Below, piece after piece: positions 1 through 64,000 of a DNA stretch of 64,000 bases; within the stretch, counting starts at the first letter, position 1, and each line of letters starts with the position of its first letter. This DNA is from an uncultured delta proteobacterium (GTDB lineage Bacteria; Desulfobacterota; Desulfobacteria; Desulfobacterales; SG8-13), in assembly GCA_963848135.1 (NCBI GenBank), contig CAWKCK010000002.1, forward strand, positions 509,684 through 573,683. Direction: 5' to 3'. Made by a program: the position numbers and the translations under genes. The notes under the pieces were generated by a model. That model did not search any database. It worked only from the letters and a program-made list of their open reading frames with translations, and had not been told where the DNA came from.

Positions 1-639
1 ATGAATATGGCGCCGGTAATGGATGTGGCTCCAGAGGATATCTCCAGCATTATGGCATCAAGGAGCTATGGTGCCGATCCGGCACGGGTATCCCGGATGG
101 GTTGCCGGGTCATCGAACACTTTCAGCAACGCAACATCATGGCTGTTGCCAAACATTTTCCAGGCATCGGGCGAACGGTTCTCGACTCCCATGAAGATAT
201 GCCAACACTTGATGTTGATATCGACACCCTGAAAAAGTCGGATCTGGTTCCCTTTGAAGACGCTATCGATTGCCAGGTCGCCGGGATGATGCTGTCGCAT
301 ATTTTCTACAAGCGCATCGACCCCGATTGGCCGGCGAGTCTTTCAGCGGTCATTGCCGGAGATCTCTTGCGGAAGGAACTCGGCTATAAGGGCGTGGTCA
401 TGACCGATGACCTGGACATGGGTGCCATAAAAAAGCACTATGACATCGAAACGGTCATAATGCAGATTCTTAGGGCTGATATCGACATGGCCCTTATCTG
501 TCACAAAGGCCCTGACATCCAGGCAGCGTACGAATTTATCCTCAAGCAAATAACGGATGACGCAGCGCTGCGGCACAAAGGGATCGCATCGGTCAACCGG
601 ATCCTGCAATTGAAAATGAAATACCTGGGCTACCAATAG
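1..639 (+). CDS. nagZ: beta-N-acetylhexosaminidase, GH3 family (NagZ-like), C-terminal part; the gene probably starts upstream of the window
   Basis: ORF 1..639. GH3-type motif KHFPGIGRTVLDSHEDMP and MTDDLDMGAI. The ATG at position 1 is probably an internal Met. Confidence 0.75.
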   Translation: MNMAPVMDVAPEDISSIMASRSYGADPARVSRMGCRVIEHFQQRNIMAVAKHFPGIGRTVLDSHEDMPTLDVDIDTLKKSDLVPFEDAIDCQVAGMMLSHIFYKRIDPDWPASLSAVIAGDLLRKELGYKGVVMTDDLDMGAIKKHYDIETVIMQILRADIDMALICHKGPDIQAAYEFILKQITDDAALRHKGIASVNRILQLKMKYLGYQ

Positions 640-807
640 CCGCACCGCTGCTGCCGGTGGGGAAAGCGTGGCGCAATTCACATGGGTGAACGTAATTCCC
701 CCCGCGATGCTTCCCGATTCCGCATAGCCCTGCCACCGAACTTTCGGTGCGCCGGCATCACACTATGCGGCGGCCAATCGCATGAAACATGGGTCAAGCG
801 CAATTTG

Positions 808-1812
808 TCAAAGTCCTGCAACCTGCCGGGAGTAAACGTCATCGCCAATGTCGCCGCGCATGCCCGCCTCGAGAAGATGGTATCCCGCGGCGGCTATCAT
901 GGCAGCATTATCACCGCAGAACTTAAGAGAAGGAACGTGCACAATAATCCCCTGCTTTTCAGCTTCGGCGATCACGACTGACCGCAAGCGTTCGTTTGCC
1001 GCAACACCACCAACCAAGGCGATTCTGTTGCATCTCTTTGACGTCGCTGCCGCAATAATCTTATAAGACAAAACATCAATAACTGCATCCTGGAAACTCG
1101 CAGCGATATCAGCTACTCGATGGTGCAGGTCCTGCGAGTGGTCTTGAATGTAACGATTGACTGCTGTCTTCAACCCGCTGAAGCTGAAATCATAACGCGA
1201 TTTGTCCAAATACGACCTTGGAAAGCGAATTTTTACCGGATCGCCTTGCGCAGCAAGCGCTGATATAACAGCGCCGCCCGGATAGCCCAACCCGAGCATC
1301 TTGGCCACCTTGTCGAAAGCTTCCCCGGCGGCATCGTCCCGCGTCTGGCCCAAGGTTTCGAATTCCGTGTGAGAATTGACATGGTACAATGCCGTGTGCC
1401 CCCCGGATACCAGGAGCGCAACAAATGGGAAGGCTGGCGGATCTTTCTCCAGAAATACAGAATTGAGGTGTCCACTCAGGTGGCTGACACCGACCCATGG
1501 AATATCGCGAACCATAGCGATGGCTTTTGTAAACGAGAAGCCAACCAGCAACGAACCGATTAGCCCGGGCCCCTGGGTAACCGCCAGCGCATCGACCTGG
1601 TCCTCAGACACGTTGGCATCCCTGAGCGCCTGGCGATAAACCGGTAATATAGACGTTATATGCTTGCGTGAAGCGAGTTCAGGAACCACACCACCAAAGG
1701 GCCGGTGAATGGCAATTTGAGAGGAAACGACCGAGGACAATATTCGGTGGCCATCGACAACTACCGCCGCTGCGGTTTCGTCGCAGGATGTTTCAACGCC
1801 GAGAACGATCAA
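808..1812 (-). CDS. tsaD: tRNA N6-adenosine threonylcarbamoyltransferase TsaD (Kae1/Gcp family)
   Basis: 334 aa. N-terminus ILGVETSCDETAAAVV, metal motif SHLSGH, C-terminal CGDNAAMIA; typical TsaD length. Confidence 0.95.
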   Translation of the reverse strand: MIVLGVETSCDETAAAVVVDGHRILSSVVSSQIAIHRPFGGVVPELASRKHITSILPVYRQALRDANVSEDQVDALAVTQGPGLIGSLLVGFSFTKAIAMVRDIPWVGVSHLSGHLNSVFLEKDPPAFPFVALLVSGGHTALYHVNSHTEFETLGQTRDDAAGEAFDKVAKMLGLGYPGGAVISALAAQGDPVKIRFPRSYLDKSRYDFSFSGLKTAVNRYIQDHSQDLHHRVADIAASFQDAVIDVLSYKIIAAATSKRCNRIALVGGVAANERLRSVVIAEAEKQGIIVHVPSLKFCGDNAAMIAAAGYHLLEAGMRGDIGDDVYSRQVAGL

Positions 1813-1992
1813 TTTTTATCAACCCGTGGATTTTTTTCCGGTGCCTGCCCGTAACGTGTCGCGCGGCACTTCAATTCCGGCAGAGCCCGTGATCCACGTG
1901 ACCTCTGGCGACCCAAAAGAGAAACGGGCGCAATATGACGGACCGGGAAAGGGTGCCTTCCTCCTCGCACCGCTGATCGACAACCCCTCGCC

Positions 1993-3036
1993 TTATATCC
2001 ACTGACAACGGATTTCCGGACTCTGGCACTCGGCCACCTCACCGATGACAAAGGCCTTCTCGTTCAGCGCGGAAAGGCGCGACAAAACTTCGATGGTCGC
2101 CTTCTCCGGTACGATCGCCGCTAACCCGATACCATTATTGAACGTTCGCATCATCTCGTCATCACTGATGTTACCGGCTTTCTGGAGAAAATCGAAGATG
2201 GGTGGAATTTCCCAACTGCGCCGCTGTAGGACAACCTGGCAGGCTCTGGGTGTCATGCGCAGGATGTTCTCTTCAATTCCCCCACCGGTAATGTGCGCCA
2301 GCCCCTGAATCGGTAAATCACGGGTCAGATGCCGGATGGTTTCAGAATATATTTTGGTCGGTCTGATCAACTCAGGCCCCAACGGACCGCCAAGTTCGTC
2401 AACATGCGAAGAACAATTCAGTTTCAACAGGTCGAAACAGATTTTTCTGACCAAGGAATACCCGTTGCTGTGCAGCCCGTTGGATGCAATACCGATGATT
2501 TTGTCACCCACGTGAACACCCGAACCGTCGATGATCTTGGTATTGTCCACGATTCCAACGGCAAACCCTGCCAGGTCATATTCGTCTGGCTGATATATTC
2601 CCGGCATTTCTGCCGTTTCACCGCCGATAAGAGAGCATCGGGCCTGTTTACAGCCCTCTGCGATTCCGTTGACAATCTGGGTCACCCGGTGGTCATCGAG
2701 TTTTCCCATGGCCAGGTAGTCGAGGAAAAAAAGCGGCCGGGCGCCCTGCACGGCAATATCGTTAATGCTCATGGCGACCAGGTCAATGCCGATGGTATCG
2801 TGCTTGTCCATCATGAAGGCGATTTTCAGCTTTGTTCCAACGCCATCGGTAGAGCTGACCAATACCGGGTTTTCGACATTGGCCATGTTTAGCGAATAAA
2901 GGGCGCCGAAACCGCCGATTTCACCGAGTACACCCGATCTCGAGGTCTGGCCGGCAATATCTTTGATTTGATCGACCAGTCGCCCGGCCTTATTTATATC
3001 CACGCCGGCATCGGCATAAGTCAGTGATTTTGCCAT
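1993..3036 (-). CDS. purM: phosphoribosylformylglycinamidine cyclo-ligase (AIR synthetase)
   Basis: 347 aa. YADAGVDINKAG N-terminus, GTDGVGTKLKIA and HITGGG motifs of the PurM family. Confidence 0.95.
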   Translation of the reverse strand: MAKSLTYADAGVDINKAGRLVDQIKDIAGQTSRSGVLGEIGGFGALYSLNMANVENPVLVSSTDGVGTKLKIAFMMDKHDTIGIDLVAMSINDIAVQGARPLFFLDYLAMGKLDDHRVTQIVNGIAEGCKQARCSLIGGETAEMPGIYQPDEYDLAGFAVGIVDNTKIIDGSGVHVGDKIIGIASNGLHSNGYSLVRKICFDLLKLNCSSHVDELGGPLGPELIRPTKIYSETIRHLTRDLPIQGLAHITGGGIEENILRMTPRACQVVLQRRSWEIPPIFDFLQKAGNISDDEMMRTFNNGIGLAAIVPEKATIEVLSRLSALNEKAFVIGEVAECQSPEIRCQWI

Positions 3037-3374
3037 GGTCTTCTCCCGGAGTTTTATGAAAAATTCTCACAAAATTGAGTATTTAGACGGAATCGTGTGA
3101 AAAGTCAAAACTTATTTTTTGACATCACCTTATGAATAATGTAAAAATTTACAGTTACATATCTTACCAGCGTATTGCCAGCGTCTGGAAATTTCATCGA
3201 TGGCACTATTGAGAGTGTCCAAAAAGAAAATGGAAGTCAAGGGATAGAATGTCTGTTTTTGCCAGTGCGGATCAATGATTGCCACCATCCTTTCGCATGA
3301 CGATTCCAGTGCCAACTTCCGATTTGATGCCCATATATCGAACCGTAAACATTAAAGGTTGAAAGGTTTAAGCA

Positions 3375-4544
3375 ATGAGCGAATTTGCCAGACTGGATCG
3401 TCTGCCTCCGTACATCTTCGCCCAGGTTAACGCCATAAAAATGGAAGCCCGGCGTAGCGGTGAGGACATTATCGACCTGGGTATGGGAAACCCCGATCTG
3501 GGAACTCCCCAGCACATTGTTGACAAGCTCGTTGAAGCCGCTCAAAAGCCGCATAACCACCGGTATTCTGCCTCAATGGGGATAACCAAGCTGAGGATGG
3601 CCATCGCCGACTGGTACAAGCGCCGATACGACGTTGACATAGATCATGAAAACGAAGCGATTGTGACCATCGGCGTCAAAGAAGGCATTTCCCATCTGAT
3701 TCTGGTGACGATCAGACCTGGAGACGTGGTGTTTACACCCAACCCGACCTACCCGATACATCCCTATTCAACCATCATATCCGGTGGGGACGTTCGGGGG
3801 ATTCCCCTGGGGCCGGGCGAGGACTTTTTCCACAATTTGCAGCACGCGACACGCCAGACATGGCCGCGACCGAAAATCCTGATCGTCAGCTATCCGCACA
3901 ATCCAACCACCGAGGTCGTTGAAATCGAATTCTTCCAAAAGCTGGTCGACTTCGCCAAAGAGAACGACATCATGCTCATCCACGATTTCGCCTATGCCGA
4001 ATTGACTTTCGACGGATACAAAGCCCCCAGCCTCCTACAGGTAAAAGGTGCCAAAGACGTCGGGGTTGAATTCTACTCCCTCTCCAAGAGCTACAGCATG
4101 CCCGGTTGGCGGGTCGGATTCTGCGTAGGCAATCCGGAAATTGTGGCCGCCCTGCGGCGGATCAAGAGTTATCTCGATTACGGTATTTTTCAGCCGATCC
4201 AGATTGCCTCTATCATTGCCCTCAACGGACCCCAGGACTGCGTGGAGGATATCCGGCTCATTTACAAGGAACGCAGGGATGCGCTGATCCAAGGCCTGGA
4301 GCGGGTTGGCTGGAACATTCGCAGTCCAAAGGGCACCATGTTTGTCTGGGGTAAGATTCCGGAAAGTTACGTCAGCATGGGATCGGTCGAATTCTCGAAG
4401 TTTCTGGTCAAGGAAGCCAAGGTTGCCGTTTCACCCGGTCTCGGTTTCGGTGAATATGGCGACGAATACGTCCGCTTCGCCCTTATAGAAAATAAACTGC
4501 GGATAAACCAAGCGGTTCGGGGTATTCGAAATATTATGCAGTAA
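3375..4544 (+). CDS. PLP-dependent aminotransferase, class I/II (AlaC/AspC-like)
   Basis: 389 aa. [11 protein letters not shown]-terminus, NPTT motif, PLP-lysine context [14 protein letters not shown]. Lies upstream of hom. Confidence 0.85.
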
Positions 4545-4677
4545 CTTTAGGTTTGACTATCATGATCACCTGCCGGCCCTGAACCGGGCCATCGAAATAC
4601 GGCAACGGAAGTCTCCGATTATGCCGGGTGTGATATATTCGCGTTAAAAATTCAATTCGCAAGACAGGATTGCCTAC

Positions 4678-5994
4678 ATGAATAACATCAACATTGGCCT
4701 GCTTGGATGCGGCACCGTCGGTGCCGGTGTTGCCCGGATTTTAATGGACAACAAAGATTTGATCAGCGCGCGCGTTGGTGCGGCCCTTAGGCTCAAACGG
4801 GTCGCAGACATCGATATTACCACGGATCGGGGCATCCGATTTGAGGCCGGTGTTCTGACAACCGATGCCAGGGACGTCATCAACGACCCGGATATCGATA
4901 TAGTGGTTGAAATGATCGGTGGGGAAACCGTCGCCAAGGAGTTTATCTTCGCGGCCATCGAAAACGGTAAACAGATCGTTACGGCCAACAAGGCCCTGCT
5001 GGCCGCTCACGGCAACGCCATTTTCTCGGCTGCCACCCAAAAAGGGGTCGATCTTGCTTTCGAAGCCAGCGTGGGCGGATGCATGCCCATCATCAAAACG
5101 CTGCGGGAATCTCTGGTGGGCAACCGAATCCAAGCCATGATCGGCATTCTGAATGGTACCTGCAACTACATTCTGTCGAAGATTACCGACGATGGCCGCC
5201 CTTTTGAGGAAGCCTTGGCGCAAGCCCAGTCCAAGGGCTACGCGGAAGCCGACCCGGCACTGGATATCGAGGGCCGCGATACGGCCCACAAAATCGCCAT
5301 ACTCTCCGCGCTGGCTTACGGCATGGAAATAAACCTGAACGACGTCTACACGGAAGGCATATCACATATCACGCCCATGGATATCGAGTTTGCGGGCCAA
5401 TTCGGATACAAAATCAAACTGTTGGCTATCAGCAAATTCAAGGACAACGCCGTTGAGGCCAGGGTTCATCCAACCATGATCCCGGTTGACAACATGCTCA
5501 GCAACGTCAACGGAACCCTGAATGCCATTACGGTTTCTGCCGATGCCGCGGGTGAAATAATGCTCTATGGCCGCGGCGCGGGAATGATGCCAACGGCCAG
5601 TGCCGTGGTGGCGGACCTGGTTGATATCAGCCGGAATATAATCGCGGGCACCACCGCACGGGTTCCCCTGCTCTCTTTTCAACCCAACCAAATTCGCAAG
5701 ATTCCGGTCAGGCCGATAAGTGACATCATCACCCACTACTACCTGCGGTTTTCGGCTCTCGACAAACCCGGTGTCCTGTCGACAATTGCAGGCATACTCG
5801 GAAAATACGGAATCAGCATAAAGACGGCTTACCAGAAAGGCCGCAAAATGAACGGATCGGTTCCGCTCGTGATGTTGACCCATACCGCCAAAGAGGCATC
5901 GGCACTTCAAGCCTTGAATGACATTGCGTCCCTGGATGTTGTCAGTGCCAGACCGATCATGATCAGGATCGAAGACGAATACTACGATGCTTAG
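4678..5994 (+). CDS. hom: homoserine dehydrogenase with C-terminal ACT domain
   Basis: 438 aa. NAD-binding GLLGCGTVGAGV, catalytic region ILNGTCNYIL and DIEGRDTAHK, ACT-like YYLRFSALDKPGVLSTIAGILG. Confidence 0.92.
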   Translation: MNNINIGLLGCGTVGAGVARILMDNKDLISARVGAALRLKRVADIDITTDRGIRFEAGVLTTDARDVINDPDIDIVVEMIGGETVAKEFIFAAIENGKQIVTANKALLAAHGNAIFSAATQKGVDLAFEASVGGCMPIIKTLRESLVGNRIQAMIGILNGTCNYILSKITDDGRPFEEALAQAQSKGYAEADPALDIEGRDTAHKIAILSALAYGMEINLNDVYTEGISHITPMDIEFAGQFGYKIKLLAISKFKDNAVEARVHPTMIPVDNMLSNVNGTLNAITVSADAAGEIMLYGRGAGMMPTASAVVADLVDISRNIIAGTTARVPLLSFQPNQIRKIPVRPISDIITHYYLRFSALDKPGVLSTIAGILGKYGISIKTAYQKGRKMNGSVPLVMLTHTAKEASALQALNDIASLDVVSARPIMIRIEDEYYDA

Positions 5995-6150
5995 TACCCC
6001 GTTGATAGAAGAAGGCTATCGATGACTGAGTACTTTGGGATATCCATACGGGACACCGCGATTCCCCTGATAACGGCGATTTAAAACACCAGGCGGAAAT
6101 GAAATTTCTTACATTATCAACTTCACTTCCATCGACATTTCAAATACCAA

Positions 6151-6774
6151 ATGAGGCCTGCCATGCACTTAGTCTGCACTGACCTGGAAGGTGTGTTTAC
6201 TCCCGAAATCTGGATAAACGTGGCCGAAAAAACCGGAATCGCCGAACTCCGGTTAACCACTCGCGATATCCCCGACTACGATGTTCTAATGAAAAAGCGT
6301 CTGGCCATCCTGAATGATAGCGGGCTCAAAATCAAAGATATAACGGATGTCATTGCAACGATGCAACCCCTGGAGGGCGCCAACGCCTTCCTGAACTGGC
6401 TGCGCGCAAAGACCCAGGTCATCGTCGTGTCTGATACCTATATCGAATTTGCCCGGCCATTGATGGATAAACTCGGTTGGCCGACCCTGCTCTGCCATCA
6501 CCTGACAGTCGATGCAAAGGGCACCATCCTCAATTACAACCTGCGCCAAAAAGACAGCAAATTCAGAGCGGTGAACGCCCTGAAAGATCTGAACTTCACC
6601 GTCATATCTATCGGGGATTCTTACAACGACATCACCATGCTGACAGCGGCCGATCACGGGTTTCTCTATTGCCCTCCGGAAAACGTCAAAAAGGAATACC
6701 CTCAGTTTCCGGTCTCATACACCTACGATGAGTTGAAAGCCAAGATCGAGCCAGTACTAAAGGATTTGGCCTAG
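6151..6774 (+). CDS. thrH: phosphoserine phosphatase / homoserine phosphotransferase, ThrH-like HAD protein
   Basis: 207 aa. HAD motif I DLEGV, GDSYNDITML motif. Resembles Pseudomonas ThrH as I remember it along its whole length (TTRDIPDYDVLMKKRL, LRQKD, PENV..EYPQFP). Confidence 0.8.
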   Translation: MRPAMHLVCTDLEGVFTPEIWINVAEKTGIAELRLTTRDIPDYDVLMKKRLAILNDSGLKIKDITDVIATMQPLEGANAFLNWLRAKTQVIVVSDTYIEFARPLMDKLGWPTLLCHHLTVDAKGTILNYNLRQKDSKFRAVNALKDLNFTVISIGDSYNDITMLTAADHGFLYCPPENVKKEYPQFPVSYTYDELKAKIEPVLKDLA

Positions 6775-6840
6775 CCTGCGAATTTCATGATTGTTTTTGG
6801 AAGGAACTCAATCGCGACAATACCTGGAAGGACCCCCTGC

Positions 6841-7248
6841 ATGCTGACCAATAGAACCTCGTGCCGTGTTCGATACGGAGATACGGACCGCATGGGGTAC
6901 GCGTACTATGCGAACTATCTGCGATGGTTTGAGATCGGGCGTTCGGAACTTTTTCGGGCTCTGGGTATGACCTATCGCGAAATCGAAGACAGAGGAATTT
7001 TGCTGCCGGTGGCCGAGGCGTACTGCAAATATCTGGCTCCCGCCCGATACGATGATGCGATAATCATTGAAACGACCCTCGACACTGCCGTAAAGGGCGC
7101 TATGAAATTTGATTACCGGGTGCTGTGCGAAGACGGAATCGATTTGGTTGCCGAAGGTTACACCAAGCATCCCTTCGTCACACCCGACGGCAAGGTTACC
7201 CGTCCACCCAAGTTCCTGCGTGATTTCATCGCCCGGAAACTGCCATAA
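6841..7248 (+). CDS. acyl-CoA thioesterase, YbgC/4HBT family
   Basis: RVRYGDTDRMGYAYYANYLRWFE hot-dog signature. The track ORF starts at 6787; I prefer ATG 6841 (GGAAGGA upstream), which gives the usual family N-terminus. Confidence 0.8.
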   Translation: MLTNRTSCRVRYGDTDRMGYAYYANYLRWFEIGRSELFRALGMTYREIEDRGILLPVAEAYCKYLAPARYDDAIIIETTLDTAVKGAMKFDYRVLCEDGIDLVAEGYTKHPFVTPDGKVTRPPKFLRDFIARKLP

Positions 7249-7259
7249 TCAGACACCGA

Positions 7260-7571
7260 ATGAACCTCATTCACCCTCATCCAAAAGGATTGGTCATAAA
7301 GGTTTTTGTTCAGCCCCGATCATCGAGAAATTCGATCGTCGGCCCCCACGGGGATGCACTCAAGATCAAACTGACGGCACCCCCTGTGGCCGGTGAAGCC
7401 AACCGATTGTGTATCAAGTTTCTGGCAAAAAGCCTTGGTTTGCCCAAAACCGCTTTAGAAATCCTCTCCGGTCATACCAGTCGCACTAAACAAGTGTTGG
7501 TGCACACCAATTCTGACGAATCGAAAAAACAGATATATATCGTCATAAAAAAATGGATGGAACCGATTTAA
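7260..7571 (+). CDS. DUF167 (YggU) family protein
   Basis: 103 aa. V.PRSS.N.I.G....LKI.L.APPV.G.AN..L..FLAK motif pattern typical of YggU. Confidence 0.75.
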   Translation: MNLIHPHPKGLVIKVFVQPRSSRNSIVGPHGDALKIKLTAPPVAGEANRLCIKFLAKSLGLPKTALEILSGHTSRTKQVLVHTNSDESKKQIYIVIKKWMEPI

Positions 7572-7630
7572 TTTTTGAAGTCTCTTGACATACCGCGGTG
7601 AGACCGTTATATTCCAGACCGCAAAATTGA

Positions 7631-7707
<77 letters not shown>

Positions 7708-7717
7708 CAACAAACCA

Positions 7718-7751
7718 AAGGCTTAGACGAAAATTTAAGCCTTTTATTTTT
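7718..7751 (+). terminator. rho-independent terminator after the tRNA
   Basis: Stem AAGGCTTA / TAAGCCTT with a 9-nt loop, followed by TTATTTTTC. Confidence 0.55.
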
Positions 7752-8173
7752 CCCCTATTTATACTTCTTTCCCTCCATCTTTCCACCCACTATTATTAAT
7801 TCTTAATCTTGTTCTAATGAATCGTGGGTCTCAGCGACGACCCGCTTTTCAATGTAAGAAAAAGGATTATGCGATGGCGGTGCGACTTGGATATGGGAGA
7901 CATGGATAGGGGGGACTGGCAATCTTCAAACTGTAAAAAGCCAAATAGGTTTTATAGTCCTGCTGAAAGATTCGGAAATGTCCTAAAAAAAGCCCCTCTG
8001 AACTTTTGTTATCATTAGCGGTTGAGGTGAGGATACCCAGAGCTTAACACATTGTCCCGTTTTTGGGGACCACCGCTCCCTGACTCGCTGGCAGTTTCAG
8101 TGACCCTCGTTTCCCCCTTGGAACCAGGGGAAACGAGGGACGGGTTTACAGAAAAACCCCTATGTCACTTTGT

Positions 8174-8605
8174 CTATTCCAGAGTTAACTTAACTCCCTC
8201 TGCCGCAAGCTTCAGGTTGGCTCCTTTTGTCTTTGGTAGAAGATGGATCTCTACGCCCTTATCGTTTTTCATAACGGTGGTGCCGGCACCTTCCACCATC
8301 GTGGCCTCCGCTGAAGCCGCCGCATAGATTCCGTCAAAATCGGCCACGTTCTTCAGATTATAGACATTGCCCTCGGCCATGGCTTCGCTGATCCCCACGT
8401 CACCCACCGAGATGCCCTTGACCTTAAAGGGACGCTCCTTTCCGTCGACGCTGAGGACACCCTTTCCCCAGTTCCAACCGATGCCCGCGGCCACCTGCCC
8501 CTCCGAGAGCTTGAGGGTCCCATCGGGCTTCTTCGCTTCTCCGGCAAATGCCATGCCACACATGACCAATCCAATTACCAGCACCCACACTGTCAATCTT
8601 TTCAT
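8174..8605 (-). CDS. small secreted hypothetical protein (143 aa, signal peptide)
   Basis: I place the start at MKRLTVWVLVIGLVMCGMAFAGEA (ATG 8605, GGAGG-containing RBS just upstream) rather than the track start 8782. The mature part is Gly/Val-rich and looks beta-rich. I cannot confirm a family assignment (possibly DUF1134-like). Confidence 0.6.
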   Translation of the reverse strand: MKRLTVWVLVIGLVMCGMAFAGEAKKPDGTLKLSEGQVAAGIGWNWGKGVLSVDGKERPFKVKGISVGDVGISEAMAEGNVYNLKNVADFDGIYAAASAEATMVEGAGTTVMKNDKGVEIHLLPKTKGANLKLAAEGVKLTLE

Positions 8606-9056
8606 TGTACTGCCTCCTTCTTTTTTGTTTGCTTGACATTTTGCGGACATGGGCCGTAGAGTGCACCGCTTATAGCAATCTCCTCCGGCCACGCCACGCT
8701 CCCCAAAGTATGGCTCGAATTGTTTATACCGCCCTGAATATCGTTGGTTTACAGACGAATTAAACGAATTGAGTACGGACAATAAATTGCCACTCTGTGA
8801 GAGCTTGTCAATTATCGATGGTAATTAACTCCTTAGCCCGAATATTTCACGCGCGATGAAATCTTTTCTACCCTATGAGTAAAATTGTGAAATTTTAGAT
8901 ACTTGATCAGATAGAATTTCTCATTGACCCTATGAACCCTGAAACCTCTCTTTGCCTTACCCCTCAATAATCATTTTTGTCAAATGATATGCAATGTCCG
9001 TTTTAATAGCTTGTGTCCTGTTTTATATCATTATCTTTATTGTGTCTGAACTTTCG

Positions 9057-10418
9057 TCATTCATTCGTCGGGATATCTTTCACGACTGGATTAGGACTTT
9101 CTTTCAATAAATTCATCGGCAGAGCGCTTTTAAGATGCAGATCACGCTGCGGAAATGCAAATACGATCCCGGTTTCATGAAAGCTGTCCCACACCTTCAA
9201 GAGGACCGCATTCTTGACATTGGTAATTCCATCTTGGGGATCGTTGATCCAAAAGCGCAACTCCAGATTGACAGTGCTGTCACCGAATTCCTTTACAACG
9301 CATTTCGGATCCGGGCTTTTCAAAACACGGTCAATGCTCAAGGCGGCTGAGACAGCAAAAGTGAGCGCCCTGCTTAAATCAGATTCATAGGAAATCCCGA
9401 GCGGGATCGTAAGGCGTACAAGGTTATCGCTGAAAGATAAATTTTCTATTTTTTGCGTCACAAAGATCTCATTAGGAATGAGCTCTAATGTTCCGTTTCG
9501 CGTGGCCACCTCAACGTATATTAAGCCGATTCGAACGATCCATCCGTATTGAGAGCCAAAAAACTTTTTCTCCAAACCAATCACATCGCCCTTGCGGATA
9601 GGTTTGGCTATGAGCAGCATAATCCCGCTTACCAGATTGGATCCGATTTTCTGCAGCCCGATGCCGACGGCAAAGCCGATCGCCCCTCCCGTGACAACGA
9701 TTCCTGCCAGATGGACCCCGGCCGCTTTCAAAGAGATCAAAATCACTATAACCACTGTTGCAGCCTTGACCACCCTTTGGATCAACGTTCGATCCGAGTA
9801 AGTCAGTTGGGTGGAAGTGGCCAACCTGTGGGCGATAAAGCGGTTGACCGCGTTCCCTAACGCCCACAGCAGAATGAAAGTAAAGAGCGCTTCGATTATA
9901 CCCCAAATAGAGATACGCAATGACCCTAACTGGATCGTCATACTGCCAAGCAAGTCAACGGTCGGTTCCCACAATTTGAATATCTGCAGAGATATAATGA
10001 TCAGGCAAATCGCGTAGATAGTACGTGTCCAGAATGTACTCTTTATGTAAAAATAGGCGAAGCGGATGACCAACAGGGCCCCTATAAAATTGAGGCTCAT
10101 TTGTAAAAGGTCGGCCTGCGTAGAGAAATTTTTGAAAAGAACATGGCAGAACCAAACAAGCAACAGCCAAAGAATATACTTGAGTATAATTGCGAAATGG
10201 GCCGGGCTCAATACAAACCGAACATGGGCCTTAACTTTCTCGATATCTTTTTCAAAGTGTTGCCGAATCTTTTCTGCAAAGATCCATGAAACCAGATAAG
10301 CAGCGCCAATGGCCCCGATCTGATAAACACCCGTCAGATTAAAAAGATTCTCACCGAACCATTGAGAAAGGGACGAAAAGTAGTTCAAAACGTCACCTGA
10401 TAAAATCGAGTTTGCCAT
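9057..10418 (-). CDS. mechanosensitive ion channel family protein (MscS-like, multi-TM N-terminal extension)
   Basis: 453 aa. Several N-terminal TM helices, then the MscS core (GSNLVSGIMLLIAKPIRKGDVI, beta-domain, C-terminal alpha/beta). Confidence 0.85.
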   Translation of the reverse strand: MANSILSGDVLNYFSSLSQWFGENLFNLTGVYQIGAIGAAYLVSWIFAEKIRQHFEKDIEKVKAHVRFVLSPAHFAIILKYILWLLLVWFCHVLFKNFSTQADLLQMSLNFIGALLVIRFAYFYIKSTFWTRTIYAICLIIISLQIFKLWEPTVDLLGSMTIQLGSLRISIWGIIEALFTFILLWALGNAVNRFIAHRLATSTQLTYSDRTLIQRVVKAATVVIVILISLKAAGVHLAGIVVTGGAIGFAVGIGLQKIGSNLVSGIMLLIAKPIRKGDVIGLEKKFFGSQYGWIVRIGLIYVEVATRNGTLELIPNEIFVTQKIENLSFSDNLVRLTIPLGISYESDLSRALTFAVSAALSIDRVLKSPDPKCVVKEFGDSTVNLELRFWINDPQDGITNVKNAVLLKVWDSFHETGIVFAFPQRDLHLKSALPMNLLKESPNPVVKDIPTNE

Positions 10419-10685
10419 TGTCTGCCATCCTAATATTGCGTTTTCGCTACATTCCTTTTGGGGTCGACAAGCACGCCCCGATGTGCGCGTAAACTTTAAA
10501 CTTGGGGAACAAAAGAACGCTGCCGATGATAGAACGATTCCGCCAATCTTTAAACAACCAGCATTAATCGTATCCTATCGAAGCTTCACCCGTAAGTCTG
10601 CCCCATCTCTTGTCGGGTAGCCCCTGGACCATTGTTAAACATGCAGGGCATGATGTTTCCTTTTCTTCTACGATACGTGGCTGCC

Positions 10686-10952
10686 TCAACGTCGGCGTCG
10701 CTGCATCCCGCCGATCAGGGCACCACCGACAGCGCCGGCGGCGGCACCTTTCCCGGCATCTCCTGCAATCCCCCCGACGATAGCCCCCTTGGCGGCCCCT
10801 CGATCCGTGTCACCAACCAGTTCCCCGTCGTTCCGGTCAGCAGCAACAGGGTACGGAATCCTTTTCCAGCTTTGAACCTTGAACCCCTGAATCATGGCCC
10901 CCAGAGATACCAAGTTCTGCGTTCCCGGTTCAGAGTAGAAGGGTGTATTCAT
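10686..10952 (-). CDS. glycine-zipper small protein (hypothetical)
   Basis: C-terminal GAIVGGIAGDAGKGAAAGAVGGALIGGM glycine zipper followed by RRRR. Start chosen at MNTPFY (10952). The overlapping + strand ORF looks like nonsense. Confidence 0.4.
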   Translation of the reverse strand: MNTPFYSEPGTQNLVSLGAMIQGFKVQSWKRIPYPVAADRNDGELVGDTDRGAAKGAIVGGIAGDAGKGAAAGAVGGALIGGMQRRRR

Positions 10953-11036
10953 ATAAATTGATTTACATAAAAATATCATGAGCTGTTTGCGGGTTAGGAT
11001 GATGATCAAAATACGATTTAGCTCTCAACAGACACT

Positions 11037-12113
11037 CTACTTCAGCCAGAGTTCAAATAATTTATAACCAACCGACAAAATAACGGCACCGATAAAAAGG
11101 CCCAGAAATCCGAAAGCAATAAACCCTCCGATGGCCCCGAGAAAAATGACCGTCATGGGCACCGGGGCTCCCTTACCCAACAGGACCGCTTTCAAAGGCC
11201 CGTCCGCAATGGTCACCAACACGAGCCAGACAGTGAGAATGACGGCTGTTAGGGTGCTCATCTCCGAAAATGCATAGATGATGATGGGAACGACGACCAA
11301 ACCGATACTAATTTGGATCATAGCCAGAAATAGACATATGAATGCCCACAGTCCGGCATGGGGAACTCCGGCCACAGCGAACCCCAATCCTGCCAGCAGG
11401 GCCTGTATGAGAGCAACACCCAATATTCCTTTGACCACGCTGCGAACCGTTTTTACCGTAATATCAATAAATTCATCCCCGCGGTCTCCGACCAGACGCC
11501 GAAACAGGCTCTTGGTCATCTCTACACCTTTTGGGGCTGAAATCAGGAGGATACCGGCAATAATGATCGAGACGGCAAATATCAATAGGTCTTTGGCGAT
11601 ATTGATGGCTGTTTTCAACAGCCATTTTCCAAGTGCGACCAACTGCGGCTTTAATTTCACTAAAGTCGGTTCGAGGTTGGCAGAAGCCTTTTGCCACACA
11701 TTTTTTACCGACTCACCGATTACGGGCCAATTACCAACCTCTTCCGGCGGAGGCGGTAATTTCAGTTCACCGGACTCAAGTTTTACAGATAGATCGTAAA
11801 CGCTATTTCCACTGGAAACGGCCAGATAGACACCTGGTAAAATAATGATCAGAAGGGCGCAAAGCGTTATGACGGCACCGGCCAACTTACGGCGATCTCC
11901 CAGCTTGGTGTTGAGCTTCTCGTACACGGGATATGTTGCCACGGCGATAATGATTCCCCAGATGATCATAGAGATAAAGGGCCTGAGTATTTGAAAGCAC
12001 CCGGCAAGAACCGCGGCCAGGACACCGAGTCTGATGAAGATATCGACAGGCCTATTTTGGGGTAATACGTCTCTTGCGATCGAACTGGTTTTTTCCATAA
12101 TTCTACGCCCCAA
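11037..12113 (-). CDS. AI-2E family transporter (PerM/UPF0118)
   Basis: 358 aa polytopic membrane protein with typical AI-2E layout and C-terminal motif PLKAVLLGKG..VPMTVIFLGAIGG. Confidence 0.85.
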   Translation of the reverse strand: MGRRIMEKTSSIARDVLPQNRPVDIFIRLGVLAAVLAGCFQILRPFISMIIWGIIIAVATYPVYEKLNTKLGDRRKLAGAVITLCALLIIILPGVYLAVSSGNSVYDLSVKLESGELKLPPPPEEVGNWPVIGESVKNVWQKASANLEPTLVKLKPQLVALGKWLLKTAINIAKDLLIFAVSIIIAGILLISAPKGVEMTKSLFRRLVGDRGDEFIDITVKTVRSVVKGILGVALIQALLAGLGFAVAGVPHAGLWAFICLFLAMIQISIGLVVVPIIIYAFSEMSTLTAVILTVWLVLVTIADGPLKAVLLGKGAPVPMTVIFLGAIGGFIAFGFLGLFIGAVILSVGYKLFELWLK

Positions 12114-12405
12114 TTAACAGAGTATTTTGCGCTTATTGGCGGGCTAAAAAATCACTTGCAACTGTGTTACAGTCGTTGTCAATAAAACGTTCGACTAACG
12201 GAATGTATTATTATTAGCAAGCACAATAACCTTTTTAAATACGTGTGTATAGCGCATAATCCTGAACCCATGATATTGCAGTATTTCAAACGCATGCCAC
12301 GATTCCCGAGGCATCTATGCCTCCATGGCGCGATAAGGTCAAATTCCTGAAAATGGATTCAGTCTTGTGGGGGCTCTCAGGTCTATAGGAAGGAGTCGGG
12401 GGGCA

Positions 12406-12450
12406 AGAGTTCAGGGCTCATGGGTTCAAAATTCAGAGGTTCAGGGTTCC
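12406..12450. repeat. short one-armed copy of the GTTCNNG heptad repeat family
   Basis: AGAGTTCAGGGCTCATGGGTTCAAAATTCAGAGGTTCAGGGTTCC. Same GGTTCAG-type units as at 24.5, 37.9 and 38.4 kb. Confidence 0.5.
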
Positions 12451-12497
12451 ATAAAGACGATAATCCCTTAACTCTGAAAAGATCCTGCTACATATAT

Positions 12498-12537
12498 AAA
12501 GCAGTGGGTAAAGAAATAATTCTCAACCCACTGCTTT
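12498..12537 (-). terminator. hairpin terminator candidate downstream of the secretion operon
   Basis: Perfect 12-bp inverted repeat AAAGCAGTGGGT / ACCCACTGCTTT with a 16-nt loop. On the minus strand it is followed by TTTATATAT. It lies about 150 nt after the TolC-like stop. Confidence 0.45.
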
Positions 12538-12682
12538 AATTATTTATACGGTCCTAATTTTTATTTACATCGATGGGCCCATTGTCCCCTTTCAATTTGC
12601 CGAGGCGGACTCATCGTCGGGCGCAGCCGGAAACCTGCGGGAAATAAAGCACAAAAGAAGGCCATCTTTGGATGGGTACGAC

Positions 12683-14683
12683 TTACCTTCTGGCCTCTTC
12701 TATGGTAACACCCTCGGGCAGAATCCCCTGGGCGCGCGATAACTCGTGCAACGCGATATTATAGTCCGTGATCGCACGATACATACTGCGGCTCGTTAAC
12801 GCATACAGATCCTGAGCACGCAGAAGTTCCAGGTTGCTCGTCTGGCCAATATCGAATCGGGCGAATTCTCCTTCCACCACTTTTTCGGCTGCTTCCCGCG
12901 CCAATCGGGTGGCTTCGATTTCGCCAATGGTGGTTGCTAAACGCTGAAATACTTGTTTTACGTCCAGTCTGATATCATCCTCGAGGCGTTTCACCTGTGC
13001 ATCGGCCTGTAAGCGCTCAAGCTTTTTCCTCCGGTATTGGGCATTGACCGACCGGTTGCCGATCGCCCACGTAAAATTGACACCGACCTCCCAAATATCG
13101 TCCTGGTTCAGTGAGACATCGTCTACCGCCTCACCAAAATCTTGTCCATAACCCGTCAGACCGTAACGCCCGAAAGCGTCGAGCTTCGGAAGACGCAGGT
13201 GCGCGGCCAGCGCTTCATCAGCCTCAGAAATCCTGAACTCCTGCTTGGCTTTCTGAATCTCCGGACGGTACTTGAGAGCGGTTTCAATGGCTTCCATTTC
13301 GTCCAGGTTAATCGGCGCTGTCTGCGGTGGTTCAATGGGGATGACCTCATAGTCCGAATTGATTCGCAACTGATTCCAATTCAAGAGTAGTTTTAGCCGA
13401 TCCATAGCCACCTGAAATTCCTCCTGAGATCGTAACAGGTTGCTGCGGCGCACTTCGACATTGCTGCGTGCGCGTGCGACATCCAACTGTTGTGTGATGC
13501 CCCTGGCAAGACGCTCGGATTCACGGCGATGGACCTCTTCGGCCATCTCGAGGTTCTGCCGGTTGACCGCAATCAGCTCTCTGAACTGATAGAGTTTCCA
13601 GTAGACCTGGGCAACCTTGATCGCGACCTCGATGACTTTCTGACGAAAATCCTCATTAGAAATACTCTCCTGGTAATTGGCGATTTTGATGGCAGTCTTT
13701 TCTTTTTTTGCACCCAAATTATTCAATAGCGGTTGCCGTACTTCGAGGGTTGGAGAAAAAACGTGTTTGTAAACCCGATCGAATTCAGCATTGTTCAGAT
13801 CGCCATATCGAGTTTCAAGATAGGCTGACACACTTCCCCCTGTCGCAAACGGTTTTCTGATGCCGGTCCTGGTGTTCCCCCGATCTTCGGTAACTATATC
13901 AACCACGCTGGATTCAAGGTTCGGATCGCGGCGAAGTGTCATGTCAGAGAACAGCAGCGGATCGTATACCGCTTGGGCGTCTTTGACATCTTCCTGCGCT
14001 TGTTGCGGTCCGTAGGCAACAACACCGATTTCCCGGTTCCCTTCCAGGCTGTAGCGGATGGCATCGATAAGGGACAGCTGGACGGGTGTCATTTTTGTCA
14101 CCGCACCCTTGAACGACTCGGGTCGGGATCCGGAATTCGGCGCTTGTTTCATAGCGGCAATGGGTGGAGATTCTGCTGGCCTCACCGGGGAATCTTCTGA
14201 AACCTGACCGGATTCGGGGATTTCTACCAGTGCCCTCTTTTCTCCTGTCTTCAGATCAGCAGTAAAAATATAATCCCCATTTTCGCTCAATTTCTTGAGC
14301 ATGTATTCATCGACAACATCCTTCTGCACCAGGTGCGCAGCGGCTTGGCGGGCCTCTTCCCTATTCGCGTAGTTACCGATATAGACGCGATACCATTTTC
14401 CCTTCCCATTTATATCCTCACGCCGGCAAAACGGGTCGCACCCCTTATCTCTAAGACGTGAGAAACCCTTTTCGACTTCTGGAAGCGTTTTATAGGCGGC
14501 CACCTGGATAGTAAACCGCTCTCCCATCGGCTGTGACTGGCCATCGCCGATATCACCCACGATGCCGGCATTTGACACGAGGTGATCGGCCTCGGCATTC
14601 ACAACGCAAACATTGCCCAAGAGAATGAGAACAGTAAATAGGCCCGATATGAGATTTTTATGCATGCCCAGCATGTAATTCAT
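12683..14683 (-). CDS. TolC-family outer-membrane factor with N-terminal SPOR domain
   Basis: I place the start at MNYMLGMHKNLISGLFTVLILLGNVCVVNAEA (ATG 14683, 10 nt after the upstream stop); the track ORF start 14878 would overlap the SecA-like gene. SPOR-like FTIQVAAYKTLPEVEKGFSRLRDKG...WYRVYIGNYANREEARQAA. The rest is two OEP-type coiled-coil/beta repeats. Confidence 0.85.
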   Translation of the reverse strand: MNYMLGMHKNLISGLFTVLILLGNVCVVNAEADHLVSNAGIVGDIGDGQSQPMGERFTIQVAAYKTLPEVEKGFSRLRDKGCDPFCRREDINGKGKWYRVYIGNYANREEARQAAAHLVQKDVVDEYMLKKLSENGDYIFTADLKTGEKRALVEIPESGQVSEDSPVRPAESPPIAAMKQAPNSGSRPESFKGAVTKMTPVQLSLIDAIRYSLEGNREIGVVAYGPQQAQEDVKDAQAVYDPLLFSDMTLRRDPNLESSVVDIVTEDRGNTRTGIRKPFATGGSVSAYLETRYGDLNNAEFDRVYKHVFSPTLEVRQPLLNNLGAKKEKTAIKIANYQESISNEDFRQKVIEVAIKVAQVYWKLYQFRELIAVNRQNLEMAEEVHRRESERLARGITQQLDVARARSNVEVRRSNLLRSQEEFQVAMDRLKLLLNWNQLRINSDYEVIPIEPPQTAPINLDEMEAIETALKYRPEIQKAKQEFRISEADEALAAHLRLPKLDAFGRYGLTGYGQDFGEAVDDVSLNQDDIWEVGVNFTWAIGNRSVNAQYRRKKLERLQADAQVKRLEDDIRLDVKQVFQRLATTIGEIEATRLAREAAEKVVEGEFARFDIGQTSNLELLRAQDLYALTSRSMYRAITDYNIALHELSRAQGILPEGVTIEEARR

Positions 14684-14693
14684 TTTTCCCCAT

Positions 14694-16682
14694 CTAAATG
14701 TCATTGGCTGCAAATCCAAGGTGTTGGTCAAGCCAGTTGTCTGCGGAGAGAACATCCCTTCGCATTCGGAAGGAAATACGTTCGGCGCGGCACTGTAGTG
14801 CGTCAGCCAAACGCCGCCATAAAATCGATGATATCTCCCTGTTATTATAACAAAACAATCGCCTAAGGGCAAATGCAATCATACGGGTATGCTTCTGAAT
14901 GAGTTCGTCTTCCAGGCTGATGAAAGCCTGTGCGCTCCCGGGATCGCCCTGTCGGGAACAGCGGCCGAAGAGCTGACGGTCAATGCGCCGGGCATCGAAA
15001 CGTTCGGTGGCGATGACATGCAAGCCCCCCAATTCCGCTACCCCAGAACCCAGACGGATGTCCGTTCCACGACCGGCCATGTTCGTGGAAACGGTTATGC
15101 GGCCCTTTTTACCGGCGCCGGCAATAACCTGGGCTTCAGACGATTGCCGCATAGCATTCAGCAGCCGGTGCGGCAAACCGGTGGCTTTCAGCTGGTCACT
15201 CAAGTATTCACTTTCCCGAATGCCGCCCGTGCCAACCAGAATCGGGCGCCCGATCCGGTGAACGGCGTCAATCTCTGCGACCACAGCCTTCCACTTGTCC
15301 GCAGCCGTCGTGAACACACGATCCGGCTTGACTATCCGGCGGCAGGGACGATGGGTCGGGATAGGAATCACCGGCAATCGATAGATCCCCCACAATTCCG
15401 TCTGTGCTTCGGCCACCGTACCCGACATTCCGGACAGTTTCCGATAGAGGCGGAAAAATCGCTGGAAGCTGATTCTGGCGTATGTTTCTTTGGGAAGGTT
15501 TATTTCGAGCCCTTCCTTGGCTTCGACCGCCTGGTGAAGCCCATCGCGCCAGGTTCGGTCGGGCATGAGTCTTCCGGTGAACTCGTCGACAATGACCACC
15601 TTGTCCTCATCGACGACGTACTGCTTGTCCCGGATAAAGAACGCCACGGCGGAAAGGGCTTGTGAAACCAATTCTTCCCGGCGCCGCCGGCCGGCCCACA
15701 ATCCCCCAAGGGGTGCTGCCATCTCTGCCAGGCGTTGTCTGCCGGCCGGAGTCAGATGGACGTCGCGATAGCGGCGGTCAATCCGAAAATCGGTCGCAGG
15801 ATCCAGTGCACCGGCTAACAGCGCTGCCTGTTTGTAGGCTTGCATGTGTTCTTGATTGGGCGCATCTCCCGAAATCAGCAACGGGGTCACCGCATCATCG
15901 ATGAACACGGAATCAGCCTCGTCGACAATAGCGCACTCCAGCCCGCGCAGGACCAACCGGTCAACTCGAGCCCCGCGGCTGCCAGTCATCTTTGCGAGTA
16001 GCACCGACGGCAACCCCTGAGAGTGGCCAAGAAGAAGGCGGTCACGCAGAAAATCAGCGGCAACCTCTTTGTTGGTGCAGTAGGTAATGTGCGCATTATA
16101 GGCCTGCTTGCGTTCAGCCGGTTCCATTCCCTGGGTAATACACCCCACGGTCAGACCACAAAACCGATAGATGGCCATCATTAATTCGGCGTCCCGCTCG
16201 GCGAGGTAATCATTGGCCGTAATGACGTGACAACCGCGCCCCCGCCAGCCGGCAAGCACCGCCGGCATCGTGGCCGCCAGGGTCTTTCCTTCCCCGGTGG
16301 CCATCTCCGCGACGCAACCGGCTTCCAGGGCCAGCGCAGCAGCGATCTGCTCCCGATAAGGCCGCAGTCCCACTGTCCTCGCGGCAACTTCGCAAACGAT
16401 TGCAAAGGCCAAATAGCCATCTTCCGCGGTATTCCGGCCCAGGAGGAATCGATCGCGCAAGGGATCCATAAGATCACGCAGCTTGCGGTCTGAGGCGTGA
16501 AGAATATCCTTCTCCATTTCTATAATGTTGTCTGCTTGGCGAAGAAAACGATCCGGACTGCGCCTTAACCGACCGGCAAAGCCGGCAGCCTGATGCCACA
16601 GGGCATCCAGCCCGCGGGGCGGTTCGTCACTTTCCAGGCGCTGCGAAAGCATGCGCCATGTGGTGCTGGCCACACTCTCCAT
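14694..16682 (-). CDS. SecA-family ATPase, truncated accessory type (motor domains + PPXD, no C-terminal wing/CTL)
   Basis: 662 aa. MATGEGKTLAA (Walker A; SecA has MRTGEGKTL), ITYCTNKEVAADFLRDRL, IVDEADSVFIDDAVTPLLISG (DEAD box), WRDGLHQAVEAKEGLEI, TNMAGRGTDI, RRIDRQLFGRCSRQGDPGS. The protein ends about 70 aa after NBD2. Confidence 0.9.
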   Translation of the reverse strand: MESVASTTWRMLSQRLESDEPPRGLDALWHQAAGFAGRLRRSPDRFLRQADNIIEMEKDILHASDRKLRDLMDPLRDRFLLGRNTAEDGYLAFAIVCEVAARTVGLRPYREQIAAALALEAGCVAEMATGEGKTLAATMPAVLAGWRGRGCHVITANDYLAERDAELMMAIYRFCGLTVGCITQGMEPAERKQAYNAHITYCTNKEVAADFLRDRLLLGHSQGLPSVLLAKMTGSRGARVDRLVLRGLECAIVDEADSVFIDDAVTPLLISGDAPNQEHMQAYKQAALLAGALDPATDFRIDRRYRDVHLTPAGRQRLAEMAAPLGGLWAGRRRREELVSQALSAVAFFIRDKQYVVDEDKVVIVDEFTGRLMPDRTWRDGLHQAVEAKEGLEINLPKETYARISFQRFFRLYRKLSGMSGTVAEAQTELWGIYRLPVIPIPTHRPCRRIVKPDRVFTTAADKWKAVVAEIDAVHRIGRPILVGTGGIRESEYLSDQLKATGLPHRLLNAMRQSSEAQVIAGAGKKGRITVSTNMAGRGTDIRLGSGVAELGGLHVIATERFDARRIDRQLFGRCSRQGDPGSAQAFISLEDELIQKHTRMIAFALRRLFCYNNREISSILWRRLADALQCRAERISFRMRRDVLSADNWLDQHLGFAANDI

Positions 16683-16683
16683 C

Positions 16684-18861
16684 TTAGACCTCGAATCTCT
16701 TCTGGAAAAGCTGAAGCAGAGAACGCCAACCTTGCAAGAAAAGCGGTTTGGGAGATGTCTCGAACCGCAAGGCCATGGTTTGTCCGGGACGCAGTGTCAT
16801 TGATTCAGGAATCGACGGTAACACCAGTATCTCAAAAAAAGGTTCCGCCGCCTGTCTTCCGGTGGGATCTTCCAGGTCGGTACGTGTGGATCCACCGGCG
16901 GCATAGCCCAGCGCGGCGGATGGCAGCTTTTCCTGTCCGGCCGGAATAATCGTTTCGATTCGGCCGGCAAGCGCGATGTCCGGTCGGCCTTTGACCCTTA
17001 TATCGACTTGCGATTTAGCGTCCGCGAATAACCTCGAGGCGACTTTCTGGCTGGCAATAGCCCGAATACGCAATGCTTCCAGATTGGCGACCACGCCGAT
17101 ACGGTGGCCCTGTTCCAGATACATGGCCTTGATACGGTCGATGTCCGGTGCCACCCAGATCCCGGCTATGGGTGATCTAGGCGCCAAATTATCTATTTTA
17201 AGCTGTGTCCGCTCAATCTGTTCTTCCAGGGCCGTAATCTTTTCATCCATGATCTGGGCGGCAGCGGCTTCTTTGGTCTGGGCAGACTGGCGATTGACCT
17301 GAAGGCGGCGGTATTCGGCGAGAAGTTGATCCCGTTGCGCTTCCAATTCAGGACTGAATGCCCGGATCAATTCGGGTCCGTCCGATCCGATTCTGGCACC
17401 TGAATCCAGAAATTGTCGCACAAAACCGGCTGTCTTCACGTGTATGACAGCATAGTCACGCGGTTCCACCACCCCTTCGACCCGGCAGCGATCCGGCATA
17501 CGAACAAGCCCGAAAACAATGACAAGAAAACAAACAGCCAAGGCGGAGGTGCAAATCGCGCGTTCTCTGCACCGGACGAGTTCGCTGCTCGTCGCCAGGT
17601 AGTGCAGGAACTTCCCCAGTGGTAACACCACCCATCGGACGACCAGGATCGCCACCAGCAGCATGCCTATCGAAAAAAACATGCCCATTAGATAAAAAGC
17701 AATCGCTGCAACAATGACCACGCGACAGACCGTCGAAGCGATGGCGTAGAAGATCAACCACCCTTTTTCGCCGTCAGTGTGACTCGAATCGGAGGCCTTT
17801 TGCAGTCCCCACAGGTATCGTTTGATCAGGTAGCGGACGTACAGTTTCGATCGTGATTCGAGGTTGGGAATCTCTAACACATCCAAAAGGATGTAATACG
17901 CATCGTATCGAAGAAAAGGGTTTCCGTTGAACATCAGGGAAGAAATGCTGGCAATAAACATGACGTTATAGGCGATGGCATGAACCGTGGTCCCCTCGGC
18001 CGTGTGAACCCAAAGTACAGCGGCAATGGCGGCGATGACCAACTCGGCCAACATGCCGCCAGCGCCGACCACAATCCGTTGCCATTTATCTCGCAGCGCC
18101 CAGGCGCTTGAAGCATCCACATACGGCAATGGCGTGAAGACCAGGAAAGTCACGCCCATCTGGTGCACCTCGCCCCCGGCACCGGATTGTTGCCCGAAAT
18201 GTTTACACGAAAAGGCATGGCCCATCTCGTGGAACAATTTCACCAGGACAAGCGCCGCGTATAGCAGAGGCAGGTTCTCTGGGTTTAATATCCCCGAGGC
18301 TTTGGCTGTCAGCGCATCGACATGGCCACCGACAGACCACAGCCCAATGGCCATGATCCCCGTCCACAGGATCGCACCGTACACAGAAAACGCTTTCCCA
18401 ACCACACCAACCCACCGGTTCAGAAACTGGTCCGGATCCCACAACGGTATGCGGACGAAAAGCAGATTTCCAACCGCACCCTTCACCTCGCGCCAAACGC
18501 GTTTTTGGTGCCGCTTGAAGAGGGTTTCCGCGTCGGGGGCGATATTGCCATGCAATAGATTCGAGGAATGCAGCTGACACAGCAGCTGGATCACCTCGCC
18601 CTGGGTCGGTGCGGCATCGCCAAATTGATCCATGCAGATCTGCCACACCTGACTGACGGTGCGTCGTCCATCGAGCATTGAAGCAAAATGGTAAGCGGCG
18701 GCGTTCAGACGAAAGTAGCGGTTATTGACCGGATCCTGCAGAACGTACCATCTGACACCTCGGTAATGCTGTCGGCTGACATTAACCGTGGCCAGCAGTC
18801 TCGGCATGAGTTCCGACACGCGGTACCAGGATTCGCTGAATGTGGGTCGGTCAATCGTCAC
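16684..18861 (-). CDS. fusion protein: PqqD-like N-terminal domain + polytopic M50 (site-2-protease-like) metallopeptidase + C-terminal HlyD/MFP domain
   Basis: 725 aa, GTG start with GGGGG 6 nt upstream. HExxH as FHEMGHAF inside a TM helix; second S2P-type motif NGNPFLRYDAYY. N-terminal 90 aa resemble PqqD/RRE (YFRLNAAAYHFASMLDGRRTVSQVW). C-terminal coiled coil plus barrel-sandwich (RSPIAGIW). Confidence 0.8.
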   Translation of the reverse strand: MTIDRPTFSESWYRVSELMPRLLATVNVSRQHYRGVRWYVLQDPVNNRYFRLNAAAYHFASMLDGRRTVSQVWQICMDQFGDAAPTQGEVIQLLCQLHSSNLLHGNIAPDAETLFKRHQKRVWREVKGAVGNLLFVRIPLWDPDQFLNRWVGVVGKAFSVYGAILWTGIMAIGLWSVGGHVDALTAKASGILNPENLPLLYAALVLVKLFHEMGHAFSCKHFGQQSGAGGEVHQMGVTFLVFTPLPYVDASSAWALRDKWQRIVVGAGGMLAELVIAAIAAVLWVHTAEGTTVHAIAYNVMFIASISSLMFNGNPFLRYDAYYILLDVLEIPNLESRSKLYVRYLIKRYLWGLQKASDSSHTDGEKGWLIFYAIASTVCRVVIVAAIAFYLMGMFFSIGMLLVAILVVRWVVLPLGKFLHYLATSSELVRCRERAICTSALAVCFLVIVFGLVRMPDRCRVEGVVEPRDYAVIHVKTAGFVRQFLDSGARIGSDGPELIRAFSPELEAQRDQLLAEYRRLQVNRQSAQTKEAAAAQIMDEKITALEEQIERTQLKIDNLAPRSPIAGIWVAPDIDRIKAMYLEQGHRIGVVANLEALRIRAIASQKVASRLFADAKSQVDIRVKGRPDIALAGRIETIIPAGQEKLPSAALGYAAGGSTRTDLEDPTGRQAAEPFFEILVLPSIPESMTLRPGQTMALRFETSPKPLFLQGWRSLLQLFQKRFEV

Positions 18862-18873
18862 GTCGGCCCCCGA

Positions 18874-20772
18874 TTACACCCATAATTTCATTCGTAACCA
18901 GTTGACAAGGCGGTGGGAGGCGATCCAGAGGTAGGATTTTTTCCCGGCCGATATCCGGGCTTCGCCTTCCATGCCGGGCCGCATCCATTCCAGGTTTTCA
19001 AGAATACGGGCGCGCACCCTGAACACATTTTGGTTGTTCACCACCTCGGCGATGGGATTGATCCGCTCGATAACGAACCGAATTTTCTGATCGGGGTGGC
19101 CAACGGATGCCAACTCTCCCTCTTGCCCGGTGGCGACGTTTGCAATCGACGACTCCGGGACGTACAGCTCGGCCCTTAAGGAATCGATGGCGGCAATCTC
19201 AAACAGGACCTTACCCGTCTCGACTGGCGCACCGATCTGCTGCTTCAAATCCTCAGAAACCACCCAGCCGGTGATCGGCGATACCAGGGTTGCCTGTTCG
19301 ATTTTCTTTTCGATTAAACGGATCTCCGCCGCAACCTTGTCGCTCTGCGCCTGTGCGATCTGGGCTTCAGCCGTCTTCCGATCGCGCATCGATGCGGCCA
19401 TCTGCTTTTGATAACCCAACTGTTCGGCTTTCAGGGCGGCCAGTTTCAACCGGAGTTCAGAGGTCTCTAACGTCCCCAAAATAGCCTTACCGCCCTCAAC
19501 GCGATCTCCCGGCTCCACCGACACACTTTTGGTGAAGGTATCGAATGGCGCAACGACCACCTGTTGATTTTTGGCCTGCAACGCAAAAGAGGTTTTAATG
19601 CGGTAATCCCCTTTCGCTGTTGTAAAAAACACTGCCATCAAAAAGACCAGTACGGCGCCCAACTTTACCCAGGTGTGCTCATGCCCCAGCAGCACCCCCA
19701 CCTGCTGTCGGGCCCGAGAGGCCATGCGCGCGCCGAACCACCGATCACTTCGACTCAGTTCCAATAGCCGGGGTGCACAGAGATCACCGATCAACCTGAG
19801 GGTTTCTATTTCCGCCAATCGGTTAAAGGGCTGCTCGGGCGAACGCTCTAATGTCATCACTGCCGTTACGTTCCCGTCTTCGCGTATCGGCAGGCTGAGT
19901 ATACTGGAGGGTCCATGACATGCCGATAACTTCGCGGATCCACGATCGGCATACATCGCAGCGTCATCTTTGGGATGGATCACCTCCACATCCTGGTCCA
20001 GGCATTCCTCCATCGTGGCTTCAATCGCCTGAACCACATCCATTTCGCGGCCGAATGAATCCGTATGGCTCATCGCCCGAACCCGCACGCTGCGGCCATC
20101 GAGAAGGCCAAGACTGACCCGGCTGCAACCCAGTCGGGTTGAAATCTCGTTGCACAACGCCATGGCCGCACTCAAAAACCGCTTTGACTTGTTGACCGTA
20201 TCCAGTACTTCAAGGACCCGCCGCAGACGATTCATGGCCTCATGGTGCATTTTCGTTGTCAGGCGCATCTCATGGTGATCCAGCAGAAGAGCCGTCGTTT
20301 CCAGGCGGGCATGACTCAGTAGTAGCTGATAATGGGAACTTGCCTTGATTCGGAAGGCCGCGGCAGCACGAAGGGCGCCGTCGTTTTGAATCGGAATGAC
20401 AACCAGGTAATTCTGATATTTATCACTCCCTTCCGATGCGGAATTTTCTTTTACAATGACCGTTTGGCCACTTTTCATGACCCTTCGAAACGGTTTTTCG
20501 GCTTTACTGATCCATTTCAGGGAATTGCCGTTATTATTCGGGGTTGGGTATGCGGCCAGGGCCTCTATGCGATTGGCTTCCCCAAGGCGTAGCACCACCC
20601 CGGCATCACATTTGGCCAGGTGGCACTGGGTGGAGAGTAACTCGGATAGGAATCGGTCCGGCGGCCCGTCGTATGAGAACAATTCAGATAGAGCCTTTGC
20701 GTTGAAAGGCCCTGCCGGTCTTTGATTGTCCACAGATCTGCCCGCCGTGGATCCAGCCATAAATAATTCCAT
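18874..20772 (-). CDS. GAF-GAF-TM-HlyD membrane fusion protein
   Basis: 632 aa. Two cytoplasmic GAF-like segments, one TM helix (WVKLGAVLVFLMAVFFTTA), then an HlyD-type lipoyl/coiled-coil/beta-barrel region (LVSPITGWV). Confidence 0.8.
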   Translation of the reverse strand: MELFMAGSTAGRSVDNQRPAGPFNAKALSELFSYDGPPDRFLSELLSTQCHLAKCDAGVVLRLGEANRIEALAAYPTPNNNGNSLKWISKAEKPFRRVMKSGQTVIVKENSASEGSDKYQNYLVVIPIQNDGALRAAAAFRIKASSHYQLLLSHARLETTALLLDHHEMRLTTKMHHEAMNRLRRVLEVLDTVNKSKRFLSAAMALCNEISTRLGCSRVSLGLLDGRSVRVRAMSHTDSFGREMDVVQAIEATMEECLDQDVEVIHPKDDAAMYADRGSAKLSACHGPSSILSLPIREDGNVTAVMTLERSPEQPFNRLAEIETLRLIGDLCAPRLLELSRSDRWFGARMASRARQQVGVLLGHEHTWVKLGAVLVFLMAVFFTTAKGDYRIKTSFALQAKNQQVVVAPFDTFTKSVSVEPGDRVEGGKAILGTLETSELRLKLAALKAEQLGYQKQMAASMRDRKTAEAQIAQAQSDKVAAEIRLIEKKIEQATLVSPITGWVVSEDLKQQIGAPVETGKVLFEIAAIDSLRAELYVPESSIANVATGQEGELASVGHPDQKIRFVIERINPIAEVVNNQNVFRVRARILENLEWMRPGMEGEARISAGKKSYLWIASHRLVNWLRMKLWV

Positions 20773-20859
20773 TTTACCGTCAGAGTCTCATACCGCTAGA
20801 CAAATTGCTTTTTCCTCCCTCAAAGGGCAATTGATGCGTCCCGCTCGGCAGATGGAGGC

Positions 20860-21717
20860 TCACTCAGACTTCAATTGTCCGAGCTCTTTATTTTCCATTT
20901 CAGGAGAGAAGCCGACGGCAACACGTTCACCTGCCGGTCGCTTCAGAGGGTTGGGCACTTCGATGCGAACCCGCAGAGTATCGCTTGCGGCATCCGCAAC
21001 GGCCGAGATGTTGATGATCCGAGCATTCGGCGATGCATCAACGGGGTTTCCGGGAAAGGTAACCCAGGCATTCTGCCCCATTTCCAATTTGCCGGCTTGT
21101 TCCATCGGGACCGGCACATCGATCCAGAGAGGATCGTTTTGAACCAGTCGGATGACAGGTCCAAGTGAACCAATGGATTCCCCCACCTCGACGGTAACAT
21201 CCTCAACACGCCCAGCAATGGGGGCAACAAGGCGCATTTGCGCCAACTGGCTCTGGGCGTGATCGTATCGGCGCCGATACTGTTCTTGCTCCAAAACTGC
21301 CGACTTCAACGAAAGCTCTGCAATTCGGACGTTTAATTTCAAATGCTCAACTTCCCAGTCACTCGCTGCTCCTTTGGCCTGGGCCTGCGCGACCTTTTTC
21401 AAATCGATCCTTTTCTGTGCCAATTCCGCCTTGGCGGCAAGGATTTTGGTGCGGTCTTCCGAAAGCATTTTTAACTGCTGACTCTGGATTCTTTCGGGTT
21501 CATCGTAGAGGCGAACGAGCAGCTGATCCTTTTCGATAATGTGGCCTTCCTTGACCAGGACATCGGATACCCTGCCGGGCACCACGAAGGACAGGGTGAT
21601 ATCGGCATTGGGTGTCGTAATGCCCTGTAACGTCTCAGCGCCGGCAGAAACGTGGGCACACATCAGCGCACACAAAAGCCCTGCCCTAAAAATAGCGGAA
21701 CCAAATCTGGAAATCAT
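20860..21717 (-). CDS. periplasmic adaptor (MFP / HlyD_D23-like) with cleavable signal peptide
   Basis: 285 aa. Signal peptide MISRFGSAIFRAGLLCALMCAHVSAGA. Biotinyl-lipoyl-like hairpin (VAPIAGRVEDV) and a short coiled coil. Confidence 0.8.
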   Translation of the reverse strand: MISRFGSAIFRAGLLCALMCAHVSAGAETLQGITTPNADITLSFVVPGRVSDVLVKEGHIIEKDQLLVRLYDEPERIQSQQLKMLSEDRTKILAAKAELAQKRIDLKKVAQAQAKGAASDWEVEHLKLNVRIAELSLKSAVLEQEQYRRRYDHAQSQLAQMRLVAPIAGRVEDVTVEVGESIGSLGPVIRLVQNDPLWIDVPVPMEQAGKLEMGQNAWVTFPGNPVDASPNARIINISAVADAASDTLRVRIEVPNPLKRPAGERVAVGFSPEMENKELGQLKSE

Positions 21718-21805
21718 GGCCTTACCTTTCTTTCCAAAAAATGATGATCTCTGTTCGGTGTGATATTGAAATTCGGGTTAATAAAAAACAGTCCTCTTGG
21801 ACTTA

Positions 21806-21821
21806 AGCAATAAAAATGCCA
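21806..21821 (-). promoter_or_regulatory. sigma-54-type promoter candidate for the secretion operon
   Basis: The minus strand reads TGGCAT-TTTTA-TTGCT, against consensus TGGCAC-N5-TTGCW. It lies about 90 nt upstream of the MFP ATG (21717). Pattern match only. Confidence 0.4.
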
Positions 21822-21933
21822 ATTACTGGCATCAAAATTTTTGTAATTTATTCAATGGGTTTTCTTGTTTGAAACGGAAATTATTTCAGATATGCCAGTA
21901 ATTTGACTGTATGACCGTCAAATTTCACAGTAT

Positions 21934-21979
21934 AAAATCCCCCTAACCCCCTTTAGAGAATGGGGGCCGGGGGGATTTT
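21934..21979. terminator. GC-rich hairpin, bidirectional terminator candidate
   Basis: AAAATCCCCCTAACCCCC ... GGGGGCCGGGGGGATTTT with T-runs on both strands. It separates the upstream c-di-GMP gene from the secretion-operon promoter region. Confidence 0.45.
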
Positions 21980-22615
21980 CTTACCTGTATTTTTCACGAA
22001 TCGCATTTGTTCATTAGCAAGGCGCACACCCTATCGAAGATGAATCAGATGTGCGATCCTGCAAAGCGAGGGCATTCAGGGGCATAGCTGAACTTTGATA
22101 CCGCAAGTCCCTGACGACTCACCGAAGTACATATAAACAGGCGAGAGTCCAGCTATGCTGGGAAACGCAGCAAATGGGTGAATGCGGCCCGCCCAAAGGG
22201 TAAATATTTTTGGTTCTTCTCCGATTTAGTTGTGTAAATTGATGCGAAGATCATGCATGGATCATAGCGTGTCTAAATTGGCCACCCGCTCACTTCGCTC
22301 GCTCGACAGACGCTGACGGCCACAGACTTTTGCCTCCGCGACCTGCGGAGGCAAAACAAGCAGTCGCTGCACGAGGCCATCTGCTTTTCTGCCTGAAAGG
22401 CATGCATCTTTTACCCGGGCAAGTCGCCCGGGTAAAAAGGGTCTGTCTGCGTTATGTCAGCACTTGCGTCTTCTGAAACAATCGTTATATTCACCGGCCG
22501 ACAGATACCAGCCCAAAGATGGGCCCCCGAAGCGGCCCGCCGGGTCTCGGACATGGACGTCTCCTTTTGGCCCGAGGGTGAATTCGTTTCATTTCAACCT
22601 CTCGTTGAAAAGATG

Positions 22616-24418
22616 TCACTCGCTCTTCGGGGTCGAGGAAGAAAACATCTCGGAAATTTTCTCCGGCGGTACGGGTGGGCTGAACAGATAACCCTGGTAA
22701 AGGTCGCACCCCTCTTCTTGCAGGAACTTCAATTGGGGCTTTGTCTCCACACCTTCGGCAACCGTGCGTAGATTCATATTCCGAGACAGATAAATTAAAG
22801 AAGAAACCAGGGCACGGCTCTTGGTGTCCTCGAACAAACTCACAAAAAAGGAGCGATCGATTTTCAGCTCATCCAATGGCAGTCTTCTGAGATAACTCAA
22901 AGAAGAATAGCCGGTGCCGAAATCGTCAATAGACAATTGGAGACCAAGGCCTTTCAAACGATTCATTATTTCAATTTTGCTTTCGATATCCTCCAGCAAC
23001 ATGCTTTCGGTGACTTCAAGTGTCAGCAATTCGGGAAATATACCGCTGTTATGGACGATTTGTTTGAAAGTAGCCAAAATTTCCTGGTTCTGAAATTGTG
23101 CGGTAGACAAATTCACCGCCATACTGATCGGGGGCATACCGGTCTGCTGCCATTCAGACAGCTGGTTACAGGCCTGAGCCAAAACCCATTCCCCGATTGG
23201 GACCATCAGCCCGGTTTCCTCGGCGATGGGAATAAATTTGCTCGGTGGGATTACGCCATGTTCAGGGGTGTTCCATCGCAGCAATGCTTCCACTCCGGTA
23301 ATGGCATTCGTTTTAACATCCAACTTGGGCTGGTAGTACAGTAACAACTCATCCCGGTCGATCGCTTTGCGGAGCCTGGCTTCAAGATTGAGGCGCTTCT
23401 GGTACTGGGTGTTTATTTGTCGGGAGGAAAATTGAAAAGAGTCACCACCATGATTCTTGGCATAATCTTTGGCACTCGAGGCCAGCTGCAACATTGTCAC
23501 GCTGTCGACATCTTCTGTGGGGTACGTCGCAATACCGATGCTGGCAGTCAGGTAGATTTCGTTGTTATCCACAAGCAGCATCGATCGAATCGATTCCAAA
23601 ATACATTCGGCAACCAGCGCGGCATCGCTCTCGTTAGAAAGCCGATGCAGAAGCAGGGTAAAAACACCACCGTCTAAATGAAACAGATTAACAGGGACAT
23701 ACTCATCGATTTCATGATGCCCGAGCAAATCGAGGCCCTTAACGACATCCTTGAAGCGCGCGGTCAACTGTCGCAGAATTTCGTCACCCGCAAAAAGCCC
23801 CAGAGTATCACTGACCTTGTCAAATTGGTCCAACTCGATACTCAACAATGCCAGGTTATCTCTATTCTGTTTAACCGACTTCAAGCCCCATTCCAGACAT
23901 TCCATAAAAAGGTGCCTGTTGGGCAGTTTGGTCAGCGGGTCGTAAAAAGCGAGGCGATCCATATACGCCTTGGCGGCCAGGGTATTGCGAACGCGCAGCC
24001 GGAGTTCACTCGGATCAACCGGCTTGCCAAGGAAATCAGTGGCACCAAGGTCCAGTGCACGCAATTTATCTTTATTGTCTGATGATGCCGTCAATATGAT
24101 GACAGGCAAGTGTTTGAGTTTAGGATGCTCCCGCACTTGTTGTAGTACATCGAATCCCGACAGCTTCGGCATCATCAGATCGAGCAGAAGAAGATCGGGA
24201 CGCTGTTGCTCGAGCGTGGCCATCGCTTGGCTGGAATCTTCAATCAAGACGAAGTTGCTGTACCCCGCCTCCTCCAGAAATGCCTGCACGACTTCCATGT
24301 TGATGGGTTCGTCATCAACGATAACAATGTTTGCATTGAGCATTTGCTCAAACTCCCCCTGAAGTTCTGAGGTTTCATTCCACTCCGTCATATTCTTTTC
24401 TGCATTCGCTGTCTGCAT
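22616..24418 (-). CDS. response regulator with degenerate GGDEF and intact EAL domain (c-di-GMP phosphodiesterase type)
   Basis: 600 aa. REC ([10 protein letters not shown]...[13 protein letters not shown]). The GGDEF position reads DGGVF. EAL motifs are intact ([27 protein letters not shown]). Confidence 0.9.
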
Positions 24419-24471
24419 TGGGATAATGTCTCCTTCTATATGATGGACTCGTACTTAAACTTAACTGTTAA

Positions 24472-24638
24472 AGGTTCGGGGTTCAGCGTTCTGGGTTCTG
24501 GGTTCTGGGTTCACCGTTCAGGGTTCGGGGTTCATGACCTTGGAACCCGGAACCTTTGAACCCGGAACCTCTGAACCCAAAACCTTTGAACCATTATCAG
24601 TTCAACCTCTGAATCCTGAACGGTGAACCCTGAACCTG
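24472..24638. repeat. palindromic GTTCNNG heptad-repeat element (copy A)
   Basis: Left arm: nine 7-nt units (GTTCGGG GTTCAGC GTTCTGG GTTCTGG GTTCTGG GTTCACC GTTCAGG GTTCGGG GTTCATG). Right arm: their complements (GGAACCC, TGAACCC, CTGAACC ...). It starts 12 nt after the HK stop codon. Confidence 0.8.
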
Positions 24639-24650
24639 GATCATAAAAAA

Positions 24651-27596
24651 TCAGGCATGTCTACCGGCCGCCACTCGTTTGACCACCTCTGCGCCTTGTG
24701 CCATTACCGGCGGCATGATCGCCTTTGACAGGTGTTTTAACCGCTCGAGCATCTGCCCGGCCTGTTCCACCTGCGCCGATTTGGCGAAAATCTCGAGTTT
24801 TGCGGCCGGCTCCGTGAAATCATCGAAACCAACCGTACCGCCGGCGCCTTTCAACCAATGCGCGATTAGGGCCAATTCTTCCAGGTTTTTATTTTCCCAA
24901 GCCGTTTGCGCCCGCGCCATTTCTTCTTTGAGTTTATCGATAAACCGCAGAATAACTTTCTGGAAGCGCGGAATGGTCCCTAATCGCGAGATAACACGTT
25001 TTTCTGTTGCCGAATTTGACTGGGCTGTTTGACGGTCTGTGACCGGTAATATTTCTTGGGGCGGATCGCCAGCGGTGGTAGACGTCTCGGTTGGTTCAGC
25101 TCCGGGAATGACCAGTCGAGAAACCAGTCCGCGTAATTCGTCCATGGTTTGCTGGATTTCGGCCTCACTTCCGCCCTCCTTTGCCAGTCTCTCGAGCTTG
25201 CCGGCCGGCGCAGTGAATTCATCAAAACCGACGCTGCCGCCAATCCCCTTCAACTTGTGTGCAAAAACCGCGACATCCTCGAGTTTTCCTTGCACTCGCG
25301 CCTGTTCCACTTCCGTTAGTTGATCTTTTAAATGCGCGATAAATCGGACAATCAAATCGCGGAACTTCCCATTACAACCGGGCATTTTGGAATAGATGGG
25401 AGAACCAGCGGCAGATGGAGGCGCATTCATGTGGCTATCCGTTGGCCTATCGGTTGTCAGGGCTGCATCGGATCCCGTTTCTACCGCCACCTTCTGGCCC
25501 CCCAGAAGAGCCCCCATTTGCGCCATAAAACGATCGATATCGATGGGTTTGGAGCAATATCCCGAAAACCCAGCATCCAGGCACTCCTGCTCAAAACCTT
25601 TCATGGCATTGGCCGTTAACGCGATAATCTCCGTATTCAACCCTTGTTTGCGAAGCTGTTTGGTGGCGGTAAAGCCATCCATGACAGGCATGTTAACATC
25701 CATCAGAATGACGTCATAGTGTCCGGCAACAGCTTTTTCCACGCCGATTTGACCGTTTTCAGCCTCGTCTACCATCAGGCCAGCTTCTTGGAGCAGGAGA
25801 CTGAGCAGTTCCCGGTTTTCGGCGCCGTCATCCACGATCAGAACGCGGCCCTCGCTAAACTTCCAGTGCGTCTGTTCGTCCTCGCTGAGCACCTGCGCCT
25901 CTTCCTCCACGGCCTCCGGCTGTAAAAATTGCATCCCTTCCACATCGCCTGTCCCCAGGGTCACCCTGAAGGTACTCCCATTTCCCAATCGGCTTTCGAC
26001 CGTTAAGTCTCCGCCCAAAGCCTGTGCGAACCTGCGGCTGATGGAAAGTCCCAGACCCGTTCCCCCAAAACGACGCGTTACCGCAGAGTCGGCCTGGGTG
26101 AAAGGGTCAAAAACGGATTCTAATTTATCCTCGGGGATACCTATGCCGGTATCGGTAATTTCGACAAACAACAGGGGCCCGGATGCGGATTTTTCAAAAC
26201 GGCAGTTTACGGTGACATGGCCTTGCTCGGTAAATTTGATGGCGTTACCCACCAGGTTGAAGATGATCTGGCGAAACCGCGCCGGGTCGGTCAGGATTTG
26301 TCGCGGCAGTGCGCTTTGCGCCTTGAATTTGAGCGGAATCCCTTTTTCCTGAGCCTTAACACCCAGGACCTGGAAAACCTCGTGTATGATCCGGTGGGGT
26401 TCGGCCCAGACCGCCTCGATGTCCAACCGGCCGGACTCAACCTTGGACAAATCCAGAATATCGTTTATCAGCTCGAGCAGGTTTTTACCGCTGGAGTGAA
26501 TCGTATCGAGATACCTGTGGCTGTCATCCTTGTTTTTACCGTAACCGCGCTTAAGAATCTCTGTAAAGCCGAGGATCGAATTCATGGGTGTGCGAATTTC
26601 ATGGCTCATGTTTGCCAGAAAAGCACTTTTGGCCTGGTTGGCGGCTTCCGCCTGTTCCTTGGATTGGCGCAGCTCGATCTCTTTTTTCTCGAGTTGCGTG
26701 ATGTCATCAAAACTAACCAATACGCCGGCATATTTACCGCCGGCACCGAGCACCGGAGAGCAATTGATGCTGAATGTCAACCATCCCTTGTCGGCATGAC
26801 GGAGACGCAAAATCCGGTTTGTCTGTGCTTCGCCATTGCTGAGGGCCTGAACCCAAGGACGGGCTGACTTTTCGATTATATTCCCTTTAACGTCCATCCA
26901 CGGCAGATCGCCTGACCGGTAGCCGAGAAGATCTTCCGGTGCCCTGCCGAGCATGGCTGCAAATGACTTGTTGGCCAGTACAATCTGCTCCTTGTGATCC
27001 AGCACCAGCAGCCCGCCTGCCAACGTGTCGAGTGCGGAACGCACCCTTCCGGGAATGGCCTTGGACGGATCCAGCTGGCGTAGCACTTTACCGAGATAGA
27101 AGTAAAAGGCGATGAAGCAAAGTACTCCCATGAACAGCACAATCCGAAGAATCGGATTGTGGATCATCCCCTTGAGGCCACCCGCGTTGAGCGCTTTAAA
27201 ACGCAACTCCAGCTGTCCCCACTTGTGCTCACCAGACCATATGGGAACCAGCACTTGCGTATCCTTGGAATATTCACCGCCCATGTCCTGCCAGTGATCA
27301 GCATGATGCGCCGTGGCGACCAAAGCGCCGCCATCCTTCCGTCGCAGGGCCAGCGACAGCAGGTCGGGGTTTCTATTGGTCATCAGATTGAAATCGGTTT
27401 TCAAGCGCTGAACATCTGCTGACAGCACCGCCGACGTGCTGTGCACCGCAATGGCCTCAGCCAAAACAGTACGGCCATCCCGCACGGCGCTCTCTCTATC
27501 CGGAACAATGCCCAGCAAAAAGGCAAGCATGATAAGGCTGACAGTTAAGCCGACGAGCCCTATGACGACCCGGTCTTTGACGTTCAATCTTTTCAT
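24651..27596 (-). CDS. membrane hybrid sensor histidine kinase: TM-periplasmic-TM sensor, PAS, HisKA, HATPase, REC, Hpt, Hpt
   Basis: 981 aa. H-box SHEIRTPMNSILGF, G-boxes DTGIGI / GGTGLGLSI, REC VLIVDDGAENRE...ILMDVNMPVMDG, two Hpt motifs (HKLKGIGGSVG and HWLKGAGGTVG). The start ATG overlaps the giant-gene stop (ATGA). Confidence 0.9.
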   Translation of the reverse strand: MKRLNVKDRVVIGLVGLTVSLIMLAFLLGIVPDRESAVRDGRTVLAEAIAVHSTSAVLSADVQRLKTDFNLMTNRNPDLLSLALRRKDGGALVATAHHADHWQDMGGEYSKDTQVLVPIWSGEHKWGQLELRFKALNAGGLKGMIHNPILRIVLFMGVLCFIAFYFYLGKVLRQLDPSKAIPGRVRSALDTLAGGLLVLDHKEQIVLANKSFAAMLGRAPEDLLGYRSGDLPWMDVKGNIIEKSARPWVQALSNGEAQTNRILRLRHADKGWLTFSINCSPVLGAGGKYAGVLVSFDDITQLEKKEIELRQSKEQAEAANQAKSAFLANMSHEIRTPMNSILGFTEILKRGYGKNKDDSHRYLDTIHSSGKNLLELINDILDLSKVESGRLDIEAVWAEPHRIIHEVFQVLGVKAQEKGIPLKFKAQSALPRQILTDPARFRQIIFNLVGNAIKFTEQGHVTVNCRFEKSASGPLLFVEITDTGIGIPEDKLESVFDPFTQADSAVTRRFGGTGLGLSISRRFAQALGGDLTVESRLGNGSTFRVTLGTGDVEGMQFLQPEAVEEEAQVLSEDEQTHWKFSEGRVLIVDDGAENRELLSLLLQEAGLMVDEAENGQIGVEKAVAGHYDVILMDVNMPVMDGFTATKQLRKQGLNTEIIALTANAMKGFEQECLDAGFSGYCSKPIDIDRFMAQMGALLGGQKVAVETGSDAALTTDRPTDSHMNAPPSAAGSPIYSKMPGCNGKFRDLIVRFIAHLKDQLTEVEQARVQGKLEDVAVFAHKLKGIGGSVGFDEFTAPAGKLERLAKEGGSEAEIQQTMDELRGLVSRLVIPGAEPTETSTTAGDPPQEILPVTDRQTAQSNSATEKRVISRLGTIPRFQKVILRFIDKLKEEMARAQTAWENKNLEELALIAHWLKGAGGTVGFDDFTEPAAKLEIFAKSAQVEQAGQMLERLKHLSKAIMPPVMAQGAEVVKRVAAGRHA

Positions 27597-30500
27597 ACCC
27601 TATCTTTCTCCTGATCGGTAACTGATGATTCTTCTGCCGATTTCTTTTTCGGTTCAGTTTTTCGTGGCGCCTGGTCCAATATGGTTTCCAGGGATTCATC
27701 ATCGTCGGGGTGGTCGCCATCTCTTTTTCTTGCCAGTACCGGCAGCGGATCCAAGATCTGCCAAGCCGGAATAGAGGACAGCAGCGTACTCAGCAACATA
27801 CCGCCCCGAATAAGCCAGACAACATAACCCACGGAAAGACCAACCGAGGATACAATCGCAGATCCGAGATACACTTTGTTTATCTGATTGTCATTGGCGA
27901 TCTCTTCTTTGATATCATCCAGAGAATTAACCATATTGTGATAGGCGCGCGCCGTCATCGTATTATTAAAGCTGATCTGTCGTGCCGCCCGATAGAGGCC
28001 GGGGTCTGCAGCTGTATCTTTCTGAGGCCCCCCCGCCCGGTTAGATAACCGCGCCGCATTGTCATTGACGTCTGCAACCGCCGCTCGATTCTGAGTAAAG
28101 CTGCGGAAGACGTTAATCAGGAACGGTGTCCGCGCAGGCGATGATCCGCGTTGTCGCGGGGCGCTTTCTTCGGAAGGACCCGGGTTCACCGGTGGTGCTT
28201 CCACGGCTTCCGAGATATTTTCCACTGTAGCCTCGTCCGGCTCTACGGCGGGCTCGCTGACCTCAGAATCAGTCGCTGTCTCCGGTTCTGCCGGGTCACT
28301 ACTGTCTGTAGGAAGGGAACTTTCCGTCGGGAGCGTTGGCGGTGGTACCACGGTGATCACGGAGACGACCGCGCCGCTTTGCTGGGCGACGGAAATGCCG
28401 TCTTCGGAGGATTCTACCGTAAAGCTGCCATTAATGATGGACGTGCCTGTCGGGGTGAAACGGACACCCACCTGACCCTGGGCAAAGGAGATATAGTCGC
28501 CGTTGTGGATCGGGGTGACACCGTCTGACAGATACAGGGTGCCGTTCGTGATGTTGGAAATCCGGAAGTAAGTCACCTCGGCGCCATCGTCGGGATTGCG
28601 GTCAATGACGATCAGGCCCGACTGAACCGTTGCCGGGGTTATAATTCCACTCACCTGCGGGGTGTCACCCACCGGGGTTGCCGTAATGATCTTTATCCCC
28701 GAAATGGGGGCAGCCACGCCATCGTCCACGCTAGCATCGATTGTAAAGCTGTTGTCATAGTTTATCGATGGCGTGAAAACCACTCCTGCCAACAGGGCAT
28801 TCACATCGGCAATGGGTCCGCTGGCCGTCCAAGTGCCTCCGGAAAAGTTTGCGGTCACCCCCCCTGAGGTACCGGTGCTCAGGCTGCCGGCTGCCGGATC
28901 GGAAAGAGTCAGGGTTACGGTGACATTGGCGCTGTCTATATCAGCGATGACGATGTCTGAAAGATCGAGGGGAATGTCTTCGGTATAGGTCTCTGCCGCA
29001 TTCAAGTTGGCGGCGGTCGGGGCAACATTGAGATGCGCCACCGGCGCCGTGCCCGCGCTGGTCAGGCTTTCAAGAGTTCCCCTATCATCAGTATAATTAG
29101 CGGTTACAGAGATCACTTTACCTTCATCAACCAGTACTGTGGTATAGGTGCTCGAGGTGGCTCCACTGATAATTACTCCATCATGAAACCACTGGTAAGT
29201 GATCGCACCAGTCGCCCCGTCAGGATCGTTCACGATCGCTGTCAATGTATCACCCACGGTAGGCGTTAAATTGTCGATAGCAACAGTCCCCACATCGTTG
29301 GTGTTAGCCACCGTGATATCAAACTGCTCCTCCACCCAGGCGTTGCTCGCATCGGTCGCCCGCACCGTAATCGTCACCGTGCCCACATCGGCGTTTGCCG
29401 GCATGCCGCTAAAGGTTCGCGTGCCTGCGGTAAACGCGAGCCAACTTGGCAGACCCAAGGCCGTATACGTTAAGCTGTCGCCCGCATCCACATCATTGAA
29501 GGTGTTGGCCGCAAACTGGAAACTAAATGGCGTATCCTCTGTGGCGCTTTGATCGGGGATCACATTGGCCACCGCCGGCGCATCGTTCACCGGCGTGATA
29601 TCCAAAGTCGCGCTGCCGGCCACCGTGTCGGTCCCGTCGGTAATCGTGTAGGTAAAGCTCACTGAGGTGTCGTCATCGGCCGCCGGTGTGTAGTCCCAGG
29701 TACCGTTGCCGTTATCCACCAAGGCACCGTTTCCGACACTGATCGCAAGACCGGTCGCTGTCAGACTGTCACCCTCGATATCATTGGCATTGACTAAAAG
29801 ATCGGCCTGGGTGATCAACCGCGCGCCGCTGTCTTCTCCGATCGCTGCCAGAATTACCGGGCTGGTCGTGGGCGCATCGTTCACCGGCGTGATATCCAAA
29901 GTCGCGCTGCCGGCCACCGTGTCGGTCGCGTCGGTAATCGTGTAGGTAAAGCTCACTGAGGTGTCGTCATCGGCCGCCGGTGTGTAGTCCCAGGTACCGT
30001 TGCCGTTATCCACCAAGGCACCGTTTCCGACACTGATCGCAAGACCGGTCGCTGTCAGACTGTCACCCTCGATATCATTGGCATTGACTAAAAGATCGGC
30101 CTGGGTGATCAACCGCGCGCCGCTGTCCTCACCGATCGCTGCCAGAGTTACCGGGCTGGTCGTGGGCGCATCGTTCACCGGCGTGATATCCAAAGTCGCG
30201 CTGCCGGCCACCGTGTCGGTCCCGTCGGTAATCGTGTAGGTAAAGCTCACTGAGGTGTCGTCATCGGCCGCCGGTGTGTAGTCCCAGGTACCGTTGCCGT
30301 TATCCACCAAGGCACCGTTTCCGACACTGATCGCAAGACCGGTCGCTGTCAGACTGTCACCCTCGATATCATTGGCATTGACTAAAAGATCGGCCTGGGT
30401 GATCAACCGCGCGCCGCTGTCTTCTCCGATCGCTGCCAGAATTACCGGGCTGGTCGTGGGCGCATCGTTCACCGGCGTGATATCCAAAGTCGCGCTGCCG

Positions 30501-33500
30501 GCCACCGTGTCGGTCCCGTCGGTAATCGTGTAGGTAAAGCTCACTGAGGTGTCGTCATCGGCCGCCGGTGTGTAGTCCCAGGTACCGTTGCCGTTATCCA
30601 CCAAGGCACCGTTTCCGACACTGATCGCAAGACCGGTCGCTGTCAGACTGTCACCCTCGATATCATTGGCATTGACTAAAAGATCGGCCTGGGTGATCAA
30701 CCGCGCGCCGCTGTCCTCACCGATCGCTGCCAGAGTTACCGGGCTGGTCGTGGGCGCATCGTTCACCGGCGTGATATCCAAAGTCGCGCTGCCGGCCACC
30801 GTGTCGGTCCCGTCGGTAATCGTGTAGGTAAAGCTCACTGAGGTGTCGTCATCGGCCGCCGGTGTGTAGTCCCAGGTACCGTTGCCGTTATCCACCAAGG
30901 CACCGTTTCCGACACTGATCGCAAGACCGGTCGCTGTCAGACTGTCACCCTCGATATCATTGGCATTGACTAAAAGATCGGCCTGGGTGATCAACCGCGC
31001 GCCGCTGTCTTCTCCGATCGCTGCCAGAATTACCGGGCTGGTCGTGGGCGCATCGTTCACCGGCGTGATATCCAAAGTCGCGCTGCCGGCCACCGTGTCG
31101 GTCCCGTCGGTAATCGTGTAGGTAAAGCTCACTGAGGTGTCGTCATCGGCCGCCGGTGTGTAGTCCCAGGTACCGTTGCCGTTATCCACCAAGGCACCGT
31201 TTCCGACACTGATCGCAAGACCGGTCGCTGTCAGACTGTCACCCTCGATATCATTGGCATTGACTAAAAGATCGGCCTGGGTGATCAACCGCGCGCCGCT
31301 GTCTTCACCGATCGCTGCCAGAGTTACCGGGCTGGTCGTGGGCGCATCGTTCACCGGCGTGATATCCAAAGTCGCGCTGCCGGCCACCGTGTCGGTCCCG
31401 TCGGTAATCGTGTAGGTAAAGCTCACTGAGGTGTCGTCATCGGCCGCCGGTGTGTAGTCCCAGGTACCGTTGCCGTTATCCACCAAGGCACCGTTTCCGA
31501 CACTGATCGCAAGACCGGTCGCTGTCAGACTGTCACCCTCGATATCATTGGCATTGACTAAAAGATCGGCCTGGGTGATCAACCGCGCGCCGCTGTCTTC
31601 ACCGATCGCTGCCAGAGTTACCGGGCTGGTCGTGGGCGCATCGTTCACCGGCGTGATATCCAAAGTCGCGCTGCCGGCCACCGTGTCGGTCCCGTCGGTA
31701 ATCGTGTAGGTAAAGCTCACTGAGGTGTCGTCATCGGCCGCCGGTGTGTAGTCCCAGGTACCGTTGCCGTTATCCACCAAGGCACCGTTTCCGACACTGA
31801 TCGCAAGACCGGTCGCTGTCAGACTGTCACCCTCGATATCATTGGCATTGACTAAAAGATCGGCCTGGGTGATCAACCGCGCGCCGCTGTCCTCTCCGAT
31901 CGCTGCCAGAGTTACCGGGCTGGTCGTGGGCGCATCGTTCACCGGCGTGATATCCAAAGTCGCGCTGCCGGCCACCGTGTCGGTCCCGTCGGTAATCGTG
32001 TAGGTAAAGCTCACTGAGGTGTCGTCATCGGCCGCCGGTGTGTAGTCCCAGGTACCGTTGCCGTTATCCACCAAGGCACCGTTTCCGACACTGATCGCAA
32101 GACCGGTCGCTGTCAGACTGTCACCCTCGATATCATTGGCATTGACTAAAAGATCGGCCTGGGTGATCAGCCGCGCGCCGCTGTCCTCACCGATCGCTGC
32201 CAGAGTTACCGGGCTGGTCGTGGGCGCATCGTTCACCGGCGTGATATCCAAAGTCGCGCTGCCGGCCACCGTGTCGGTCCCGTCGGTAATCGTGTAGGTA
32301 AAGCTCACTGAGGTGTCGTCATCGGCCGCCGGTGTGTAGTCCCAGGTACCGTTGCCGTTATCCACCAAGGCACCGTTTCCGACACTGATCGCAAGACCGG
32401 TCGCTGTCAGACTGTCACCCTCGATATCATTGGCATTGACTAAAAGATCGGCCTGGGTGATCAACCGCGCGCCGCTGTCCTCACCGATCGCTGCCAGAGT
32501 TACCGGGCTGGTCGTGGGCGCATCGTTCACCGGCGTGATATCCAAAGTCGCGCTGCCGGCCACCGTGTCGGTCCCGTCGGTAATCGTGTAGGTAAAGCTC
32601 ACTGAGGTGTCGTCATCGGCCGCCGGTGTGTAGTCCCAGGTACCGTTGCCGTTATCCACCAAGGCACCGTTTCCGACACTGATCGCAAGACCGGTCGCTG
32701 TCAGACTGTCACCCTCGATATCATTGGCATTGACTAAAAGATCGGCCTGGGTGATCAACCGCGCGCCGCTGTCCTCACCGATCGCTGCCAGAGTTACCGG
32801 GCTGGTCGTGGGCGCATCGTTCACCGAGTTCACTGTAAGGGTGACGTTTGCTGATCCATTTGAATAGGCTGTGGTTCCGCCACCGGGTGTCGAATCGCCT
32901 AATCTTTGCGTCCCATTTATGGATGCCAGATCCGTGGTTTGATCCCAGGCGCGAAAATCAAATCCGGCTGTTTCACCATTGATCCCATCTGGTACGTACC
33001 TCAACCATGTTGATTCAGACAGGAGTAGTGCAGCATTTGAACCGACAGGACCAAAATCGGTCCACCCGCTGGACCCATTTGTGGAGTATTCCCACGTACC
33101 AGAACCCGTTTTGGCGAATACCGCTATACCCAGAGTGTCTCCGTCATTATCATTTATTGTGATTGACGCATCACCGAGCATACCACTTACCTGAACCGCC
33201 GCACTGGTAGTGTCTTCATCTGTGCTCGGCATGCTGTATGTACCGCTTACCGTCGGTGCCGTATTTGCAACTGGTGATGAATAACTGATCACCAGTTGCG
33301 GGGGTGTGGTCCCCTCTCGACTGTCGTAAGTGAAGATGACTTGACCAAAGTCGTCACTGGCCAGCATGAGCCCGTTGTTGGTTTTGGCACCATCGTTCCA
33401 GGCTTGCACTAGGGCAGTAATATCCCAGGCATGCGGCCCGATCGAGCTTGTAGTGAGCGTGTCAACAGCGGTGGAATCGATTGCTCCGCCCGGTGTGCTC

Positions 33501-36500
33501 CACGGTGTGTCTAAGGGTATACCCGGCAACCGGTTGTTCCAGTTGGCTGCGGTGGTGCCGCCGGTGCCTTCGTCCCAGGCTTGGGTGACTTCATAGACGT
33601 GGATGTCAGTTGAGCCGATATCGGCCTTGCTCACCGCTTGGAGCTGCAAGGTGGCATTAGTAATAACGGCACCCGCGGGAATAGCGCTGAGATCAAACTG
33701 AAGTAAGACATGCCCTTCTCCCAATCCGCCACCGGATTCGTCCATGACCAGACTAGTGGATGTGCCGTAATTATTCGCGGGGTTGTTTTCGTCAATGTAC
33801 GTATCTTTGATCGCACCCACTATGGTTGTCACTGACAGTGCCGGACCGAACTCTGAAGTACTACCAAAATTATTGCCACCAAGATCCTCGGTTGCCGTTG
33901 CCGTTACCGTGGTGGCATTGGTCATGGTGGCACCGGAGATGGTTTCGTTGAATGTCTGCGTGCCCGTCCCGCTGCTGGTTACCGTAACGGCGCCAAGAAA
34001 AACTTCACCGCCACCATAGCCATTGGCGTTGATCCCATTGGGATTGTCAAAGAACTCGATTCGATAATCTCCGGCGGGGACGTCAAGATCAAATTGAACA
34101 TCCAGGTCCGCGCCGTTCTGGGTGACCAAACTGAGAACCGGGTGGTTCAGCAAGTCGTTGGGGCCGCTGTCACCGTCGCCAGCATCGTTGGCGGTGATCT
34201 GGTCATTGTCAAGGTCGATGGCCATCTCGTTGACGGAAAAAATCTCGTTGCCAAGGATCACGTTGTCGAGCGCAGCGACACCGAGGTCATCGACGACAAC
34301 CCCGTTGTTGTGTCCGGCGATGCGGTTGCCTTCACCCACGTTAACCCCACCAACCCGGTTGTTGTCCGGCCCGTCCCAGATGACGACGCCATGATCGCCG
34401 GCGGTAACCACATCGCCGTTTTGGTCGAGGCCGATCCAGTTGCCGATGATCTGGTTATCGTCCGTGCCGACTTCACGAATAGCTACGCCAGCGTAGATGT
34501 TGCCACTGAGGAGGTTGCGATCCGCCGCGTCGGTTCCGCCGATGGTGTTGAAATCGGCCCCGTCACGCAGCTTCACCCCGACATCGTTGCCGGCCACGGT
34601 GGTGCCGTTGGTCGCAAGACCCAGGTAGTTGCCAATGATGGTGTTGTAATCGGAGCGGATCTCAATGGCATCGCCGCCGGAGAACCCGGTGACGGAAAGC
34701 CCGCGGATCGTCGAACCCTTACTGCCATGCTCGAGTCGGAGAGCATCCTCGTTCGTCAGCGCCGAACCATCGATCCGGACAACCGGCGCACTGCCATAGT
34801 CCGGCTCGCTGGTACCGTCGATGACCAGGGTGCCGGTGATGTTGGGCAGTGCGGCGCTGAGGTTGATCGTGTGCGGTCCGAATCCGGTAATGTCGAAGTA
34901 GATATTGTTGAGACCGTCGGTATTGTTAGCAGCGATGATCGCTTCGCGCAGCGAGATCTTTCCATCGGTGCCCGGGTTGCCGATCAAGGCAGCAACGGAC
35001 GATGTATTGCCATCAGCGACATCGTCAGACGTCGTGACCGTCAAGGTGCTGCTTGGTGTTGCTGATGGGTTGCTGCCGGACACGACCGTTAACGCATCAA
35101 TGTCTTCATCGTCTTCGAGTGGATTCAGATTTAGCGACGATCCATCCATCAACAAGGCCGCATCCGCCACCGCTGTTCCGTTCACCAAATTCGTCTTTAC
35201 GATCTGCAAATGGAAGATGTCTTGCTGCTCAGCCGTGATGCCACTTGTTCCGATGCCACCGTCCCCGACATCTACCGACACCAGCAATTCACCGGCCGAA
35301 AGTGTCTCGTCACCTAAAGTTGTGTTCGTTTCGAGCAGTTCCAGACCATCGATAGCCGCCGTGATACCAACATCGTTTCCGGCGACCAAGAGTTCACGTG
35401 TGCCGTCCGAGGTGCGGTAGAGATAAACATCGCTCGGATGGTCTTCATCAACCAACAGGAAGTCACCGGCTTTCAGCGTCGTGTCGCCGAAAGCCATGTT
35501 CTGCTCGATCAGCGTGAGGGCTTTCAGGTCATCTCCCGCTCCTCCTCCACCCACCACGCCGGGCACCACAACCGTGAAGGTCCCGCTGCTGTAATCACCA
35601 GCCATATCAGGTCGAAAACGAATAATGTCGTCTCGCGCTACGTTCCCCAACTGCGCGCTGCTTTCTGCACCATTCGTCGAGAACAGCAGGTCGCCTGCTT
35701 GCAGGTTAACGGCGGGTATCGTGTCGAGTGTGATGTCGCGTGTCACAAAGTGCAGGGCATCGATGTCCAGGTCGGTGCCAGCAAGTGCTTCCAGGTTCAA
35801 AGCGGACGAAAATGTGCCGTTGGTCGTCCCAGGATCAAACTGCAGATTCGGATCCGCCAACTCGATTACTTCCCCGTTTTCCCACGAGTTCAATCCCGGT
35901 GCGCCACTGGATATGACATTGCCAGTTGTGGACAGCCAAAGAGCAGACTGAGCCATTTCGTATGCACCCACGTCGGGCAAAATACCACGGCTCACATCGC
36001 GCTGGTCAACCGATGGAGCTTCAACGTTAGTGCCGGCATCAATTGCCGGGCTACCCGCTAAAAGGGCGTGGGTTTTTGTTTGCCCACCATTATAATCCAA
36101 TCCACCAAGCATTGGATCAGTCATGATCTGGTCGCCAAGGAACGTGTCCAACCCAGCGGTATTCTGGCTATCGATGTTGTTGCCGAGCGTTATCAGGGCA
36201 CCGTTTGTGTTTCCACCAGTATTGTTTGAAAGAATCGAATTTTTAAGTCTGATGTTGCCAGATCCTGATTTGAAAATACCGCCACCAGAGCCTGCAATAT
36301 TATCTGCAATCGTAGAATTCGTGATATCAATCGTGTTTCTTGTAAAAATCGCGCCGCCATTGCTGGCTGCTGTATTTCCACTGAGTGTCGAATTGACGAT
36401 TGTTCCCGTTACGCCATTGTTTATATAAATCCCTCCCCCGACGTCAGCACTGTTCCCCTCAATCGTTACGCCTTCAAAGTCAATGACTCCAGAAATAAAT

Positions 36501-37855
36501 ATCCCCCCACCAGCACCACCGGGCACATGATTGTCTCTGACCGTTACGTCTCGTAGAGTCAGGCTGCTTGATCCGTCCGCCTTGATCCCAGCGCCGTCCT
36601 CTCCGTGACCGTTCTGAATGGTTACACCGGCTATTGCGATATTTGCGCCCCGAACGTCAAACACCCTGTCTGCCGCATCACCATCGATAGTTGTCGTTTT
36701 AGCTCCAGCACCGGTAATTATGAGGTCTTGAGTGACATCTAGATCCCCACTCGTTGCCGCACTTTCACCGACACCGGTTTGAGAAAGATGGTAGTTGCCG
36801 GATCCGAGGACGATCTCATCAGCACCAGCCAATGCATTGGCCTCCATAACGGCCGCGCGTAAGGAAGTGTTACCCAATCCATCCAGTGCAACCCCGTCAC
36901 CTGGTGCAACGTCGACAGAATCATCGGTGGTATTGACAGTGAATTTGGCCAGGACACCGGACCAATGCTGTTGAATCCCTGCGCTGAAGGCTACTGGGGT
37001 TTCGATTTCACCCTTGGAGAACTCCAAATCCCAATCGCCGCCCCTTTTAGCGTTTCCGGTGAGGTCGTCACTGGCGGCCACATCCGCACCGGTAAGCTGG
37101 GCGATGTCGTTGAGGAGGTTCTGCCCGGCACTATCGGCAGTGATGTTGCAGCCGTAGAAGAGAATATCTCCATCACCTGTCAATGCTTTTCCCCACGTAG
37201 AGACGGAATCGAAGCTCTGCTGCAAGTGGGTTTTGTTCAACCAGATGTTACCCAGGTTGATCTGCCCGTCGGTACCGTGGGTAATAATATGAACCGCTGT
37301 CAGATCAGATCGTTCGGCCAGGACCTCGCTGATCTGCTCGATACCGTCACGATCGGCGTCGAGTATCAACACTTCGTAAGCTCTGATGTCATCGTTTTGC
37401 AGACCGGCGATCAACTGTTCGTAGTTTTCTACATTTTCATTTATAAAAACGATCTCGTGCGACGTGTTCACATCCGGACGATCAACCAGCGTGTCCGAAC
37501 CTGGTGTGCTTTCGTTTGTGTTGATTTCATTATCGTCATTCAAAGGATTCAGGGCGGGTGCATCGGCCAACACATCGATAAAAGTGCCAACGCCGAGAAC
37601 GTGCTGATTCTGGGATAACGCATCCAAACCAATCCCTTCAGGTGCGTTGGAAATGGTAACCGTATCCATTCCAGAGCTACCATCAGAATTCGCTTGAGAA
37701 TCCGGCGAAGCGGCTTCTGCACCGGCTCCCCAGCTTCCGGAGAGAAGCAACCGGGGCTCCAGAGGCTCAAAGCAGATACCGATAGGCAACTCTTGAGGTT
37801 CCTTTCGGATCCTTGTCACCTTTTTTAACATTTGCGCGACTGTTTTCATGTTCAT
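27593..37855 (-). CDS. giant surface protein 1 (3420 aa): LEPR-XLL-type leader, DUF4347, parallel beta-helix/CSLREA-like modules, DNRLRE-like domain, 11 identical cadherin-like repeats, He_PIG-like and Ig-like domains, Pro/Glu-rich linker, C-terminal membrane anchor
   Basis: Single uninterrupted ORF. N-terminus ...FEPLEPRLLLSGSWGAG, with no hydrophobic Sec h-region. DUF4347-like block (VFINENVENYEQLI...HIITHG..GQINLG...GGDWDLEF). PbH1-like G-rich repeats. C-terminus ...GLSVGYVVWLIRGGMLLSTLLSSIPAWQILDPLPVL plus a charged tail. No clear SD before the ATG; M3 and M9 are alternative starts. Confidence 0.9.
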   Translation of the reverse strand: MNMKTVAQMLKKVTRIRKEPQELPIGICFEPLEPRLLLSGSWGAGAEAASPDSQANSDGSSGMDTVTISNAPEGIGLDALSQNQHVLGVGTFIDVLADAPALNPLNDDNEINTNESTPGSDTLVDRPDVNTSHEIVFINENVENYEQLIAGLQNDDIRAYEVLILDADRDGIEQISEVLAERSDLTAVHIITHGTDGQINLGNIWLNKTHLQQSFDSVSTWGKALTGDGDILFYGCNITADSAGQNLLNDIAQLTGADVAASDDLTGNAKRGGDWDLEFSKGEIETPVAFSAGIQQHWSGVLAKFTVNTTDDSVDVAPGDGVALDGLGNTSLRAAVMEANALAGADEIVLGSGNYHLSQTGVGESAATSGDLDVTQDLIITGAGAKTTTIDGDAADRVFDVRGANIAIAGVTIQNGHGEDGAGIKADGSSSLTLRDVTVRDNHVPGGAGGGIFISGVIDFEGVTIEGNSADVGGGIYINNGVTGTIVNSTLSGNTAASNGGAIFTRNTIDITNSTIADNIAGSGGGIFKSGSGNIRLKNSILSNNTGGNTNGALITLGNNIDSQNTAGLDTFLGDQIMTDPMLGGLDYNGGQTKTHALLAGSPAIDAGTNVEAPSVDQRDVSRGILPDVGAYEMAQSALWLSTTGNVISSGAPGLNSWENGEVIELADPNLQFDPGTTNGTFSSALNLEALAGTDLDIDALHFVTRDITLDTIPAVNLQAGDLLFSTNGAESSAQLGNVARDDIIRFRPDMAGDYSSGTFTVVVPGVVGGGGAGDDLKALTLIEQNMAFGDTTLKAGDFLLVDEDHPSDVYLYRTSDGTRELLVAGNDVGITAAIDGLELLETNTTLGDETLSAGELLVSVDVGDGGIGTSGITAEQQDIFHLQIVKTNLVNGTAVADAALLMDGSSLNLNPLEDDEDIDALTVVSGSNPSATPSSTLTVTTSDDVADGNTSSVAALIGNPGTDGKISLREAIIAANNTDGLNNIYFDITGFGPHTINLSAALPNITGTLVIDGTSEPDYGSAPVVRIDGSALTNEDALRLEHGSKGSTIRGLSVTGFSGGDAIEIRSDYNTIIGNYLGLATNGTTVAGNDVGVKLRDGADFNTIGGTDAADRNLLSGNIYAGVAIREVGTDDNQIIGNWIGLDQNGDVVTAGDHGVVIWDGPDNNRVGGVNVGEGNRIAGHNNGVVVDDLGVAALDNVILGNEIFSVNEMAIDLDNDQITANDAGDGDSGPNDLLNHPVLSLVTQNGADLDVQFDLDVPAGDYRIEFFDNPNGINANGYGGGEVFLGAVTVTSSGTGTQTFNETISGATMTNATTVTATATEDLGGNNFGSTSEFGPALSVTTIVGAIKDTYIDENNPANNYGTSTSLVMDESGGGLGEGHVLLQFDLSAIPAGAVITNATLQLQAVSKADIGSTDIHVYEVTQAWDEGTGGTTAANWNNRLPGIPLDTPWSTPGGAIDSTAVDTLTTSSIGPHAWDITALVQAWNDGAKTNNGLMLASDDFGQVIFTYDSREGTTPPQLVISYSSPVANTAPTVSGTYSMPSTDEDTTSAAVQVSGMLGDASITINDNDGDTLGIAVFAKTGSGTWEYSTNGSSGWTDFGPVGSNAALLLSESTWLRYVPDGINGETAGFDFRAWDQTTDLASINGTQRLGDSTPGGGTTAYSNGSANVTLTVNSVNDAPTTSPVTLAAIGEDSGARLITQADLLVNANDIEGDSLTATGLAISVGNGALVDNGNGTWDYTPAADDDTSVSFTYTITDGTDTVAGSATLDITPVNDAPTTSPVTLAAIGEDSGARLITQADLLVNANDIEGDSLTATGLAISVGNGALVDNGNGTWDYTPAADDDTSVSFTYTITDGTDTVAGSATLDITPVNDAPTTSPVTLAAIGEDSGARLITQADLLVNANDIEGDSLTATGLAISVGNGALVDNGNGTWDYTPAADDDTSVSFTYTITDGTDTVAGSATLDITPVNDAPTTSPVTLAAIGEDSGARLITQADLLVNANDIEGDSLTATGLAISVGNGALVDNGNGTWDYTPAADDDTSVSFTYTITDGTDTVAGSATLDITPVNDAPTTSPVTLAAIGEDSGARLITQADLLVNANDIEGDSLTATGLAISVGNGALVDNGNGTWDYTPAADDDTSVSFTYTITDGTDTVAGSATLDITPVNDAPTTSPVTLAAIGEDSGARLITQADLLVNANDIEGDSLTATGLAISVGNGALVDNGNGTWDYTPAADDDTSVSFTYTITDGTDTVAGSATLDITPVNDAPTTSPVILAAIGEDSGARLITQADLLVNANDIEGDSLTATGLAISVGNGALVDNGNGTWDYTPAADDDTSVSFTYTITDGTDTVAGSATLDITPVNDAPTTSPVTLAAIGEDSGARLITQADLLVNANDIEGDSLTATGLAISVGNGALVDNGNGTWDYTPAADDDTSVSFTYTITDGTDTVAGSATLDITPVNDAPTTSPVILAAIGEDSGARLITQADLLVNANDIEGDSLTATGLAISVGNGALVDNGNGTWDYTPAADDDTSVSFTYTITDGTDTVAGSATLDITPVNDAPTTSPVTLAAIGEDSGARLITQADLLVNANDIEGDSLTATGLAISVGNGALVDNGNGTWDYTPAADDDTSVSFTYTITDATDTVAGSATLDITPVNDAPTTSPVILAAIGEDSGARLITQADLLVNANDIEGDSLTATGLAISVGNGALVDNGNGTWDYTPAADDDTSVSFTYTITDGTDTVAGSATLDITPVNDAPAVANVIPDQSATEDTPFSFQFAANTFNDVDAGDSLTYTALGLPSWLAFTAGTRTFSGMPANADVGTVTITVRATDASNAWVEEQFDITVANTNDVGTVAIDNLTPTVGDTLTAIVNDPDGATGAITYQWFHDGVIISGATSSTYTTVLVDEGKVISVTANYTDDRGTLESLTSAGTAPVAHLNVAPTAANLNAAETYTEDIPLDLSDIVIADIDSANVTVTLTLSDPAAGSLSTGTSGGVTANFSGGTWTASGPIADVNALLAGVVFTPSINYDNSFTIDASVDDGVAAPISGIKIITATPVGDTPQVSGIITPATVQSGLIVIDRNPDDGAEVTYFRISNITNGTLYLSDGVTPIHNGDYISFAQGQVGVRFTPTGTSIINGSFTVESSEDGISVAQQSGAVVSVITVVPPPTLPTESSLPTDSSDPAEPETATDSEVSEPAVEPDEATVENISEAVEAPPVNPGPSEESAPRQRGSSPARTPFLINVFRSFTQNRAAVADVNDNAARLSNRAGGPQKDTAADPGLYRAARQISFNNTMTARAYHNMVNSLDDIKEEIANDNQINKVYLGSAIVSSVGLSVGYVVWLIRGGMLLSTLLSSIPAWQILDPLPVLARKRDGDHPDDDESLETILDQAPRKTEPKKKSAEESSVTDQEKDRV
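29578..32825 (-). repeat. 11 tandem in-frame copies of a 294-bp (98-aa) unit, nearly identical
   Basis: Period exactly 294 bp (antisense shadow ORFs at 29706, 30000, ... 32646). Unit encodes VNDAPTTSPV(T/I)LAAIGEDSGARLITQADLLVNANDIEGDSLTATGLAISVGNGALVDNGNGTWDYTPAADDDTSVSFTYTITDGTDTVAGSATLDITP. Only a handful of substitutions across all copies (T/I, one G/A, a few silent). Confidence 0.95.
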
Positions 37856-37935
37856 GGGTTCAGAGTTCAGCGTTCTGGGTTCAGGGTTAGCGTCGGGTTA
37901 GGGTTCAGTCGAGTTCAGAGCGTTCTGGGTTTGTT
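37856..37935. repeat. one-armed GTTCNNG heptad-repeat element (copy B) between the four-helix-bundle gene and giant gene 1
   Basis: GGGTTCAGAGTTCAGCGTTCTGGGTTCAGGGTTAGCGTCGGGTTAGGGTTCAGTCGAGTTCAGAGCGTTCTGGGTT. It abuts the ATG of giant gene 1 and contains the stop codon and last five codons of the 4HB gene. Confidence 0.7.
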
Positions 37936-38313
37936 TTTCTTTTGATCTTGCTCGTAGGCCAATAAGTAATTTATGAAACCGCGAATGGCAGCACGGGTGC
38001 GGCCGGCATGATCGTAAACCTCCTGAAACTCTGCCTTCGCTATGTATTGCTGATCCAACGCCACATACAGTTCACTCTGGACTTCGGTACAAGATCGTTT
38101 GGCATACCGAAGAAAACGAACAAATTCAGCGTTTGACTCCGCATCGAATCCTTCTGCGATGTTGTGCATGGATGAACCTGCTGCATTCTGAATTTGTGCT
38201 CTTAACCCGAAGTCGCAAGCAAAATTGGCGTTCTTTGTCAGTCCATAGACCTTGTTCGCCAGTTCCCGGGCCAACTGCCATGCCTCGATATCTTCAAATC
38301 GATCTATTCGCAT
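37915..38313 (-). CDS. four-helix-bundle protein (23S rRNA intervening-sequence protein / Avd-like family)
   Basis: 132 aa. F.DI.AWQLARELA..VY.LT...F....GLR.QI..AA.S...NIAEGF.........F...A..S..E....L family pattern. Confidence 0.85.
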   Translation of the reverse strand: MRIDRFEDIEAWQLARELANKVYGLTKNANFACDFGLRAQIQNAAGSSMHNIAEGFDAESNAEFVRFLRYAKRSCTEVQSELYVALDQQYIAKAEFQEVYDHAGRTRAAIRGFINYLLAYEQDQKKNKPRTL

Positions 38314-38328
38314 GTTTCTATAAGTGAT

Positions 38329-38543
38329 GGTTCAGCGTTCAGGGTTCAAGGTTCTGGGTTCAGAGGTTCTGGGTTCAGCGTTCAGGGTTCTGGGTTCTGA
38401 GTTCAATGTACGGGGAACCTTTGAACCCAGAACTTTTGAACCTTTTTTTCAGTTCAACCTTTGAACCCCTGAACCTTTTAACCCGGAACCTCTGAACCTG
38501 TTATCAGTTCAACCTCTGAACCCAGAACCCTGAACCTTGAACG
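38329..38543. repeat. palindromic GTTCNNG heptad-repeat element (copy C)
   Basis: Left arm GGTTCAGCGTTCAGGGTTCAAGGTTCTGGGTTCAGAGGTTCTGGGTTCAGCGTTCAGGGTTCTGGGTTCTGAGTTCA. The right arm is the complement family (AACCTTTGAACCCAGAAC...CTGAACCCAGAACCCTGAACC). It ends 7 nt from the DGC/HD sensor stop. The stop-proximal ~50 nt (TATCAGTTCAACCTCTGAA...) are shared with copy A. Confidence 0.8.
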
Positions 38544-38550
38544 GTCATTT

Positions 38551-40992
38551 CTACGCTGCCAACGTTTTTTTATTACCATTACCCCCTTCAACATCGTGGC
38601 CTTTTCTTGAACCGCACAACTTCAACAGCTTCGAGGTGAGTGGCACGATTTCCGTCTGTTCACGGTTTTGCAAGGCGGCTTTTTCGATCTCCAGTGCCGT
38701 TTCGGCAATTTTTTTGAGGCCATACTTCGTGGCTCTTGTGGCCAGTTGCTCGGCCGAAACCGAAAGGTCAGCAAAAGATGAGGTGTTGACTGCAACAAAG
38801 ATTTTTTCTACTTCGCGTCCGATTTCTAACTTTATCGAATTGGGAACCTTTGCTTTTTCATTGCGACGGCTCTCATCACGAGCACTGATGACTTCTATAA
38901 AATGTTCAACCAAGTCGGGATCGAACTGCGTTCCGGCGCACCGTCTCAGCTCTTTGTATGCATCTTCGTAACTGCGGGCCCTTCGATACGGCCGATGCGA
39001 TACAATGGCATTAAAGGCATCTGCAATGTTGAGAATCCTTGCGCCCAGGGGAATGTCTTTTCCTTTAGGGCGCGAGGAATCTTTTGATTTACTGCCGTCG
39101 TACCACAAGCTGTGGTTGTGGACGATTTCGACGAGCTCGGGCGAAAGGAAGGTCGATGCGATAACATCCACGCTCCTGCGCTCGTGGTCACGCATGATCT
39201 TCCACTCGTCTTCTGTCAAAGACCCTGGTTTAAGAAGAATGGAATCGGGTACGCCCAGCTTGCCGATGTCATGCAGGAACCCGGCAATCTCCAATACCGA
39301 ACATTCGTTCAGGCTCATCAGGTCTCGTCCCGCAGCCGCGCATAGGTCTCCTACATTTCGCGAATGTTCGGCCGTTGCGACATCACGGTGTTCCAAGGCC
39401 AGCATAAGGGCATTGACCACGTGGTGGGGGATATGTACCTCACCTCCCCCTTTCTTCGGTGTACAGTCAGCGTATTCAGCGACGTCATTTTCAGAAATAC
39501 GAGCGATTTCAATGCTATAGCTCACGACTCTGTTGCGGCCCTCCCACTTGGCCACATATAGAGCTTTGTCTGCCTGGCTGAGTAATTCAGAAGGGTTGGC
39601 AGGCTCAGAGTCAAAAGAGGACACCCCCAGGCTGACAGTAATCCTAAGGTTAGAGAAACTCTTTGAGGAAATGGTGCGTCGAATCCTCTCAGCAGTGATA
39701 GCCCCTCCTTTAGTATCAGTTTCCGGCAACAGTATGGCGAACTCCTCCCCACCGTACCGGCAAAGAATATCGCAGTCTCTCAAAGAATCCTTCAGGATAC
39801 CGCTGACTTCCTGAAGCACTTTATCACCCTTCTGATGGCCATAATTGTCGTTAACCATTTTAAAGTGATCGATATCGACCATTATGCAGGCAATTTTTTG
39901 ACCGTATCGCTGTGCCCGGCTGTATTCAGACTCGAACCTTTCAAAAAAAGACCGGCGATTCAAACAACGGGTCAAAGGGTCTTGTGTTGCAAGTATTTGC
40001 AGTTCCTGGTTCTGTCGGTGAATTTCGTCACGGGATTTCTCCAGGGTATTCAGCGTTCTTTGAAGTTCATTATTCTTTCGTTCAATGACAGTTACATCAT
40101 CAAATGTGGCCAGAGCGCCACGCGTCTTGCCTGAACCGTCAAGAATAGGTGCCCCATTGACCATGTAAGTTCGTGGACCGCCTCCTTCATTTTGAAGTGC
40201 CAGTGGAATGGCCGCCTGACCTCTCCCCTCGCGTAGGGCCCGTTGCCAGGGGAAATTTTTCACTTTTTTTTGAGATCTGGGAAACGTCCAATGCAGATCT
40301 GAAGCTTTCTGGCCCATGATAGGTCCTTTGTCACCACCAATCTTTTTTTCGAATGCCTTGTTGGCCAGAACAATGCGCTCCTGGTGGTCCATAAGAACCA
40401 CCCCTTCCACGAGACTGTCTAACGCCACCTTGACTCTTTCCGGTACGACGGCAGACGGGTCCAGATGTCGCAGCGTTTTCTTCATGAGAAAGTAATAGCC
40501 CAGAAAAGCAAGGGGTAGGATGAATACCAACAGTTTGACAACGGGTTTTCCCCAAAGGGATAATAACAAGTTGGCATGTGTAGGCTTAAAGCTCACCTCA
40601 AAAGCTCCCCATTGCGATTCGCCCTTGATAATCGGTACTTGAACGTTCGTCGGAGTTGAAGCCTTCTTATTCTCATTACTCCAGTGGAGACTATGATCTC
40701 CGACTTCTATCAGAACAACGCCGGAGCTTCTACGGAGCGCTGCCGAAAGAATGTCTTCATTTCTTTGCTTCAACACCTTAAGGGTCGTCTGAATTTCATG
40801 GAGGTCTCCCTTTTGAACGGCGAGAGACGCATAAACGGCCAACGATTCACAGGTTTTTTTACGCAAGTCGAGAGCCGATTTTTCCGGATTGGGCAGGACA
40901 CCCAACATATCCACACTCAGAAGCAGCGTCATGGTAAACAACACAAGCCCGAAGGCGATGCGAAGGTCCGGTGCAATTTTAAATCGCTTCAT
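38551..40992 (-). CDS. membrane sensor: TM-periplasmic-TM module, PAS, GGDEF (GGEEF with RxxD I-site), HD-GYP-like HD domain lacking GYP, C-terminal helical tail
   Basis: 813 aa. RDCDILCRYGGEEFAILL. HD domain HSRNVG...FLHDIGKLGVPDSILLKPG. The region where HHExxDGxGYP is expected reads HNHSLWYDGSKSKDSSRPKGKD. The N-terminal ~310 aa are paralogous to the N-terminus of the 981-aa HK. Confidence 0.9.
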   Translation of the reverse strand: MKRFKIAPDLRIAFGLVLFTMTLLLSVDMLGVLPNPEKSALDLRKKTCESLAVYASLAVQKGDLHEIQTTLKVLKQRNEDILSAALRRSSGVVLIEVGDHSLHWSNENKKASTPTNVQVPIIKGESQWGAFEVSFKPTHANLLLSLWGKPVVKLLVFILPLAFLGYYFLMKKTLRHLDPSAVVPERVKVALDSLVEGVVLMDHQERIVLANKAFEKKIGGDKGPIMGQKASDLHWTFPRSQKKVKNFPWQRALREGRGQAAIPLALQNEGGGPRTYMVNGAPILDGSGKTRGALATFDDVTVIERKNNELQRTLNTLEKSRDEIHRQNQELQILATQDPLTRCLNRRSFFERFESEYSRAQRYGQKIACIMVDIDHFKMVNDNYGHQKGDKVLQEVSGILKDSLRDCDILCRYGGEEFAILLPETDTKGGAITAERIRRTISSKSFSNLRITVSLGVSSFDSEPANPSELLSQADKALYVAKWEGRNRVVSYSIEIARISENDVAEYADCTPKKGGGEVHIPHHVVNALMLALEHRDVATAEHSRNVGDLCAAAGRDLMSLNECSVLEIAGFLHDIGKLGVPDSILLKPGSLTEDEWKIMRDHERRSVDVIASTFLSPELVEIVHNHSLWYDGSKSKDSSRPKGKDIPLGARILNIADAFNAIVSHRPYRRARSYEDAYKELRRCAGTQFDPDLVEHFIEVISARDESRRNEKAKVPNSIKLEIGREVEKIFVAVNTSSFADLSVSAEQLATRATKYGLKKIAETALEIEKAALQNREQTEIVPLTSKLLKLCGSRKGHDVEGGNGNKKTLAA

Positions 40993-41042
40993 ATAAATTC
41001 TTTCTATTCAGATAATCGCTGATGGACACAACCGCCCTGCAC

Positions 41043-44000
41043 TTAGTCCAAAAGGTCTCGGACACCTTTCTCGTCTTTTTCCTCATCCAGTTCTTTATCT
41101 CTGCCAAGAAGCACCGGCAGCGGATCGAAGCTGCGCCACATGGGCATTGCCGATAGTGCCCCCAGCAGAAGAGAGGTGCCACGAAATGCCCATAACACAT
41201 AACCAACCATGACAGAGGCGCCAAAACCCGCCGCAGCACCTATGATCACTTGCCCCTGGTTTTCTTCCAGCTCCAGTGTGTCGTCTATTTGCCTTTGGAG
41301 GTGGTCAAGCGCCTGAGCCATTATCTCAGGTGAGAAAAAAACCGTGGCGCCAGAAATAAAATTTTCCGCTATACGGGATTCCATTGATCCTTTAGTGATT
41401 TCTATTTTTAAAGCACTAATATATCTAGCCGTTATCGACGGGGAGACAGTGGCGTTCAAATAGGAATTGCCAATTATTCTCGACCCCATCGTCGATCCGA
41501 AACGACGCAATTGAGCAGTATTAGATTGTGCCGCCTCTGGACCACTTGTTTGGTGGAGGATTTGCGGATCGATTTCCTCTGGCGGTGGCACTTCATCATC
41601 AGTCGGTGGAATCTCCTCCGGATCAGGTTCGATAGGATCGGTATCATCTTCCGGACCAGGATCCGGCCCCCCATCGTCTATCGGAGGCGGTGAATCAACC
41701 ACGGTAGAACCCGTGGCGCCGTTGATTGTAATCGTGACGTTATGAGTGGTGCCGTCCGAGGTGGTTACCGACAGCACATCGGTGAGTCTCTCTCCCGCAC
41801 CCAGTTGTTGGATCGCCGCTTGCGTGTTGTCCGCCACGTAACTCCAGGAACCCGCCGCTTCGATGGTGAGACTCCCGTATGTACCCAAGACAGTCCTGGG
41901 CTGGAAACTCGATTCACCGGTATCAGGATCCGATATGCTCAGAGCACCACCGACCTCGAGCTGTCCGTCGGTGTCCGGGTCCACGTCTTTTGTTACTGCA
42001 CCCGTGTTGCTGCCGCCAATCACCGGCGCATCGTTTATGTTAGCCACGGGACCAACCTGCGCACTTGTCACAGATTCACTTGTTCCCTGACCGTCGGTGT
42101 AACTCGCAATCACTGTAATGAAGGTGCCAACATCCGCATCACCTAATGTGTATGAGCTACCGGTTGCACCAGCAATAATTACACCATTACTCTGCCACTG
42201 GTAACTCACCGTCCCCATACCATCGGTATCCGCCAAGGTATCGGAAACCGTGAGGGTCTGGTCTTCGACCGGGGTGCCACTGATGGTCACCGTACCGGTG
42301 GGCGCATTGTTTAGATTGGCCACTGCTGCGGTCGCAGCTGAAGGGACACTCTCGAATGTGCCCTGGTCGTCGGTGTAGCTTGCCACCACGGTAATGACCC
42401 CGCCCACGTCCGCCTGTACCGTGGTGTATGTGGTCCCCGTCTCACCGCCAATGGCAACACCATCCAGGAACCACTGGTAACTGATCGGACCGCTCAGACC
42501 ATCCGCATCGGCCAATGAGTTGCTCACCGCGAGCGTGTCCCCTTCTACTGGCGTCATGTTATCGATGGTTACCGAGCCTATTGGTGCGTCGTTGGTATTG
42601 CTGATAACGATATCGAAGGTATCACTTACGGTCCCGCCGTTGCCGTCATCGGCCGTCACCGTGATTGTTACCGTGCCAACATCCGCGTTTAGCGGCGTGC
42701 CAGTAAAGGTTCTTGTGGCAGCATTGAACGATAGCCAACCGGACGCATCCGACGTATAGGTTAAGGTGTCGCCAACATCGATATCAGCGAACGTGTTGGC
42801 CGCAAAGGTAAAGGTAAATGGTGTATCTTCGGTGGCAATCTGATCCGGGATCGGATTGGCCACTGTCGGGGCATCGTTGGAGTTGCTGATGACGATATCG
42901 AAGGTATCACTTACGGTCCCGCCGTTGCCGTCATCGGCCGTCACCGTGATTGTTACCGTGCCCACATCAGCGTTCAGAGGGGTGCCGCTGAACGTGCGCG
43001 TGCCAGCATTGAATGACAACCAGCCCAATGCATCAGAAGTGTAGGTCAGCGTGTCGCTTGTATCGACATCATTGAAAGTGTTGGCCGCAAAGGTAAATGT
43101 AAACGGCGTGTCTTCGGTCGCTGCCTGATCCGGAATCGGATTGGCCACCGTCGGGGCATCGTTGGAGTTGCTGATGACGATATCGGAGGTATCACTTACG
43201 GTCCCGCCGTTGCCGTCATCGGCCGTCACCGTGACCGTTACCGTGCCCACATCAGCGTTCAGAGGGGTGCCGCTGAACGTGCGCGTGGCGGCATTGAAGC
43301 TCAGCCAGCCGGAGGCATCCGAGGTATAGGTCAACGTGTCGCCGATATCGATATCCGCGAATGTATTGGCCGCAAAGGTAAATGTAAACGGCGTGTCTTC
43401 GGTCGCTGCCTGATCCGGGATCGGATTGGCCACTGTCGGGGCATCGTTGGAGTTGCTGATGACGATATCGAAGGTGTCACTTACGGTCCCGCCGTTGCCG
43501 TCATCGGCCGTCACCGTGATTGTTACCGTACCCACATCAGCATTCAGAGGGGTACCGCTGAACGTGCGCGTGCCAGCATTGAATGACAACCAGCCCGATG
43601 CATCAGAAGTGTAGGTCAGCGTGTCGCTTGTATCGACATCATTGAAAGTGTTGGCCGCAAAGGTAAAGCTGAACGGAACATCTTCGGTCGCTACCTGATC
43701 CGGAATCGGGTTGGCAACCGTCGGCGCATCGTTGCTGTTGCCGACCACAATATCAAAGGTATCTGAGACCGTACCGCCGTTACCATCATCGGCCGTGATC
43801 GTGACTGTCACCGTGCCGACATCCGCGTTTAGCGGTGTGCCAGTAAAGGTTCTGGTGGCGGCATTGAATGACAGCCAACCAGAGGCATCCGACGTATAAG
43901 TCAGAGTATCGCCAGCATCGACATCAGAGAACGTGTTGGCCGCAAAGGTAAAGGTAAATGATGTGTCCTCAGTGGCCACCTGGTCGGCGATCGGATTGGC

Positions 44001-47000
44001 CACCGTCGGGGCATCGTTGGAGTTGCTGATGACGATATCGAAGGTATCACTTACGGTCCCGCCGTTGCCGTCATCGGCCGTCACCGTGACCGTTACCGTA
44101 CACACATCCGCGTTCAGAGGGGTGCCGCTGAACGTGCGCGTGGCGGCATTGAAGCTCAGCCAGCCGGCAGCATCCGACGTATAGGTCAGCGTGTCGCCAA
44201 CATCGATATCAGCGAACGTGTTGGAGGCAAAGGTAAAGGTAAACGGCGTGTCTTCGGTCGCTACCTGATCGGGAATCGGGTTGGAAACCGTTGGCGCATC
44301 GTTGGTGCTTCCAACCACGATATCAAAGGTGTCTGAGACAATACCGCCATTGCCGTCATCGGCCGTCACCGTGACTGTCACCGTGCCAACATCTGCGTTC
44401 AGAGGATTACCAGAGAACGTGCGCGTGACCGCGTTAAATGACAACCAACCTGCGGCATCCGAAGTATAGGTTAAGGTGTCACCCACATCGATATCAGCGA
44501 AGGTGTTGGCGGCAAAGGTAAAGCTGAATGGAGCATCTTCGGTTGCCACCTGGTCGGGGATCGGATTGGCCACTGTCGGCGCATCGTTGCTGTTGCCAAC
44601 CACGATATCAAAGGTGTCGGAAACCGTGCCGCCGTTGCCGTCATCGGCAATCACTGTGACCGTCACTGTACCCACATCCGCGTTGAGCGGTGTGCCAGTA
44701 AAGGTTCTTGTAGCCGCATTGAAACTCAGCCAACCGGCGGCATCGGAGGTGTAGGTTAACGTATCGCCCACATCGATATCAGCGAAAGAGTTGGCCGCAA
44801 AAGTAAAGCTAAACGGTGTGTCTTCTGTCGCCACCTGATCGGGAATCGGATTCGCTATCGTTGGCGCGTCGTTGCTGTTGCCCACCACGATATCGAAAGT
44901 GTCTGAGACCGTGCCGCCGTTGCCGTCATCGGCTGTGACCGTCACCGTCACCGTGCCCACATCCGCGTTGAGCGGTGTGCCAGTAAAGGTGCGCGTGGCC
45001 GCATTGAAGCTCAACCAGCCCGATGCATCAGAAGTATAGGTCAGGGTGTCGCCCACATCGATATCAGCGAACGTATTGGCGGCAAAGGTAAAGCTAAACG
45101 GTGTGTCTTCTGTGACCACCTGATCGGGGATCGGATTGGCCACTGTCGGCGCATCGTTGCTGTTGCCAACCACAATATCAAAGGTGTCGGAGACCGTGCC
45201 GCCATTGCCGTCATCGGCCGTGACCGTCACTGTCACCGTGCCCACATCCGCGTTAAGCGGCGTGCCGGTAAAGGTTCTGGTGGCGGCATTGAATGACAAC
45301 CAGCCCGAAGCATCGGAAGTATAAGTCAGGGTATCGCCGTCGAGATCGTTGAAGGTGCTGGCCGCAAACGTAAAGCTGAACGGAACATCTTCGGTGGCCA
45401 CCTGATCAGGAATCGGATTGGCCATCGTCGGCGCATCGTTCGCCTGTGTGATGACCACATTTACGGCAAACTCCGAGGTTGAGCCATAAGCGAGCTGATC
45501 ATCAATGCCGACCTGGGCCGGATCAGTGATTCGAGTAACAGTTGCAGTCACGAAGTCACCCGCGACCAGGATCACTCCTGGAAAAGTAATGTTTGCGAAT
45601 GTGGCATCGCCGCTGCCATCAGTTGTGACCGTTTCACTGCCCAGATAAATGCGTCCCTCGCCGTTGGTGGTGTCCTCTGTTCCTGCGGTATTGCCATAGA
45701 ACTCGATACGATACTGGGTGTTAAATCCATCTGTATCGAGCATGCCGCTCAGCGTCAGGTCCGTGCCATTCAGGTCAGCGGATGTAATGACCGGGTAATT
45801 CTGCAGGTCATTCGGTCCGGCGTCCACATCGTCGACGTCGTTCGCGGTGACACCATCTGAAGTCAAGTCTATGCCGAGTGTTCCGTTATTGTAGATTTCA
45901 TTAGCGAGGATTGTATTGCCCGCCGCAGTGGCGCCACCGACCATGACACCAGCGCCGAGATGCCCGGAAATCACATTTGCGGCACCGGCCACCGTACCAC
46001 CGATGAGGTTGTCAGACACACTCGACAAAAGGATCCCGCCACTGCTCGCGTTTCCATTGCCGATCGCGGATGCCTCGGATGCATCCAGACCTATGATGTT
46101 GCCCTGAATCGCGTTTCCGGTCGTATTCGGTCCCCACGTGTAAACGCCATAGGTGATGTTTCCACTGATGATGTTTCCGGCGCCGGCCGCCGCGCCGCCG
46201 ATGGTATTGCCCGGCGCGTCGTAGAGGTAGACACCAATCTGCTGACCGGGTCCAATGTTAGTGAGTGCGGCAGAGCCGTCCATATTGGTGCCGATGAAGT
46301 TACCGCTCACCACGTTATCGGTCGCGGTCGAGCCAACAATGAGCAGCCCGCGGAGCCGATTACCGGATAGCACATTCGCTTCGCCGGCAGCAGTGCCACC
46401 GATGGTATTGCCCCAGGATTCGCTGATTGTGATGCCGGTATCTTGAATATCATTTCCGGCCTGAATGTTGCCGGTTATGTCAGTTCCGATATAATTGCCA
46501 AGAATTACGGTTCCGGTAACGGAAGTCGTGTAGGTTGCATCCGTTGCACCGTCGACATAGATACCGCTGAAGTCATCGCCTCCGGTATTGCCGGAAATGA
46601 TGTTTCCGGCGCCAGATGCCGATCCACCGATTCGGTTGCCGTCCGATGACAGGCTAATAAGTATGCCGTGTTCGACATTGCCCGCCACACTTGTGCCATC
46701 GGCTTTGAGACCAATAATGTTGCCTTCAATGACATTGTTATCGCTGTTTTGACGGATGATGATCCCCGAGAAGCCATTGCCTGCGACGACATTGCCTTCA
46801 TTGGGCCCGCTTCCGCCTATCTGGTTGTTGTGGGCATCGACGCTAATCATAATGCCGTGCTCGGCATTGCCGGCCAGGTTGCCGTCCTTATCGATACCGA
46901 CCCAGTTGTTCTGAATGATGTTGTTGTCGCCGAAACCGGTCGAGCCATCGATCTCGATGCCTTCATCGGCAAAGTTGATGACAATAAAGCCCTTGACGGT

Positions 47001-50000
47001 GCTGTCGTTGGCCTGGATCCGGATACCGTTGATGCCTGAACTCGCTGGGGTCGCGGAACCGTCCAGAGTAATTAGCGGTGTGCCGCTGTAACCAGGTTGA
47101 GTGGTGGCATCCAGGATGACCGAGTCCGTAATAACGGGCAAACCAGCCGAGTCAACCATGATCGTTTGCGGACCGCCAGCGCCGATATTAAAGGTGATGG
47201 AGTCAGTCACACCGACATTTTTATTGGCGTTTTCTATAGCTTCATAAAGGGATCCTGAACCTGTTGCATTCGTATTGGTGACGACGAGTTCCAATGCATC
47301 TGTAACGTTAATGCTGATCGCCTGGGTATCCACGCCACCCTTGCTGTCGCTGGCCTGAACGGTTACTTCGTATACGTTGTTGCTGTCGGCGTCGGTCGGC
47401 GCTTCAAAGTTCGGCGCGCTGTTGAACGTCAGGACACCCGTGTTGGTATCAATGTCGAACAGTGCCGCATCAGCACCGCCAGTGATGCTAAAAGTGGGTG
47501 TATCGCCATCTCCGTCAGTAGCTATTACAGTGGTCACGGCGGTAGTGTTTTCTACGACGTTGATGCCTGCGGTCGACCCGCCGCCGTTGGAAGTAATCAC
47601 CGGAGCCGCATTGGTTATGGCGATGATTCCTGCAGAAAACTCGGAGGTCGATCCATATGCAAGCTGGTCATCAACACCCACTTGACCGGGATCCTCGATG
47701 ACAGTGGCAGTGGCCGTGATGAACTCGCCGACTGCGACGGAAACCGACAGCGGCGCACTAAAGACCGCGCCACCCGCGACGTCGGTGCTCACGTCGACAT
47801 AGCCGAGGTAGCTTTCGGCCTCGCCAAAGCCGCTTGCATCAGCCGAAGTACTGGCAAAGAATTCGATACGGAATGTCGTGTTGGCCATACTTACCAGGGC
47901 GCCGTCGATCGTAATGGTCGTACCACCGTCGGTGTTGGCTGCCGACAATACTGGGTAGTTCTGCAGCAGGTTTGCGCCAATATCGCTGTCATCCGTGTCG
48001 TTGCCGGTCACACCGAAGCCGTCCTCGGTGCCTCCTGCCAGATCGATGCCTAGTTCGCCGTTATTGTAGACAGTGTTGCCTATAATTGAATGCCTCGAAC
48101 CGGAGCTGATCTTGACCCCATCCAGCGTGTTGTAGGCTATGATATTTCCCTCGCCAGTATCGGTGCCGCCAATCAGTGTATCCATGGGAGTCGAAGAAGT
48201 GACAATACCGTTCTGCTGGTTTCCGAGGTCAAGCGTTGCGCCGGTATCGGTGCCGATATAGTTACCCTGCATCGTATGACCGGAGCCTCCATAGAGCAGG
48301 ATACCCTGGCCGCTGTTGCCGCCGATCACGTTGCCGTCATTCGCACCGGAACCGCCGATGATCGCGCTTGACGTAGACCAGAGAGAGATACCGTGAACGG
48401 TATTGCCCAGTGTGGCGGTTCCATTGACGTCGACACCGATGTAGTTACCCAGTATAGTCGTGCCGGTTGACGCGTAATCGTAGATACCGCTGCCGTTATT
48501 TCCAGAGATCACGTTACGCGCAGCTGTCGTGGCGCCGCCGATAGTGCTGCCAGTCGAACTCTCGATGCGGATACCCTGCCCGCTATTTCCGAGATCAAGT
48601 GTACCGGTCACGTCGGTACCGATCAGGTTGCCCTCAACCGTGTTGTTGTCGGCACCGTTAATCAGGATGCCGTTCTGGGCATTGCCGCTGATCAGGTTGC
48701 CTTCGCTCGCACCGGTACCGCCGATCAGGTTGCCGGTCGCACCGTTCTGAATTTCGACACCGTCATCGGAACGGTTGCCCCGGTCCAGCGTACCAGTGAT
48801 GTCGGTGCCGATGTAGTTACCCTGAACGGTATTATTGTTCGAGTTGATCTCGATGCCTTCAACATTGTTCGAGATGATGTTGCGCTCGGCTGCTGTACTA
48901 CCGCCGATGGTCGTGTTATGCGCACCAGAGAGCAAGGCGATACCGACATCAGCGTTGCCCGAGCCGCTCGCACCGTCCGGATCGAGTCCAATGATGTTGC
49001 CCTGGATGATGGTTCCGGTGGCACCGACACCAGTAACATTGATGCCTTCGTTGCCGTTGTTAGTGATGACGTTGCCTTCGTTGGCGCCAGTTCCGCCGAT
49101 GATGGTATCGGCGCCCTGAATGTAGATACCGGTATTCCCGTTTCCGACACCGCTCGATCCTGTGCCAGTGGTGCCGATCCAGTTGTTAGTGATGGTGATA
49201 CCGTCGGCCCCAGAGTCGACCTGGATACCGTGTTGGTTGAAACCGGTGATCATGAGACCCTTGACCTCACTGCCGTCGCTGGTCGATGTGAAGGTCAGAC
49301 CGTTGACACCCGCACCGGCCGAACTGCCGTCAAGCCGGATGATGGGATCTCCAGCGTAGTCAGGATCGGTTGCGCCGTCGATGATCACGGTATCGGTAAT
49401 CGCCGGCAACGCACCTGTCAGGCTGATCACATGGGGGCCACCACCCGGGATGTTGAAAGTAATCGTATCAGTAACGCCAACATTGGCATTGGCATTCAGT
49501 ATGGCCTCATACAGTGAACCGGTTCCTGTGGCATTCGTATTTGTAACAACAAGCTCCAGTGCATCGGTTACCGTGACGCCAATCGCCTGGGTATCGGTGC
49601 CACCGTTGCCGTCACTGGCCTGCACGGTGACTTGATACACATTGTTCGCACCGGCGTCGGCAGGTGCTTCGAAATTCGGTGAACTGTTGAACGTCAGCGC
49701 ACCGTTGTTGGCATCGATGCTGAACAGCGCCGCGTCGACCCCACCGCTGATCGAATAGTTGACCGTGTCGAGATCAGCGTCGGTGGCGGTGACTGTAGTG
49801 GCCGCCGTTGAGTTCTCTGCGACGTTGACACTAGCCGTGTCACCGCCGCCGTTGGAGGTAATCGTTGGAGCCTGATTCGTTCCGATGGCTTGTATGTTTG
49901 CGGCAAACTCGGATGTGTCTCCATAGGTATCGCTGCCAAAGTCGACGGTAGCGGTCGCAGTGATAAATTCACCTGCAGCAACCGTGGCAGAGAGTGTTTC

Positions 50001-53000
50001 GGTGAATGACCCATCACCGGCAGCATCGGTCGTTACGGATATGGCACCGATAAAGCGTTCCGCTTCGCCGTGACCGCTGGCATCCTCGGTGGCATTGGCG
50101 AAAAACTCTATACGGTAGATTGTGCTGGCATTTGAATTCAGCTTACCGGTGAAGATAACAGAGCCGCTACCATCTGTCACAGCACTGTCGAGGACAGGAA
50201 AATTCTGCAGATTGTTGGTGCCACCGTCACCGTCTCCTGAGTCGTTGAGCGTAACGATATTGTCATCGTTCAGGTCTATCGCCAAACCGTTATTTGAGAA
50301 AAAGAGATTCCGTAAAATTGCATTGGCCGTGCCTGAAACTGAGAAGGTAATCCCCTCAGAATCGTTGAAGGCGATAACATTTCCTTCGCCATCATTCACA
50401 CCACCAATCAGGTTGCCGGTAGATCCAGAGTTGATATAGATGCCACTGCCCTGGTTGCTGACATTCATCGTTCCGGACGGGTCGGTGCCAATGAGATTAT
50501 TTTGGACAACATTGTTGTCGGAATTGAGGAGCCAAATGCCTGACTTGTCATTACCGGAAACGACATTGTTTGAGATTGTGTTTCCATCGGCATTATTGAG
50601 ATGAATGGCCCCATAGGCCGTCATACCAAGCGCCGTCGTTCCGTTCACATCCGTACCGATGTAATTGCCGGTAATGGTCACATTGGTTGCGCCGTCGATC
50701 TCAATCCCACTACCGTAATTGCCGGTAAACCGGTTGATCACCAACCCCTCTATTCTGCTGCCGCTGCCGCCGGCAGATATTTTGATTCCGTCAACATCTG
50801 CACCTGCAGCGCTACCGACCAACTCAATAATCGGTGTACCGCTGTAGCCGGGTTGGGTGGTGGCGTCGACGATGACCGAGTCGGTAATGGCTGGCAAACC
50901 ACCGGCACCGACAGTAATCGTCTGGGGGCCTCCACCACCGATATTGAAGATGATCGTGTCGGTTACGCCGGCATTTTTGTTGGCGTTCTCTATGGCCTCA
51001 TACAGGGAACCTGTGCCCGTTGCGTTCGAGTTGGTGACAACCAGCTCCAGGACATCAGTCACCGTAACGCTGATTGCCTGGGTATCGGTGCCACCGTTGC
51101 CGTCGCTGGCCTGCACGGTAACGTCATACACATTGTTCGCACCGGCGTCGGCAGGTGCTTCGAAGTTCGGCGCGCTGTTGAACGTCAGCGCACCGCTGTT
51201 GGCATCGATGCTGAACAGTGCCGAGTCGGCCCCACCGCTTATCGAATAGTTGACCGTGTCGAGATCAGCGTCGGTGGCGGTGACTGTAGTGACCGCCGTT
51301 GAGTTCTCGACGACATTGACGCTCGCCGTGTCACCGCCACCATTGGAGGTAATGACTGGAGCATCATTGACCGCATTGACAGTAATGAGTATGAACTGGG
51401 AGATGTTATCCACCCCACCATTTGCGGTACCTCCCGAATCATATACATTGAACTGGAATGCCGTCGTTCCACTTGCATTATCTGCCGGCTTGAATTGCAT
51501 GCCTTGAATATCAGCCAACGTATATGAACCGGTTGTTACCCGTGTAGTACCGTCAGATAGAAAGATGTCGCCTGAAGTGGCTGCCGGTATGGCAGTTACT
51601 TGATAAGTTAGCGTCTGGGTACTCTCATCACTTCCGCCACCAGGTCCGTATGTTACGCTTTCCAAACCAAGGGAAGTCAAACCAGAGTCTTCGTTGACGG
51701 TCAGGTTGTTGACAGTTCCGGTAAGTAATACCGGCGCATCGTTTGTAGAAGCAACCGTGATGTCGACAGTGTCCGTGATCGTTGGGTACGCAGCGTACAG
51801 CGCCGCGATCTCACCGGCATTCAGGGCACGGTCATAAATGATGACATCGTCAAGGTCCCCAACCATGGCATTCGATCCGGTTGATTGCTGACCGATATAC
51901 GTGTCCGCCACACCGACAGCCCAGTTGATGGCGTTCCCGCTGAAACCAAATGTTAAGGCTTGAACACCATCGATATAGGTGACAATTTGGTCATTCGCGA
52001 CGTCGATTGTGGCCGCAACGTGTCGCCATCCCGTGCCAGCCACATTGGCGAATGAGCCGTGTCCATAGTTACCAGTATCAGTTCTTGTCCACACCTGCAT
52101 GCCGACGATGGTGTCAAGCTGCAGCCACACGACGTCTCCCAAGGAGATGGCGTAGTTGTAGGTTTGCCCTGCATCCAGGTTGACCCATGCTGCCAGCGTG
52201 AGTGCCTGCGGGTCACCAAACCGGCCGGGGATCTGCACATAATCGCCGCTACTGAAGCTGAGGACATCGCCACGCTGCGCATCGGTGGTGGCTGTTGCGC
52301 CGAAGACCGTACCGTTATTTCCGTTTCCACTGTCGTCCGTACCATCGCCCGCGTTGAATGAATACAGTCCCTGCAAATCCGAGACGGTGTCTCCGCCGGA
52401 GACAATTGCCAACGTATCACCCCCGTTGAATTCACCGTCTGGTGTGTAGGTAAGATTCTCAAGCGCACTGTTGATCGCGCTCTCGGTTCCCACGATGTCA
52501 AGCATCGAAGTTCCATCGGTCGAACCGCTGACAAAGGTAATGCCAGCCAACGAACCCAGCGACAGCGTCCCGTTTGTGACCGACAGCGTCATGTTGACAG
52601 CGGAATCACTAGCGCCCAGATCGCTTACGGTGATTGCGTTGCCATTGGTCGTTGAAAAAACCAATGGAACATCTTCGTTCGTTGACTGTACGATCGGAAC
52701 GGTAACTACGAGCACATTATTGACGGTTATATTAAAGGTTTCAGCGTCGGACAGGGCGCCGGTGCCGTTATCGGTAACCGTGACGGTGACGCTATGGATG
52801 CCGTCCTGACCCTCGGCGGGTGTCCAAGAGAACACACCGGTATTGGCATCGATGTTCATTCCCAGTGCGATGGAGGCGGCATCGAGGCTGAAGGACAGGT
52901 TGTTGGCCGGCAAATCGTCATCGGTGGCCGTTGCGGTAAAGGTTAATTCGGTAAGTTCATCAACGTTGTGATTGCCGATGGCCGCCAGCACCGGGGCATC

Positions 53001-56000
53001 GTTTGTATTGCCGACAACGATATCAAAGGTGTCTGAGACAGTACCACCGTTGCCGTCATCGGCCGTGACGGTCACTGTCACTGTGCCCACATCGGCATTG
53101 AGCGGCGTGCCGGTAAAGGTTCTGGTGCCGGCATTGAAGTTTAGCCAGCCCGAGGCATCAGAGGTATACGTCAGGTTATCGCCAACATCGACATCAGCAA
53201 AAGTATTGGCTGCGAACTGAAAGTTAAACGGCGCGTCCTCTGTCGCTACCTGATCGGGAATCGGATTCGCCACTGTCGGGGCATCGTTGACCGCAACCAC
53301 TGAAATTGTCTTGGTAGCGGTGTTCGAGGCATCTATACCATCGTTAAAAATGATGCTGACGGTGCGATCCAGTGTACTCGGGCTGTCGCTCCCGTTGTAA
53401 AAGGTCACCGAGCGGAGAGCGGTCTCGAATTCGGCTACCGTGGCCGTCTGCCCGCCGGCGACATATAGGGTCATGGTGTTGCCGACCAGATTATGATGGA
53501 TATTTACCGTGTCGGTAAAGCCAAGTAGATCATTACCGTCGAAATTTCCGGTAATTCTAACCTCCGCAGTAAAATCGGCTGAAGGATTGGCGCCGGCATT
53601 ACCGTCACTGTCTGCGAGTTGCAGCTCCGGACTGATGGCAATCGGGGAGGCTTGTTCTGAATATGCGATTGCATCCACACTGGTCTTAATTTCAGGCACG
53701 TTGTTGCTTACGGCCACCGCTGTAACCTGAGCGGAGAACTCTGAGGTGCTTCCGAATTTACCGCTGCCAAGATCGACAGTTGCCGTTGCGGTGATGTAAT
53801 CGCCGACGTATACGGGATTCAGCGAGGCGCTGAAGCTAGCGTCACCGCTGCTGTCTGTAGTCACCGAAGTCGATCCAACAATCCAGCGCCCCTCTCCATG
53901 ACCGGAACTATCGGCGGTGATATTTGCGAAAAATTCGATGCGAAAGGTGGTCGATGGTGTGCTGGTAAACTTGCCGTCGATGGTGGCCTGGTTGCTGCCG
54001 TTGACCGCGGGTATTCCTATCTCAGTGTAGTTCTGGAGACTATTTGACCCTGTATCACTGTCATCAGCGTCATTGGCGGTTACGCCATAACCGTCTTCGA
54101 TACCGCCCACCAGGTCAATGCCGAGTCCGCTGTTGTCGTGGATACTGTTGCCCAGGATCGCTATGCCGCCAGCACCGTTGATCAGCACTCCCGCGGTTTT
54201 GTTGAACGCGACGAGGTTGGCATCCCCCGGATTTATTCCCCCAACCAGGGAATTATCAGCGCCGCCGTACAGCGAGATGCCAACCTGGTTTGAATGGGCG
54301 ATGGTTCCTGTGATGTCGGTTCCGATATAGTTGCCCTGGATGACGTGTGGTCCTCCATCGGCCAAATCAATGGCCGCACCGGTAAAGTTGCGGATACCCA
54401 AACCACGGATTGTGACGGGTCCACCATCGGTACGAAATCCGTGCTGGTCGCTACCACTGAGAAGGGCGCCGTCAATGTCGATGCTGGGTGTGCCATCGTA
54501 ACCATTCTGTGTCGTTCCATCGATCATTACAGAATCGTTGATAAATGGCAGCATTGAGCCGGTCACCTGGATATGATAACTATTTGTTCCCGAATCGTAG
54601 TTGGGATCGGTATTCGCTATATCAAATTGAATTTGATCCGGGTTACCGTTTATGTTGACCGTACTGTCCGCCGCCAGCATGGCCTCACGAAGCGACGTCT
54701 CTCCGTCACCGGCGTTAATTGTGTCGGCTGTAGTCGTGACCACAAATTCACCCGCATCGGTCACCGTAACACTAATGGCTTGGGTATCCGTGCCGCCATT
54801 GCCGTCGTCAGTCGTGACTTCGACTTCATAGATGTTGTTGTTATCGTTATCGGTGGGATTCTCGAAATCTGGGGCGGCCTTGAATGTCAATACACCTGAA
54901 TTGGAGTCGATATCGAATAGTGCGGTATCGTCACCCCCGGTGATGCTGAAAGTGGGCACATCGCCGGTATCGGGGTCTGTTGCGGTAACGGTCGTCACCG
55001 CTGTGGTGTTCTCGGCCACGTTGATGTTGGCTGTTGGACCACCCCCGTCAGAAGTGATGGTCGGCGGTGCCAGTAAATGCAGCCAGTCGTCTTTTGATTC
55101 AGGATGGACCGAAATCTCTGTTTCAACGGCACCAGCAACAAATTCCAAATCCCAATCACCGCCTCGATCCGTATGTCCTGTGGTATCGATGGATGCCGTC
55201 ACATCAGCGCCGGTCAACTCGGCAATGTTGTCAAGCAAGGTTTGCCCATTGCTACCGGCCGCAATATTACAACCGTAGAAAAGCATATCCCCGTTTTCAG
55301 TGAGGGCATTCCCCCAGCCTGCAACAGCATCACTATTCTGTTGCAGGCTGGTGCTGTTCAACCAATTGTTGCCCAGGTTGATCTGTCCGTCGGACCCGTG
55401 GGTAATAAAATGTACGGCAGCCAGGTCCGATCGATTGGCGAGGATTTCACTGACCTGTTCAATTCCGTCCCGGTCCGCGTCGAGAACCACCGTTTCGATA
55501 ACCCGATTGTTATCACCTCCTTGCAAATCGGCTATCAGTTGTTCGTAATCCGTAATATTGTCATTAATAAATATCAGCTCGCGCTTCATCGCCGCATCCA
55601 TCAAATCTTGCTGCGGATTATCATTCGACTCGGCGCCGTTCGGGAGAGGATCGTCGGTAAGTGGTGGTGTTTGATTGGATGTTGATTGCCCTTCAGGATC
55701 AACGTTATCTGCGTTGTCGGCTTGGAAGGCGTCTAAGACAGGAGCCTCAGCCAGTACATCGACATACGTACCAGTACCGAGGGTGTGTTGGTTTTGAAAT
55801 AGTGCATCCGAATAGAAAGTGTCAGGACCTTCTGCCAGAGTGACAGTTGTCGTTGAGAAATCGCCGGGGGTACTCGCCTGGGTATCCGGGGATGGACCAT
55901 CAGCACCCGCCCCCCAACTTCCGGAAAGCAGCAACCGGGGCTCAAGGGCTTCAAAACGGATACCGACATCAGGTCCGTTCCGTTTATTTCTGATCCGTTC

Positions 56001-56033
56001 TACCTTTTTCCGCATTCCCTCACCGACGAACAC
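41043..56033 (-). CDS. giant surface protein 2 (4996 aa): LEPR-XLL-type leader, DUF4347, four cadherin/CSLREA-like/beta-helix/Ig supermodules, LamG-like domain, 10 He_PIG/cadherin-like repeats, Ig-like repeats, Pro/Glu linker, C-terminal membrane anchor
   Basis: Single ORF. The track start is GTG 56033; ATG 56015 ([11 protein letters not shown]..., preceded by GGTGAGGGA) is an equally good start. N-terminus ...[17 protein letters not shown]. DUF4347 block ([15 protein letters not shown]...HFITHG..GQINLG...GGDWDLEF). C-terminus ...[38 protein letters not shown] plus an acidic tail. Confidence 0.9.
   Translation of the reverse strand: [4996 protein letters not shown]
42590..45440 (-). repeat. 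10 tandem 285-bp (95-aa) He_PIG / dystroglycan-type cadherin-like repeats, diverged
   Basis: Period 285 bp (shadow ORFs at 42856, 43141, 43426, 43711, 44281, 45136). Unit [95 protein letters not shown]. Copies differ at many synonymous and some amino-acid positions. Confidence 0.85.
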
Positions 56034-56503
56034 TTTCTATAAAAGGATGAATTTAGGGGTCATCCAATAGTATCGGCTATATATGGGTTACCATGAGGAA
56101 AAACGATCAAGAGAACGGATAATCTCCGTATGCTCGCGCGTATGTCAGAATACTAAACATTTAGGCCGCAAATCCTGGGTCCGCTGCGTTTATTTAATGT
56201 TATACATTATATTTAATAACTTAACAAATCTTTATAATTGATCTTTTTAATATTAATTTTTTGGTTTATTTCCAACATAACTGTCACGAACCTTATTGAA
56301 AAACAGGAATGTGGGATATGAGATACTGTAGATGATTAAAAACAGCTGAAGTTTTCCTGATACCTGTCGATAGAATGGAATAGGGGGATGTTTTTAAAAT
56401 CTAAGACAAACGAATGCGTGGTGCACTGTAATATCCACCGCCACATCGATGATGAGACACCGTATGGCAGAGTGCAGCCAAACAAAGGTGTCTGAAAATC
56501 AAG

Positions 56504-58147
56504 ATGAAGGAATCCATGGAAGAAAATTTACGACCCCACGTTCTGGTCGTCGATGACGATGCGATCATAAGGGATATGGCACGCGAGTCTCTGACAGAGG
56601 CCGGGTTTAGGGTATCGGATGCCGAAGATGGCGTTCAAACCTTACAGGCGTTGGAACAACTTCGGCCCGACATTATACTGTTGGATGTGGTGATGCCGGA
56701 GATGGATGGTTTCGCCACCACCTTGGCTATCCGGCAGTTAGCCGGTTTTGAGATAATGCCCATTTTGATAATGACGGCCCTTGACGATCATGACTCGATC
56801 AATCGTGCCTATGAAGTGGGCGCCACCGATTTTATTACCAAACCGATCAACTGGGTGATTTTGGTTCAGCGGGTCCGTTACATGATGCGTGCCGTTAAGA
56901 TGGTGAACAAGCAAAAGCGACTTGAAGAGGAGTTGCAACAAGCCCAAAAACTGGAAGCGGTTGCCACGCTTGCCGGGGGTGTTGCGCATGACTTCAACAA
57001 TTTGCTTCAGACCATTCAAGGTTTTTCGGAAATGCTTCTGTATAACAAGCATGAAGACGACCCCAGCTTTCGGGCCCTAACCCGCGTCATGGCTGCAGTT
57101 GAAAGCGGTGGAAAGCTCACCCGTCAATTGCTTACGTACAGCCGTAAAGTCAAGAGTGAAAAGCGGTCTATCAATCTCAACGACCAGGTGAGCCAGACCC
57201 ATAACCTCCTGCAAAGGACCATTCCCAAGATGATCGAAATCGATCTCATCCTCGAAGAAGATCTCAAACGGGTGGATGCGGATCCGGTTCAAATGGAACA
57301 GGTGCTCATAAACCTGGTGATCAACGCCAGGGATGCCATGCCGGAAGGCGGCCGGCTTGTCATTAAGACCAAAAATATCAGGCAGCCCGAAAAACGCCAT
57401 CGCAACCGATCCAAATCCAGCCCAAGGAATGGTGTCGTCCTCAGCGTATCGGATACCGGCCACGGTATGGACGAAGAGACCCGCAAGCAGATTTTCAATC
57501 CGTTCTTCAGTACGAAGGCGCCGGGGAAAGGAACAGGACTCGGCTTGTCCATGGTTCATGGAATTATCGAAAACCATGAGGGCCGGATCACAGTCCGAAG
57601 CACGCCGGGCGAAGGGACCTCTTTCCGAATTTATTTACCGGCGGTAGAACCCAGCCTGGAGAAAATGCTGGTCGAAGAAAAGAGCGGATACCAGAAGGGC
57701 CAGGAAACCATCCTTTTGGTGGATGATAATGACACTATTCGGCAAACCGGCAAGGAGATGCTTACAAGAGCGGGCTACACGGCGCTAACGGCTGCCACCG
57801 GAGAAATCGCCCTCGACATTTACAGTAAGGAAACGGAAAAAATCGATCTGATTTTGCTCGATCTCATCATGCCGGGGATGGGTGGCGCAAGGTGCCTTCA
57901 AGAGCTTATCAAAAAAGATCCCACAATCAATGTCGTCATTACCTCCGGCTATACTCCTGTTGATCAAACCATGAAAACCATTGAAGCGTGTACGCGTGAA
58001 TTTCTGCGCAAGCCCTTCACTTACGAACAGTTGCTTGGCACGGTTCGTAAAGTATTGGACGGCGAACCGCCCGCCTTTGTGCCGGCATCACATTTTTCAC
58101 TGCCGGCAAGCGGCCTCGATGGTAAGTTGCTGCCTGTCTCCGCCTAA
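56504..58147 (+). CDS. REC - HisKA/HATPase - REC hybrid histidine kinase
   Basis: 547 aa. REC1 VLVVDDDAIIRD...ILLDVVMPEMDG, H-box AHDFNNLLQTIQGF, HATPase DTGHGM / GTGLGLSMV, REC2 ILLVDDNDTIRQ...ILLDLIMPGMGG. Confidence 0.9.
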   Translation: MKESMEENLRPHVLVVDDDAIIRDMARESLTEAGFRVSDAEDGVQTLQALEQLRPDIILLDVVMPEMDGFATTLAIRQLAGFEIMPILIMTALDDHDSINRAYEVGATDFITKPINWVILVQRVRYMMRAVKMVNKQKRLEEELQQAQKLEAVATLAGGVAHDFNNLLQTIQGFSEMLLYNKHEDDPSFRALTRVMAAVESGGKLTRQLLTYSRKVKSEKRSINLNDQVSQTHNLLQRTIPKMIEIDLILEEDLKRVDADPVQMEQVLINLVINARDAMPEGGRLVIKTKNIRQPEKRHRNRSKSSPRNGVVLSVSDTGHGMDEETRKQIFNPFFSTKAPGKGTGLGLSMVHGIIENHEGRITVRSTPGEGTSFRIYLPAVEPSLEKMLVEEKSGYQKGQETILLVDDNDTIRQTGKEMLTRAGYTALTAATGEIALDIYSKETEKIDLILLDLIMPGMGGARCLQELIKKDPTINVVITSGYTPVDQTMKTIEACTREFLRKPFTYEQLLGTVRKVLDGEPPAFVPASHFSLPASGLDGKLLPVSA

Positions 58148-58150
58148 ATA

Positions 58151-58292
58151 GTGTTCATCCATAAATGGCCTTTTTTCCGTTGGGCAACGTTCTCCGCAGG
58201 TTTTCAGCTGCGGCGTACGTACAGTACGCCTCGCCGCAAACCTTTGTGCGGCCTTGCCCAGCGAAAAAAATTCTAATTTATGAATTGGACAC
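58151..58292. repeat. ~140-nt imperfect palindromic element between convergent genes
   Basis: Outer arms GTGTTCATCCATAAAT... / ...ATTTATGAATTGGACAC. Inner arms TTTTTTCCGTTGGGCAA / TTGCCCAGCGAAAAAAA. Central GGCGTACGTACAGTACGCC hairpin. It starts 4 nt after the kinase stop codon. Confidence 0.5.
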
Positions 58293-58549
58293 TCTGTATT
58301 GCCTTTAATGACTCGTGGATGGGCACTAAAGAGATGTTGGAGGATCTTTATCGTCCAAATAAAGCCACTTTCAGTCAACCCGCCCCTACCCTGCCTTCAA
58401 AAGAGAAAATGACCATCTTGCCGTAAGCGACGGAGTTTTATTCTTTTATGTATAGACCCTTTATATTCTACACCGCTCATGGATTTCCGACCATGGAACC
58501 TGGAAGGACCTGAGCCCAAGGCTTGCCGATTACATGCGTATTCTGTGGA

Positions 58550-59173
58550 TCACTTCGCCTGGCCGGCAGTGTGAATGGCTGCAACAATCTCTTGACTGAT
58601 CTTGGCCAGCGCCCGGCTCTGGGCCGCGACCACGGCGGCATAACCCGACCCACTCACCGGCTCGCGAATGCTGGAGCGGCTGACTGCGAGCAGCTCCTTA
58701 TCCTGGCCCTCAAGGATGCTCCAGCGCGCGACCAGCAATGCGTCCTCTCCGACTTGACCATCGCAACGAACCACATCCAGTGTGATCTGATAGTCCACCG
58801 GAACGGATTGACGCCAGGGGTAGATGTATATCCGTTCGGTCGGGACCAGAAACCCGATATTCTCGGCCAGCACATTGGTGAGGTTGTCCTTGAAGGAGCC
58901 GGCCCAAAGGTCGAATTCGGCTTTCACCAGCTTGTTGTCACCGGTGCGGGTGACCAACTTGGTCTGGTCGAGGTAATCGGCCAGCTTGATCGGGCCGATC
59001 CCGATAATCGCATCGCGTGCCAGGGTGTCACTTTTCACTATCGCCTGGCCCTCCGGTATTGGACTCAGCGTATAAAAACGTGGCGTTTGACTCTTGCCCA
59101 GGCAGCCGCCCAAAAATAATAAACCAACTCCCAGGGTCAGTGGTATCCAACGGAAAAAGGGCACACCTCGCAT
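58550..59173 (-). CDS. PqiC/YmbA-like (DUF330) ABC-transport auxiliary lipoprotein
   Basis: 207 aa. Lipobox LFLGGC, then PRFYTLSP motif typical of the family. Last gene of the Mla/Pqi-like operon. Confidence 0.8.
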   Translation of the reverse strand: MRGVPFFRWIPLTLGVGLLFLGGCLGKSQTPRFYTLSPIPEGQAIVKSDTLARDAIIGIGPIKLADYLDQTKLVTRTGDNKLVKAEFDLWAGSFKDNLTNVLAENIGFLVPTERIYIYPWRQSVPVDYQITLDVVRCDGQVGEDALLVARWSILEGQDKELLAVSRSSIREPVSGSGYAAVVAAQSRALAKISQEIVAAIHTAGQAK

Positions 59174-59174
59174 A

Positions 59175-60206
59175 CTATTTACCTCCGGAATTGCCTTTAC
59201 CTTGAATCAAGGTCTCAGGTTTCTGTTCCAATGAGTTGGCCAGCTGCCGAATCGAACGGGCAGCGGCGGATAGTTCCTGGAGCGTGTTTTCCAGCTCGAC
59301 GATCAGCGGCGCATCATCGGATATAACGCCCCTGGCCGACGACAGGGTTCTGTCCAAACTGTCCGTCAGCGTTCCCAAACGGGCGTCTGCATCCCGAGCC
59401 AGTTTGCCGTAATCTTCAACGGTCCGGTTTAGGTTGTCTGCCAGGGGACCGAACTGGTCGTCCACGTTATTGACCAGTTTGCGGGCATCGCGTAGCGTTG
59501 CGTCAAGATCGTCGGCCACGGGGCCGACCCTGCCATCCAGGTTTCGTACCAGGTGGCGTGCATCGGCCAGAAGACCTTTCAGTTCACCGATGCTGGCTTT
59601 TAGATCCGGGTTGTTGACGAGCCCATCGATCCCGGCCAGGGTGTTTTTGATATTTTCTTCCATCGCATCCAAATCGAGGTTTTGGAGCGTTTGTGCCAGC
59701 CGTTCGGTCGTAGACGGGATGGTGGGCACCTCTATATAGTCTTCATATTCTTCACGTGTGTTTCTGAGGTTAATCGGGCTGTTGGGATAAAAATCAAGCT
59801 CGATCATCAGTTGTCCGGTGATGAAACTCTGCATCTGCAGCACGGCCCGCAGGCCCAAATCAATGAGATGCTTCGCACCCTTTCTGCGATCGTCATCTGT
59901 CCTCTTAATGTTCTCATCAAACTTGAATTTATCCGGCTCGACTTCGATGATCACGGGGATTTCGGTCTTCATCTGATCGGGATCGGAGCGGATAGTGATG
60001 CTGACCACCGAGCCGATCTGAACGCCCTGAAACAGCACCGGCGCACCCACACTCAACCCTTTGACGGATCCATCGAAATAGAGCACGTATTTGTTAGTCT
60101 TTTTAAAGAACTTGCCCGAACCAAAAACCACCAGACTGGCGGCCATAATGATCACTGCGATCACAACAAATCCGCCGATCATCATTCTGTTCGCTTGTTT
60201 TGCCAT
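59175..60206 (-). CDS. MlaD/MCE-domain protein with long helical C-terminal extension
   Basis: 343 aa. N-terminal TM, MCE core (FDGSVKGLSVGAPVLFQGVQIGSV), repeated LxNxDxxL helical segments. Confidence 0.85.
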   Translation of the reverse strand: MAKQANRMMIGGFVVIAVIIMAASLVVFGSGKFFKKTNKYVLYFDGSVKGLSVGAPVLFQGVQIGSVVSITIRSDPDQMKTEIPVIIEVEPDKFKFDENIKRTDDDRRKGAKHLIDLGLRAVLQMQSFITGQLMIELDFYPNSPINLRNTREEYEDYIEVPTIPSTTERLAQTLQNLDLDAMEENIKNTLAGIDGLVNNPDLKASIGELKGLLADARHLVRNLDGRVGPVADDLDATLRDARKLVNNVDDQFGPLADNLNRTVEDYGKLARDADARLGTLTDSLDRTLSSARGVISDDAPLIVELENTLQELSAAARSIRQLANSLEQKPETLIQGKGNSGGK

Positions 60207-60227
60207 CTGAGCCCTTCTCTTTTATAT

Positions 60228-60986
60228 TTAAGATTTTTCACCCCGGGTCAAAAAAAGGCGCAACGTGGGATCCTGTGTTTCGGCCAGCAGCCTACTGGGG
60301 TTGCCCGTGGCCGTCATGGTCCGAATGGACGCATCTAAAAATACCGAGTTGCTGCCTATGGCAAATATGCTTGCCAGCTCGTGGGTCACCACCACCATGG
60401 TCGTTCCCAGGCTCTCGCGCAGTTCCAGGATGAGATCATCCAACCGACGCGCGCTCACCGGGTCCAGCCCCGCTGACGGCTCGTCGAAAAACAGAACTTC
60501 CGGGTCCAAGGCCATGGCCCGCGCAATGCCGGCCCGCTTCTGCATCCCGCCGCTGATCTCAGAGGGGTAGAATTCCTCGAAGCCCGCCATCCCCACCAGC
60601 GCCAGCTTCAACTCGACCACTTCCCGGATCCGGGCCGGGCTCAAATCCGTGTAGGTCTCCAGCGGCAGGGCAATATTCTCGGCCAGGGTCATCGAACTCC
60701 ACAAGGCCCCGCTCTGGTACATCACCCCGGCCCGCCGGATGACCCGGTTGCGGGTCGGCAGATCGGCGCCCCAGAAATCGAGGTCACCGTAAAAAACCTG
60801 GCCCTTGGCCGGAGACTTCAGGCCGATCAGGATGGTCATCATGGTGCTCTTGCCGCAACCGCTGCCCCCCATGATGATGAAGATGTCCCCCCGGTTGATC
60901 GTAAATGTCAGGTCGTGCATGACCACAAAATCGCCATAGGCCATGGTCAGATCCCGGATCGTTATGTGAGCTTCTTTTTCAGCCAT
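60228..60986 (-). CDS. mlaF: ABC transporter ATP-binding protein, MlaF-like
   Basis: 252 aa. Walker A GGSGCGKST, signature SGGMQKRAGIARA, Walker B LFFDEPSAGLD. Confidence 0.9.
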   Translation of the reverse strand: MAEKEAHITIRDLTMAYGDFVVMHDLTFTINRGDIFIIMGGSGCGKSTMMTILIGLKSPAKGQVFYGDLDFWGADLPTRNRVIRRAGVMYQSGALWSSMTLAENIALPLETYTDLSPARIREVVELKLALVGMAGFEEFYPSEISGGMQKRAGIARAMALDPEVLFFDEPSAGLDPVSARRLDDLILELRESLGTTMVVVTHELASIFAIGSNSVFLDASIRTMTATGNPSRLLAETQDPTLRLFLTRGEKS

Positions 60987-61370
60987 GTTATTTTCAGCTC
61001 ACCGCAAAGGTGCAATGAGCGCAGGGTTTATTTTTCTTTATGTTTTCCGCTGAGACGTCCCGCTTCAACGGGATGACCGGTCAGTCTTAAGAAATTAAGG
61101 TCGGCCTCAGGAAAACATAACACGCCATCGCCTGTGGCGAACAGAGATGGATAGAGAGTGTAAATTATTGCTGTAATTACGAATAGCTAAACTTGAATAT
61201 TCCCTGTAGCTCGCTGCAGGGAGAGTCATTTTAAAAGTACTTAATGCTCCAGAGTTCTGCCCGAAGGGCAAGTTGTTTTTTGCGTTTCGGCGTCTCAGCG
61301 AAAAGCAAAAAAACGAATTTCTCTGCGTCCTTCGCGTCTCGAGCGAGTGAATGCGAGCTGGCGGTGAAAT
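60987..61370. mobile_element. MITE-like insertion filling the mlaE-mlaF intergenic space
   Basis: 384 bp between the mlaE stop (61371) and the mlaF start (60986). About 70-nt imperfect terminal inverted repeats, including TTTTCCGCTGAGACG (61044..) versus CGTCTCAGCGAAAAG (61290..) and CACCGCAAAGG versus CCTTCGCG...GGCGGTG. Internal hairpins CCCTGTAGCTCGCTGCAGGG and TGCCCGAAGGGCA. No credible ORF. Confidence 0.5.
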
Positions 61371-62504
61371 CTAAATCCCTAGCAGGTTGCACATCACCGT
61401 AATCACGGCCGTGGAGACGATAATCCCGACAATGGCGGTGACCACCGCCGAGGTGGCCGCATCGCCCACCGCCGAAGCGCTGCGCCCGCACTGCATGCCC
61501 CGCATGCACCCGGACAACGCCACAATCACTCCGAAAACGATACCCGAAAACAATCCGATACCCAGGTTCCAGAGATTAATCGCTTTGGCGGTCTCGTTGT
61601 AATACTGGATGAAGCCGATATCGAGCATTCCGACTCCCACCACCATCCCCCCCAAAATGCCCATGACGTTGGCGTAAAGGCACAGCAGAGGCATCATCAG
61701 GGCCAAGGCCAGCATGCGCGGCAGCACCAGAAACTCCATCGGTGATATGCCCAGGGTTTTAAGGGCGTCGATCTCCTGGTTGACCTGCATGGTGCCCAGC
61801 TGGGCCGCAAAAGCGCCCCCCGTGCGGCCGGCCATGACGATGCCGGTCATTATCGCCGCCATCAGTCGCACCATGGCGATACCCACCAGGTCGGCCACGT
61901 AGATTTCGGCCCCGAATAGCTTCAACTGGATAGCGCCGATAAAGGCCAGAATCAATCCTACCAGAAAGCAGATCAGGGAAACGATTGGAAGCGCCTGACC
62001 GCCGCAGGACTCAATGATCAGCCCCAGGTCGCTGCGCCGGTATTGGGCCTTGCCACGCAATAGGTTGCCAAAAGCAATTACCGAATCACCGATGAAGGCC
62101 AACATTTCGCCCGACGATCGAAAGAAGCTAACAGTTTCGTCACCAACATGGGCGAGAAACGTGGATCGTCCTGGCGGCTTGCGGGCATCCTTTTTCTCCG
62201 GCACTGCAGCGGCCAGCGCCAGTAGACTTTTGGCGCCTTGCGGCAGCCCGCTGTCGTCGATGACGATCTTTTGCTGTAAACAGAATTTATGGAGTTTAAC
62301 CAGGAAGGTCAGCAGACCGGTGTCCCAATCCACCATATCGCGTGTGTTAAACAAAACCGTGCGGATACCCGGTGCCCCCATGACCTTTTCTTGAACCGCA
62401 TCGGCCGACGGCAGAGAATCAGCGAGCTTCCAATGCCCGGAAAGAATCAACTGCAAGGTGTCCTGCGATGGTTGCTCGATGAGCAGTTCACCCGGGGTCG
62501 GCAT
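61371..62504 (-). CDS. mlaE: MlaE-family ABC permease with N-terminal STAS (MlaB-like) domain
   Basis: 377 aa. N-terminal ~110 aa STAS-like region (LQLILSGHWKL...), then the MlaE core (QLGTMQVNQEIDALKTLGISP). Confidence 0.85.
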   Translation of the reverse strand: MPTPGELLIEQPSQDTLQLILSGHWKLADSLPSADAVQEKVMGAPGIRTVLFNTRDMVDWDTGLLTFLVKLHKFCLQQKIVIDDSGLPQGAKSLLALAAAVPEKKDARKPPGRSTFLAHVGDETVSFFRSSGEMLAFIGDSVIAFGNLLRGKAQYRRSDLGLIIESCGGQALPIVSLICFLVGLILAFIGAIQLKLFGAEIYVADLVGIAMVRLMAAIMTGIVMAGRTGGAFAAQLGTMQVNQEIDALKTLGISPMEFLVLPRMLALALMMPLLCLYANVMGILGGMVVGVGMLDIGFIQYYNETAKAINLWNLGIGLFSGIVFGVIVALSGCMRGMQCGRSASAVGDAATSAVVTAIVGIIVSTAVITVMCNLLGI

Positions 62505-62840
62505 TGACGTCTTTCTCCTTTTCTTTAAGCACCGGTGGATTGAAACGCTTGATTTCTATGGCCTGAGAATTGCGCGGATGGTTAATCCTATCTCAAAGGC
62601 ACCTTCTCGTGTGCTTGCACGATACACAAAAATGGAATCATGGGCAATAAGTTATTTCCCATAGAAATCAGAATCTAACAGGACATCTCTCAGCGTTTCT
62701 GGCCTCTTCTGGCGGATCCGCAGGCGCCCGGTACCAAACCTCCTGCGTACTTACGCCAATGGAAGCTGAGATTTTTCGCAAGCCCCGCACCTTAATGCTC
62801 GTCATAATCTGCGGTCCGGAACTTATCTATTTCAGGGGTC

Positions 62841-63101
62841 GGGGAGTTTTTCCCGCAAATGCTGAACCAGAGCGGAGGGAGTGATTAGCAGCGAAAGCGG
62901 GCACTGTCCGAATGCATTAGGCAACTTTGAGAAAGAACAGCGGGAACCCCGGTTATCAGATTCGGATCACAATAAGTGAACTAAGTTCAACAGTTTTATA
63001 TCATTATGAAATCTGTTCTTTCCTTAGGTTGCCTTATGCATGAGTTTGCGCGCTGAAGTCGCTGAGTATTCCCTCCGCTACCGGATGGTGAAAACTCCCC
63101 G
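62841..63101. repeat. large imperfect palindrome (~100-nt arms, ~70-nt loop), MITE-like or structured RNA
   Basis: Left arm GGGGAGTTTTT...AGCGGAGGGA...ATGCATTAGGCAAC...GAGAAAGAACAG. Right arm CTGTTCTTTCC..GTTGCCTTATGCAT...TCCCTCCGCT...GAAAACTCCCC. Flanked by direct TTATCTATTT / TCATCTATTT. Confidence 0.6.
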
Positions 63102-63534
63102 AGGGCTCATCTATTTTCCGTCCATAAATGGCCCTTTTCCGCTATTCCCCGCCGGGTTCGGGGCAGGTCAGCATCAGCGTTGCCATTAGGCCCGAGAAGT
63201 GTTAGGGTGCGGTCCCGTCCGGTCGATGGCCTCGGCAGTGATGACGACACCATCGCACCGCGGGTACCCAAGTGCTCTTGAACGCGTCGCGATCTGGGGT
63301 GTCATTAAAGCCACCAGACTCGATGCATGGGATTATGACGGACATTCTCGTTTTCGTCTTTTTTCATTTCATCGAGGATTACCGCTTGTAAGCAACCTCT
63401 AAGTCATGGTCAGCATTATTATTGACAGACATCGTTAATTTCAACATACTTCGCCCCGATAAAAAAGTTTTGTCCGCCGCAATCATCTATCCTGAATATT
63501 TCATGAATATCTTCCGACCAGAAGGAGTTTATCA

Positions 63535-64000
63535 TTGGCACTTCGTCCTTATCATTACCTGCTCATATACGGGATAATACCCTTGGGCTACTATCTGCTG
63601 CGCGGCTACCTCTTTCTTCTCAGAATTCGGGTCGTCGGTGAAGAAATCGCTCTCGGGTGCCTGAGTGATTACGGGCGACTGGTCGTCGCCGTCTGGCATC
63701 AGCGTTTGTTGTCTGCGGTGGCTTATGTCGTGAAATTCAGGAATTTCGACCCCATAATCATGATCAGTCAGAGCAAAGATGGAGAAGTGGCGACAAGGCT
63801 GGCCCAGCGGTTTGGATTTGTCCCGGTGAGGGGGTCCAGTTCGAAAGGCGGGACCTCGGCTTTGTTCGCCATTACAGAAGCCTTGAAGACCAACCCGGCT
63901 GTCATTCATATCGTGGATGGACCCCGAGGACCCAAAGGCGTTGTCAAACCGGGACTCATCAGTATGGCCGGGGTTTCCGGCGCCGCCATCCTGCCACTGA
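63535..64000 (+). CDS. DUF374 / lysophospholipid acyltransferase-like protein, N-terminal part (runs off the window)
   Basis: Open frame not in the track because it has no stop in the window. TTG 63535 preceded by GAAGGAG at 7-nt spacing. Translation ...VAVWHQRLL....MISQSKDGE..ARL....G...VRGSSSKGG..AL........IVDGPRGP... matches the DUF374 pattern I recall. Confidence 0.6.
   Translation, partial: MALRPYHYLLIYGIIPLGYYLLRGYLFLLRIRVVGEEIALGCLSDYGRLVVAVWHQRLLSAVAYVVKFRNFDPIIMISQSKDGEVATRLAQRFGFVPVRGSSSKGGTSALFAITEALKTNPAVIHIVDGPRGPKGVVKPGLISMAGVSGAAILPL

Follow-up and report, generated by a model that had tools for sequence, protein, structure and literature searches.

A wingless SecA-like ATPase, M50 protease and HlyD adaptor cassette as a probable exporter of LEPRxLL-leader giant proteins

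What does an operon export, and by which route, when it encodes periplasmic adaptors, an outer-membrane channel, a membrane protease and a SecA-like ATPase? The question is raised by a 64,000-nucleotide stretch of DNA from an uncultured delta proteobacterium (the window), in which five co-directional minus-strand open reading frames follow one another with computed intergenic gaps of 87, 12, 1 and 10 nt, exactly the spacing given by a sequence-only reading of the window. That reading had overlooked the operon's minus strand, as well as the conserved C-terminal membrane segment of two giant proteins encoded nearby. In order of transcription, the genes are:

20860..21717, minus strand: MFP1, small periplasmic adaptor, 285 aa, hydrophobic at its N-terminus (signal or anchor)
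18874..20772, minus strand: GAF-TM-HlyD protein, 632 aa, with a cytoplasmic GAF sensor, one TM segment and a periplasmic adaptor
16684..18861, minus strand: RRE(PqqD)-M50 metalloprotease-HlyD fusion (M50-HlyD), 725 aa, GTG start, the cassette's signature protein
14694..16682, minus strand: wingless SecA-like ATPase ('secondary SecA_DEAD protein'), 662 aa
12683..14683, minus strand: SPOR-TolC outer-membrane factor (OMF), 666 aa, counted from the ATG giving the 10-nt gap

Pfam and NCBIfam searches returned the domain make-up proposed earlier (HlyD in three proteins, PqqD, M50, SPOR and OEP), except that one GAF domain, rather than two, passes Pfam. MFP1, with an N-terminal Kyte-Doolittle value of 2.0, matches HlyD_D23 (E 4.5e-17) and HlyD_3 and exceeds the cut-off of TIGR01730 RND_mfp (107 bits); GAF-HlyD contains GAF/GAF_2 (aa 204-333) and HlyD_3/HlyD_D23 (aa 397-601); and the OMF, whose N-terminus is signal-peptide-like (Kyte-Doolittle 2.76), matches OEP in two stretches (E 8e-45) and SPOR (E 1e-13). 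These domain searches found no ABC, RND or MFS pump in the operon, and, as had been claimed, the window encodes a single ABC ATPase, that of the Mla system (60228-60986).

The view that this composition was undescribed does not hold. A 'secondary SecA_DEAD' locus was described in silico by Kamneva, Poudel and Ward (PLoS One 2015, PMC4452313), with GAF+HlyD, Peptidase_M50+HlyD, a small HlyD/Biotin_lipoyl protein, SecA_DEAD without SecA_SW, sometimes OEP, and no ABC transporter. These authors proposed the SecA-like protein as the ATPase in the place of an ABC ATPase and M50 as a possible pore, called the role of the locus 'completely unknown' and named no substrate; their paper makes no mention of giants, cadherin/adhesin proteins, a PqqD/RRE domain or the LEPRxLL motif (PMC4452313). 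Judged by its gene set, which is identical, the window operon is one copy of that cassette.

The SecA-like protein matches SecA_DEAD (E 6e-94), SecA_PP_bind and P-loop_SecA in Pfam and gave no SecA_SW match in Pfam/NCBIfam, the profile pattern that had been predicted. It aligns only to residues 13-605 of B. subtilis SecA (~40% identity across NBD1, PPXD, NBD2 and the scaffold helix), and its AF2 model, which matches SecA with Foldseek TM scores of 0.70-0.74, finishes in a single long helix (aa 620-655). Since the protein ends after the scaffold helix, it has no helical wing domain, two-helix finger, C-terminal linker or zinc site, and is similar to SecA-N68 (5k9t), an engineered fragment of the E. 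coli protein. As in canonical SecA and in Gram-positive and actinobacterial SecA2, all ATPase motifs are intact, and Walker A (GEGKT), DEAD and the TNMAGRGTDI of NBD2 are invariant in 35 SecA-like homologues; unlike those proteins, it is extended by 40 aa at the N-terminus and contains 20 inserted residues (aa 223-242), and throughout the 85 loci its linkage is to adaptors, with no case of linkage to secY or secY2. West-Roberts et al. proposed that wingless SecA domains fused into Omnitrophota giants serve these proteins' own export (bioRxiv 10.1101/2023.11.21.568195). The modules of Omnitrophota/Actinobacteria likewise combine SecA_DEAD with a preprotein-binding domain, lack the wing/scaffold domain, are tied to giant surface proteins as a proposed exporter and occur beside a normal SecA; there, however, the module lies inside the giant polypeptide, next to type II/IV-like secretion genes (bioRxiv 10.1101/2023.11.21.568195), whereas the window's SecA-like protein is a separate 662-aa product of an adaptor/TolC cassette.

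M50-HlyD matches PqqD (E 2e-8), HlyD_D23 and Peptidase_M50, the last exactly at its cut-off (27.2 bits; Pfam). Its AF2 model (pLDDT 87.6) comprises a beta3-alpha3 RRE (aa 27-99), ~7 TM helices (aa 160-451) and an MFP part (aa 454-723) with an alpha-hairpin of MexA length (aa 504-557), which structurally matches MacA, MexA and AcrA. HExxH (H211, E212, H215) and N312-x-N314-P315-x4-D320 are invariant or nearly so among 63 sequences down to 32% identity, and the family comprises 3951 clusters (50% identity) at E<1e-30 with the full-length architecture kept. Its JGI name is 'putative peptide zinc metalloprotease'. RRE-bearing RiPP leader peptidases, namely daptide_HExxH (NF041824; E 5e-42) and YydH/LiaK (NF058609; E 6e-10), share the N-terminal PqqD-like element fused to a polytopic HExxH membrane protease. 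M50-HlyD nevertheless scores far under these NCBIfam cut-offs (144 vs 300 and 39 vs 225, respectively) and differs in the fusion of the protease to a periplasmic adaptor, in lacking a small precursor and a modifying enzyme, and in its leader-bearing neighbours, which are proteins of 1,500 to 13,000 aa.

Conservation was explored in 85 cassette loci from more than 10 phyla, 48 of which had at least 5 kb on either side. GAF-HlyD lies immediately upstream of M50-HlyD in 71 of 76 loci and the SecA-like gene immediately downstream in 70 of 75, the three forming a near-invariant triad; an MFP1 homologue is present in 41 of the 48 flanked loci, and an OEP gene within the cluster in at least 16 of them, with an OmpA domain in place of SPOR in L001 and L004. 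The SecA-like gene is not adjacent to the cassette in five of the 75 loci (e.g. L004, L034) and in Thalassospira marina; according to Kamneva et al., parts absent from a locus have their genes at another site of the genome (PMC4452313). ABC matches occurred in 4/48 loci, none adjacent to the cassette. All-against-all ORF clustering over the loci yielded no further widely conserved family, and throughout the 85 loci there was neither a cassette-linked secY paralogue nor a recurring small ORF or modifying enzyme (radical SAM, YcaO etc.). Canonical pumps in orthologous clusters and small RiPP-type precursor genes beside the cassette, both of which the sequence-only reading had proposed to look for, were not found. 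As far as comparative genomics allows, preservation of the gene set across phyla, with no ABC, RND or MFS partner, bears out its proposal of a type I-like trans-envelope exporter in which the SecA-like protein is the sole motor and no inner-membrane component other than the M50 protein is polytopic. The cassette was found in Desulfobacterota, Spirochaetota, Fibrobacterota, Lentisphaeria, Bacteroidota and many cultured Alphaproteobacteria. DUF3467 and SapC accessory genes, c-di-GMP genes and a peptidoglycan-binding OMF were found as well. In Methylobacterium extorquens AM1, most cassette genes are barely expressed in exponential phase (PMC4452313).

Two giant genes precede the operon on the same strand, as had been noticed, and three c-di-GMP/two-component genes, which had been missed, are interleaved with giants and operon:

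41043..56033, minus strand: giant 1, 4996 aa, candidate cargo, with leader, DUF4347, He_PIG/Big_9/cadherin repeats, beta-helix, VCBS and C-terminal membrane segment
55923..55961, minus strand: giant 1 leader motif (aa 25-37), IRFEALEPRLLLS, located after a K/R-rich stretch
41109..41204, minus strand: giant 1 C-terminal element GYVLW..RG..LL..PMW..DPLPVL, inside the hydrophobic segment, with an acidic tail after it
38551..40992, minus strand: PAS-GGDEF-HD-GYP protein, 813 aa, between giants 1 and 2, probable c-di-GMP control
27593..37855, minus strand: giant 2, 3420 aa, candidate cargo, with leader, DUF4347, choice-of-anchor Q, CBM96/DNRLRE, 11-12 cadherin-like 'tandem-95' repeats and C-terminal membrane segment
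37739..37777, minus strand: giant 2 leader motif (aa 27-39), ICFEPLEPRLLLS
27734..27829, minus strand: giant 2 C-terminal element GYVVW..RG..LL..PAW..DPLPVL, conserved, compare giant 1
24651..27596, minus strand: hybrid histidine kinase PAS-HisKA-HATPase-REC-Hpt, 981 aa, with a 4-nt overlap between its start and the giant 2 end
22616..24418, minus strand: REC-GGDEF-EAL response regulator, 600 aa, the gene immediately before the operon

The response regulator is kept in L005 (Desulfosarcina alkanivorans) and L010, with a remnant in L001; the kinase occupies the same position in L004, L005 and L091; and a homologue of the PAS-GGDEF-HD-GYP protein adjoins the cassette in L023.

The true start of giant 1 is likely the ATG at codon 7. 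Both leaders exceed the 17-bit cut-off of NF012209 LEPR-XLL (22.4 bits for giant 1, 23.9 for giant 2). The general pattern, in which basic residues come before phi-x-phi-E-x-LEPR-phi-LLS(A/G)(D/S), equals the NCBIfam LEPR-XLL motif and agrees with the planctomycete 'export signal' proposed in 2004. Consistently with the earlier claim that the giants lack a Sec signal and an RTX region, their first 70 aa are weakly hydrophobic (Kyte-Doolittle 0.65 and 0.86, vs 2.0 for the MFP and 2.8 for the OMF), and a hydrophobic core of the Sec type is absent from the leader, which Asp interrupts in most homologues; with 0 and 1 GGxGxD motifs, neither giant has an RTX block. The C-terminal segment (Kyte-Doolittle 1.99 over 19 residues in giant 1) contains an element common to both giants, the L004 giant and an L023 ORF; this putative C-terminal anchor is confined to one lineage, and the N-terminal motif is general.

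Giant genes (≥900 aa) lie beside the cassette in 44 of the 85 loci; none was found in the other 41 within the DNA available there, nor within 10 kb of the cassette in L001, a locus of a complete genome. The extended motif (phi-x-phi-E-x-LEPR-phi-LLSAD after a basic stretch) is present in ~18 cassette-adjacent giants with a visible N-terminus, and motif-bearing locus giants span Planctomycetota, Verrucomicrobiota, Nitrospirota, Desulfobacterota, Beta- and Gammaproteobacteria. It was found in 2 of 2173 locus ORFs of 150-899 aa, and over the 85 loci the ORFs with a leader-like motif were giants or giant fragments only. Moreover, in cultured Alphaproteobacteria the cassette of all six annotated plasmids comes shortly after the end of a giant (4,033-12,918 aa), and all six giants carry the motif (three labelled LEPR-XLL by PGAP, three verified through translation, in one of which it lies upstream of a mis-called start). 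Because LEPRxLL giants recur beside the cassette in many phyla, the lineages above and Alphaproteobacteria among them, they are candidate cargo, and to the extent that comparative genomics allows the earlier suggestion is supported. Chlorobium chlorochromatii giants of 36,806 and 20,647 aa have a LEPRxLL domain, are exported, 'lack known signals', are encoded next to sapC and a gene resembling tolC, and show co-expression with a secA gained by horizontal transfer; the authors of that preprint prefer C-terminus-first export via a sap-like T1SS (bioRxiv 10.64898/2026.03.19.712371).

We consider it fairly probable that the cassette is a dedicated one-step exporter for the neighbouring LEPRxLL-leader giants. 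The giant would be synthesised without a Sec signal, its N-terminus consisting of the K/R-rich stretch and the LEPRxLL motif, and the cytoplasmic PqqD-like RRE of M50-HlyD would bind this leader, as RREs bind RiPP leaders. The SecA-like protein, with both nucleotide-binding domains, preprotein clamp and scaffold helix, would then grip the unfolded chain and push it N-terminus first through the inner membrane, possibly via an oligomer of the ~7-TM M50 domains and the GAF-HlyD TM helices; against such a pore, M50/S2P proteins are, to our knowledge, known as proteases and not as protein-conducting channels. The M50 active site would cut off the leader, and the three HlyD adaptor moieties may form a periplasmic tube docked on a TolC-like trimer, itself held to peptidoglycan via the SPOR domain. 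In the window's lineage, the hydrophobic segment and acidic tail at the C-terminus could serve as a stop-transfer anchor, leaving a cell-attached fibre, and the GAF domain together with the interleaved c-di-GMP and two-component genes may gate the process. Classical T1SS for giant adhesins (LapA/LapBCE with LapD/LapG; MpIBP) similarly cross the envelope with an adaptor and a TolC-like OMF, carry giant repetitive Ig/cadherin-type cargo that probably stays cell-attached, and have c-di-GMP genes close by. The present cassette differs in its SecA-family motor instead of an ABC transporter, in a proposed N-terminal signal with no C-terminal RTX or secretion signal, in three adaptors rather than one, in a protease that is an M50 enzyme of the inner membrane where those systems use periplasmic LapG, and in a putative anchor placed C-terminally in the inner membrane, not N-terminally as a plug of the OMF.

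A two-step route, in which the SecA-like protein feeds giants to SecYEG (as in Gram-positive SecA2-only systems), M50 acts as signal peptidase and the adaptors and TolC deal with the outer membrane (as MacAB-TolC does for enterotoxin), we regard as unlikely. It would suit the retention of the whole DEAD motor and preprotein clamp, the best superposition of the model on SecY-engaged/peptide-bound SecA (5eul, 6itc, 3jv2; TM 0.73-0.74), the absence of an evident dedicated pore protein from the cassette and the placement of the clade next to actinobacterial SecA2 by Kamneva et al. (PMC4452313), but not the loss of the helical wing domain and SecY-inserting finger, the Asp-interrupted leader or the 0/85 loci with a linked secY paralogue; moreover, it is difficult to see how 3,000-13,000 residues could pause in the periplasm as an intermediate when no energy source is available there.

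Distinctly unlikely, in our view, is that the giants are exported otherwise, for instance by a classical T1SS encoded elsewhere, and that the cassette only matures, anchors or sheds them, e.g. with the S2P-like domain cutting the leader or C-terminal anchor under c-di-GMP, as in LapG/LapD, and the SecA-like protein acting as unfoldase or extractor. S2P enzymes do cleave membrane-embedded helices, the window giants have a conserved hydrophobic segment at the C-terminus, c-di-GMP genes are interleaved at the locus and Chl. chlorochromatii has many T1SS operons (bioRxiv 10.64898/2026.03.19.712371). RTX-type C-terminal repeats, which would suit the classical C-terminal T1SS route, accompany LEPR-XLL in the Nitrospira giant of L048 and in a Vibrio VB16 giant (PMC10868602). 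This explanation, however, leaves three adaptors and a TolC-like channel, conserved with protease and ATPase, without a role, relies on an anchor found in one lineage where the N-terminal motif is general, and invokes a T1SS whose ABC gene is absent from the window and from the cassette flanks in 85 loci. Finally, a small-peptide (RiPP/bacteriocin) exporter with leader peptidase, the giants being neighbours by chance or co-regulation, is very improbable: the RRE-M50 part has RiPP leader peptidases as its closest named relatives and the JGI name points the same way, but the scores fall far below cut-offs, no small ORF or modifying enzyme recurs and the leader-like motif is restricted to giants or their fragments.

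For the dedicated one-step exporter that we favour, the analysis extends the text of Kamneva et al. by a link to candidate cargo, an RRE, DUF3467 and SapC, c-di-GMP genes, a peptidoglycan-binding OMF and a wider spread of the cassette.

Profile searches and recomputed ORF coordinates confirmed the architecture of the operon, whose five genes are separated by gaps of exactly 87, 12, 1 and 10 nt:

20860-21717, minus strand: MFP1, a small HlyD-type adaptor passing the TIGR01730 cut-off
18874-20772, minus strand: GAF + transmembrane + HlyD protein (GAF-HlyD)
16684-18861, minus strand: PqqD + Peptidase_M50 + HlyD fusion
14694-16682, minus strand: SecA-like protein with SecA_DEAD, SecA_PP_bind and P-loop_SecA, without SecA_SW
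12683-14683, minus strand: SPOR + OEP protein, a TolC-like outer-membrane factor (OMF)

All domains named in the sequence-only reading were recovered with Pfam and NCBIfam, except that a single GAF domain passed Pfam where two had been proposed. The tripartite parts claimed there were present (three HlyD-type proteins and one OEP protein), and the only ABC ATPase of the window was, as stated, that of the Mla operon at ~60 kb, 40 kb away (Pfam). This MlaD/MlaF/MlaE lipid-transport operon (59175-62504) is an ordinary neighbor, as are an AI-2E family transporter (11037-12113) and an MscS-type channel (9057-10418). Upstream of the operon lies a non-coding gap of 900 nt (21718-22615) with no Rfam family and no convincing ORF, which is presumably a promoter or regulatory region; a small RiPP precursor within it was rejected, the short ORFs there being motif-free. 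Promoter and terminator scans did not delimit the operon, with counts not above those of shuffled controls; the OMF stop codon is followed by no more than a weak hairpin.

The SecA-like protein (662 aa) aligned to residues 13-605 of the 841 of B. subtilis SecA with ~40% identity, and its AF2 model (pLDDT 75) superposed on SecA structures with TM scores of 0.70-0.74 and ended as a single long helix (aa 620-655). Alignment and model together thus indicate that both nucleotide-binding domains (NBD1 and NBD2), the preprotein clamp (cross-linking domain) of a canonical SecA motor and the scaffold helix are present, while no helical wing domain, two-helix finger or C-terminal tail is encoded, the sequence ending at the scaffold helix. 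Walker A, DEAD and the NBD2 motif were invariant across 35 homologues from several phyla, which were 61-88% identical and almost all 652-665 aa long; homologues of this size and identity occur in MAGs of Desulfobacterota, Acidobacteriota and Planctomycetes, as against ~40% identity to canonical SecA, and the host's own canonical SecA is encoded outside the window. NCBIfam SecA scores (604 and 601 bits) fell short of the equivalog cut-offs (814 and 800), and no secY gene was found in the window or in the 85 related loci of our comparison set. In NCBI/PGAP annotation, wingless SecA-like proteins are called "prepilin peptidase" or "DEAD/DEAH box helicase" and the fusion "PqqD family peptide modification chaperone", "site-2 protease family protein", "biotin/lipoyl-binding protein" or "efflux RND transporter periplasmic adaptor subunit", product names that hide the cassette (P0146-P0148, P0157, P0209; L093 22204-24120; L097 22124-24109; L098 23059-25083).

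The AF2 model of the 725-aa fusion (pLDDT 87.6) comprised a beta3-alpha3 winged helix of RRE type (aa 27-99), about seven transmembrane helices (aa 160-451), the HExxH helix being followed by a re-entrant beta-hairpin, and a complete adaptor (aa 454-723) that matches MacA, MexA and AcrA in its alpha-hairpin (aa 504-557) and barrels. With an odd number of transmembrane helices, the RRE comes to lie on the cytoplasmic side and the adaptor on the periplasmic side. Foldseek of the whole model returned adaptor matches only and no structural match for the membrane part, so that the S2P-like fold of this part rests on sequence motifs and on Pfam and NCBIfam matches. Since HExxH and NxNPx4D were invariant or nearly so in 63 fusion sequences, down to 32% identity, the M50 protease should be active. 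With RiPP leader peptidases (daptide, YydH/LiaK) the fusion shares an N-terminal RRE (PqqD match E 2e-8, plus the beta3-alpha3 fold) and the residues of HExxH and the second zinc-ligand motif (H211, E212, H215, N312, N314, P315 and D320); in contrast, its scores against the daptide and YydH/LiaK families were 144 and 39 bits, below the cut-offs of 300 and 225 bits. The small RiPP genes that could have spoken against giant cargo were also missing: neither an adjacent small precursor nor tailoring enzymes were found in the window, and none recurred in the 85 loci.

The fusion family is very large, with 3951 clusters (50% identity) at E<1e-30 and nearly all members of ~715-730 aa. A scan of one genome per species gave 562 confirmed loci, of which 80 were taken and joined by 5 from contig look-ups to give the 85, labeled by our own ORF calling and phmmer. 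They span Planctomycetota, Verrucomicrobiota, Lentisphaeria, Desulfobacterota, Nitrospirota, Alpha-, Beta- and Gammaproteobacteria, Spirochaetota, Fibrobacter and Flavobacteriales. In 71 of the 76 loci with room for it, a GAF-HlyD gene directly preceded the fusion on its upstream side, and in 70 of 75 a SecA-like gene came next on its downstream side; among the 48 loci having at least 5 kb on both sides, the small adaptor was present in 41 and an OEP protein in at least 16. A canonical pump in orthologous clusters, which would have weakened the proposal, was not encountered next to the cassette (ABC ATPase matches in 4 of these 48 loci, none adjacent), and all-against-all clustering revealed no other family conserved across most of the 85 loci. 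Six cassettes have no adjacent SecA-like gene (L004, L014, L022, L034, L049 and L100, Thalassospira marina); the gene right after the fusion encodes the OMF or the small adaptor in L004 and Thalassospira.

Some components vary. The TolC-like protein carries an N-terminal peptidoglycan-binding domain, unusual for outer-membrane factors, which is SPOR in the window (12683-14683) and in L005 (12009-14045) and OmpA in L001 (14358-16304) and L004 (12430-14499). An accessory DUF3467 protein of ~110 aa was encoded in 13 of the 85 loci and four of six plasmids, usually just upstream of GAF-HlyD (e.g., L001 16482-16817, L093 17726-18046), and a SapC-family gene lay in or beside the cassette in nine loci (L028, L042, L058, L066, L076, L079, L080, L085, L087) and two plasmids (L096 958-1755, L098 22245-23066); the window has neither. 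A SecB-like role for DUF3467 was rejected for now (hhalign probability 0.1 against E. coli SecB), and a DUF3467 profile search of PDB sequences gave no meaningful match.

This composition, which the sequence-only reading matched to no characterised secretion system, had been described before. Kamneva et al. described in silico "secondary SecA_DEAD domain proteins" that lost the wing/scaffold domain, co-encoded with GAF-HlyD, Peptidase_M50-HlyD, HlyD/Biotin_lipoyl and sometimes OEP proteins but without an ABC transporter, in Planctomycetes, Verrucomicrobia, Proteobacteria, one Nitrospirae and one Chlorobi species, and proposed that the SecA-like protein provides ATPase activity and the M50 protein maybe a pore (PMC4452313); the text of that paper makes no mention of substrate candidates, giants, adhesins, cadherin or PqqD. 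The operon has a SecA_DEAD protein without SecA_SW (Pfam; alignment ending at residue 605 of 841), co-encoded GAF+HlyD, Peptidase_M50+HlyD and small HlyD/Biotin_lipoyl proteins, in an order shared by 70-71 of 75-76 related loci, and an OEP protein but no ABC transporter, and it is essentially certain that the cassette of the window belongs to this 2015 family. Thus, the cassette is not categorically new, having been described in silico in 2015, whereas the assignment of its cargo and leader appears undescribed; no report linking it to LEPRxLL proteins was found in the searched literature.

The proposal that the operon is a trans-envelope exporter with the two giants as its cargo was supported by comparative genomics. 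Giant 1 (41043-56033, 4996 aa) and giant 2 (27593-37855, 3420 aa) lie upstream of the operon on the same strand and have an N-terminus with LEPR-XLL (NF012209; 22.4 and 23.9 bits, cut-off 17) and DUF4347, after which come repeats of the cadherin/Ig type. Both start with a K/R-rich stretch and then I(R/C)FE(A/P)LEPRLLLSGSWGAGA. The ORF of giant 1 opens with GTG (56015-56033); its first ATG is codon 7 (MRKKVERIRNK...), which gives an N-terminus parallel to that of giant 2. Across the loci, ~18 ORFs had phi-x-phi-E-x-LEPR-phi-LLS(A/G)(D/S) within their first 15-60 residues, and all were giants or fragments of giants (cut by the locus end or a frameshift) from six phyla or classes; a looser pattern matched 2 of 2173 ORFs of 150-899 aa. 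In L002 (Phycisphaerae), a 2352-aa protein beginning ...LLEQLEPRLMLSGS directly follows the SecA-like gene. Giants of at least 900 aa occurred in 44 of the 85 loci, many running off the edge so that the N-terminus was not visible, while L001 had none within 10 kb. A reverse look-up of DUF4347 proteins, a weak test, returned fragments of at most 540 aa; in two of three contigs the gene immediately preceding that of the DUF4347 protein was MFP1-like, and the 10-kb flanks were too short to reach a cassette.

A tblastn search of PLSDB recovered full-length relatives on plasmids or chromids of cultured Alphaproteobacteria, and each of the six regions opened had a giant gene, in the same orientation as the cassette, that ended shortly before it on the upstream side:

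Methylosinus sp. C49: 8,847 aa, motif IIFDTLEPRVLLNAD
Alisedimentitalea scapharcae: 8,148 aa, motif VVEQLEPRLLLAADF, located in frame a little ahead of the annotated start
Pontibrevibacter nitratireducens: 10,603 aa, PGAP label "LEPR-XLL domain-containing protein"
Pseudosulfitobacter sp. DSM 107133: 12,918 aa, PGAP label LEPR-XLL
Mesorhizobium ciceri R30: 10,518 aa, motif VHFEALEPRLLLSADF
Thalassospira marina: 4,033 aa, PGAP label LEPR-XLL

The A. scapharcae giant (L096, NZ_CP123586.1, start 183224) is annotated as a "calcium-binding protein" with its start too far downstream; a basic stretch and VVEQLEPRLLLAADF lie in frame upstream, so the annotation removes the leader. The adjacent LEPRxLL giants are probably the substrates of the cassette, because same-strand adjacency recurs across phyla, often with overlapping or nearly abutting genes, and because the machine has a conserved peptide-recognition domain that fits the N-terminal peptide motif.

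Classical type I secretion shares with this system the periplasmic adaptor, with an MFP fold matching MacA, MexA and AcrA, and the TolC-family OMF. However, an inner-membrane ABC transporter of the HlyB/LapB type is absent from the operon and the 85 related loci, and an uncleaved C-terminal signal with RTX repeats is absent from the window giants, which contain 0 and 1 GGxGxD motifs, in line with the earlier claim of no RTX, and end in a hydrophobic segment followed by an acidic tail. Signal peptides were assessed here by hydropathy approximation only. Within the hydrophobic segment (Kyte-Doolittle 1.7-2.0) lies a conserved element, GY(V/L)xW..RG..LL..P.W..DPLPVL (41109-41204 and 27734-27829, minus strand; also in the L004 giant and in L023 5835-7262), which looks like a membrane anchor or sorting signal and fits N-terminus-first export with a C-terminal stop-transfer anchor. 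The element is lineage-specific, and the proteobacterial giants lack it. The C-termini of two giants that belong to different classes (L042 1-4707 and L046 2-3745) share the ending ...LLFEYW(T/I)E..., and a Nitrospira giant (L048 2714-7375) has the LEPR leader yet RTX-like GGxGxD repeats at its end; thus, the C-terminal ends of the giants vary by lineage, and RTX repeats do occur in some LEPR-XLL giants.

Three signaling genes are interspersed with the giants and the operon (Pfam):

38551-40992, minus strand: PAS-GGDEF-HD-GYP protein
24651-27596, minus strand: hybrid histidine kinase, its start overlapping the end of giant 2 by 4 nt
22616-24418, minus strand: REC-GGDEF-EAL regulator

The same arrangement was found in Desulfosarcina alkanivorans (L005) and in L004, L010 and L091, which suggests c-di-GMP control. 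The LapB, LapD and LapG set of Lap-type c-di-GMP adhesins was not recovered; among all neighboring genes, Pfam scans identified a hybrid kinase and enzymes of the GGDEF/EAL/HD-GYP kind, but neither an ABC exporter nor a LapG-type protease.

Leader peptides bind to RRE domains by adding a beta-strand, cleavage by S2P/M50 enzymes takes place in the membrane or close to it, the SecA clamp and motor push unfolded chains, and HlyD-type adaptors assemble into hexameric tubes on TolC trimers. From these known activities of the RRE, S2P/M50, SecA and HlyD families we infer the steps that would follow substrate choice: the leader would be read by an RRE domain borrowed from RiPP biosynthesis and removed by the S2P-like protease, which is joined to a periplasmic adaptor, and the chain would be threaded N-terminus first through the adaptor/TolC tube by a wingless SecA paralogue in place of an ABC transporter. 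We give even chances to the full proposal that LEPRxLL, equated with the planctomycete signal "RRLxxExLExRxLLA" of 2004, serves as the N-terminal export signal in a secretion pathway that lacks a type number, read by the RRE, cleaved by the M50 protease and used by the wingless SecA to thread chains of 1,500 to >36,000 residues.

Related observations come from other systems. The planctomycete signal was proposed in 2004 (as cited in PMC8567305), and proteomics of Tuwongella immobilis detected 20 of the 52 proteins with the motif, eight of these only in the SDS-soluble fraction (PMC8567305). According to a March 2026 preprint on "Chlorochromatium aggregatum" (bioRxiv 10.64898/2026.03.19.712371), the giants of Chlorobium chlorochromatii (36,806 and 20,647 aa) carry a LEPRxLL domain of 24 aa at the N-terminus, have sapC and a tolC-like gene on their flanks, reach the partner cell by export and are co-expressed with a horizontally acquired secA, Cag_1676; this secA and the hlyD gene Cag_1507 may be parts of a cassette of the present kind. 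West-Roberts et al. reported wingless SecA_DEAD and preprotein-binding modules fused into giants of Omnitrophota and Actinobacteria and proposed self-export (bioRxiv 10.1101/2023.11.21.568195).

The 2015 cassette has been without a known function since its description, and the planctomycete LExRxLL "export signal" without a known machine since 2004; linking the two with a third question makes one testable hypothesis for all three, and the assignment of cargo and leader turns these questions into experiments feasible in cultured hosts, some of them tractable, that encode cargo and machine side by side (Methylobacterium extorquens AM1, Mesorhizobium ciceri, Ensifer adhaerens, Methylosinus, Desulfosarcina alkanivorans and the roseobacter relatives Pseudosulfitobacter, Alisedimentitalea and Pontibrevibacter). 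Confirmation would correct the PGAP names given to the motor. If the proposal is true, the same machine would export the largest known bacterial proteins, the Chl. chlorochromatii giants, together with many planctomycete surface proteins, and would represent protein secretion driven by a SecA-family motor outside SecYEG, which would account for the transport of 10,000-residue adhesins with no ABC transporter involved.

Follow-up and report, generated by a model that had tools for sequence, protein, structure and literature searches.

Short SecA relatives encoded beside genes that resemble those of type I secretion were described by Kamneva, Poudel and Ward under the name "secondary SecA_DEAD domain proteins" (PLoS One 2015, PMC4452313). 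By their definition, such a protein contains SecA_DEAD and PPXD domains and has lost SecA_SW wholly or partly, and the neighboring genes encode Peptidase_M50(-HlyD), GAF-HlyD, an HlyD/biotin-lipoyl adaptor, and sometimes OEP (PMC4452313). In their phylogeny the short SecAs form a clade separate from canonical SecA, which coexists with the secondary protein in complete genomes. They proposed that the SecA-like ATPase replaces the ABC ATPase of type I secretion, with the M50 protein as a possible inner-membrane pore. Their cultured hosts include Methylobacterium extorquens AM1, Ruegeria pomeroyi DSS-3, and Bordetella avium 197N, and the Desulfobacterales are represented in their table by Desulfococcus oleovorans Dole_0618-0621.

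Here, we examine a module of this type in a 64-kb stretch of DNA from an uncultured delta proteobacterium, called the window throughout. Its SecA-like protein has the same domain content without SecA_SW, the expected neighbor genes, and a place in the short-SecA clade as judged by length and bit score. The module is a further member of the Kamneva module with no difference in kind, and the idea that it is an exporter is a rediscovery. In the parts of the main text and supplements of PMC4452313 that were accessible, there is no mention of an RRE domain on the M50 protein, of LEPR-XLL/DUF4347 giants with a shared C-terminal module as cargo, of the retained long scaffold helix and clamp, of a SPOR or OmpA domain on the TolC-like protein, or of c-di-GMP synteny.

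A Short SecA with an Intact Predicted Motor

The features of the SecA-like gene are as follows.

14694..16682, minus strand: short SecA-like ATPase, 662 aa (ATG at 16682, stop at 14694-14696)
16278-16304, minus strand: Walker A, MATGEGKTL, aa 127-135
15912-15926, minus strand: DEAD motif, VDEAD, aa 253-257
15870-15887, minus strand: clamp element TPLLIS
15543-15560, minus strand: clamp element DRTWRD
15468-15485, minus strand: clamp element TYARIS
14718-14825, minus strand: long scaffold helix in the AlphaFold model, aa 620-655

The plus-strand translation of 14694-16682 is riddled with stops, and the real open reading frame lies on the minus strand. It encodes, in order, NBD1, PPXD, NBD2, and a long scaffold helix. 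An earlier, sequence-only reading of this DNA had recognized the SecA motor motifs, and every motif that it quoted is found in the 662-aa translation; beyond Walker A and the DEAD motif, these include WRDGLHQAVEAKEG, TNMAGRGTDI (aa 533-542), and RQLFGRCSRQGDPG (aa 569-582). The PPXD-like insert that it noticed corresponds to a Pfam match to SecA_PP_bind (96 bits), alongside matches to SecA_DEAD (315 bits) and P-loop_SecA (185 bits). The clamp elements were located by mapping from the published B. subtilis SecA positions (PP loop 326-331, TC-beta 219-224/351-356; PMC9926265). Across 35 close homologues there is little or no variation in Walker A, the DEAD motif, the arginine-finger region, or the clamp elements, and the same motor and clamp motifs are kept across 139 representatives, down to about 40% identity. 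The protein is 41% identical to B. subtilis SecA, and its AlphaFold model (pLDDT 77.7) matches that structure with a TM of 0.80; family-specific additions are some 27 aa at the N-terminus and some 20 aa inserted at aa 216-245. Judged from these matches, the ATPase motor, PPXD, and polypeptide clamp are all intact.

The C-terminal boundary was placed with phmmer, which aligns the protein to residues 13-605 of B. subtilis SecA and 24-612 of C. difficile SecA2 (CdSecA2). On the published CdSecA2 boundaries (NBD2 396-577, long HSD helix 578-625, HWD 626-705, 2HF 706-781; PMC7503281), the C-terminus corresponds to about residue 620, inside the long scaffold helix, so approximately 90% of that helix is retained. 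The chain ends about 43 aa past NBD2 by these boundaries and about 80 aa past the last motor motif; the length of 662 aa given earlier is right, and the sequence-only reading had put the end at about 70 aa after NBD2. SecA_SW gives no match in the protein even at E<=10; two canonical-length SecAs run as controls score 159 and 200 bits. Nor is there a match to the C-terminal SEC-C zinc/SecB-binding tail (PF02810) before the protein ends at residue 662. The two-helix finger is absent by Pfam, by the phmmer alignment, in the AlphaFold model, and by the CdSecA2 boundaries. On this evidence, the protein is without the wing domain, the two-helix finger/IRA1, and the C-terminal tail. The sequence-only reading had the scaffold, wing, and C-terminal linker all missing; the loss of wing, finger, and tail stands, and the loss of the scaffold does not, as alignment against the CdSecA2 boundaries leaves most of its long helix in place. 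Its description of a motor "without its SecY-docking half" was overstated, since contacts with SecY are also made by PPXD, NBD2, and the long helix (PMC7503281), none of which is lost.

These retained contacts bear on a two-step route, by analogy with SecA2, in which the short SecA would dock on housekeeping SecYEG and move adhesins to the periplasm, leaving HlyD/TolC components to finish export in the manner of MacAB-TolC. The SecY-contacting PPXD, NBD2, and long helix are conserved as well as present (PMC7503281), recent structures place the driving force in the clamp and motor rather than in the finger (PMC9926265), and Gram-positive SecA2 proteins with reduced wing domains operate with SecYEG. 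However, nothing is left of the two-helix finger that inserts into SecY, of the wing domain, or of the lipid/SecB-binding tail, and we consider this route unlikely.

The short length is shared by the nearest relatives. Nearly all of the 120 closest clusters are 652-662 aa long, and 138 of the best 150 representatives at 50% identity fall between 630 and 700 aa, which puts the family, from one search, at 138 clusters or more at 50% identity. The closer short-SecA clusters number hundreds and come from sediments, symbionts, and marine Gammaproteobacteria. Canonical-length SecAs surface only at about 465 bits, versus 795 bits for the top match. Because the nearest clusters and representatives are uniformly short, the length is a property of the family. 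That the gene is shorter than housekeeping secA is the one point in favor of a truncated or decaying secA copy without a function of its own; such an origin has a negligible probability and is refuted by a length conserved in hundreds of clusters across phyla, by catalytic motifs that are all invariant, and by a conserved operon position and spacing.

The protein also scores below the NCBIfam equivalog cutoffs for housekeeping SecA (NF009538, 604 vs 814 bits; TIGR00963, 601.5 vs 800 bits). Against the accessory SecA2 models, scores and cutoffs are 485.6/930 for TIGR03714, 454.2/725 for TIGR04221, 547.5/1085 for TIGR04397, and 406.6/1100 for NF012136. By these scores it fits none of the four SecA2 equivalogs, all of which are missed widely. 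No other secA and no secY2 or asp gene occurs within the 64-kb window; the missing secY2 and asp genes count against the two-step route as well. By domain content and scores, the short SecA is of the "secondary SecA_DEAD" type of PMC4452313 and probably a second SecA copy in its genome.

A Conserved Operon with Adaptor and Channel Genes

The genes around the short SecA are listed below; residue ranges without nucleotide coordinates refer to the M50 protein.

12683..14683, minus strand: TolC-family outer-membrane channel with an N-terminal SPOR peptidoglycan-binding domain
16684..18861, minus strand: RRE-M50-HlyD fusion, 725 aa, with its stop codon 1 nt ahead of the SecA-like ATG
18553-18804, minus strand: N-terminal PqqD/RRE-like domain of the M50 protein, aa 20-103
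aa 144-451: polytopic M50 (site-2-protease-like) membrane domain, with HEMGH at aa 211 and NPFLRYD at aa 314
aa 458-725: periplasmic MacA/AcrA-like adaptor part
18874..20772, minus strand: GAF-HlyD, 632 aa (cytoplasmic GAF, one predicted TM segment at aa 368-386, periplasmic adaptor domain)
20860..21717, minus strand: periplasmic membrane-fusion (RND_mfp-type) adaptor, 285 aa, carrying an N-terminal signal peptide; many loci have it close to the module
22616..24418, minus strand: REC-GGDEF-EAL c-di-GMP turnover protein, upstream of the exporter genes and kept in Desulfobacterota
24651..27596, minus strand: hybrid histidine kinase (PAS-HisKA-HATPase-REC-Hpt), between cargo gene 1 and the exporter genes
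38551..40992, minus strand: PAS-GGDEF-HD(-GYP-type) protein, between the two giant genes

The M50-HlyD gene runs into the SecA-like gene through TAA-G-ATG, so the gap between them is 1 nt, exactly as first reported from the letters. This junction indicates that the SecA-like gene is translationally coupled to the RRE-M50-HlyD gene. On the other side, the TolC-like gene probably starts at ATG 14683 (MNYML...), 10 nt past the SecA-like stop, with a second possible ATG at 14704.

Rather than being scattered, homologues keep this neighborhood. The short SecA is the immediate next gene in 68 of the 71 loci seeded on M50-HlyD (80 of 83 overall), the spacing being 1 nt in 55 of the 68, and GAF-HlyD lies directly upstream of M50-HlyD in 65 of 65 of the loci seeded in this way (76/76 overall). 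The loci cover Desulfobacterota, Planctomycetota, Verrucomicrobiota, and Gammaproteobacteria, and the same cluster is found in Desulfosarcina alkanivorans (complete genome), in Delta 3, a symbiont of Olavius, and in uncultured Gammaproteobacteria. A point against the export reading favored below comes from three related loci (L034-L036): the adhesin, kinase, adaptors, M50-HlyD, and OEP are there, and no SecA-like gene stands at that position. The exporter cluster contains no ABC transporter gene; the sole ABC_tran gene of the window is MlaF-like (60228-60986) and adjoins MlaE and MlaD. For the two-step route through SecYEG, the conserved 1-nt coupling to a polytopic membrane protein is a further difficulty, pointing to a dedicated membrane partner.

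The M50 protein combines three parts. Its N-terminus matches Pfam PqqD at 34.6 bits (cutoff 23.4); four of five divergent M50-HlyD orthologues match at the same position. The PqqD scores lie near threshold. The model of this RRE-like domain shows three strands followed by three helices. The HExxH and NPxxxxD motifs of the membrane domain are invariant, and the C-terminal third matches MacA, MexA, and AcrA. JGI labels M50-HlyD homologues "putative peptide zinc metalloprotease". The best NCBIfam match is the daptide RRE-site-2-protease leader peptidase NF041824 (E=5e-42), and the protein stays below equivalog cutoffs, both for this model (144.3 vs 300 bits) and for NF058609, YydH/LiaK (39.1 vs 225 bits).

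The module might on this account mature and export a small leader peptide of the RiPP or bacteriocin type, with RRE-M50 as leader peptidase, HlyD/TolC as conduit, the SecA-like ATPase energizing or unfolding, and the giant genes merely co-regulated neighbors. The resemblance of the N-terminal 413 aa of the M50 protein to the daptide and YydH/LiaK peptidases (PMC10036551) speaks for such a role, as do the JGI homologue name and the SapC-family and other small conserved neighbors in Proteobacteria (PMC4452313 table). Against it, the equivalog cutoffs are widely missed, no conserved short precursor ORF or modification/tailoring enzyme was found in or beside the cluster, and the gap of 898 nt upstream of the adaptor gene is free of leader-like ORFs. 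A SecA clamp, moreover, suits long unfolded polypeptides. We regard a peptide exporter as less likely still than the two-step route.

Giant Adhesins as Candidate Cargo

Two giant genes are transcribed in the same direction.

27593..37855, minus strand: candidate cargo 1, adhesin-like, 3420 aa (DUF4347, CBM96, cadherin-like repeats)
37739-37762, minus strand: LEPR-XLL leader of cargo 1, LEPRLLLS, aa 32-39
27731-27877, minus strand: conserved C-terminal hydrophobic module of cargo 1
41043..56033, minus strand: candidate cargo 2, adhesin-like, 4996 aa (DUF4347, He_PIG/cadherin/Big_9 repeats, beta-helix)
55923-55946, minus strand: LEPR-XLL leader of cargo 2, aa 30-37
41106-41252, minus strand: C-terminal module of cargo 2, the same as in cargo 1

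The TGA of cargo 1 overlaps the ATG of the downstream histidine kinase (ATGA), and the position of the kinase between adhesin and exporter genes is kept in Desulfobacterota. Both giants pass the NCBIfam model NF012209 (LEPR-XLL), with 23.1 and 25.9 bits against a cutoff of 17; of 10 neighboring leaders elsewhere, four pass, two fall just under, and four have variant motifs. Leader-bearing large ORFs flank the module in Phycisphaerae, Opitutaceae, Gammaproteobacteria, and metagenomic loci. In 2.05 million six-frame residues the leader motif has 16 matches, 10 of them at the N-termini of such large ORFs. A giant gene, recognized by leader, DUF4347, or C-module, is present in at least 18 of the 30 loci with a flank of 8 kb or more. 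About 12 of the 30 have no recognizable giant gene nearby, six of these ending before the expected position; at one locus in a complete genome (L097), none lies within 10 kb.

The giants have no classical Sec signal peptide, and their leaders are without the hydrophobic core typical of Sec signals, which is another argument against passage through SecYEG. Neither window giant contains HemolysinCabind/RTX repeats. In Vibrio, an LEPR-XLL giant reportedly has RTX/serralysin domains at its C-terminus and might therefore use a classical type I system. A C-terminal hydrophobic module, a hairpin, is common to many module-adjacent giants. We propose from this gene context that the neighboring LEPR-XLL giant adhesins are the likely cargo of the short-SecA module. 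The loci that lack a giant gene would fit a peptide exporter better; the LEPR-type motif at the N-termini of neighboring giants across phyla argues the other way.

The hairpin would also suit a site-2 protease, and the module could conceivably be a signaling device, with M50 carrying out regulated intramembrane proteolysis of an anti-sigma factor or of the adhesin C-terminal anchor and the SecA-like protein acting as a substrate-feeding unfoldase, with no transport. Transmembrane anti-sigma factors are common substrates of site-2 proteases, in D. alkanivorans a zf-HC2 anti-sigma/ECF sigma pair comes after the cluster, and GAF, GGDEF/EAL, HDOD, and histidine kinase genes are plentiful around the module. 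That pair, however, is not conserved and is absent from the 64-kb window, and three HlyD-type adaptors with a TolC-family channel are hard to explain without transport, making a purely signaling role very improbable.

Proposed Export Mechanism

We favor, with a probability of roughly 0.55, a reading in which a dedicated exporter spans the envelope, uses the TolC-like channel, is driven from the cytoplasm by the short SecA as its ATPase motor, and has the giant adhesins as cargo. The suggestion that the motor feeds a conduit other than SecY, made from the DNA alone and already put forward in PMC4452313, gains support from the missing finger and wing and from the conserved neighborhood of the homologues.

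In such an exporter, the cytoplasmic RRE-like domain would capture the LEPR-XLL leader of the unfolded adhesin, and the SecA-like clamp would thread the chain from its N- to its C-terminus; an N-terminal signal on the giants agrees with the N-to-C polarity of a SecA motor. The chain would enter a channel built by the membrane parts of M50-HlyD and GAF-HlyD, not by SecY, and three HlyD-type adaptors would span the periplasm as far as the TolC-like channel. At its metalloprotease site, M50 may cut off the leader or, alternatively, the conserved hydrophobic module at the C-terminus; left uncut, that module would tether the adhesin to the cell. Output may be tuned by the c-di-GMP and two-component genes transcribed in the same direction. 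IRA1 holds the ATPase activity of canonical SecA in check, its loss gives preprotein-independent ATPase activity (PMC3101351), and the absence of the two-helix finger that forms it suggests that partner proteins now regulate the motor.

In its most specific form, the scheme is a separate one-step pathway for secreting giant adhesins, with LEPR-XLL as its N-terminal export signal; the RRE would read the signal, the free-standing motor, stripped of its SecY-specific parts, would thread the chain through the M50/HlyD and TolC-like conduit, and the protease would decide between release and tethering. We hold this version tentatively, at somewhat short of even odds. Against the exporter reading as a whole, M50 proteases are not known to serve as protein conduits. 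In addition, the M50, SecA-like, and HlyD genes of M. extorquens AM1 are barely expressed in exponential growth (PMC4452313), and the SecY-contacting surfaces kept by the short SecA may still let it dock on SecY.

If true, this would be a new type of secretion with type I-like periplasmic and outer-membrane parts, a Sec-family motor, RiPP-style recognition, and a polarity opposite to that of type I. A Sec-family ATPase working with HlyD adaptors and TolC in place of SecY would add to the few numbered secretion systems and would make the SecA motor separable from its channel. The link to LEPR-XLL/DUF4347 adhesins offers the module a testable substrate, lends an orphan NCBI motif family a possible meaning, and suggests an export route for proteins of 2,000-6,000 residues that lack both a Sec signal peptide and the C-terminal signal of type I secretion.

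Comparison with Known Systems

The short SecA shares with housekeeping SecA of the SecA-SecYEG system its DEAD-type motor, PPXD, polypeptide clamp, and long scaffold helix; unlike it, the short protein is without wing, two-helix finger/IRA1, and zinc-binding tail and is encoded with adaptor and TolC genes rather than with sec genes. As a second SecA paralogue for a subset of substrates, it would resemble the SecA2 of Gram-positive bacteria and mycobacteria, and mycobacterial SecA2 also has a reduced wing domain. However, the two-helix finger, which the short SecA lacks, is present in SecA2 proteins, and these act together with SecYEG or SecY2/Asp; no secY2/asp accompanies the short SecA here. 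Like E. coli SecA-N68 (PDB 5k9t) and IRA1-deleted mutants, it is C-terminally truncated with motor and PPXD retained; those proteins are engineered and incapable of translocation, whereas the natural short family keeps the long helix and has dedicated partners.

SecA-like domains also occur within giant proteins of Omnitrophota and Actinobacteria (bioRxiv 10.1101/2023.11.21.568195). Like the window protein, these have SecA_DEAD and PPXD without wing or scaffold and a link to giant surface proteins, and, as with the short SecAs of the Kamneva family, they coexist with a normal SecA. They differ in being part of a giant protein, with no HlyD/TolC link reported, whereas the window SecA is free-standing at 662 aa. 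One homologue, P0380 (4930 aa), is of the embedded giant-protein kind.

The fusion of an RRE to a site-2 protease is documented for the daptide leader peptidase (PMC10036551). Like the daptide and YydH/LiaK peptidases, the M50 protein pairs an N-terminal PqqD-like RRE with an HExxH membrane metalloprotease; unlike the RRE-site-2-proteases of RiPP systems, it carries a fused periplasmic adaptor, is coupled to a SecA-like ATPase, and has no precursor or tailoring genes beside it.

With classical type I secretion, the module shares HlyD-family adaptors and a TolC-family channel, and with the type I giant-adhesin systems, giant repetitive adhesins encoded beside c-di-GMP genes. Lap-type systems export giant adhesins by a type I route under c-di-GMP control. 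The window module departs from type I secretion in having three adaptor-type proteins and no ABC transporter, and its giants carry a hydrophobic module at their C-termini instead of the RTX repeats of type I cargo. The candidate signal is N-terminal, whereas that of type I secretion is C-terminal and of the RTX type, and the polarity of threading would therefore be opposite.

The short SecA-family ATPase

The SecA-like gene consists of one 662-codon ORF, read from the minus strand of the window, with its ATG at 16682 and its stop at 14694–14696. A plus-strand reading of these coordinates was rejected, as its translation is full of stops. The encoded protein scores 315 bits against Pfam SecA_DEAD, 96 bits against the preprotein cross-linking domain, and 185 bits against the SecA P-loop domain. 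An NCBIfam scan placed it in no curated family: the SecA equivalogs gave 604 and 601.5 bits (cutoffs 814 and 800), and all four SecA2 models fell far under cutoff. The best 120 clusters closest to the protein (61–100% identity) are nearly all 652–662 aa long, and another 120 clusters, gathered around one gammaproteobacterial member, lie nearly entirely at 662–666 aa. When 1.84 billion representatives were searched exhaustively with HMMER, 138 of the best 150 matches are 630–700 aa, with canonical-length SecAs only at the bottom of this best-150 list. To judge by these sequences, the short SecA is a family trait and not an accident. A truncated copy or pseudogene is ruled out by the conservation of length and motifs.

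We aligned the protein to solved structures, where it spans residues 13–605 of B. subtilis SecA and 24–612 of C. difficile SecA2 (CdSecA2). The boundaries in CdSecA2 are 396–577 for NBD2, 578–625 for the long scaffold helix, 626–705 for the wing, and 706–781 for the two-helix finger (PMC7503281); on this scale the SecA-like protein stops at ~620, keeping ~90% of the long helix. This helix occupies residues 620–655 of an AlphaFold model (35 homologues, pLDDT 77.7) that superposes best on B. subtilis SecA (TM 0.80). The Pfam wing-and-scaffold model did not match the protein even at E ≤ 10 and gave 159 and 200 bits with two canonical-length SecAs used as controls. Together, the end point of the alignment and this controlled null result indicate that the wing, two-helix finger/IRA1, and tail are absent, as the sequence-only reading had proposed. 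That reading had also counted the scaffold as missing, which is only half right because the long helix is retained. Three parts that are kept, the PPXD, NBD2, and the long helix, are also SecY-contacting surfaces, which would be in keeping with a two-step route through SecYEG; we regard such a route as unlikely.

Every motor motif quoted in the sequence-only reading was found in the translation. Across 35 homologues there is no variation in Walker A, DEAD, TNMAGRGTDI, or the arginine-finger stretch, and these motifs remain conserved in 139 representatives, down to ~40% identity. In B. subtilis SecA, the chain is clamped by the PP loop (326–331) and the TC-beta pair (219–224/351–356) (PMC9926265); the counterparts of these elements here (DRTWRD 375–380, TPLLIS 266–271, and TYARIS 400–405) are conserved like the motor motifs. 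On this comparative evidence, motor and clamp are under selection. Because the clamp elements are as conserved as the motor motifs, we infer a polypeptide-handling motor rather than a bare ATPase.

The protein carries an insertion of ~20 aa relative to B. subtilis SecA just before DEAD (residues 216–245, window 15948–16037), modeled with low confidence, and an N-terminal extension of ~27 aa (residues 1–39, window 16565–16682). Conservation of W9, R10, D26, and W29 is confined to close homologues. The insertion and the extension may be partner-docking elements.

Several NCBI records of protein matches (P0026–P0028, P0037, P0089, P0396, P0480, P0490) call family members “prepilin peptidase”, which looks like a propagating annotation error. 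Another match of 4930 aa (P0380) contains two SecA-like modules and five Fis-type HTH_8 repeats. A SecA-like match of 761 aa (P0262) has a 4'-phosphopantetheinyl transferase domain after the NBD2 region, perhaps through a gene fusion or as a chimera.

A published module

The SecA-like gene is a further member of an already published module. Kamneva, Poudel & Ward (PLoS One 2015, PMC4452313) introduced the name “secondary SecA_DEAD domain proteins” for the clade, whose members have wholly or partly lost the wing-scaffold domain and bear no relation to the canonical SecA that the same genomes encode. Their conserved locus contains M50, GAF-HlyD, and HlyD/biotin-lipoyl proteins and sometimes an OEP (outer-membrane channel family) protein; the SecA_DEAD protein was proposed to be the ATPase and the M50 protein the membrane pore, and the biological role was stated to be completely unknown. 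Desulfococcus oleovorans and Desulfomicrobium baculatum are already in the 2015 table, and a SapC-family protein is frequent in the published Alpha-, Beta-, and Gammaproteobacteria loci, several of which also have the conserved hypothetical NOG277429 (S2 Table). Cultured hosts of the module include Methylobacterium extorquens AM1 (META1p2399–2402), Ruegeria pomeroyi DSS-3 (SPO2714–2718), Bordetella avium 197N (BAV1940–1943), and Desulfosarcina alkanivorans. Links to cargo and to a recognition element are absent from the 2015 main text and the supplements compared, and a literature search found no experimental follow-up on these proteins.

Gene neighborhood

In the window, the SecA-like gene belongs to a string of ten same-direction genes that includes two giants, signaling genes, and exporter genes.

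Genes of the minus-strand string in the window
Gene 1, minus strand: giant, 4996 aa
Gene 2, 38551–40992, minus strand: PAS-GGDEF-HD protein
Gene 3, minus strand: giant, 3420 aa; its TGA overlaps the ATG of gene 4
Gene 4, minus strand: hybrid histidine kinase (genes 4 and 5 span 22616–27596)
Gene 5, minus strand: REC-GGDEF-EAL protein
Gene 6, minus strand: periplasmic adaptor, 285 aa
Gene 7, minus strand: GAF-HlyD
Gene 8, minus strand: PqqD-M50-HlyD, 725 aa
Gene 9, minus strand: SecA-like, beginning 1 nt past the gene 8 stop
Gene 10, 12683–14683, minus strand: SPOR-TolC-like channel, ~10 nt past the SecA-like gene

The junction of genes 8 and 9 reads TAA-G-ATG, confirming the 1-nt spacing noted from the sequence earlier. 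No ABC transporter gene is present in the exporter cluster. In and around the cluster, a small-ORF search returned no leader-like ORF, and searches for promoters and terminators gave site counts at shuffle background. The 898-nt gap between the EAL gene and the first adaptor gene (window 21718–22615) holds no convincing ORF and may be a promoter/regulatory region for the exporter genes; the equivalent gap in Desulfosarcina alkanivorans is ~255 nt.

The order GAF-HlyD, M50-HlyD, SecA-like occurs in all nine genome loci found via the SecA-like protein, from Desulfobacterales, Phycisphaeraceae, other Planctomycetota, Opitutaceae, and Gammaproteobacteria. MAG contigs with 88% identity carry the labels delta proteobacterium or Desulfobacteraceae. 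Conversely, 80 metagenomic loci were seeded on the M50-HlyD protein. The SecA-like gene directly follows M50-HlyD in 68 of the 71 loci with room downstream, at a spacing of 1 nt in 55 of those 68, and GAF-HlyD lies upstream in 65/65 loci with room on that side. The complete genome of D. alkanivorans has the same kinase-to-channel order as the window. The three exceptions (L034–L036, ~9600–10900 in each) are mutually related, with the channel gene right after M50-HlyD. They keep the giant's C-terminus, kinase, adaptor, GAF-HlyD, M50-HlyD, and OEP without a SecA-like gene between the last two; the motor gene has either been cleanly deleted in nature or been relocated.

The stop of the 3420-aa giant and the start of the hybrid histidine kinase overlap as ATGA (window 27593–27596), and two HDOD-domain genes sit at the upstream position in three of four annotated gammaproteobacterial loci (L093, L094, and L098, ~4200–6700). 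This overlap, the REC-GGDEF-EAL and PAS-GGDEF-HD genes of the string, and the HDOD genes suggest that adhesin export is under second-messenger control. A purely signaling role for the module is very improbable, as three adaptors and a channel are hard to reconcile with it. The TolC-like channel (window 12683–14683; L095, 12142–14250; L097, 12170–14116) bears an N-terminal peptidoglycan-binding domain, which is SPOR in the window and D. alkanivorans and OmpA in two other Desulfobacterota; such fusions to an outer-membrane factor look unusual.

The M50 protein

The first ~100 residues of the M50 protein match Pfam PqqD at 34.6 bits (threshold 23.4), a match found at the same position in four of five divergent M50-HlyD orthologues; PqqD appears nowhere in the 2015 main text (PMC4452313). 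In an AlphaFold model (pLDDT 78), this region forms three strands and then three helices, followed by approximately eight membrane helices and a MacA/MexA/AcrA-like adaptor. The HExxH and NPxxxxD motifs are invariant in 33 homologues. The best NCBIfam match, over residues 21–413, is the daptide intramembrane metalloprotease (E = 5e-42), an enzyme in which a RiPP recognition element (RRE) is fused N-terminally to a site-2 protease (PMC10036551). A RiPP-like protease would suit an exporter of small peptides, a role we consider distinctly improbable given that no precursor or tailoring genes were found.

Giant adhesins as candidate cargo

Both window giants contain DUF4347 and cadherin/He_PIG/Big_9 repeats, and neither has HemolysinCabind/RTX repeats. 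Each has a basic stretch at its start and then FE(P/A)LEPRLLLSGSWGAG, a leader motif that passes NCBIfam NF012209 (“LEPR-XLL domain”) with 23.1 and 25.9 bits (cutoff 17). In related loci totaling 2.05 million six-frame residues, a strict regular expression for the leader gave only 16 matches, and 10 of these fall in the first 40 residues of large ORFs that flank the module. Of the 10, four exceed the NCBIfam cutoff, and the rest are variant forms, for example LEERLLLT or, in Gammaproteobacteria, LEELEARQLFS.

The contigs from Gammaproteobacteria have a giant with leader and DUF4347 (2,126 to >6,000 aa) right after the module. The Olavius Delta 3 symbiont is arranged like the window, with a DUF4347-cadherin giant encoded immediately before the kinase. 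A giant-type gene (leader, DUF4347, or C-terminal module) is present in at least 18 of 30 loci with ≥8 kb of non-core flank (15 by automatic criteria, L061 by eye, and L095 and L096 from the gene table). Six of the remaining loci end short of the position of the window's giant gene, and a few, including the complete genome L097, have no giant gene within reach. These tallies should be read as counts rather than probabilities, as the loci are not phylogenetically independent.

The giants of the window, six Desulfobacterota-type loci, and one gammaproteobacterial locus share a C-terminal module composed of a hydrophobic stretch, GY-x-W-x-x-R-x-G-x-LL-x-S-x-x-S-x-x-P-x-W-x-x-x-DPLPVL, and an acidic tail. 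It matches no NCBIfam model; it may anchor the protein in the membrane or be cut by a site-2 protease.

Occurrences of the C-terminal module
27731–27877, minus strand: window
41106–41252, minus strand: window
Related loci: L023, L029, L033–L036, and L099 (19142–19384)

Many candidate cargo proteins have DUF4347 after the leader (residues ~135–302 of the 3420-aa and ~153–321 of the 4996-aa giant). Its conserved ...H(I/F)I(T/S)HG... and then ...(F/I)YGCN... give the impression of a cysteine-peptidase-like His/Cys dyad; comparison with solved structures returned no meaningful match. The domain also occurs beyond the module, for example in P. aeruginosa PA0256.

A proposed export route

A dedicated exporter is the best-supported reading of the module, with a probability of roughly 0.55. 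In such a system, the RRE would capture the N-terminal leader of a giant, and the SecA-like clamp would thread the unfolded chain, N terminus first, into an assembly that M50-HlyD and GAF-HlyD form in the inner membrane, with the M50 protein as the putative channel and the motor presumably touching the membrane proteins directly. The adaptors would link this assembly to the TolC-like channel in the topology we propose, and the M50 site may process the leader or the C-terminal module. Canonical SecA without IRA1 shows preprotein-independent ATPase activity (PMC3101351), so its absence by nature in the SecA-like protein suggests a motor that has come under the control of partners. Counterpoints to the dedicated exporter are the three loci missing the SecA-like gene at its position, the weak expression of the module in M. 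extorquens (PMC4452313), and a Vibrio LEPR-XLL giant with RTX/serralysin domains.

The sequence-only reading, which took the loss of the SecY-docking half to suggest a different conduit, was correct in its observation, and its interpretation passes its own tests: the homologues keep a conserved neighborhood rather than being scattered, and structural alignment shows no intact two-helix finger. The links to cargo and to a recognition element make the question of the module's role directly testable. An N-terminal signal on the candidate cargo fits the polarity of SecA and is opposite to what type I secretion uses. A 2023 preprint (bioRxiv 10.1101/2023.11.21.568195) reports giant Omnitrophota and actinobacterial proteins with embedded SecA-like domains that have neither wing nor scaffold, an arrangement related to, yet different from, the SecA-like protein described here.

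What the first reader, a model, noticed from the sequence alone, without database searches (positions are those of the whole stretch)
27734..27868. Shared C-terminal hydrophobic anchor with W-x(2,3)-DPLPVL motif in both giants: a possible new sorting/anchoring signal (giant 1 copy)
Both giants end the same way: a Pro/Glu/Asp-rich linker, a ~100-aa helical-looking region, and then a conserved block.

Giant 1: GSAIVSSVGLSVGYVVWLIRGGMLLSTLLSSIPAWQILDPLPVLARKRD.
Giant 2: GAAAGFGASVMVGYVLWAFRGTSLLLGALSAMPMWRSFDPLPVLLGRDK (41109-41252).

The block is one or two hydrophobic helices (SVGYV.W..RG..LL..L.S.P.W), an invariant DPLPVL, and a charged tail. It is not LPXTG, PEP-CTERM, a T9SS CTD, an RTX signal or a beta-barrel. 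Conservation between proteins that otherwise differ in their C-terminal halves suggests a dedicated membrane anchor or a recognition signal for the adjacent machinery or sensors.
Basis: partly seen in the sequence, partly recalled or inferred. Interest (0 to 1): 0.72.

Follow-up and report, generated by a model that had tools for sequence, protein, structure and literature searches.

The report
Giant surface proteins' conserved membrane tail
Both giant proteins end in an undescribed, strongly conserved membrane-anchoring tail found in thousands of related giants from several bacterial phyla, and the next gene almost always encodes a matching membrane sensor, which suggests the tail tethers the exported giant to the cell and reports its state to a signalling pathway.

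Summary
Both giants, on the minus strand, end in the same block: a small-residue-rich hydrophobic helix, RGG, an LLSS amphipathic helix, W-x3-DPLPVL, a basic patch and an acidic tail.

The block is a large protein family, not a two-paralogue quirk. There are 5,179 clusters at 50% identity, and more than 500 genome loci in Desulfobacterota, Nitrospirota, Gamma/Betaproteobacteria and Planctomycetota. The module is always at the extreme C-terminus. No Pfam, NCBIfam, PADLOC or PDB sequence match was found, and no paper.

Every intact carrier has the LEPR-XLL leader, with or without DUF4347. The SecA-like/PqqD-M50-HlyD/HlyD genes are usually nearby.

Homologous machinery in Alphaproteobacteria serves LEPR-XLL giants that lack the tail, so it is not the general secretion signal.

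The new result is a tight gene pairing. In 64 of 68 loci the next gene encodes a sensor with a specific, also undescribed, 2-TM periplasmic module. The pairing is paralogue-specific: type A tails go with the histidine kinase, type B tails with PAS-GGDEF-HD-GYP. Tail and sensor module are both absent from 72,556 plasmid records.

Best model, inferred and not shown: an inner-membrane tether that docks to its cognate sensor.

The parts
27596..28039 (-). Giant 1 C-terminal module (last 148 aa): juxtamembrane helix, hydrophobic helix, RGG, amphipathic helix, W-x3-DPLPVL, basic patch, acidic tail
   Evidence: AF2 gives mean pLDDT 73 with one long helix over residues 13-89 of this segment.
27875..28003 (-). 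Giant 1 juxtamembrane helix (aa 3285-3327), with conserved hydrophobic positions spaced 3 or 4 residues apart (heptad-like)
   Evidence: AF2 helix with pLDDT up to 94. Conserved L/D/R/E positions at -57 to -36 in 290 unique sequences.
27809..27874 (-). Giant 1 hydrophobic helix 1 (VYLGSAIVSSVGLSVGYVVWLI), with small residues every fourth position (glycine-zipper-like)
   Evidence: Contains the most hydrophobic 19-mer of the protein, KD 1.73. The Hessa sum is +2.8 kcal/mol, which is marginal. G/A/G/G at -34/-30/-26/-22 are conserved.
27752..27808 (-). Giant 1 RGG turn plus the amphipathic LLSS helix (MLLSTLLSSIPAWQIL)
   Evidence: R 97%, G 88%, G 92%. The L/L/S/S periodicity is conserved without gaps.
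27734..27751 (-). Giant 1 DPLPVL motif
   Evidence: W93, D97 and P98 are invariant in an HMM-selected 53-sequence alignment.
27596..27733 (-). Giant 1 charged tail: RKR, then an acidic run with a DDDESLExIL-type motif
   Evidence: Tail length after the motif is 6-81 aa, median 45.
28145..28345 (-). Giant 1 Pro/Glu/Asp-rich linker (67 aa) between the passenger domains and the C-terminal module
   Evidence: Comparable hydrophobic-poor runs occur in 114 family members, by a crude measure.
41046..41420 (-). Giant 2 C-terminal module (type B): helix 1 at 41184-41249, RGT at 41175-41183, amphipathic helix at 41127-41174, DPLPVL at 41109-41126, tail at 41046-41108
   Evidence: Type-B relatives include P0003, P0011, P0013 and P0028.
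27042..27596 (-). N-terminal 2-TM periplasmic sensor module of the hybrid histidine kinase (gene 24651-27596). Its ATG overlaps the giant 1 stop codon (ATGA).
   Evidence: AF2 pLDDT 85.6. No Pfam family. The module is adjacent to the tail gene in 64 of 68 loci.
40438..40992 (-). Paralogous 2-TM sensor module of the PAS-GGDEF-HD-GYP protein (gene 38551-40992), starting 50 nt after the giant 2 stop
   Evidence: 35% identity to the kinase module, E 3e-44. Five of five type-B tails elsewhere are followed by this sensor type.
22616..24418 (-). REC-GGDEF-EAL response regulator, the third gene of the conserved order giant, kinase, regulator
37732..37855 (-). Giant 1 N-terminal LEPR-XLL leader (FEPLEPRLLLSG). 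It has no hydrophobic signal-peptide core.
   Evidence: NCBIfam NF012209 scores 23.9 bits against a cutoff of 17.
12683..21717 (-). Putative export machinery: HlyD (20860-21717), GAF-HlyD (18874-20772), PqqD-M50(HEMGH)-HlyD (16684-18861), SecA-like ATPase (14694-16682), TolC-like protein with SPOR domain (12683-14878)

Best explanation
The block is the core of an undescribed C-terminal module of about 110-130 aa that defines a large subclass of LEPR-XLL giant surface proteins.

Proposed mechanism:
1. The giant is exported N-terminus first by the SecA-like ATPase and the PqqD-M50-HlyD/HlyD/TolC-like conduit. The N-terminal LEPR-XLL leader is the export signal. This is inferred.
2. The C-terminal module emerges last. 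Its glycine-zipper-like helix stays in the inner membrane, in or beside the translocon, and halts transfer. The Pro/acidic linker is left threaded through the envelope conduit, and the repeat-rich passenger is outside the cell. This is inferred.
3. The module's membrane and juxtamembrane parts dock to the 2-TM periplasmic module of the sensor encoded immediately downstream. That sensor is a hybrid histidine kinase for type A tails and a PAS-GGDEF-HD-GYP protein for type B tails.
4. The presence, load or loss of the giant is thereby reported to a phosphorelay and c-di-GMP network. Alternatively, that network controls retention of the giant. This step is also inferred.

Shown here: the module exists, it is conserved, it is always C-terminal, it is restricted to LEPR-XLL giants, it is dispensable for the machinery type, and it co-occurs in a paralogue-specific way with the sensor module.
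For: Family size and position:
- The family has 5,179 clusters at 50% identity, and the match reaches the extreme C-terminus in all 150 listed.
- At least 501 genome loci span four or five phyla.
- The motif lies 31-82 aa before the stop codon in 79 of 80 loci.

Conservation beyond a plain anchor:
- A 45-residue core aligns without gaps in 290 unique sequences.
- R, GG, P-A-W, D-P-L-P and L are near-invariant, and small residues recur every fourth position.
- This is much more than hydrophobicity alone requires, which argues for a conserved protein partner.

Membrane segment:
- It is the only strongly hydrophobic segment of either giant.

Carriers:
- In 27 of 39 loci with a visible ORF start, the LEPR/DUF4347 N-terminus is in the same reading frame. 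Seven more have it in a broken upstream frame. The rest are masked, frameshifted or variant leaders.
- Full-length members start with LEPRxLLSAD and carry DUF4347 with variable passengers.
- Machinery genes are in view in 20 of the 27 intact loci.

Not the export signal:
- LEPR-XLL giants beside homologous machinery in Methylosinus and Mesorhizobium lack the tail, as does the Variovorax giant.
- The plasmid collection has no match to the tail.

Sensor coupling:
- In 64 of 68 loci with at least 3 kb downstream, the abutting same-strand gene carries the sensor module. The median ORF offset is -27 nt, and all 64 are kinase-type.
- In the window the giant 1 stop overlaps the kinase start.
- Giant 2 and five of five other type-B tails are followed by the paralogous module fused to PAS-GGDEF(-HD-GYP).
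- The sensor module is also absent from all plasmids.

Linker:
- A hydrophobic-poor linker of median ~100 aa ends a median 69 aa before helix 1 (a crude measure).
- By my own estimate, about 100 residues at 3.1-3.4 A each is long enough to span a TolC/HlyD-type conduit.
Against: - No experiment or complex prediction shows membrane insertion, topology or binding to the sensor.
- Helix 1 is only marginally hydrophobic on the Hessa scale (+1.5 and +2.8 kcal/mol).
- AF2 on the monomer gives one continuous helix of about 77 residues. It shows no hairpin or defined membrane topology.
- The positive-inside rule is not decisive, because basic residues flank both ends of helix 1.
- Gene adjacency and shared absence could reflect one horizontally transferred operon, in which the sensors only regulate expression.
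- Four of 68 loci lack the adjacent sensor.
- The absence data rest on plasmids and chromids and on three inspected systems, mostly Alphaproteobacteria. Lineage and function are therefore confounded.
Confidence: 0.5

Rival explanations
1. The tail is a plain inner-membrane (tail) anchor only. The downstream kinase and c-di-GMP genes are transcriptional or post-translational regulators that share the operon, with no physical coupling to the tail.
For: - The hydrophobic helix is followed by a basic patch.
- The sensors are generic signalling architectures: PAS, HisKA, REC, GGDEF, EAL and HD-GYP.
- Operon co-inheritance alone would explain the adjacency.
Against: - A simple anchor does not need a gap-free 45-residue core with near-invariant R-G-G, P-A-W and D-P-L-P across phyla.
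- The pairing is paralogue-specific: 64 of 64 for type A with the kinase module, and five of five plus the window for type B with the GGDEF-HD-GYP module.
- Start and stop codons overlap.
- Both modules are absent together from the plasmid collection.
Confidence: 0.2
2. The tail is a substrate of the PqqD-M50 intramembrane metalloprotease. The hydrophobic block, with its RGG and proline helix breakers, is cut within the membrane to release the giant. This would be regulated intramembrane proteolysis, and it could operate in addition to anchoring.
For: - The M50 domain keeps HEMGH and an NxxPxxxxD-like motif (NGNPFLRYD), so it is probably active.
- Its nearest NCBIfam relatives are intramembrane RiPP leader proteases.
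- The tail contains conserved helix-breaking residues.
Against: - The same PqqD-M50-HlyD fusion is kept in systems whose giants have no tail. Its conserved job is therefore more likely to be binding and cutting the N-terminal LEPR leader, since PqqD domains bind leader peptides (established knowledge).
- From general knowledge of the family, site-2 proteases cut type II (N-in) helices. A stop-transfer tail would be N-out.
Confidence: 0.1
3. The tail is a C-terminal secretion or recognition signal read by the SecA-like/M50-HlyD/TolC machinery, analogous to the C-terminal signal of type 1 secretion substrates.
For: - Strong sequence conservation.
- Frequent proximity to the machinery genes.
Against: - Homologous machinery is paired with LEPR-XLL giants that lack the tail.
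- The tail has no match in plasmids, although at least 11 plasmids carry SecA-like plus PqqD-M50-HlyD pairs.
- A conserved N-terminal leader already exists, and a leader-binding PqqD domain sits on the machinery.
Confidence: 0.07
4. The tail is a sorting signal processed by a dedicated sortase-like enzyme of the exosortase, rhombosortase or archaeosortase type, which would attach the giant to a lipid or to the cell wall.
For: It has a C-terminal position and a three-part look: motif, hydrophobic helix and basic residues.
Against: - No such enzyme is encoded in the window.
- No NCBIfam sorting-signal model matches at E<=10 or across 53 members.
- The order is reversed, with the helix before the motif.
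- A 30-80 aa acidic tail follows the motif, unlike known signals.
Confidence: 0.03
5. The module is an oligomerisation element. A coiled coil plus a glycine-zipper helix would bundle several giants into a fibre or pore, independently of any sensor.
For: - Heptad-like spacing of conserved hydrophobic residues before the block, and a small-xxx-small stripe within it.
- A long continuous helix in the AF2 model.
Against: - This does not explain the paralogue-specific pairing with sensors.
- It was not testable with a monomer model.
- It is compatible with the best explanation as an added feature.
Confidence: 0.1

Closest known systems
LapA retention module with LapD/LapG c-di-GMP control (Pseudomonas fluorescens-type T1SS adhesins)
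   Same: - A giant repeat adhesin is exported through a TolC-type conduit and kept on the cell by a terminal module.
- Membrane c-di-GMP signalling proteins with a 2-TM periplasmic domain are encoded alongside.
- The best PDB fold match of the sensor's periplasmic domain is the output domain of a LapD orthologue (4u64). The match is weak, at E 4.5e-3, and is not separated from generic PDC/PAS-like sensor domains.
   Different: - No sequence homology.
- The polarity is reversed. LapA is held by an N-terminal folded plug in the outer-membrane channel and is exported C-terminus first. Here a C-terminal hydrophobic helix would hold the protein at the inner membrane.
- No LapG-like protease is encoded in the window.
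- The partner is a hybrid histidine kinase or a PAS-GGDEF-HD-GYP protein, not a degenerate GGDEF-EAL receptor.
- The motor is SecA-like, not an ABC transporter.
Three-part C-terminal sorting signals (LPXTG/sortase, PEP-CTERM/exosortase, GlyGly-CTERM/rhombosortase, PGF-CTERM and similar)
   Same: C-terminal position, a short signature motif, a hydrophobic helix and a basic cluster. They are specific to surface proteins.
   Different: - The motif follows the helix rather than preceding it.
- The conserved core is 45 aa plus a juxtamembrane helix, against about 25-35 aa in total.
- A 30-80 aa acidic tail follows.
- There is no cognate processing enzyme nearby.
- No NCBIfam or Pfam model matches.
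Type 1 secretion C-terminal signal with RTX repeats
   Same: It is found on giant adhesins that use HlyD/TolC-type conduits. Some DUF4347 proteins, such as the Phaeobacter one, end in this way.
   Different: - The window's tails have no GGxGxD repeats.
- They are hydrophobic and highly conserved, unlike T1SS signals.
- The carriers have an N-terminal LEPR-XLL leader instead.
Stop-transfer and tail anchors, including the membrane-anchor part of Gram-positive surface proteins exported by SecA2-type systems
   Same: A single C-terminal hydrophobic helix followed by basic residues would arrest N-to-C translocation driven by a SecA-family motor.
   Different: Those anchors are conserved only in hydrophobicity. 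Here sequence-level conservation across phyla and a dedicated neighbouring sensor point to a specific protein partner.

Membership tests
LEPR-XLL (NF012209) / DUF4347 giant proteins | N-terminal LEPRxLL leader within the first ~60 aa | tested here: met
   Giant 1 residues 28-41 score 23.9 bits and giant 2 residues 26-45 score 22.4 bits, against a cutoff of 17. The same leader is seen in full-length family members.
LEPR-XLL (NF012209) / DUF4347 giant proteins | DUF4347 domain following the leader | tested here: met
   The N-terminal 320 aa of giant 1 retrieve PF14252-annotated proteins. Four of four full-length tail-bearing members carry PF14252. DUF4347 also occurs without the tail, for example in Phaeobacter and Variovorax.
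Three-part C-terminal sorting signals (LPXTG, PEP-CTERM, GlyGly-CTERM, PGF-CTERM, MYXO-CTERM and others) | Match to a curated sorting-signal model | tested here: not met
   NCBIfam gave 0 families at E<=10 on both tails. Across 53 members no family was matched by more than one member.
Three-part C-terminal sorting signals | Order is motif, then helix, then basic cluster at the very C-terminus, within ~35 aa | tested here: not met
   Here the order is helix, RGG, amphipathic helix, motif, basic patch and then 30-80 aa of acidic tail.
Three-part C-terminal sorting signals | Cognate sortase, exosortase or rhombosortase encoded in the genome or neighbourhood | tested here: not met
   None among the annotated window ORFs. 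The rest of the genome could not be examined.
T1SS RTX substrates | GGxGxD nonapeptide repeats before a C-terminal signal | tested here: not met
   The last 300 aa of both giants have no such repeats. No HemolysinCabind hit was found in the last 199 aa.
T9SS C-terminal domain / autotransporter beta-barrel | C-terminal beta-sandwich sorting domain or beta-barrel | tested here: not met
   No Pfam or NCBIfam hit. The AF2 model of the last 148 aa is entirely helical or coil.
LapA-type retention module | N-terminal folded plug with a LapG di-alanine cleavage site, and LapG/LapD partners | tested here: not met
   The module here is C-terminal and hydrophobic. No LapG-like peptidase appears among the window ORFs. 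The fold resemblance of the sensor's periplasmic domain to a LapD orthologue is weak.
Proposed new family: LEPR-giant C-terminal tether module | Gap-free core G-S-A-x3-S-x-G-L-S-V-G-Y-V-V-W-L-I-R-G-G-x-L-L-S-S-L-L-S-S-x-P-A-W-x3-D-P-L-P-V-L within ~80 aa of the stop codon | tested here: met
   Both giants carry it. It is seen in 290 unique sequences and at the end of all 150 listed profile hits.
Proposed new family: LEPR-giant C-terminal tether module | Cognate 2-TM sensor module encoded immediately downstream | tested here: met
   In the window, the kinase (24651-27596) follows giant 1 and the GGDEF-HD-GYP protein (38551-40992) follows giant 2. Elsewhere this holds in 64 of 68 loci, and in five of five type-B loci.
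Proposed new family: LEPR-giant C-terminal tether module | Inner-membrane insertion and physical contact with the sensor | not testable with these tools
   Only monomer AF2 was available, and no topology predictor or complex prediction. Experiments are needed.

The most novel reading that the evidence does not exclude
The tail and its cognate 2-TM sensor form the inner-membrane end of a trans-envelope contact or force sensor.

A giant fibre of 3,400-5,000 aa would be exported N-terminus first by a previously undescribed SecA-like/M50-HlyD/TolC system. It would stay threaded through the conduit. Attachment, tension or loss at the cell surface would be transmitted through its glycine-zipper helix to a histidine kinase or c-di-GMP enzyme.

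This would be a new class of outside-in surface sensing. It is the mirror image of the inside-out LapD/LapG/LapA system. Paralogous tail-sensor pairs would provide insulated channels within one cell.
Probability: 0.3. Interest if true: 0.9.

Novelty: new variant of a known kind. Interest (0 to 1): 0.8.

Why it matters
Giant surface proteins are among the largest and least understood bacterial genes. How they are held on the cell, and how cells know that they are engaged, is known only for a few T1SS adhesins of the Lap type.

This work defines two linked, undescribed protein modules:
- a C-terminal tether on LEPR-XLL giants;
- a 2-TM periplasmic sensor module.

Together they occur in thousands of proteins across Desulfobacterota, Nitrospirota, Gamma/Betaproteobacteria and Planctomycetota.

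They give a simple sequence marker that separates cell-tethered from tail-less substrates of an apparently uncharacterised SecA-like/M50-HlyD/TolC export system. They also give a concrete, testable hypothesis for coupling a surface fibre to two-component and c-di-GMP signalling.

Cultured carriers make experiments feasible:
- Desulfosarcina alkanivorans PL12
- Denitromonas halophila SFB-3
- Noviherbaspirillum suwonense DSM 26001
- Aquabacterium soli SJQ9

All four appear.

Tried and rejected
- **Word-indexed protein searches.** The word-indexed protein database returned only proteins shorter than about 550 aa, mostly fragments. It could not test N-terminus/C-terminus co-occurrence. I used genome loci and the exhaustive profile search instead.
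- **Apparent stand-alone small versions.** Three candidates were checked. L032 contains a masked run of N, and L038 is probably frameshifted. The exact Ramlibacter P0088 sequence was not on record. There is no evidence for free-standing copies.
- **AF2 on the last 148 aa.** It gave a single long helix. No hairpin or topology could be deduced, so a fold search on it was pointless.
- **PDB sequence search.** A profile search of PDB sequences gave only coiled-coil noise: RAD50, FAP119 and MakB.
- **PADLOC.** Nothing found.
- **Sporadic single-member hits.** PspC, an Inovirus capsid protein and a luciferase-like family were each matched by only one of 53 members. I treated these as compositional or chimeric noise.
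- **Literature.** Eight searches found no description of the tail, the LEPR-XLL system or a SecA-like/M50/HlyD secretion system. One search was badly designed, because 'lepr' matched leprosy papers.
- **Strict coupling of the tail to the SecA-like gene.** Considered and rejected. Alphaproteobacterial clusters have the SecA-like gene but their giants lack the tail.
- **DUF3467.** This small protein is present in the tail-less alphaproteobacterial clusters but was not found in the window or the 80 loci. With only two tail-less clusters inspected, I do not lean on this anticorrelation.
- **Linker-length analysis.** The measure is crude and sometimes picks up folded passenger segments. It is used only qualitatively.
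Full report
**1. Observation**

The window carries two giant genes on the minus strand. Giant 1 is 27593..37855 (3420 aa) and giant 2 is 41043..56033 (4996 aa).

Each protein ends with:
- a Pro/Glu/Asp-rich linker, which in giant 1 is 67 aa at 28145-28345;
- a helical stretch;
- a hydrophobic block;
- DPLPVL;
- a charged tail.

The two C-termini align over 108 aa at 32% identity, E 8e-16. The block holds the most hydrophobic 19-residue window of each giant. Kyte-Doolittle values are 1.73 and 1.99. Summed Hessa values are only +2.8 and +1.5 kcal/mol, so the helix is marginal as a membrane segment.

**2. It is a large family, always at the C-terminus, and not in the domain libraries**

No known family matched:
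- Pfam and NCBIfam gave nothing on the last 199 aa, even at E<=10.
- No family was shared by more than one of 53 members.
- PADLOC and a PDB sequence-profile search were empty or gave coiled-coil noise.

Homologues are very numerous:
- A word-indexed search with the two tails gave 97 homologues, all short fragments. Of these, 95 carried the motif.
- An exhaustive profile search of 1.84 billion cluster representatives gave 5,179 hits at E<=1e-3, 3,612 at E<=1e-10 and 381 at E<=1e-30. In all 150 listed hits the match ran to within a few tens of residues of the protein end.
- A scan of one genome per species gave at least 501 confirmed loci. They are in Desulfobacterota, Nitrospirota (Thermodesulfovibrionia), Gammaproteobacteria (Thiotrichales, Chromatiales, Granulosicoccaceae), Burkholderiales/Rhodocyclales and Planctomycetota.
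- Cultured carriers include Desulfosarcina alkanivorans, Denitromonas halophila, Noviherbaspirillum suwonense and Aquabacterium soli.

In 79 of the 80 loci kept, the motif lies 31-82 aa before the stop codon of a large ORF.

**3. Anatomy**

In 290 unique sequences a 45-residue core aligns without a single gap:

(T/V)VVGSAIAVSTGLSVGYVVWLIRGGxLLSSLLSSLPAW(Q/R)xLDPLPVLA

Part of the apparent invariance in that count comes from the regular expression I used to anchor it. An HMM-selected 53-sequence alignment independently gives L82, W93, D97 and P98 invariant. It gives Y, V, W, R, G, L, P, L, P and L at 90% or more.

Features of the module:
- Small residues recur at -34, -30, -26 and -22 (G/A/G/G), a glycine-zipper-like stripe.
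- Only one of the four helical stripes is variable. This suggests a helix buried among other helices rather than facing lipid. That reading is my inference.
- After R-G-G comes an LLSS-LLSS amphipathic helix that is too short to span a bilayer alone.
- Then come P-A-W, D-P-L-P-V-L, a basic patch and an acidic run. The acidic run often contains a DDxESLExI motif.
- Upstream, conserved hydrophobic positions spaced 3 or 4 residues apart (-57, -53, -50, -46, -40, -36) give a heptad-like juxtamembrane helix.

AF2 on the last 148 aa of giant 1 gave mean pLDDT 73. It models one continuous helix over residues 13-89, with breaks at P91 and at D97-P98. Topology cannot be read from a monomer model.

**4. 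Which proteins carry it**

Both giants start with the LEPR-XLL leader, above the NF012209 cutoff. They have no classical hydrophobic signal peptide.

Among 39 loci where the start of the tail-bearing ORF is visible:
- 27 have the LEPR/DUF4347 N-terminus in the same ORF;
- 7 have it in an upstream broken frame;
- the remaining 5 are masked by N runs, frameshifted, or carry variant leaders such as MEERILHSAD or LAPRLLFSAD.

Full-length database members start with LEPRxLLSAD. They carry DUF4347 followed by variable passengers: cadherin-like, Big_9, PKD or CBM96.

**5. Context in the window**

Downstream of giant 1, all on the minus strand, lie:
- a hybrid histidine kinase;
- a REC-GGDEF-EAL regulator;
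- HlyD;
- GAF-HlyD;
- a PqqD-M50-HlyD fusion with intact HEMGH and NGNPFLRYD motifs, whose nearest NCBIfam relative is the daptide intramembrane leader protease;
- a SecA-like ATPase of 662 aa that lacks the C-terminal part of SecA;
- a TolC-like protein with a SPOR domain.

No sortase-like enzyme is present. Machinery genes are visible in 20 of the 27 intact loci.

**6. The tail is not the general export signal**

In the plasmid/chromid collection:
- DUF4347 occurs in 125 records.
- SecA-like and PqqD-M50-HlyD genes lie side by side in at least 11 alphaproteobacterial records.
- The tail has no match at E<=1e-3.

I inspected four cases:
- Methylosinus sp. C49 has a giant of 8,847 aa. It carries a typical LEPRxLLxAD leader. 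It sits beside DUF3467, HlyD, PqqD-M50-HlyD, SecA-like, HlyD and TolC genes. It ends without any hydrophobic block.
- Mesorhizobium ciceri R30 has a giant of 10,518 aa with a typical LEPRxLLxAD leader. Its neighbours are DUF3467, HlyD, HlyD, PqqD-M50-HlyD and SecA-like genes; no TolC gene is annotated in that stretch. It also ends without a hydrophobic block.
- The 16,239-aa Variovorax paradoxus giant has a LEARYMF leader and DUF4347. It is followed by TolC, HlyD, HlyD and M50-HlyD genes. It also lacks the tail.
- A Phaeobacter DUF4347 protein is a classical RTX substrate with no leader.

So the N-terminal leader is common to all substrates of this machinery type. The tail marks a subclass.

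**7. The tail is paired with a specific sensor**

The hybrid kinase's ATG overlaps the giant 1 stop codon (ATGA). Its first 185 residues form TM1, a periplasmic domain of about 120 aa, TM2 and an LRxLDPS stretch.

The PAS-GGDEF-HD-GYP protein that starts 50 nt after the giant 2 stop has a paralogous N-terminal module. It is 35% identical, E 3e-44.

Evidence across other loci:
- In 73 of the 80 loci, the ORF after the tail gene encodes a full-length match to this module (E 1e-28 to 1e-108). It is followed by REC-GGDEF-EAL in at least 59 loci (E<1e-40).
- Restricting to loci with at least 3 kb downstream, 64 of 68 have it on the same strand. The median ORF-start offset is -27 nt. All 64 score better with the kinase-type module.
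- Five of five independent type-B tails are followed within 2-45 nt by PAS-GGDEF(-HD-GYP) proteins. Their N-termini score 188-305 bits with the giant 2-type module, against 73-115 bits with the kinase type.
- The sensor module, like the tail, has no match in the plasmid collection.
- It has no Pfam family.

The AF2 model of the sensor module has pLDDT 85.6 and shows two membrane helices flanking an alpha/beta domain. Foldseek against PDB gives only weak matches, none at E<=1e-3. The top match is the periplasmic output domain of a LapD orthologue (4u64, E 4.5e-3). PDC or extracytoplasmic-PAS sensor domains follow. This supports a PDC-like fold. It does not support LapD membership.

**8. Interpretation**

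Shown:
- a new, strongly constrained C-terminal module, restricted to LEPR-XLL giants;
- it is dispensable for the machinery type;
- it co-occurs, is co-absent and co-diversifies with a new 2-TM sensor module.

Inferred:
- The module is the last part to leave the ribosome and the only hydrophobic segment. It arrests N-to-C export and stays in the inner membrane.
- The linker lies in the HlyD/TolC conduit. A hydrophobic-poor run of median ~100 aa ends a median 69 aa before helix 1 (a crude measure). By my estimate that is long enough to span the envelope.
- The conservation pattern, far beyond what an anchor needs, reflects docking to the cognate sensor.
- The giant would thereby act as the input of a phosphorelay and c-di-GMP circuit, or as the target of that circuit.

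I put about 0.7 on inner-membrane tethering and about 0.5 on the combined tether-plus-sensor model.

Rivals:
- anchor only, with purely regulatory neighbours;
- substrate of the M50 protease, for release;
- export signal, which is disfavoured;
- sortase-type signal, which is disfavoured;
- oligomerisation element.

**9. Comparison and novelty**

In function the closest system is LapA/LapD/LapG. The polarity, the anchoring membrane, the motor, the partner type and the sequence all differ.

The three-part C-terminal sorting signals share only a superficial plan. They fail every membership feature I tested.

I found no paper describing the tail, the sensor module or the LEPR-XLL/SecA-like system in the searchable library. 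That library is incomplete.

I rate the tail as a new variant of a known kind: a terminal retention or anchor module on a secreted giant adhesin, linked to c-di-GMP signalling. It is built from two protein modules that have no described relatives.

Noticed in passing
window 27042-27596 (-) and 40438-40992 (-): The N-terminal 185 aa of the hybrid kinase and of the PAS-GGDEF-HD-GYP protein are paralogous 2-TM periplasmic sensor modules with no Pfam family. The AF2 model has pLDDT 85.6. Its weak best fold match is the periplasmic domain of a LapD orthologue, followed by PDC-like sensor domains.
   Followed up: yes
window 27734-27751 (-) versus 27063-27077 (-) and 40456-40470 (-): The giants' tails (W-x-x-L-D-P-L-P-V-L) and both sensors (L-R-x-L-D-P-S..P) each carry an L-D-P motif directly after their last hydrophobic helix. 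It could be a shared interface element or a coincidence.
   Followed up: no
window 12683-21717 (-): This gene set looks like an undescribed trans-envelope export system for LEPR-XLL giants. It comprises HlyD, GAF-HlyD, a PqqD-M50(HEMGH)-HlyD fusion related to RiPP leader proteases, a C-terminally truncated SecA-like ATPase, and a TolC-like protein. Homologous sets occur in Alphaproteobacteria and Burkholderiales.
   Followed up: partly
window 12683-14878 (-): The TolC-like outer-membrane protein carries an N-terminal SPOR (peptidoglycan-binding) domain. Its listed ORF overlaps the end of the SecA-like ORF by about 185 nt, so its true start is probably further downstream.
   Followed up: no
window about 29600-32800 (-): Giant 1 contains 11 almost identical tandem-95 repeats of 95 aa each. 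The repeats are prone to recombination or assembly collapse, so the true copy number is uncertain.
   Followed up: no
window 37915-38313 (-); L088 8976-9341: A 132-aa ORF lies between giant 2's sensor and giant 1. In the related contig L088 the gene at the same position is called 23S_rRNA_IVP (PF05635), so its position appears conserved.
   Followed up: no
L084 17726-18046; L085 16784-17089: Alphaproteobacterial LEPR-XLL systems whose giants lack the tail and sensor encode a small DUF3467 protein right after the giant. No homologue was found in the window or in the 80 tail-bearing loci.
   Followed up: partly
L081/L083 (Variovorax paradoxus CP063167.1, 19413-68132): A 16,239-aa giant with a LEPR-like leader, DUF4347 and tandem-95 repeats is followed by TolC, HlyD, HlyD and M50-HlyD genes and then a type II secretion cluster. 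No SecA-like gene is in view and the giant has no C-terminal tail.
   Followed up: partly
window 18874-20772 (-): One of the periplasmic adaptor proteins has a cytoplasmic GAF domain before its membrane helix. This hints that the conduit itself may be regulated by a small ligand.
   Followed up: no
L017 6845-11929; L044; L075: Several genomes carry two tail-bearing giants in tandem, or a second giant after a GGDEF-type sensor. Multi-giant loci like the window's are therefore common, although gene order varies.
   Followed up: partly
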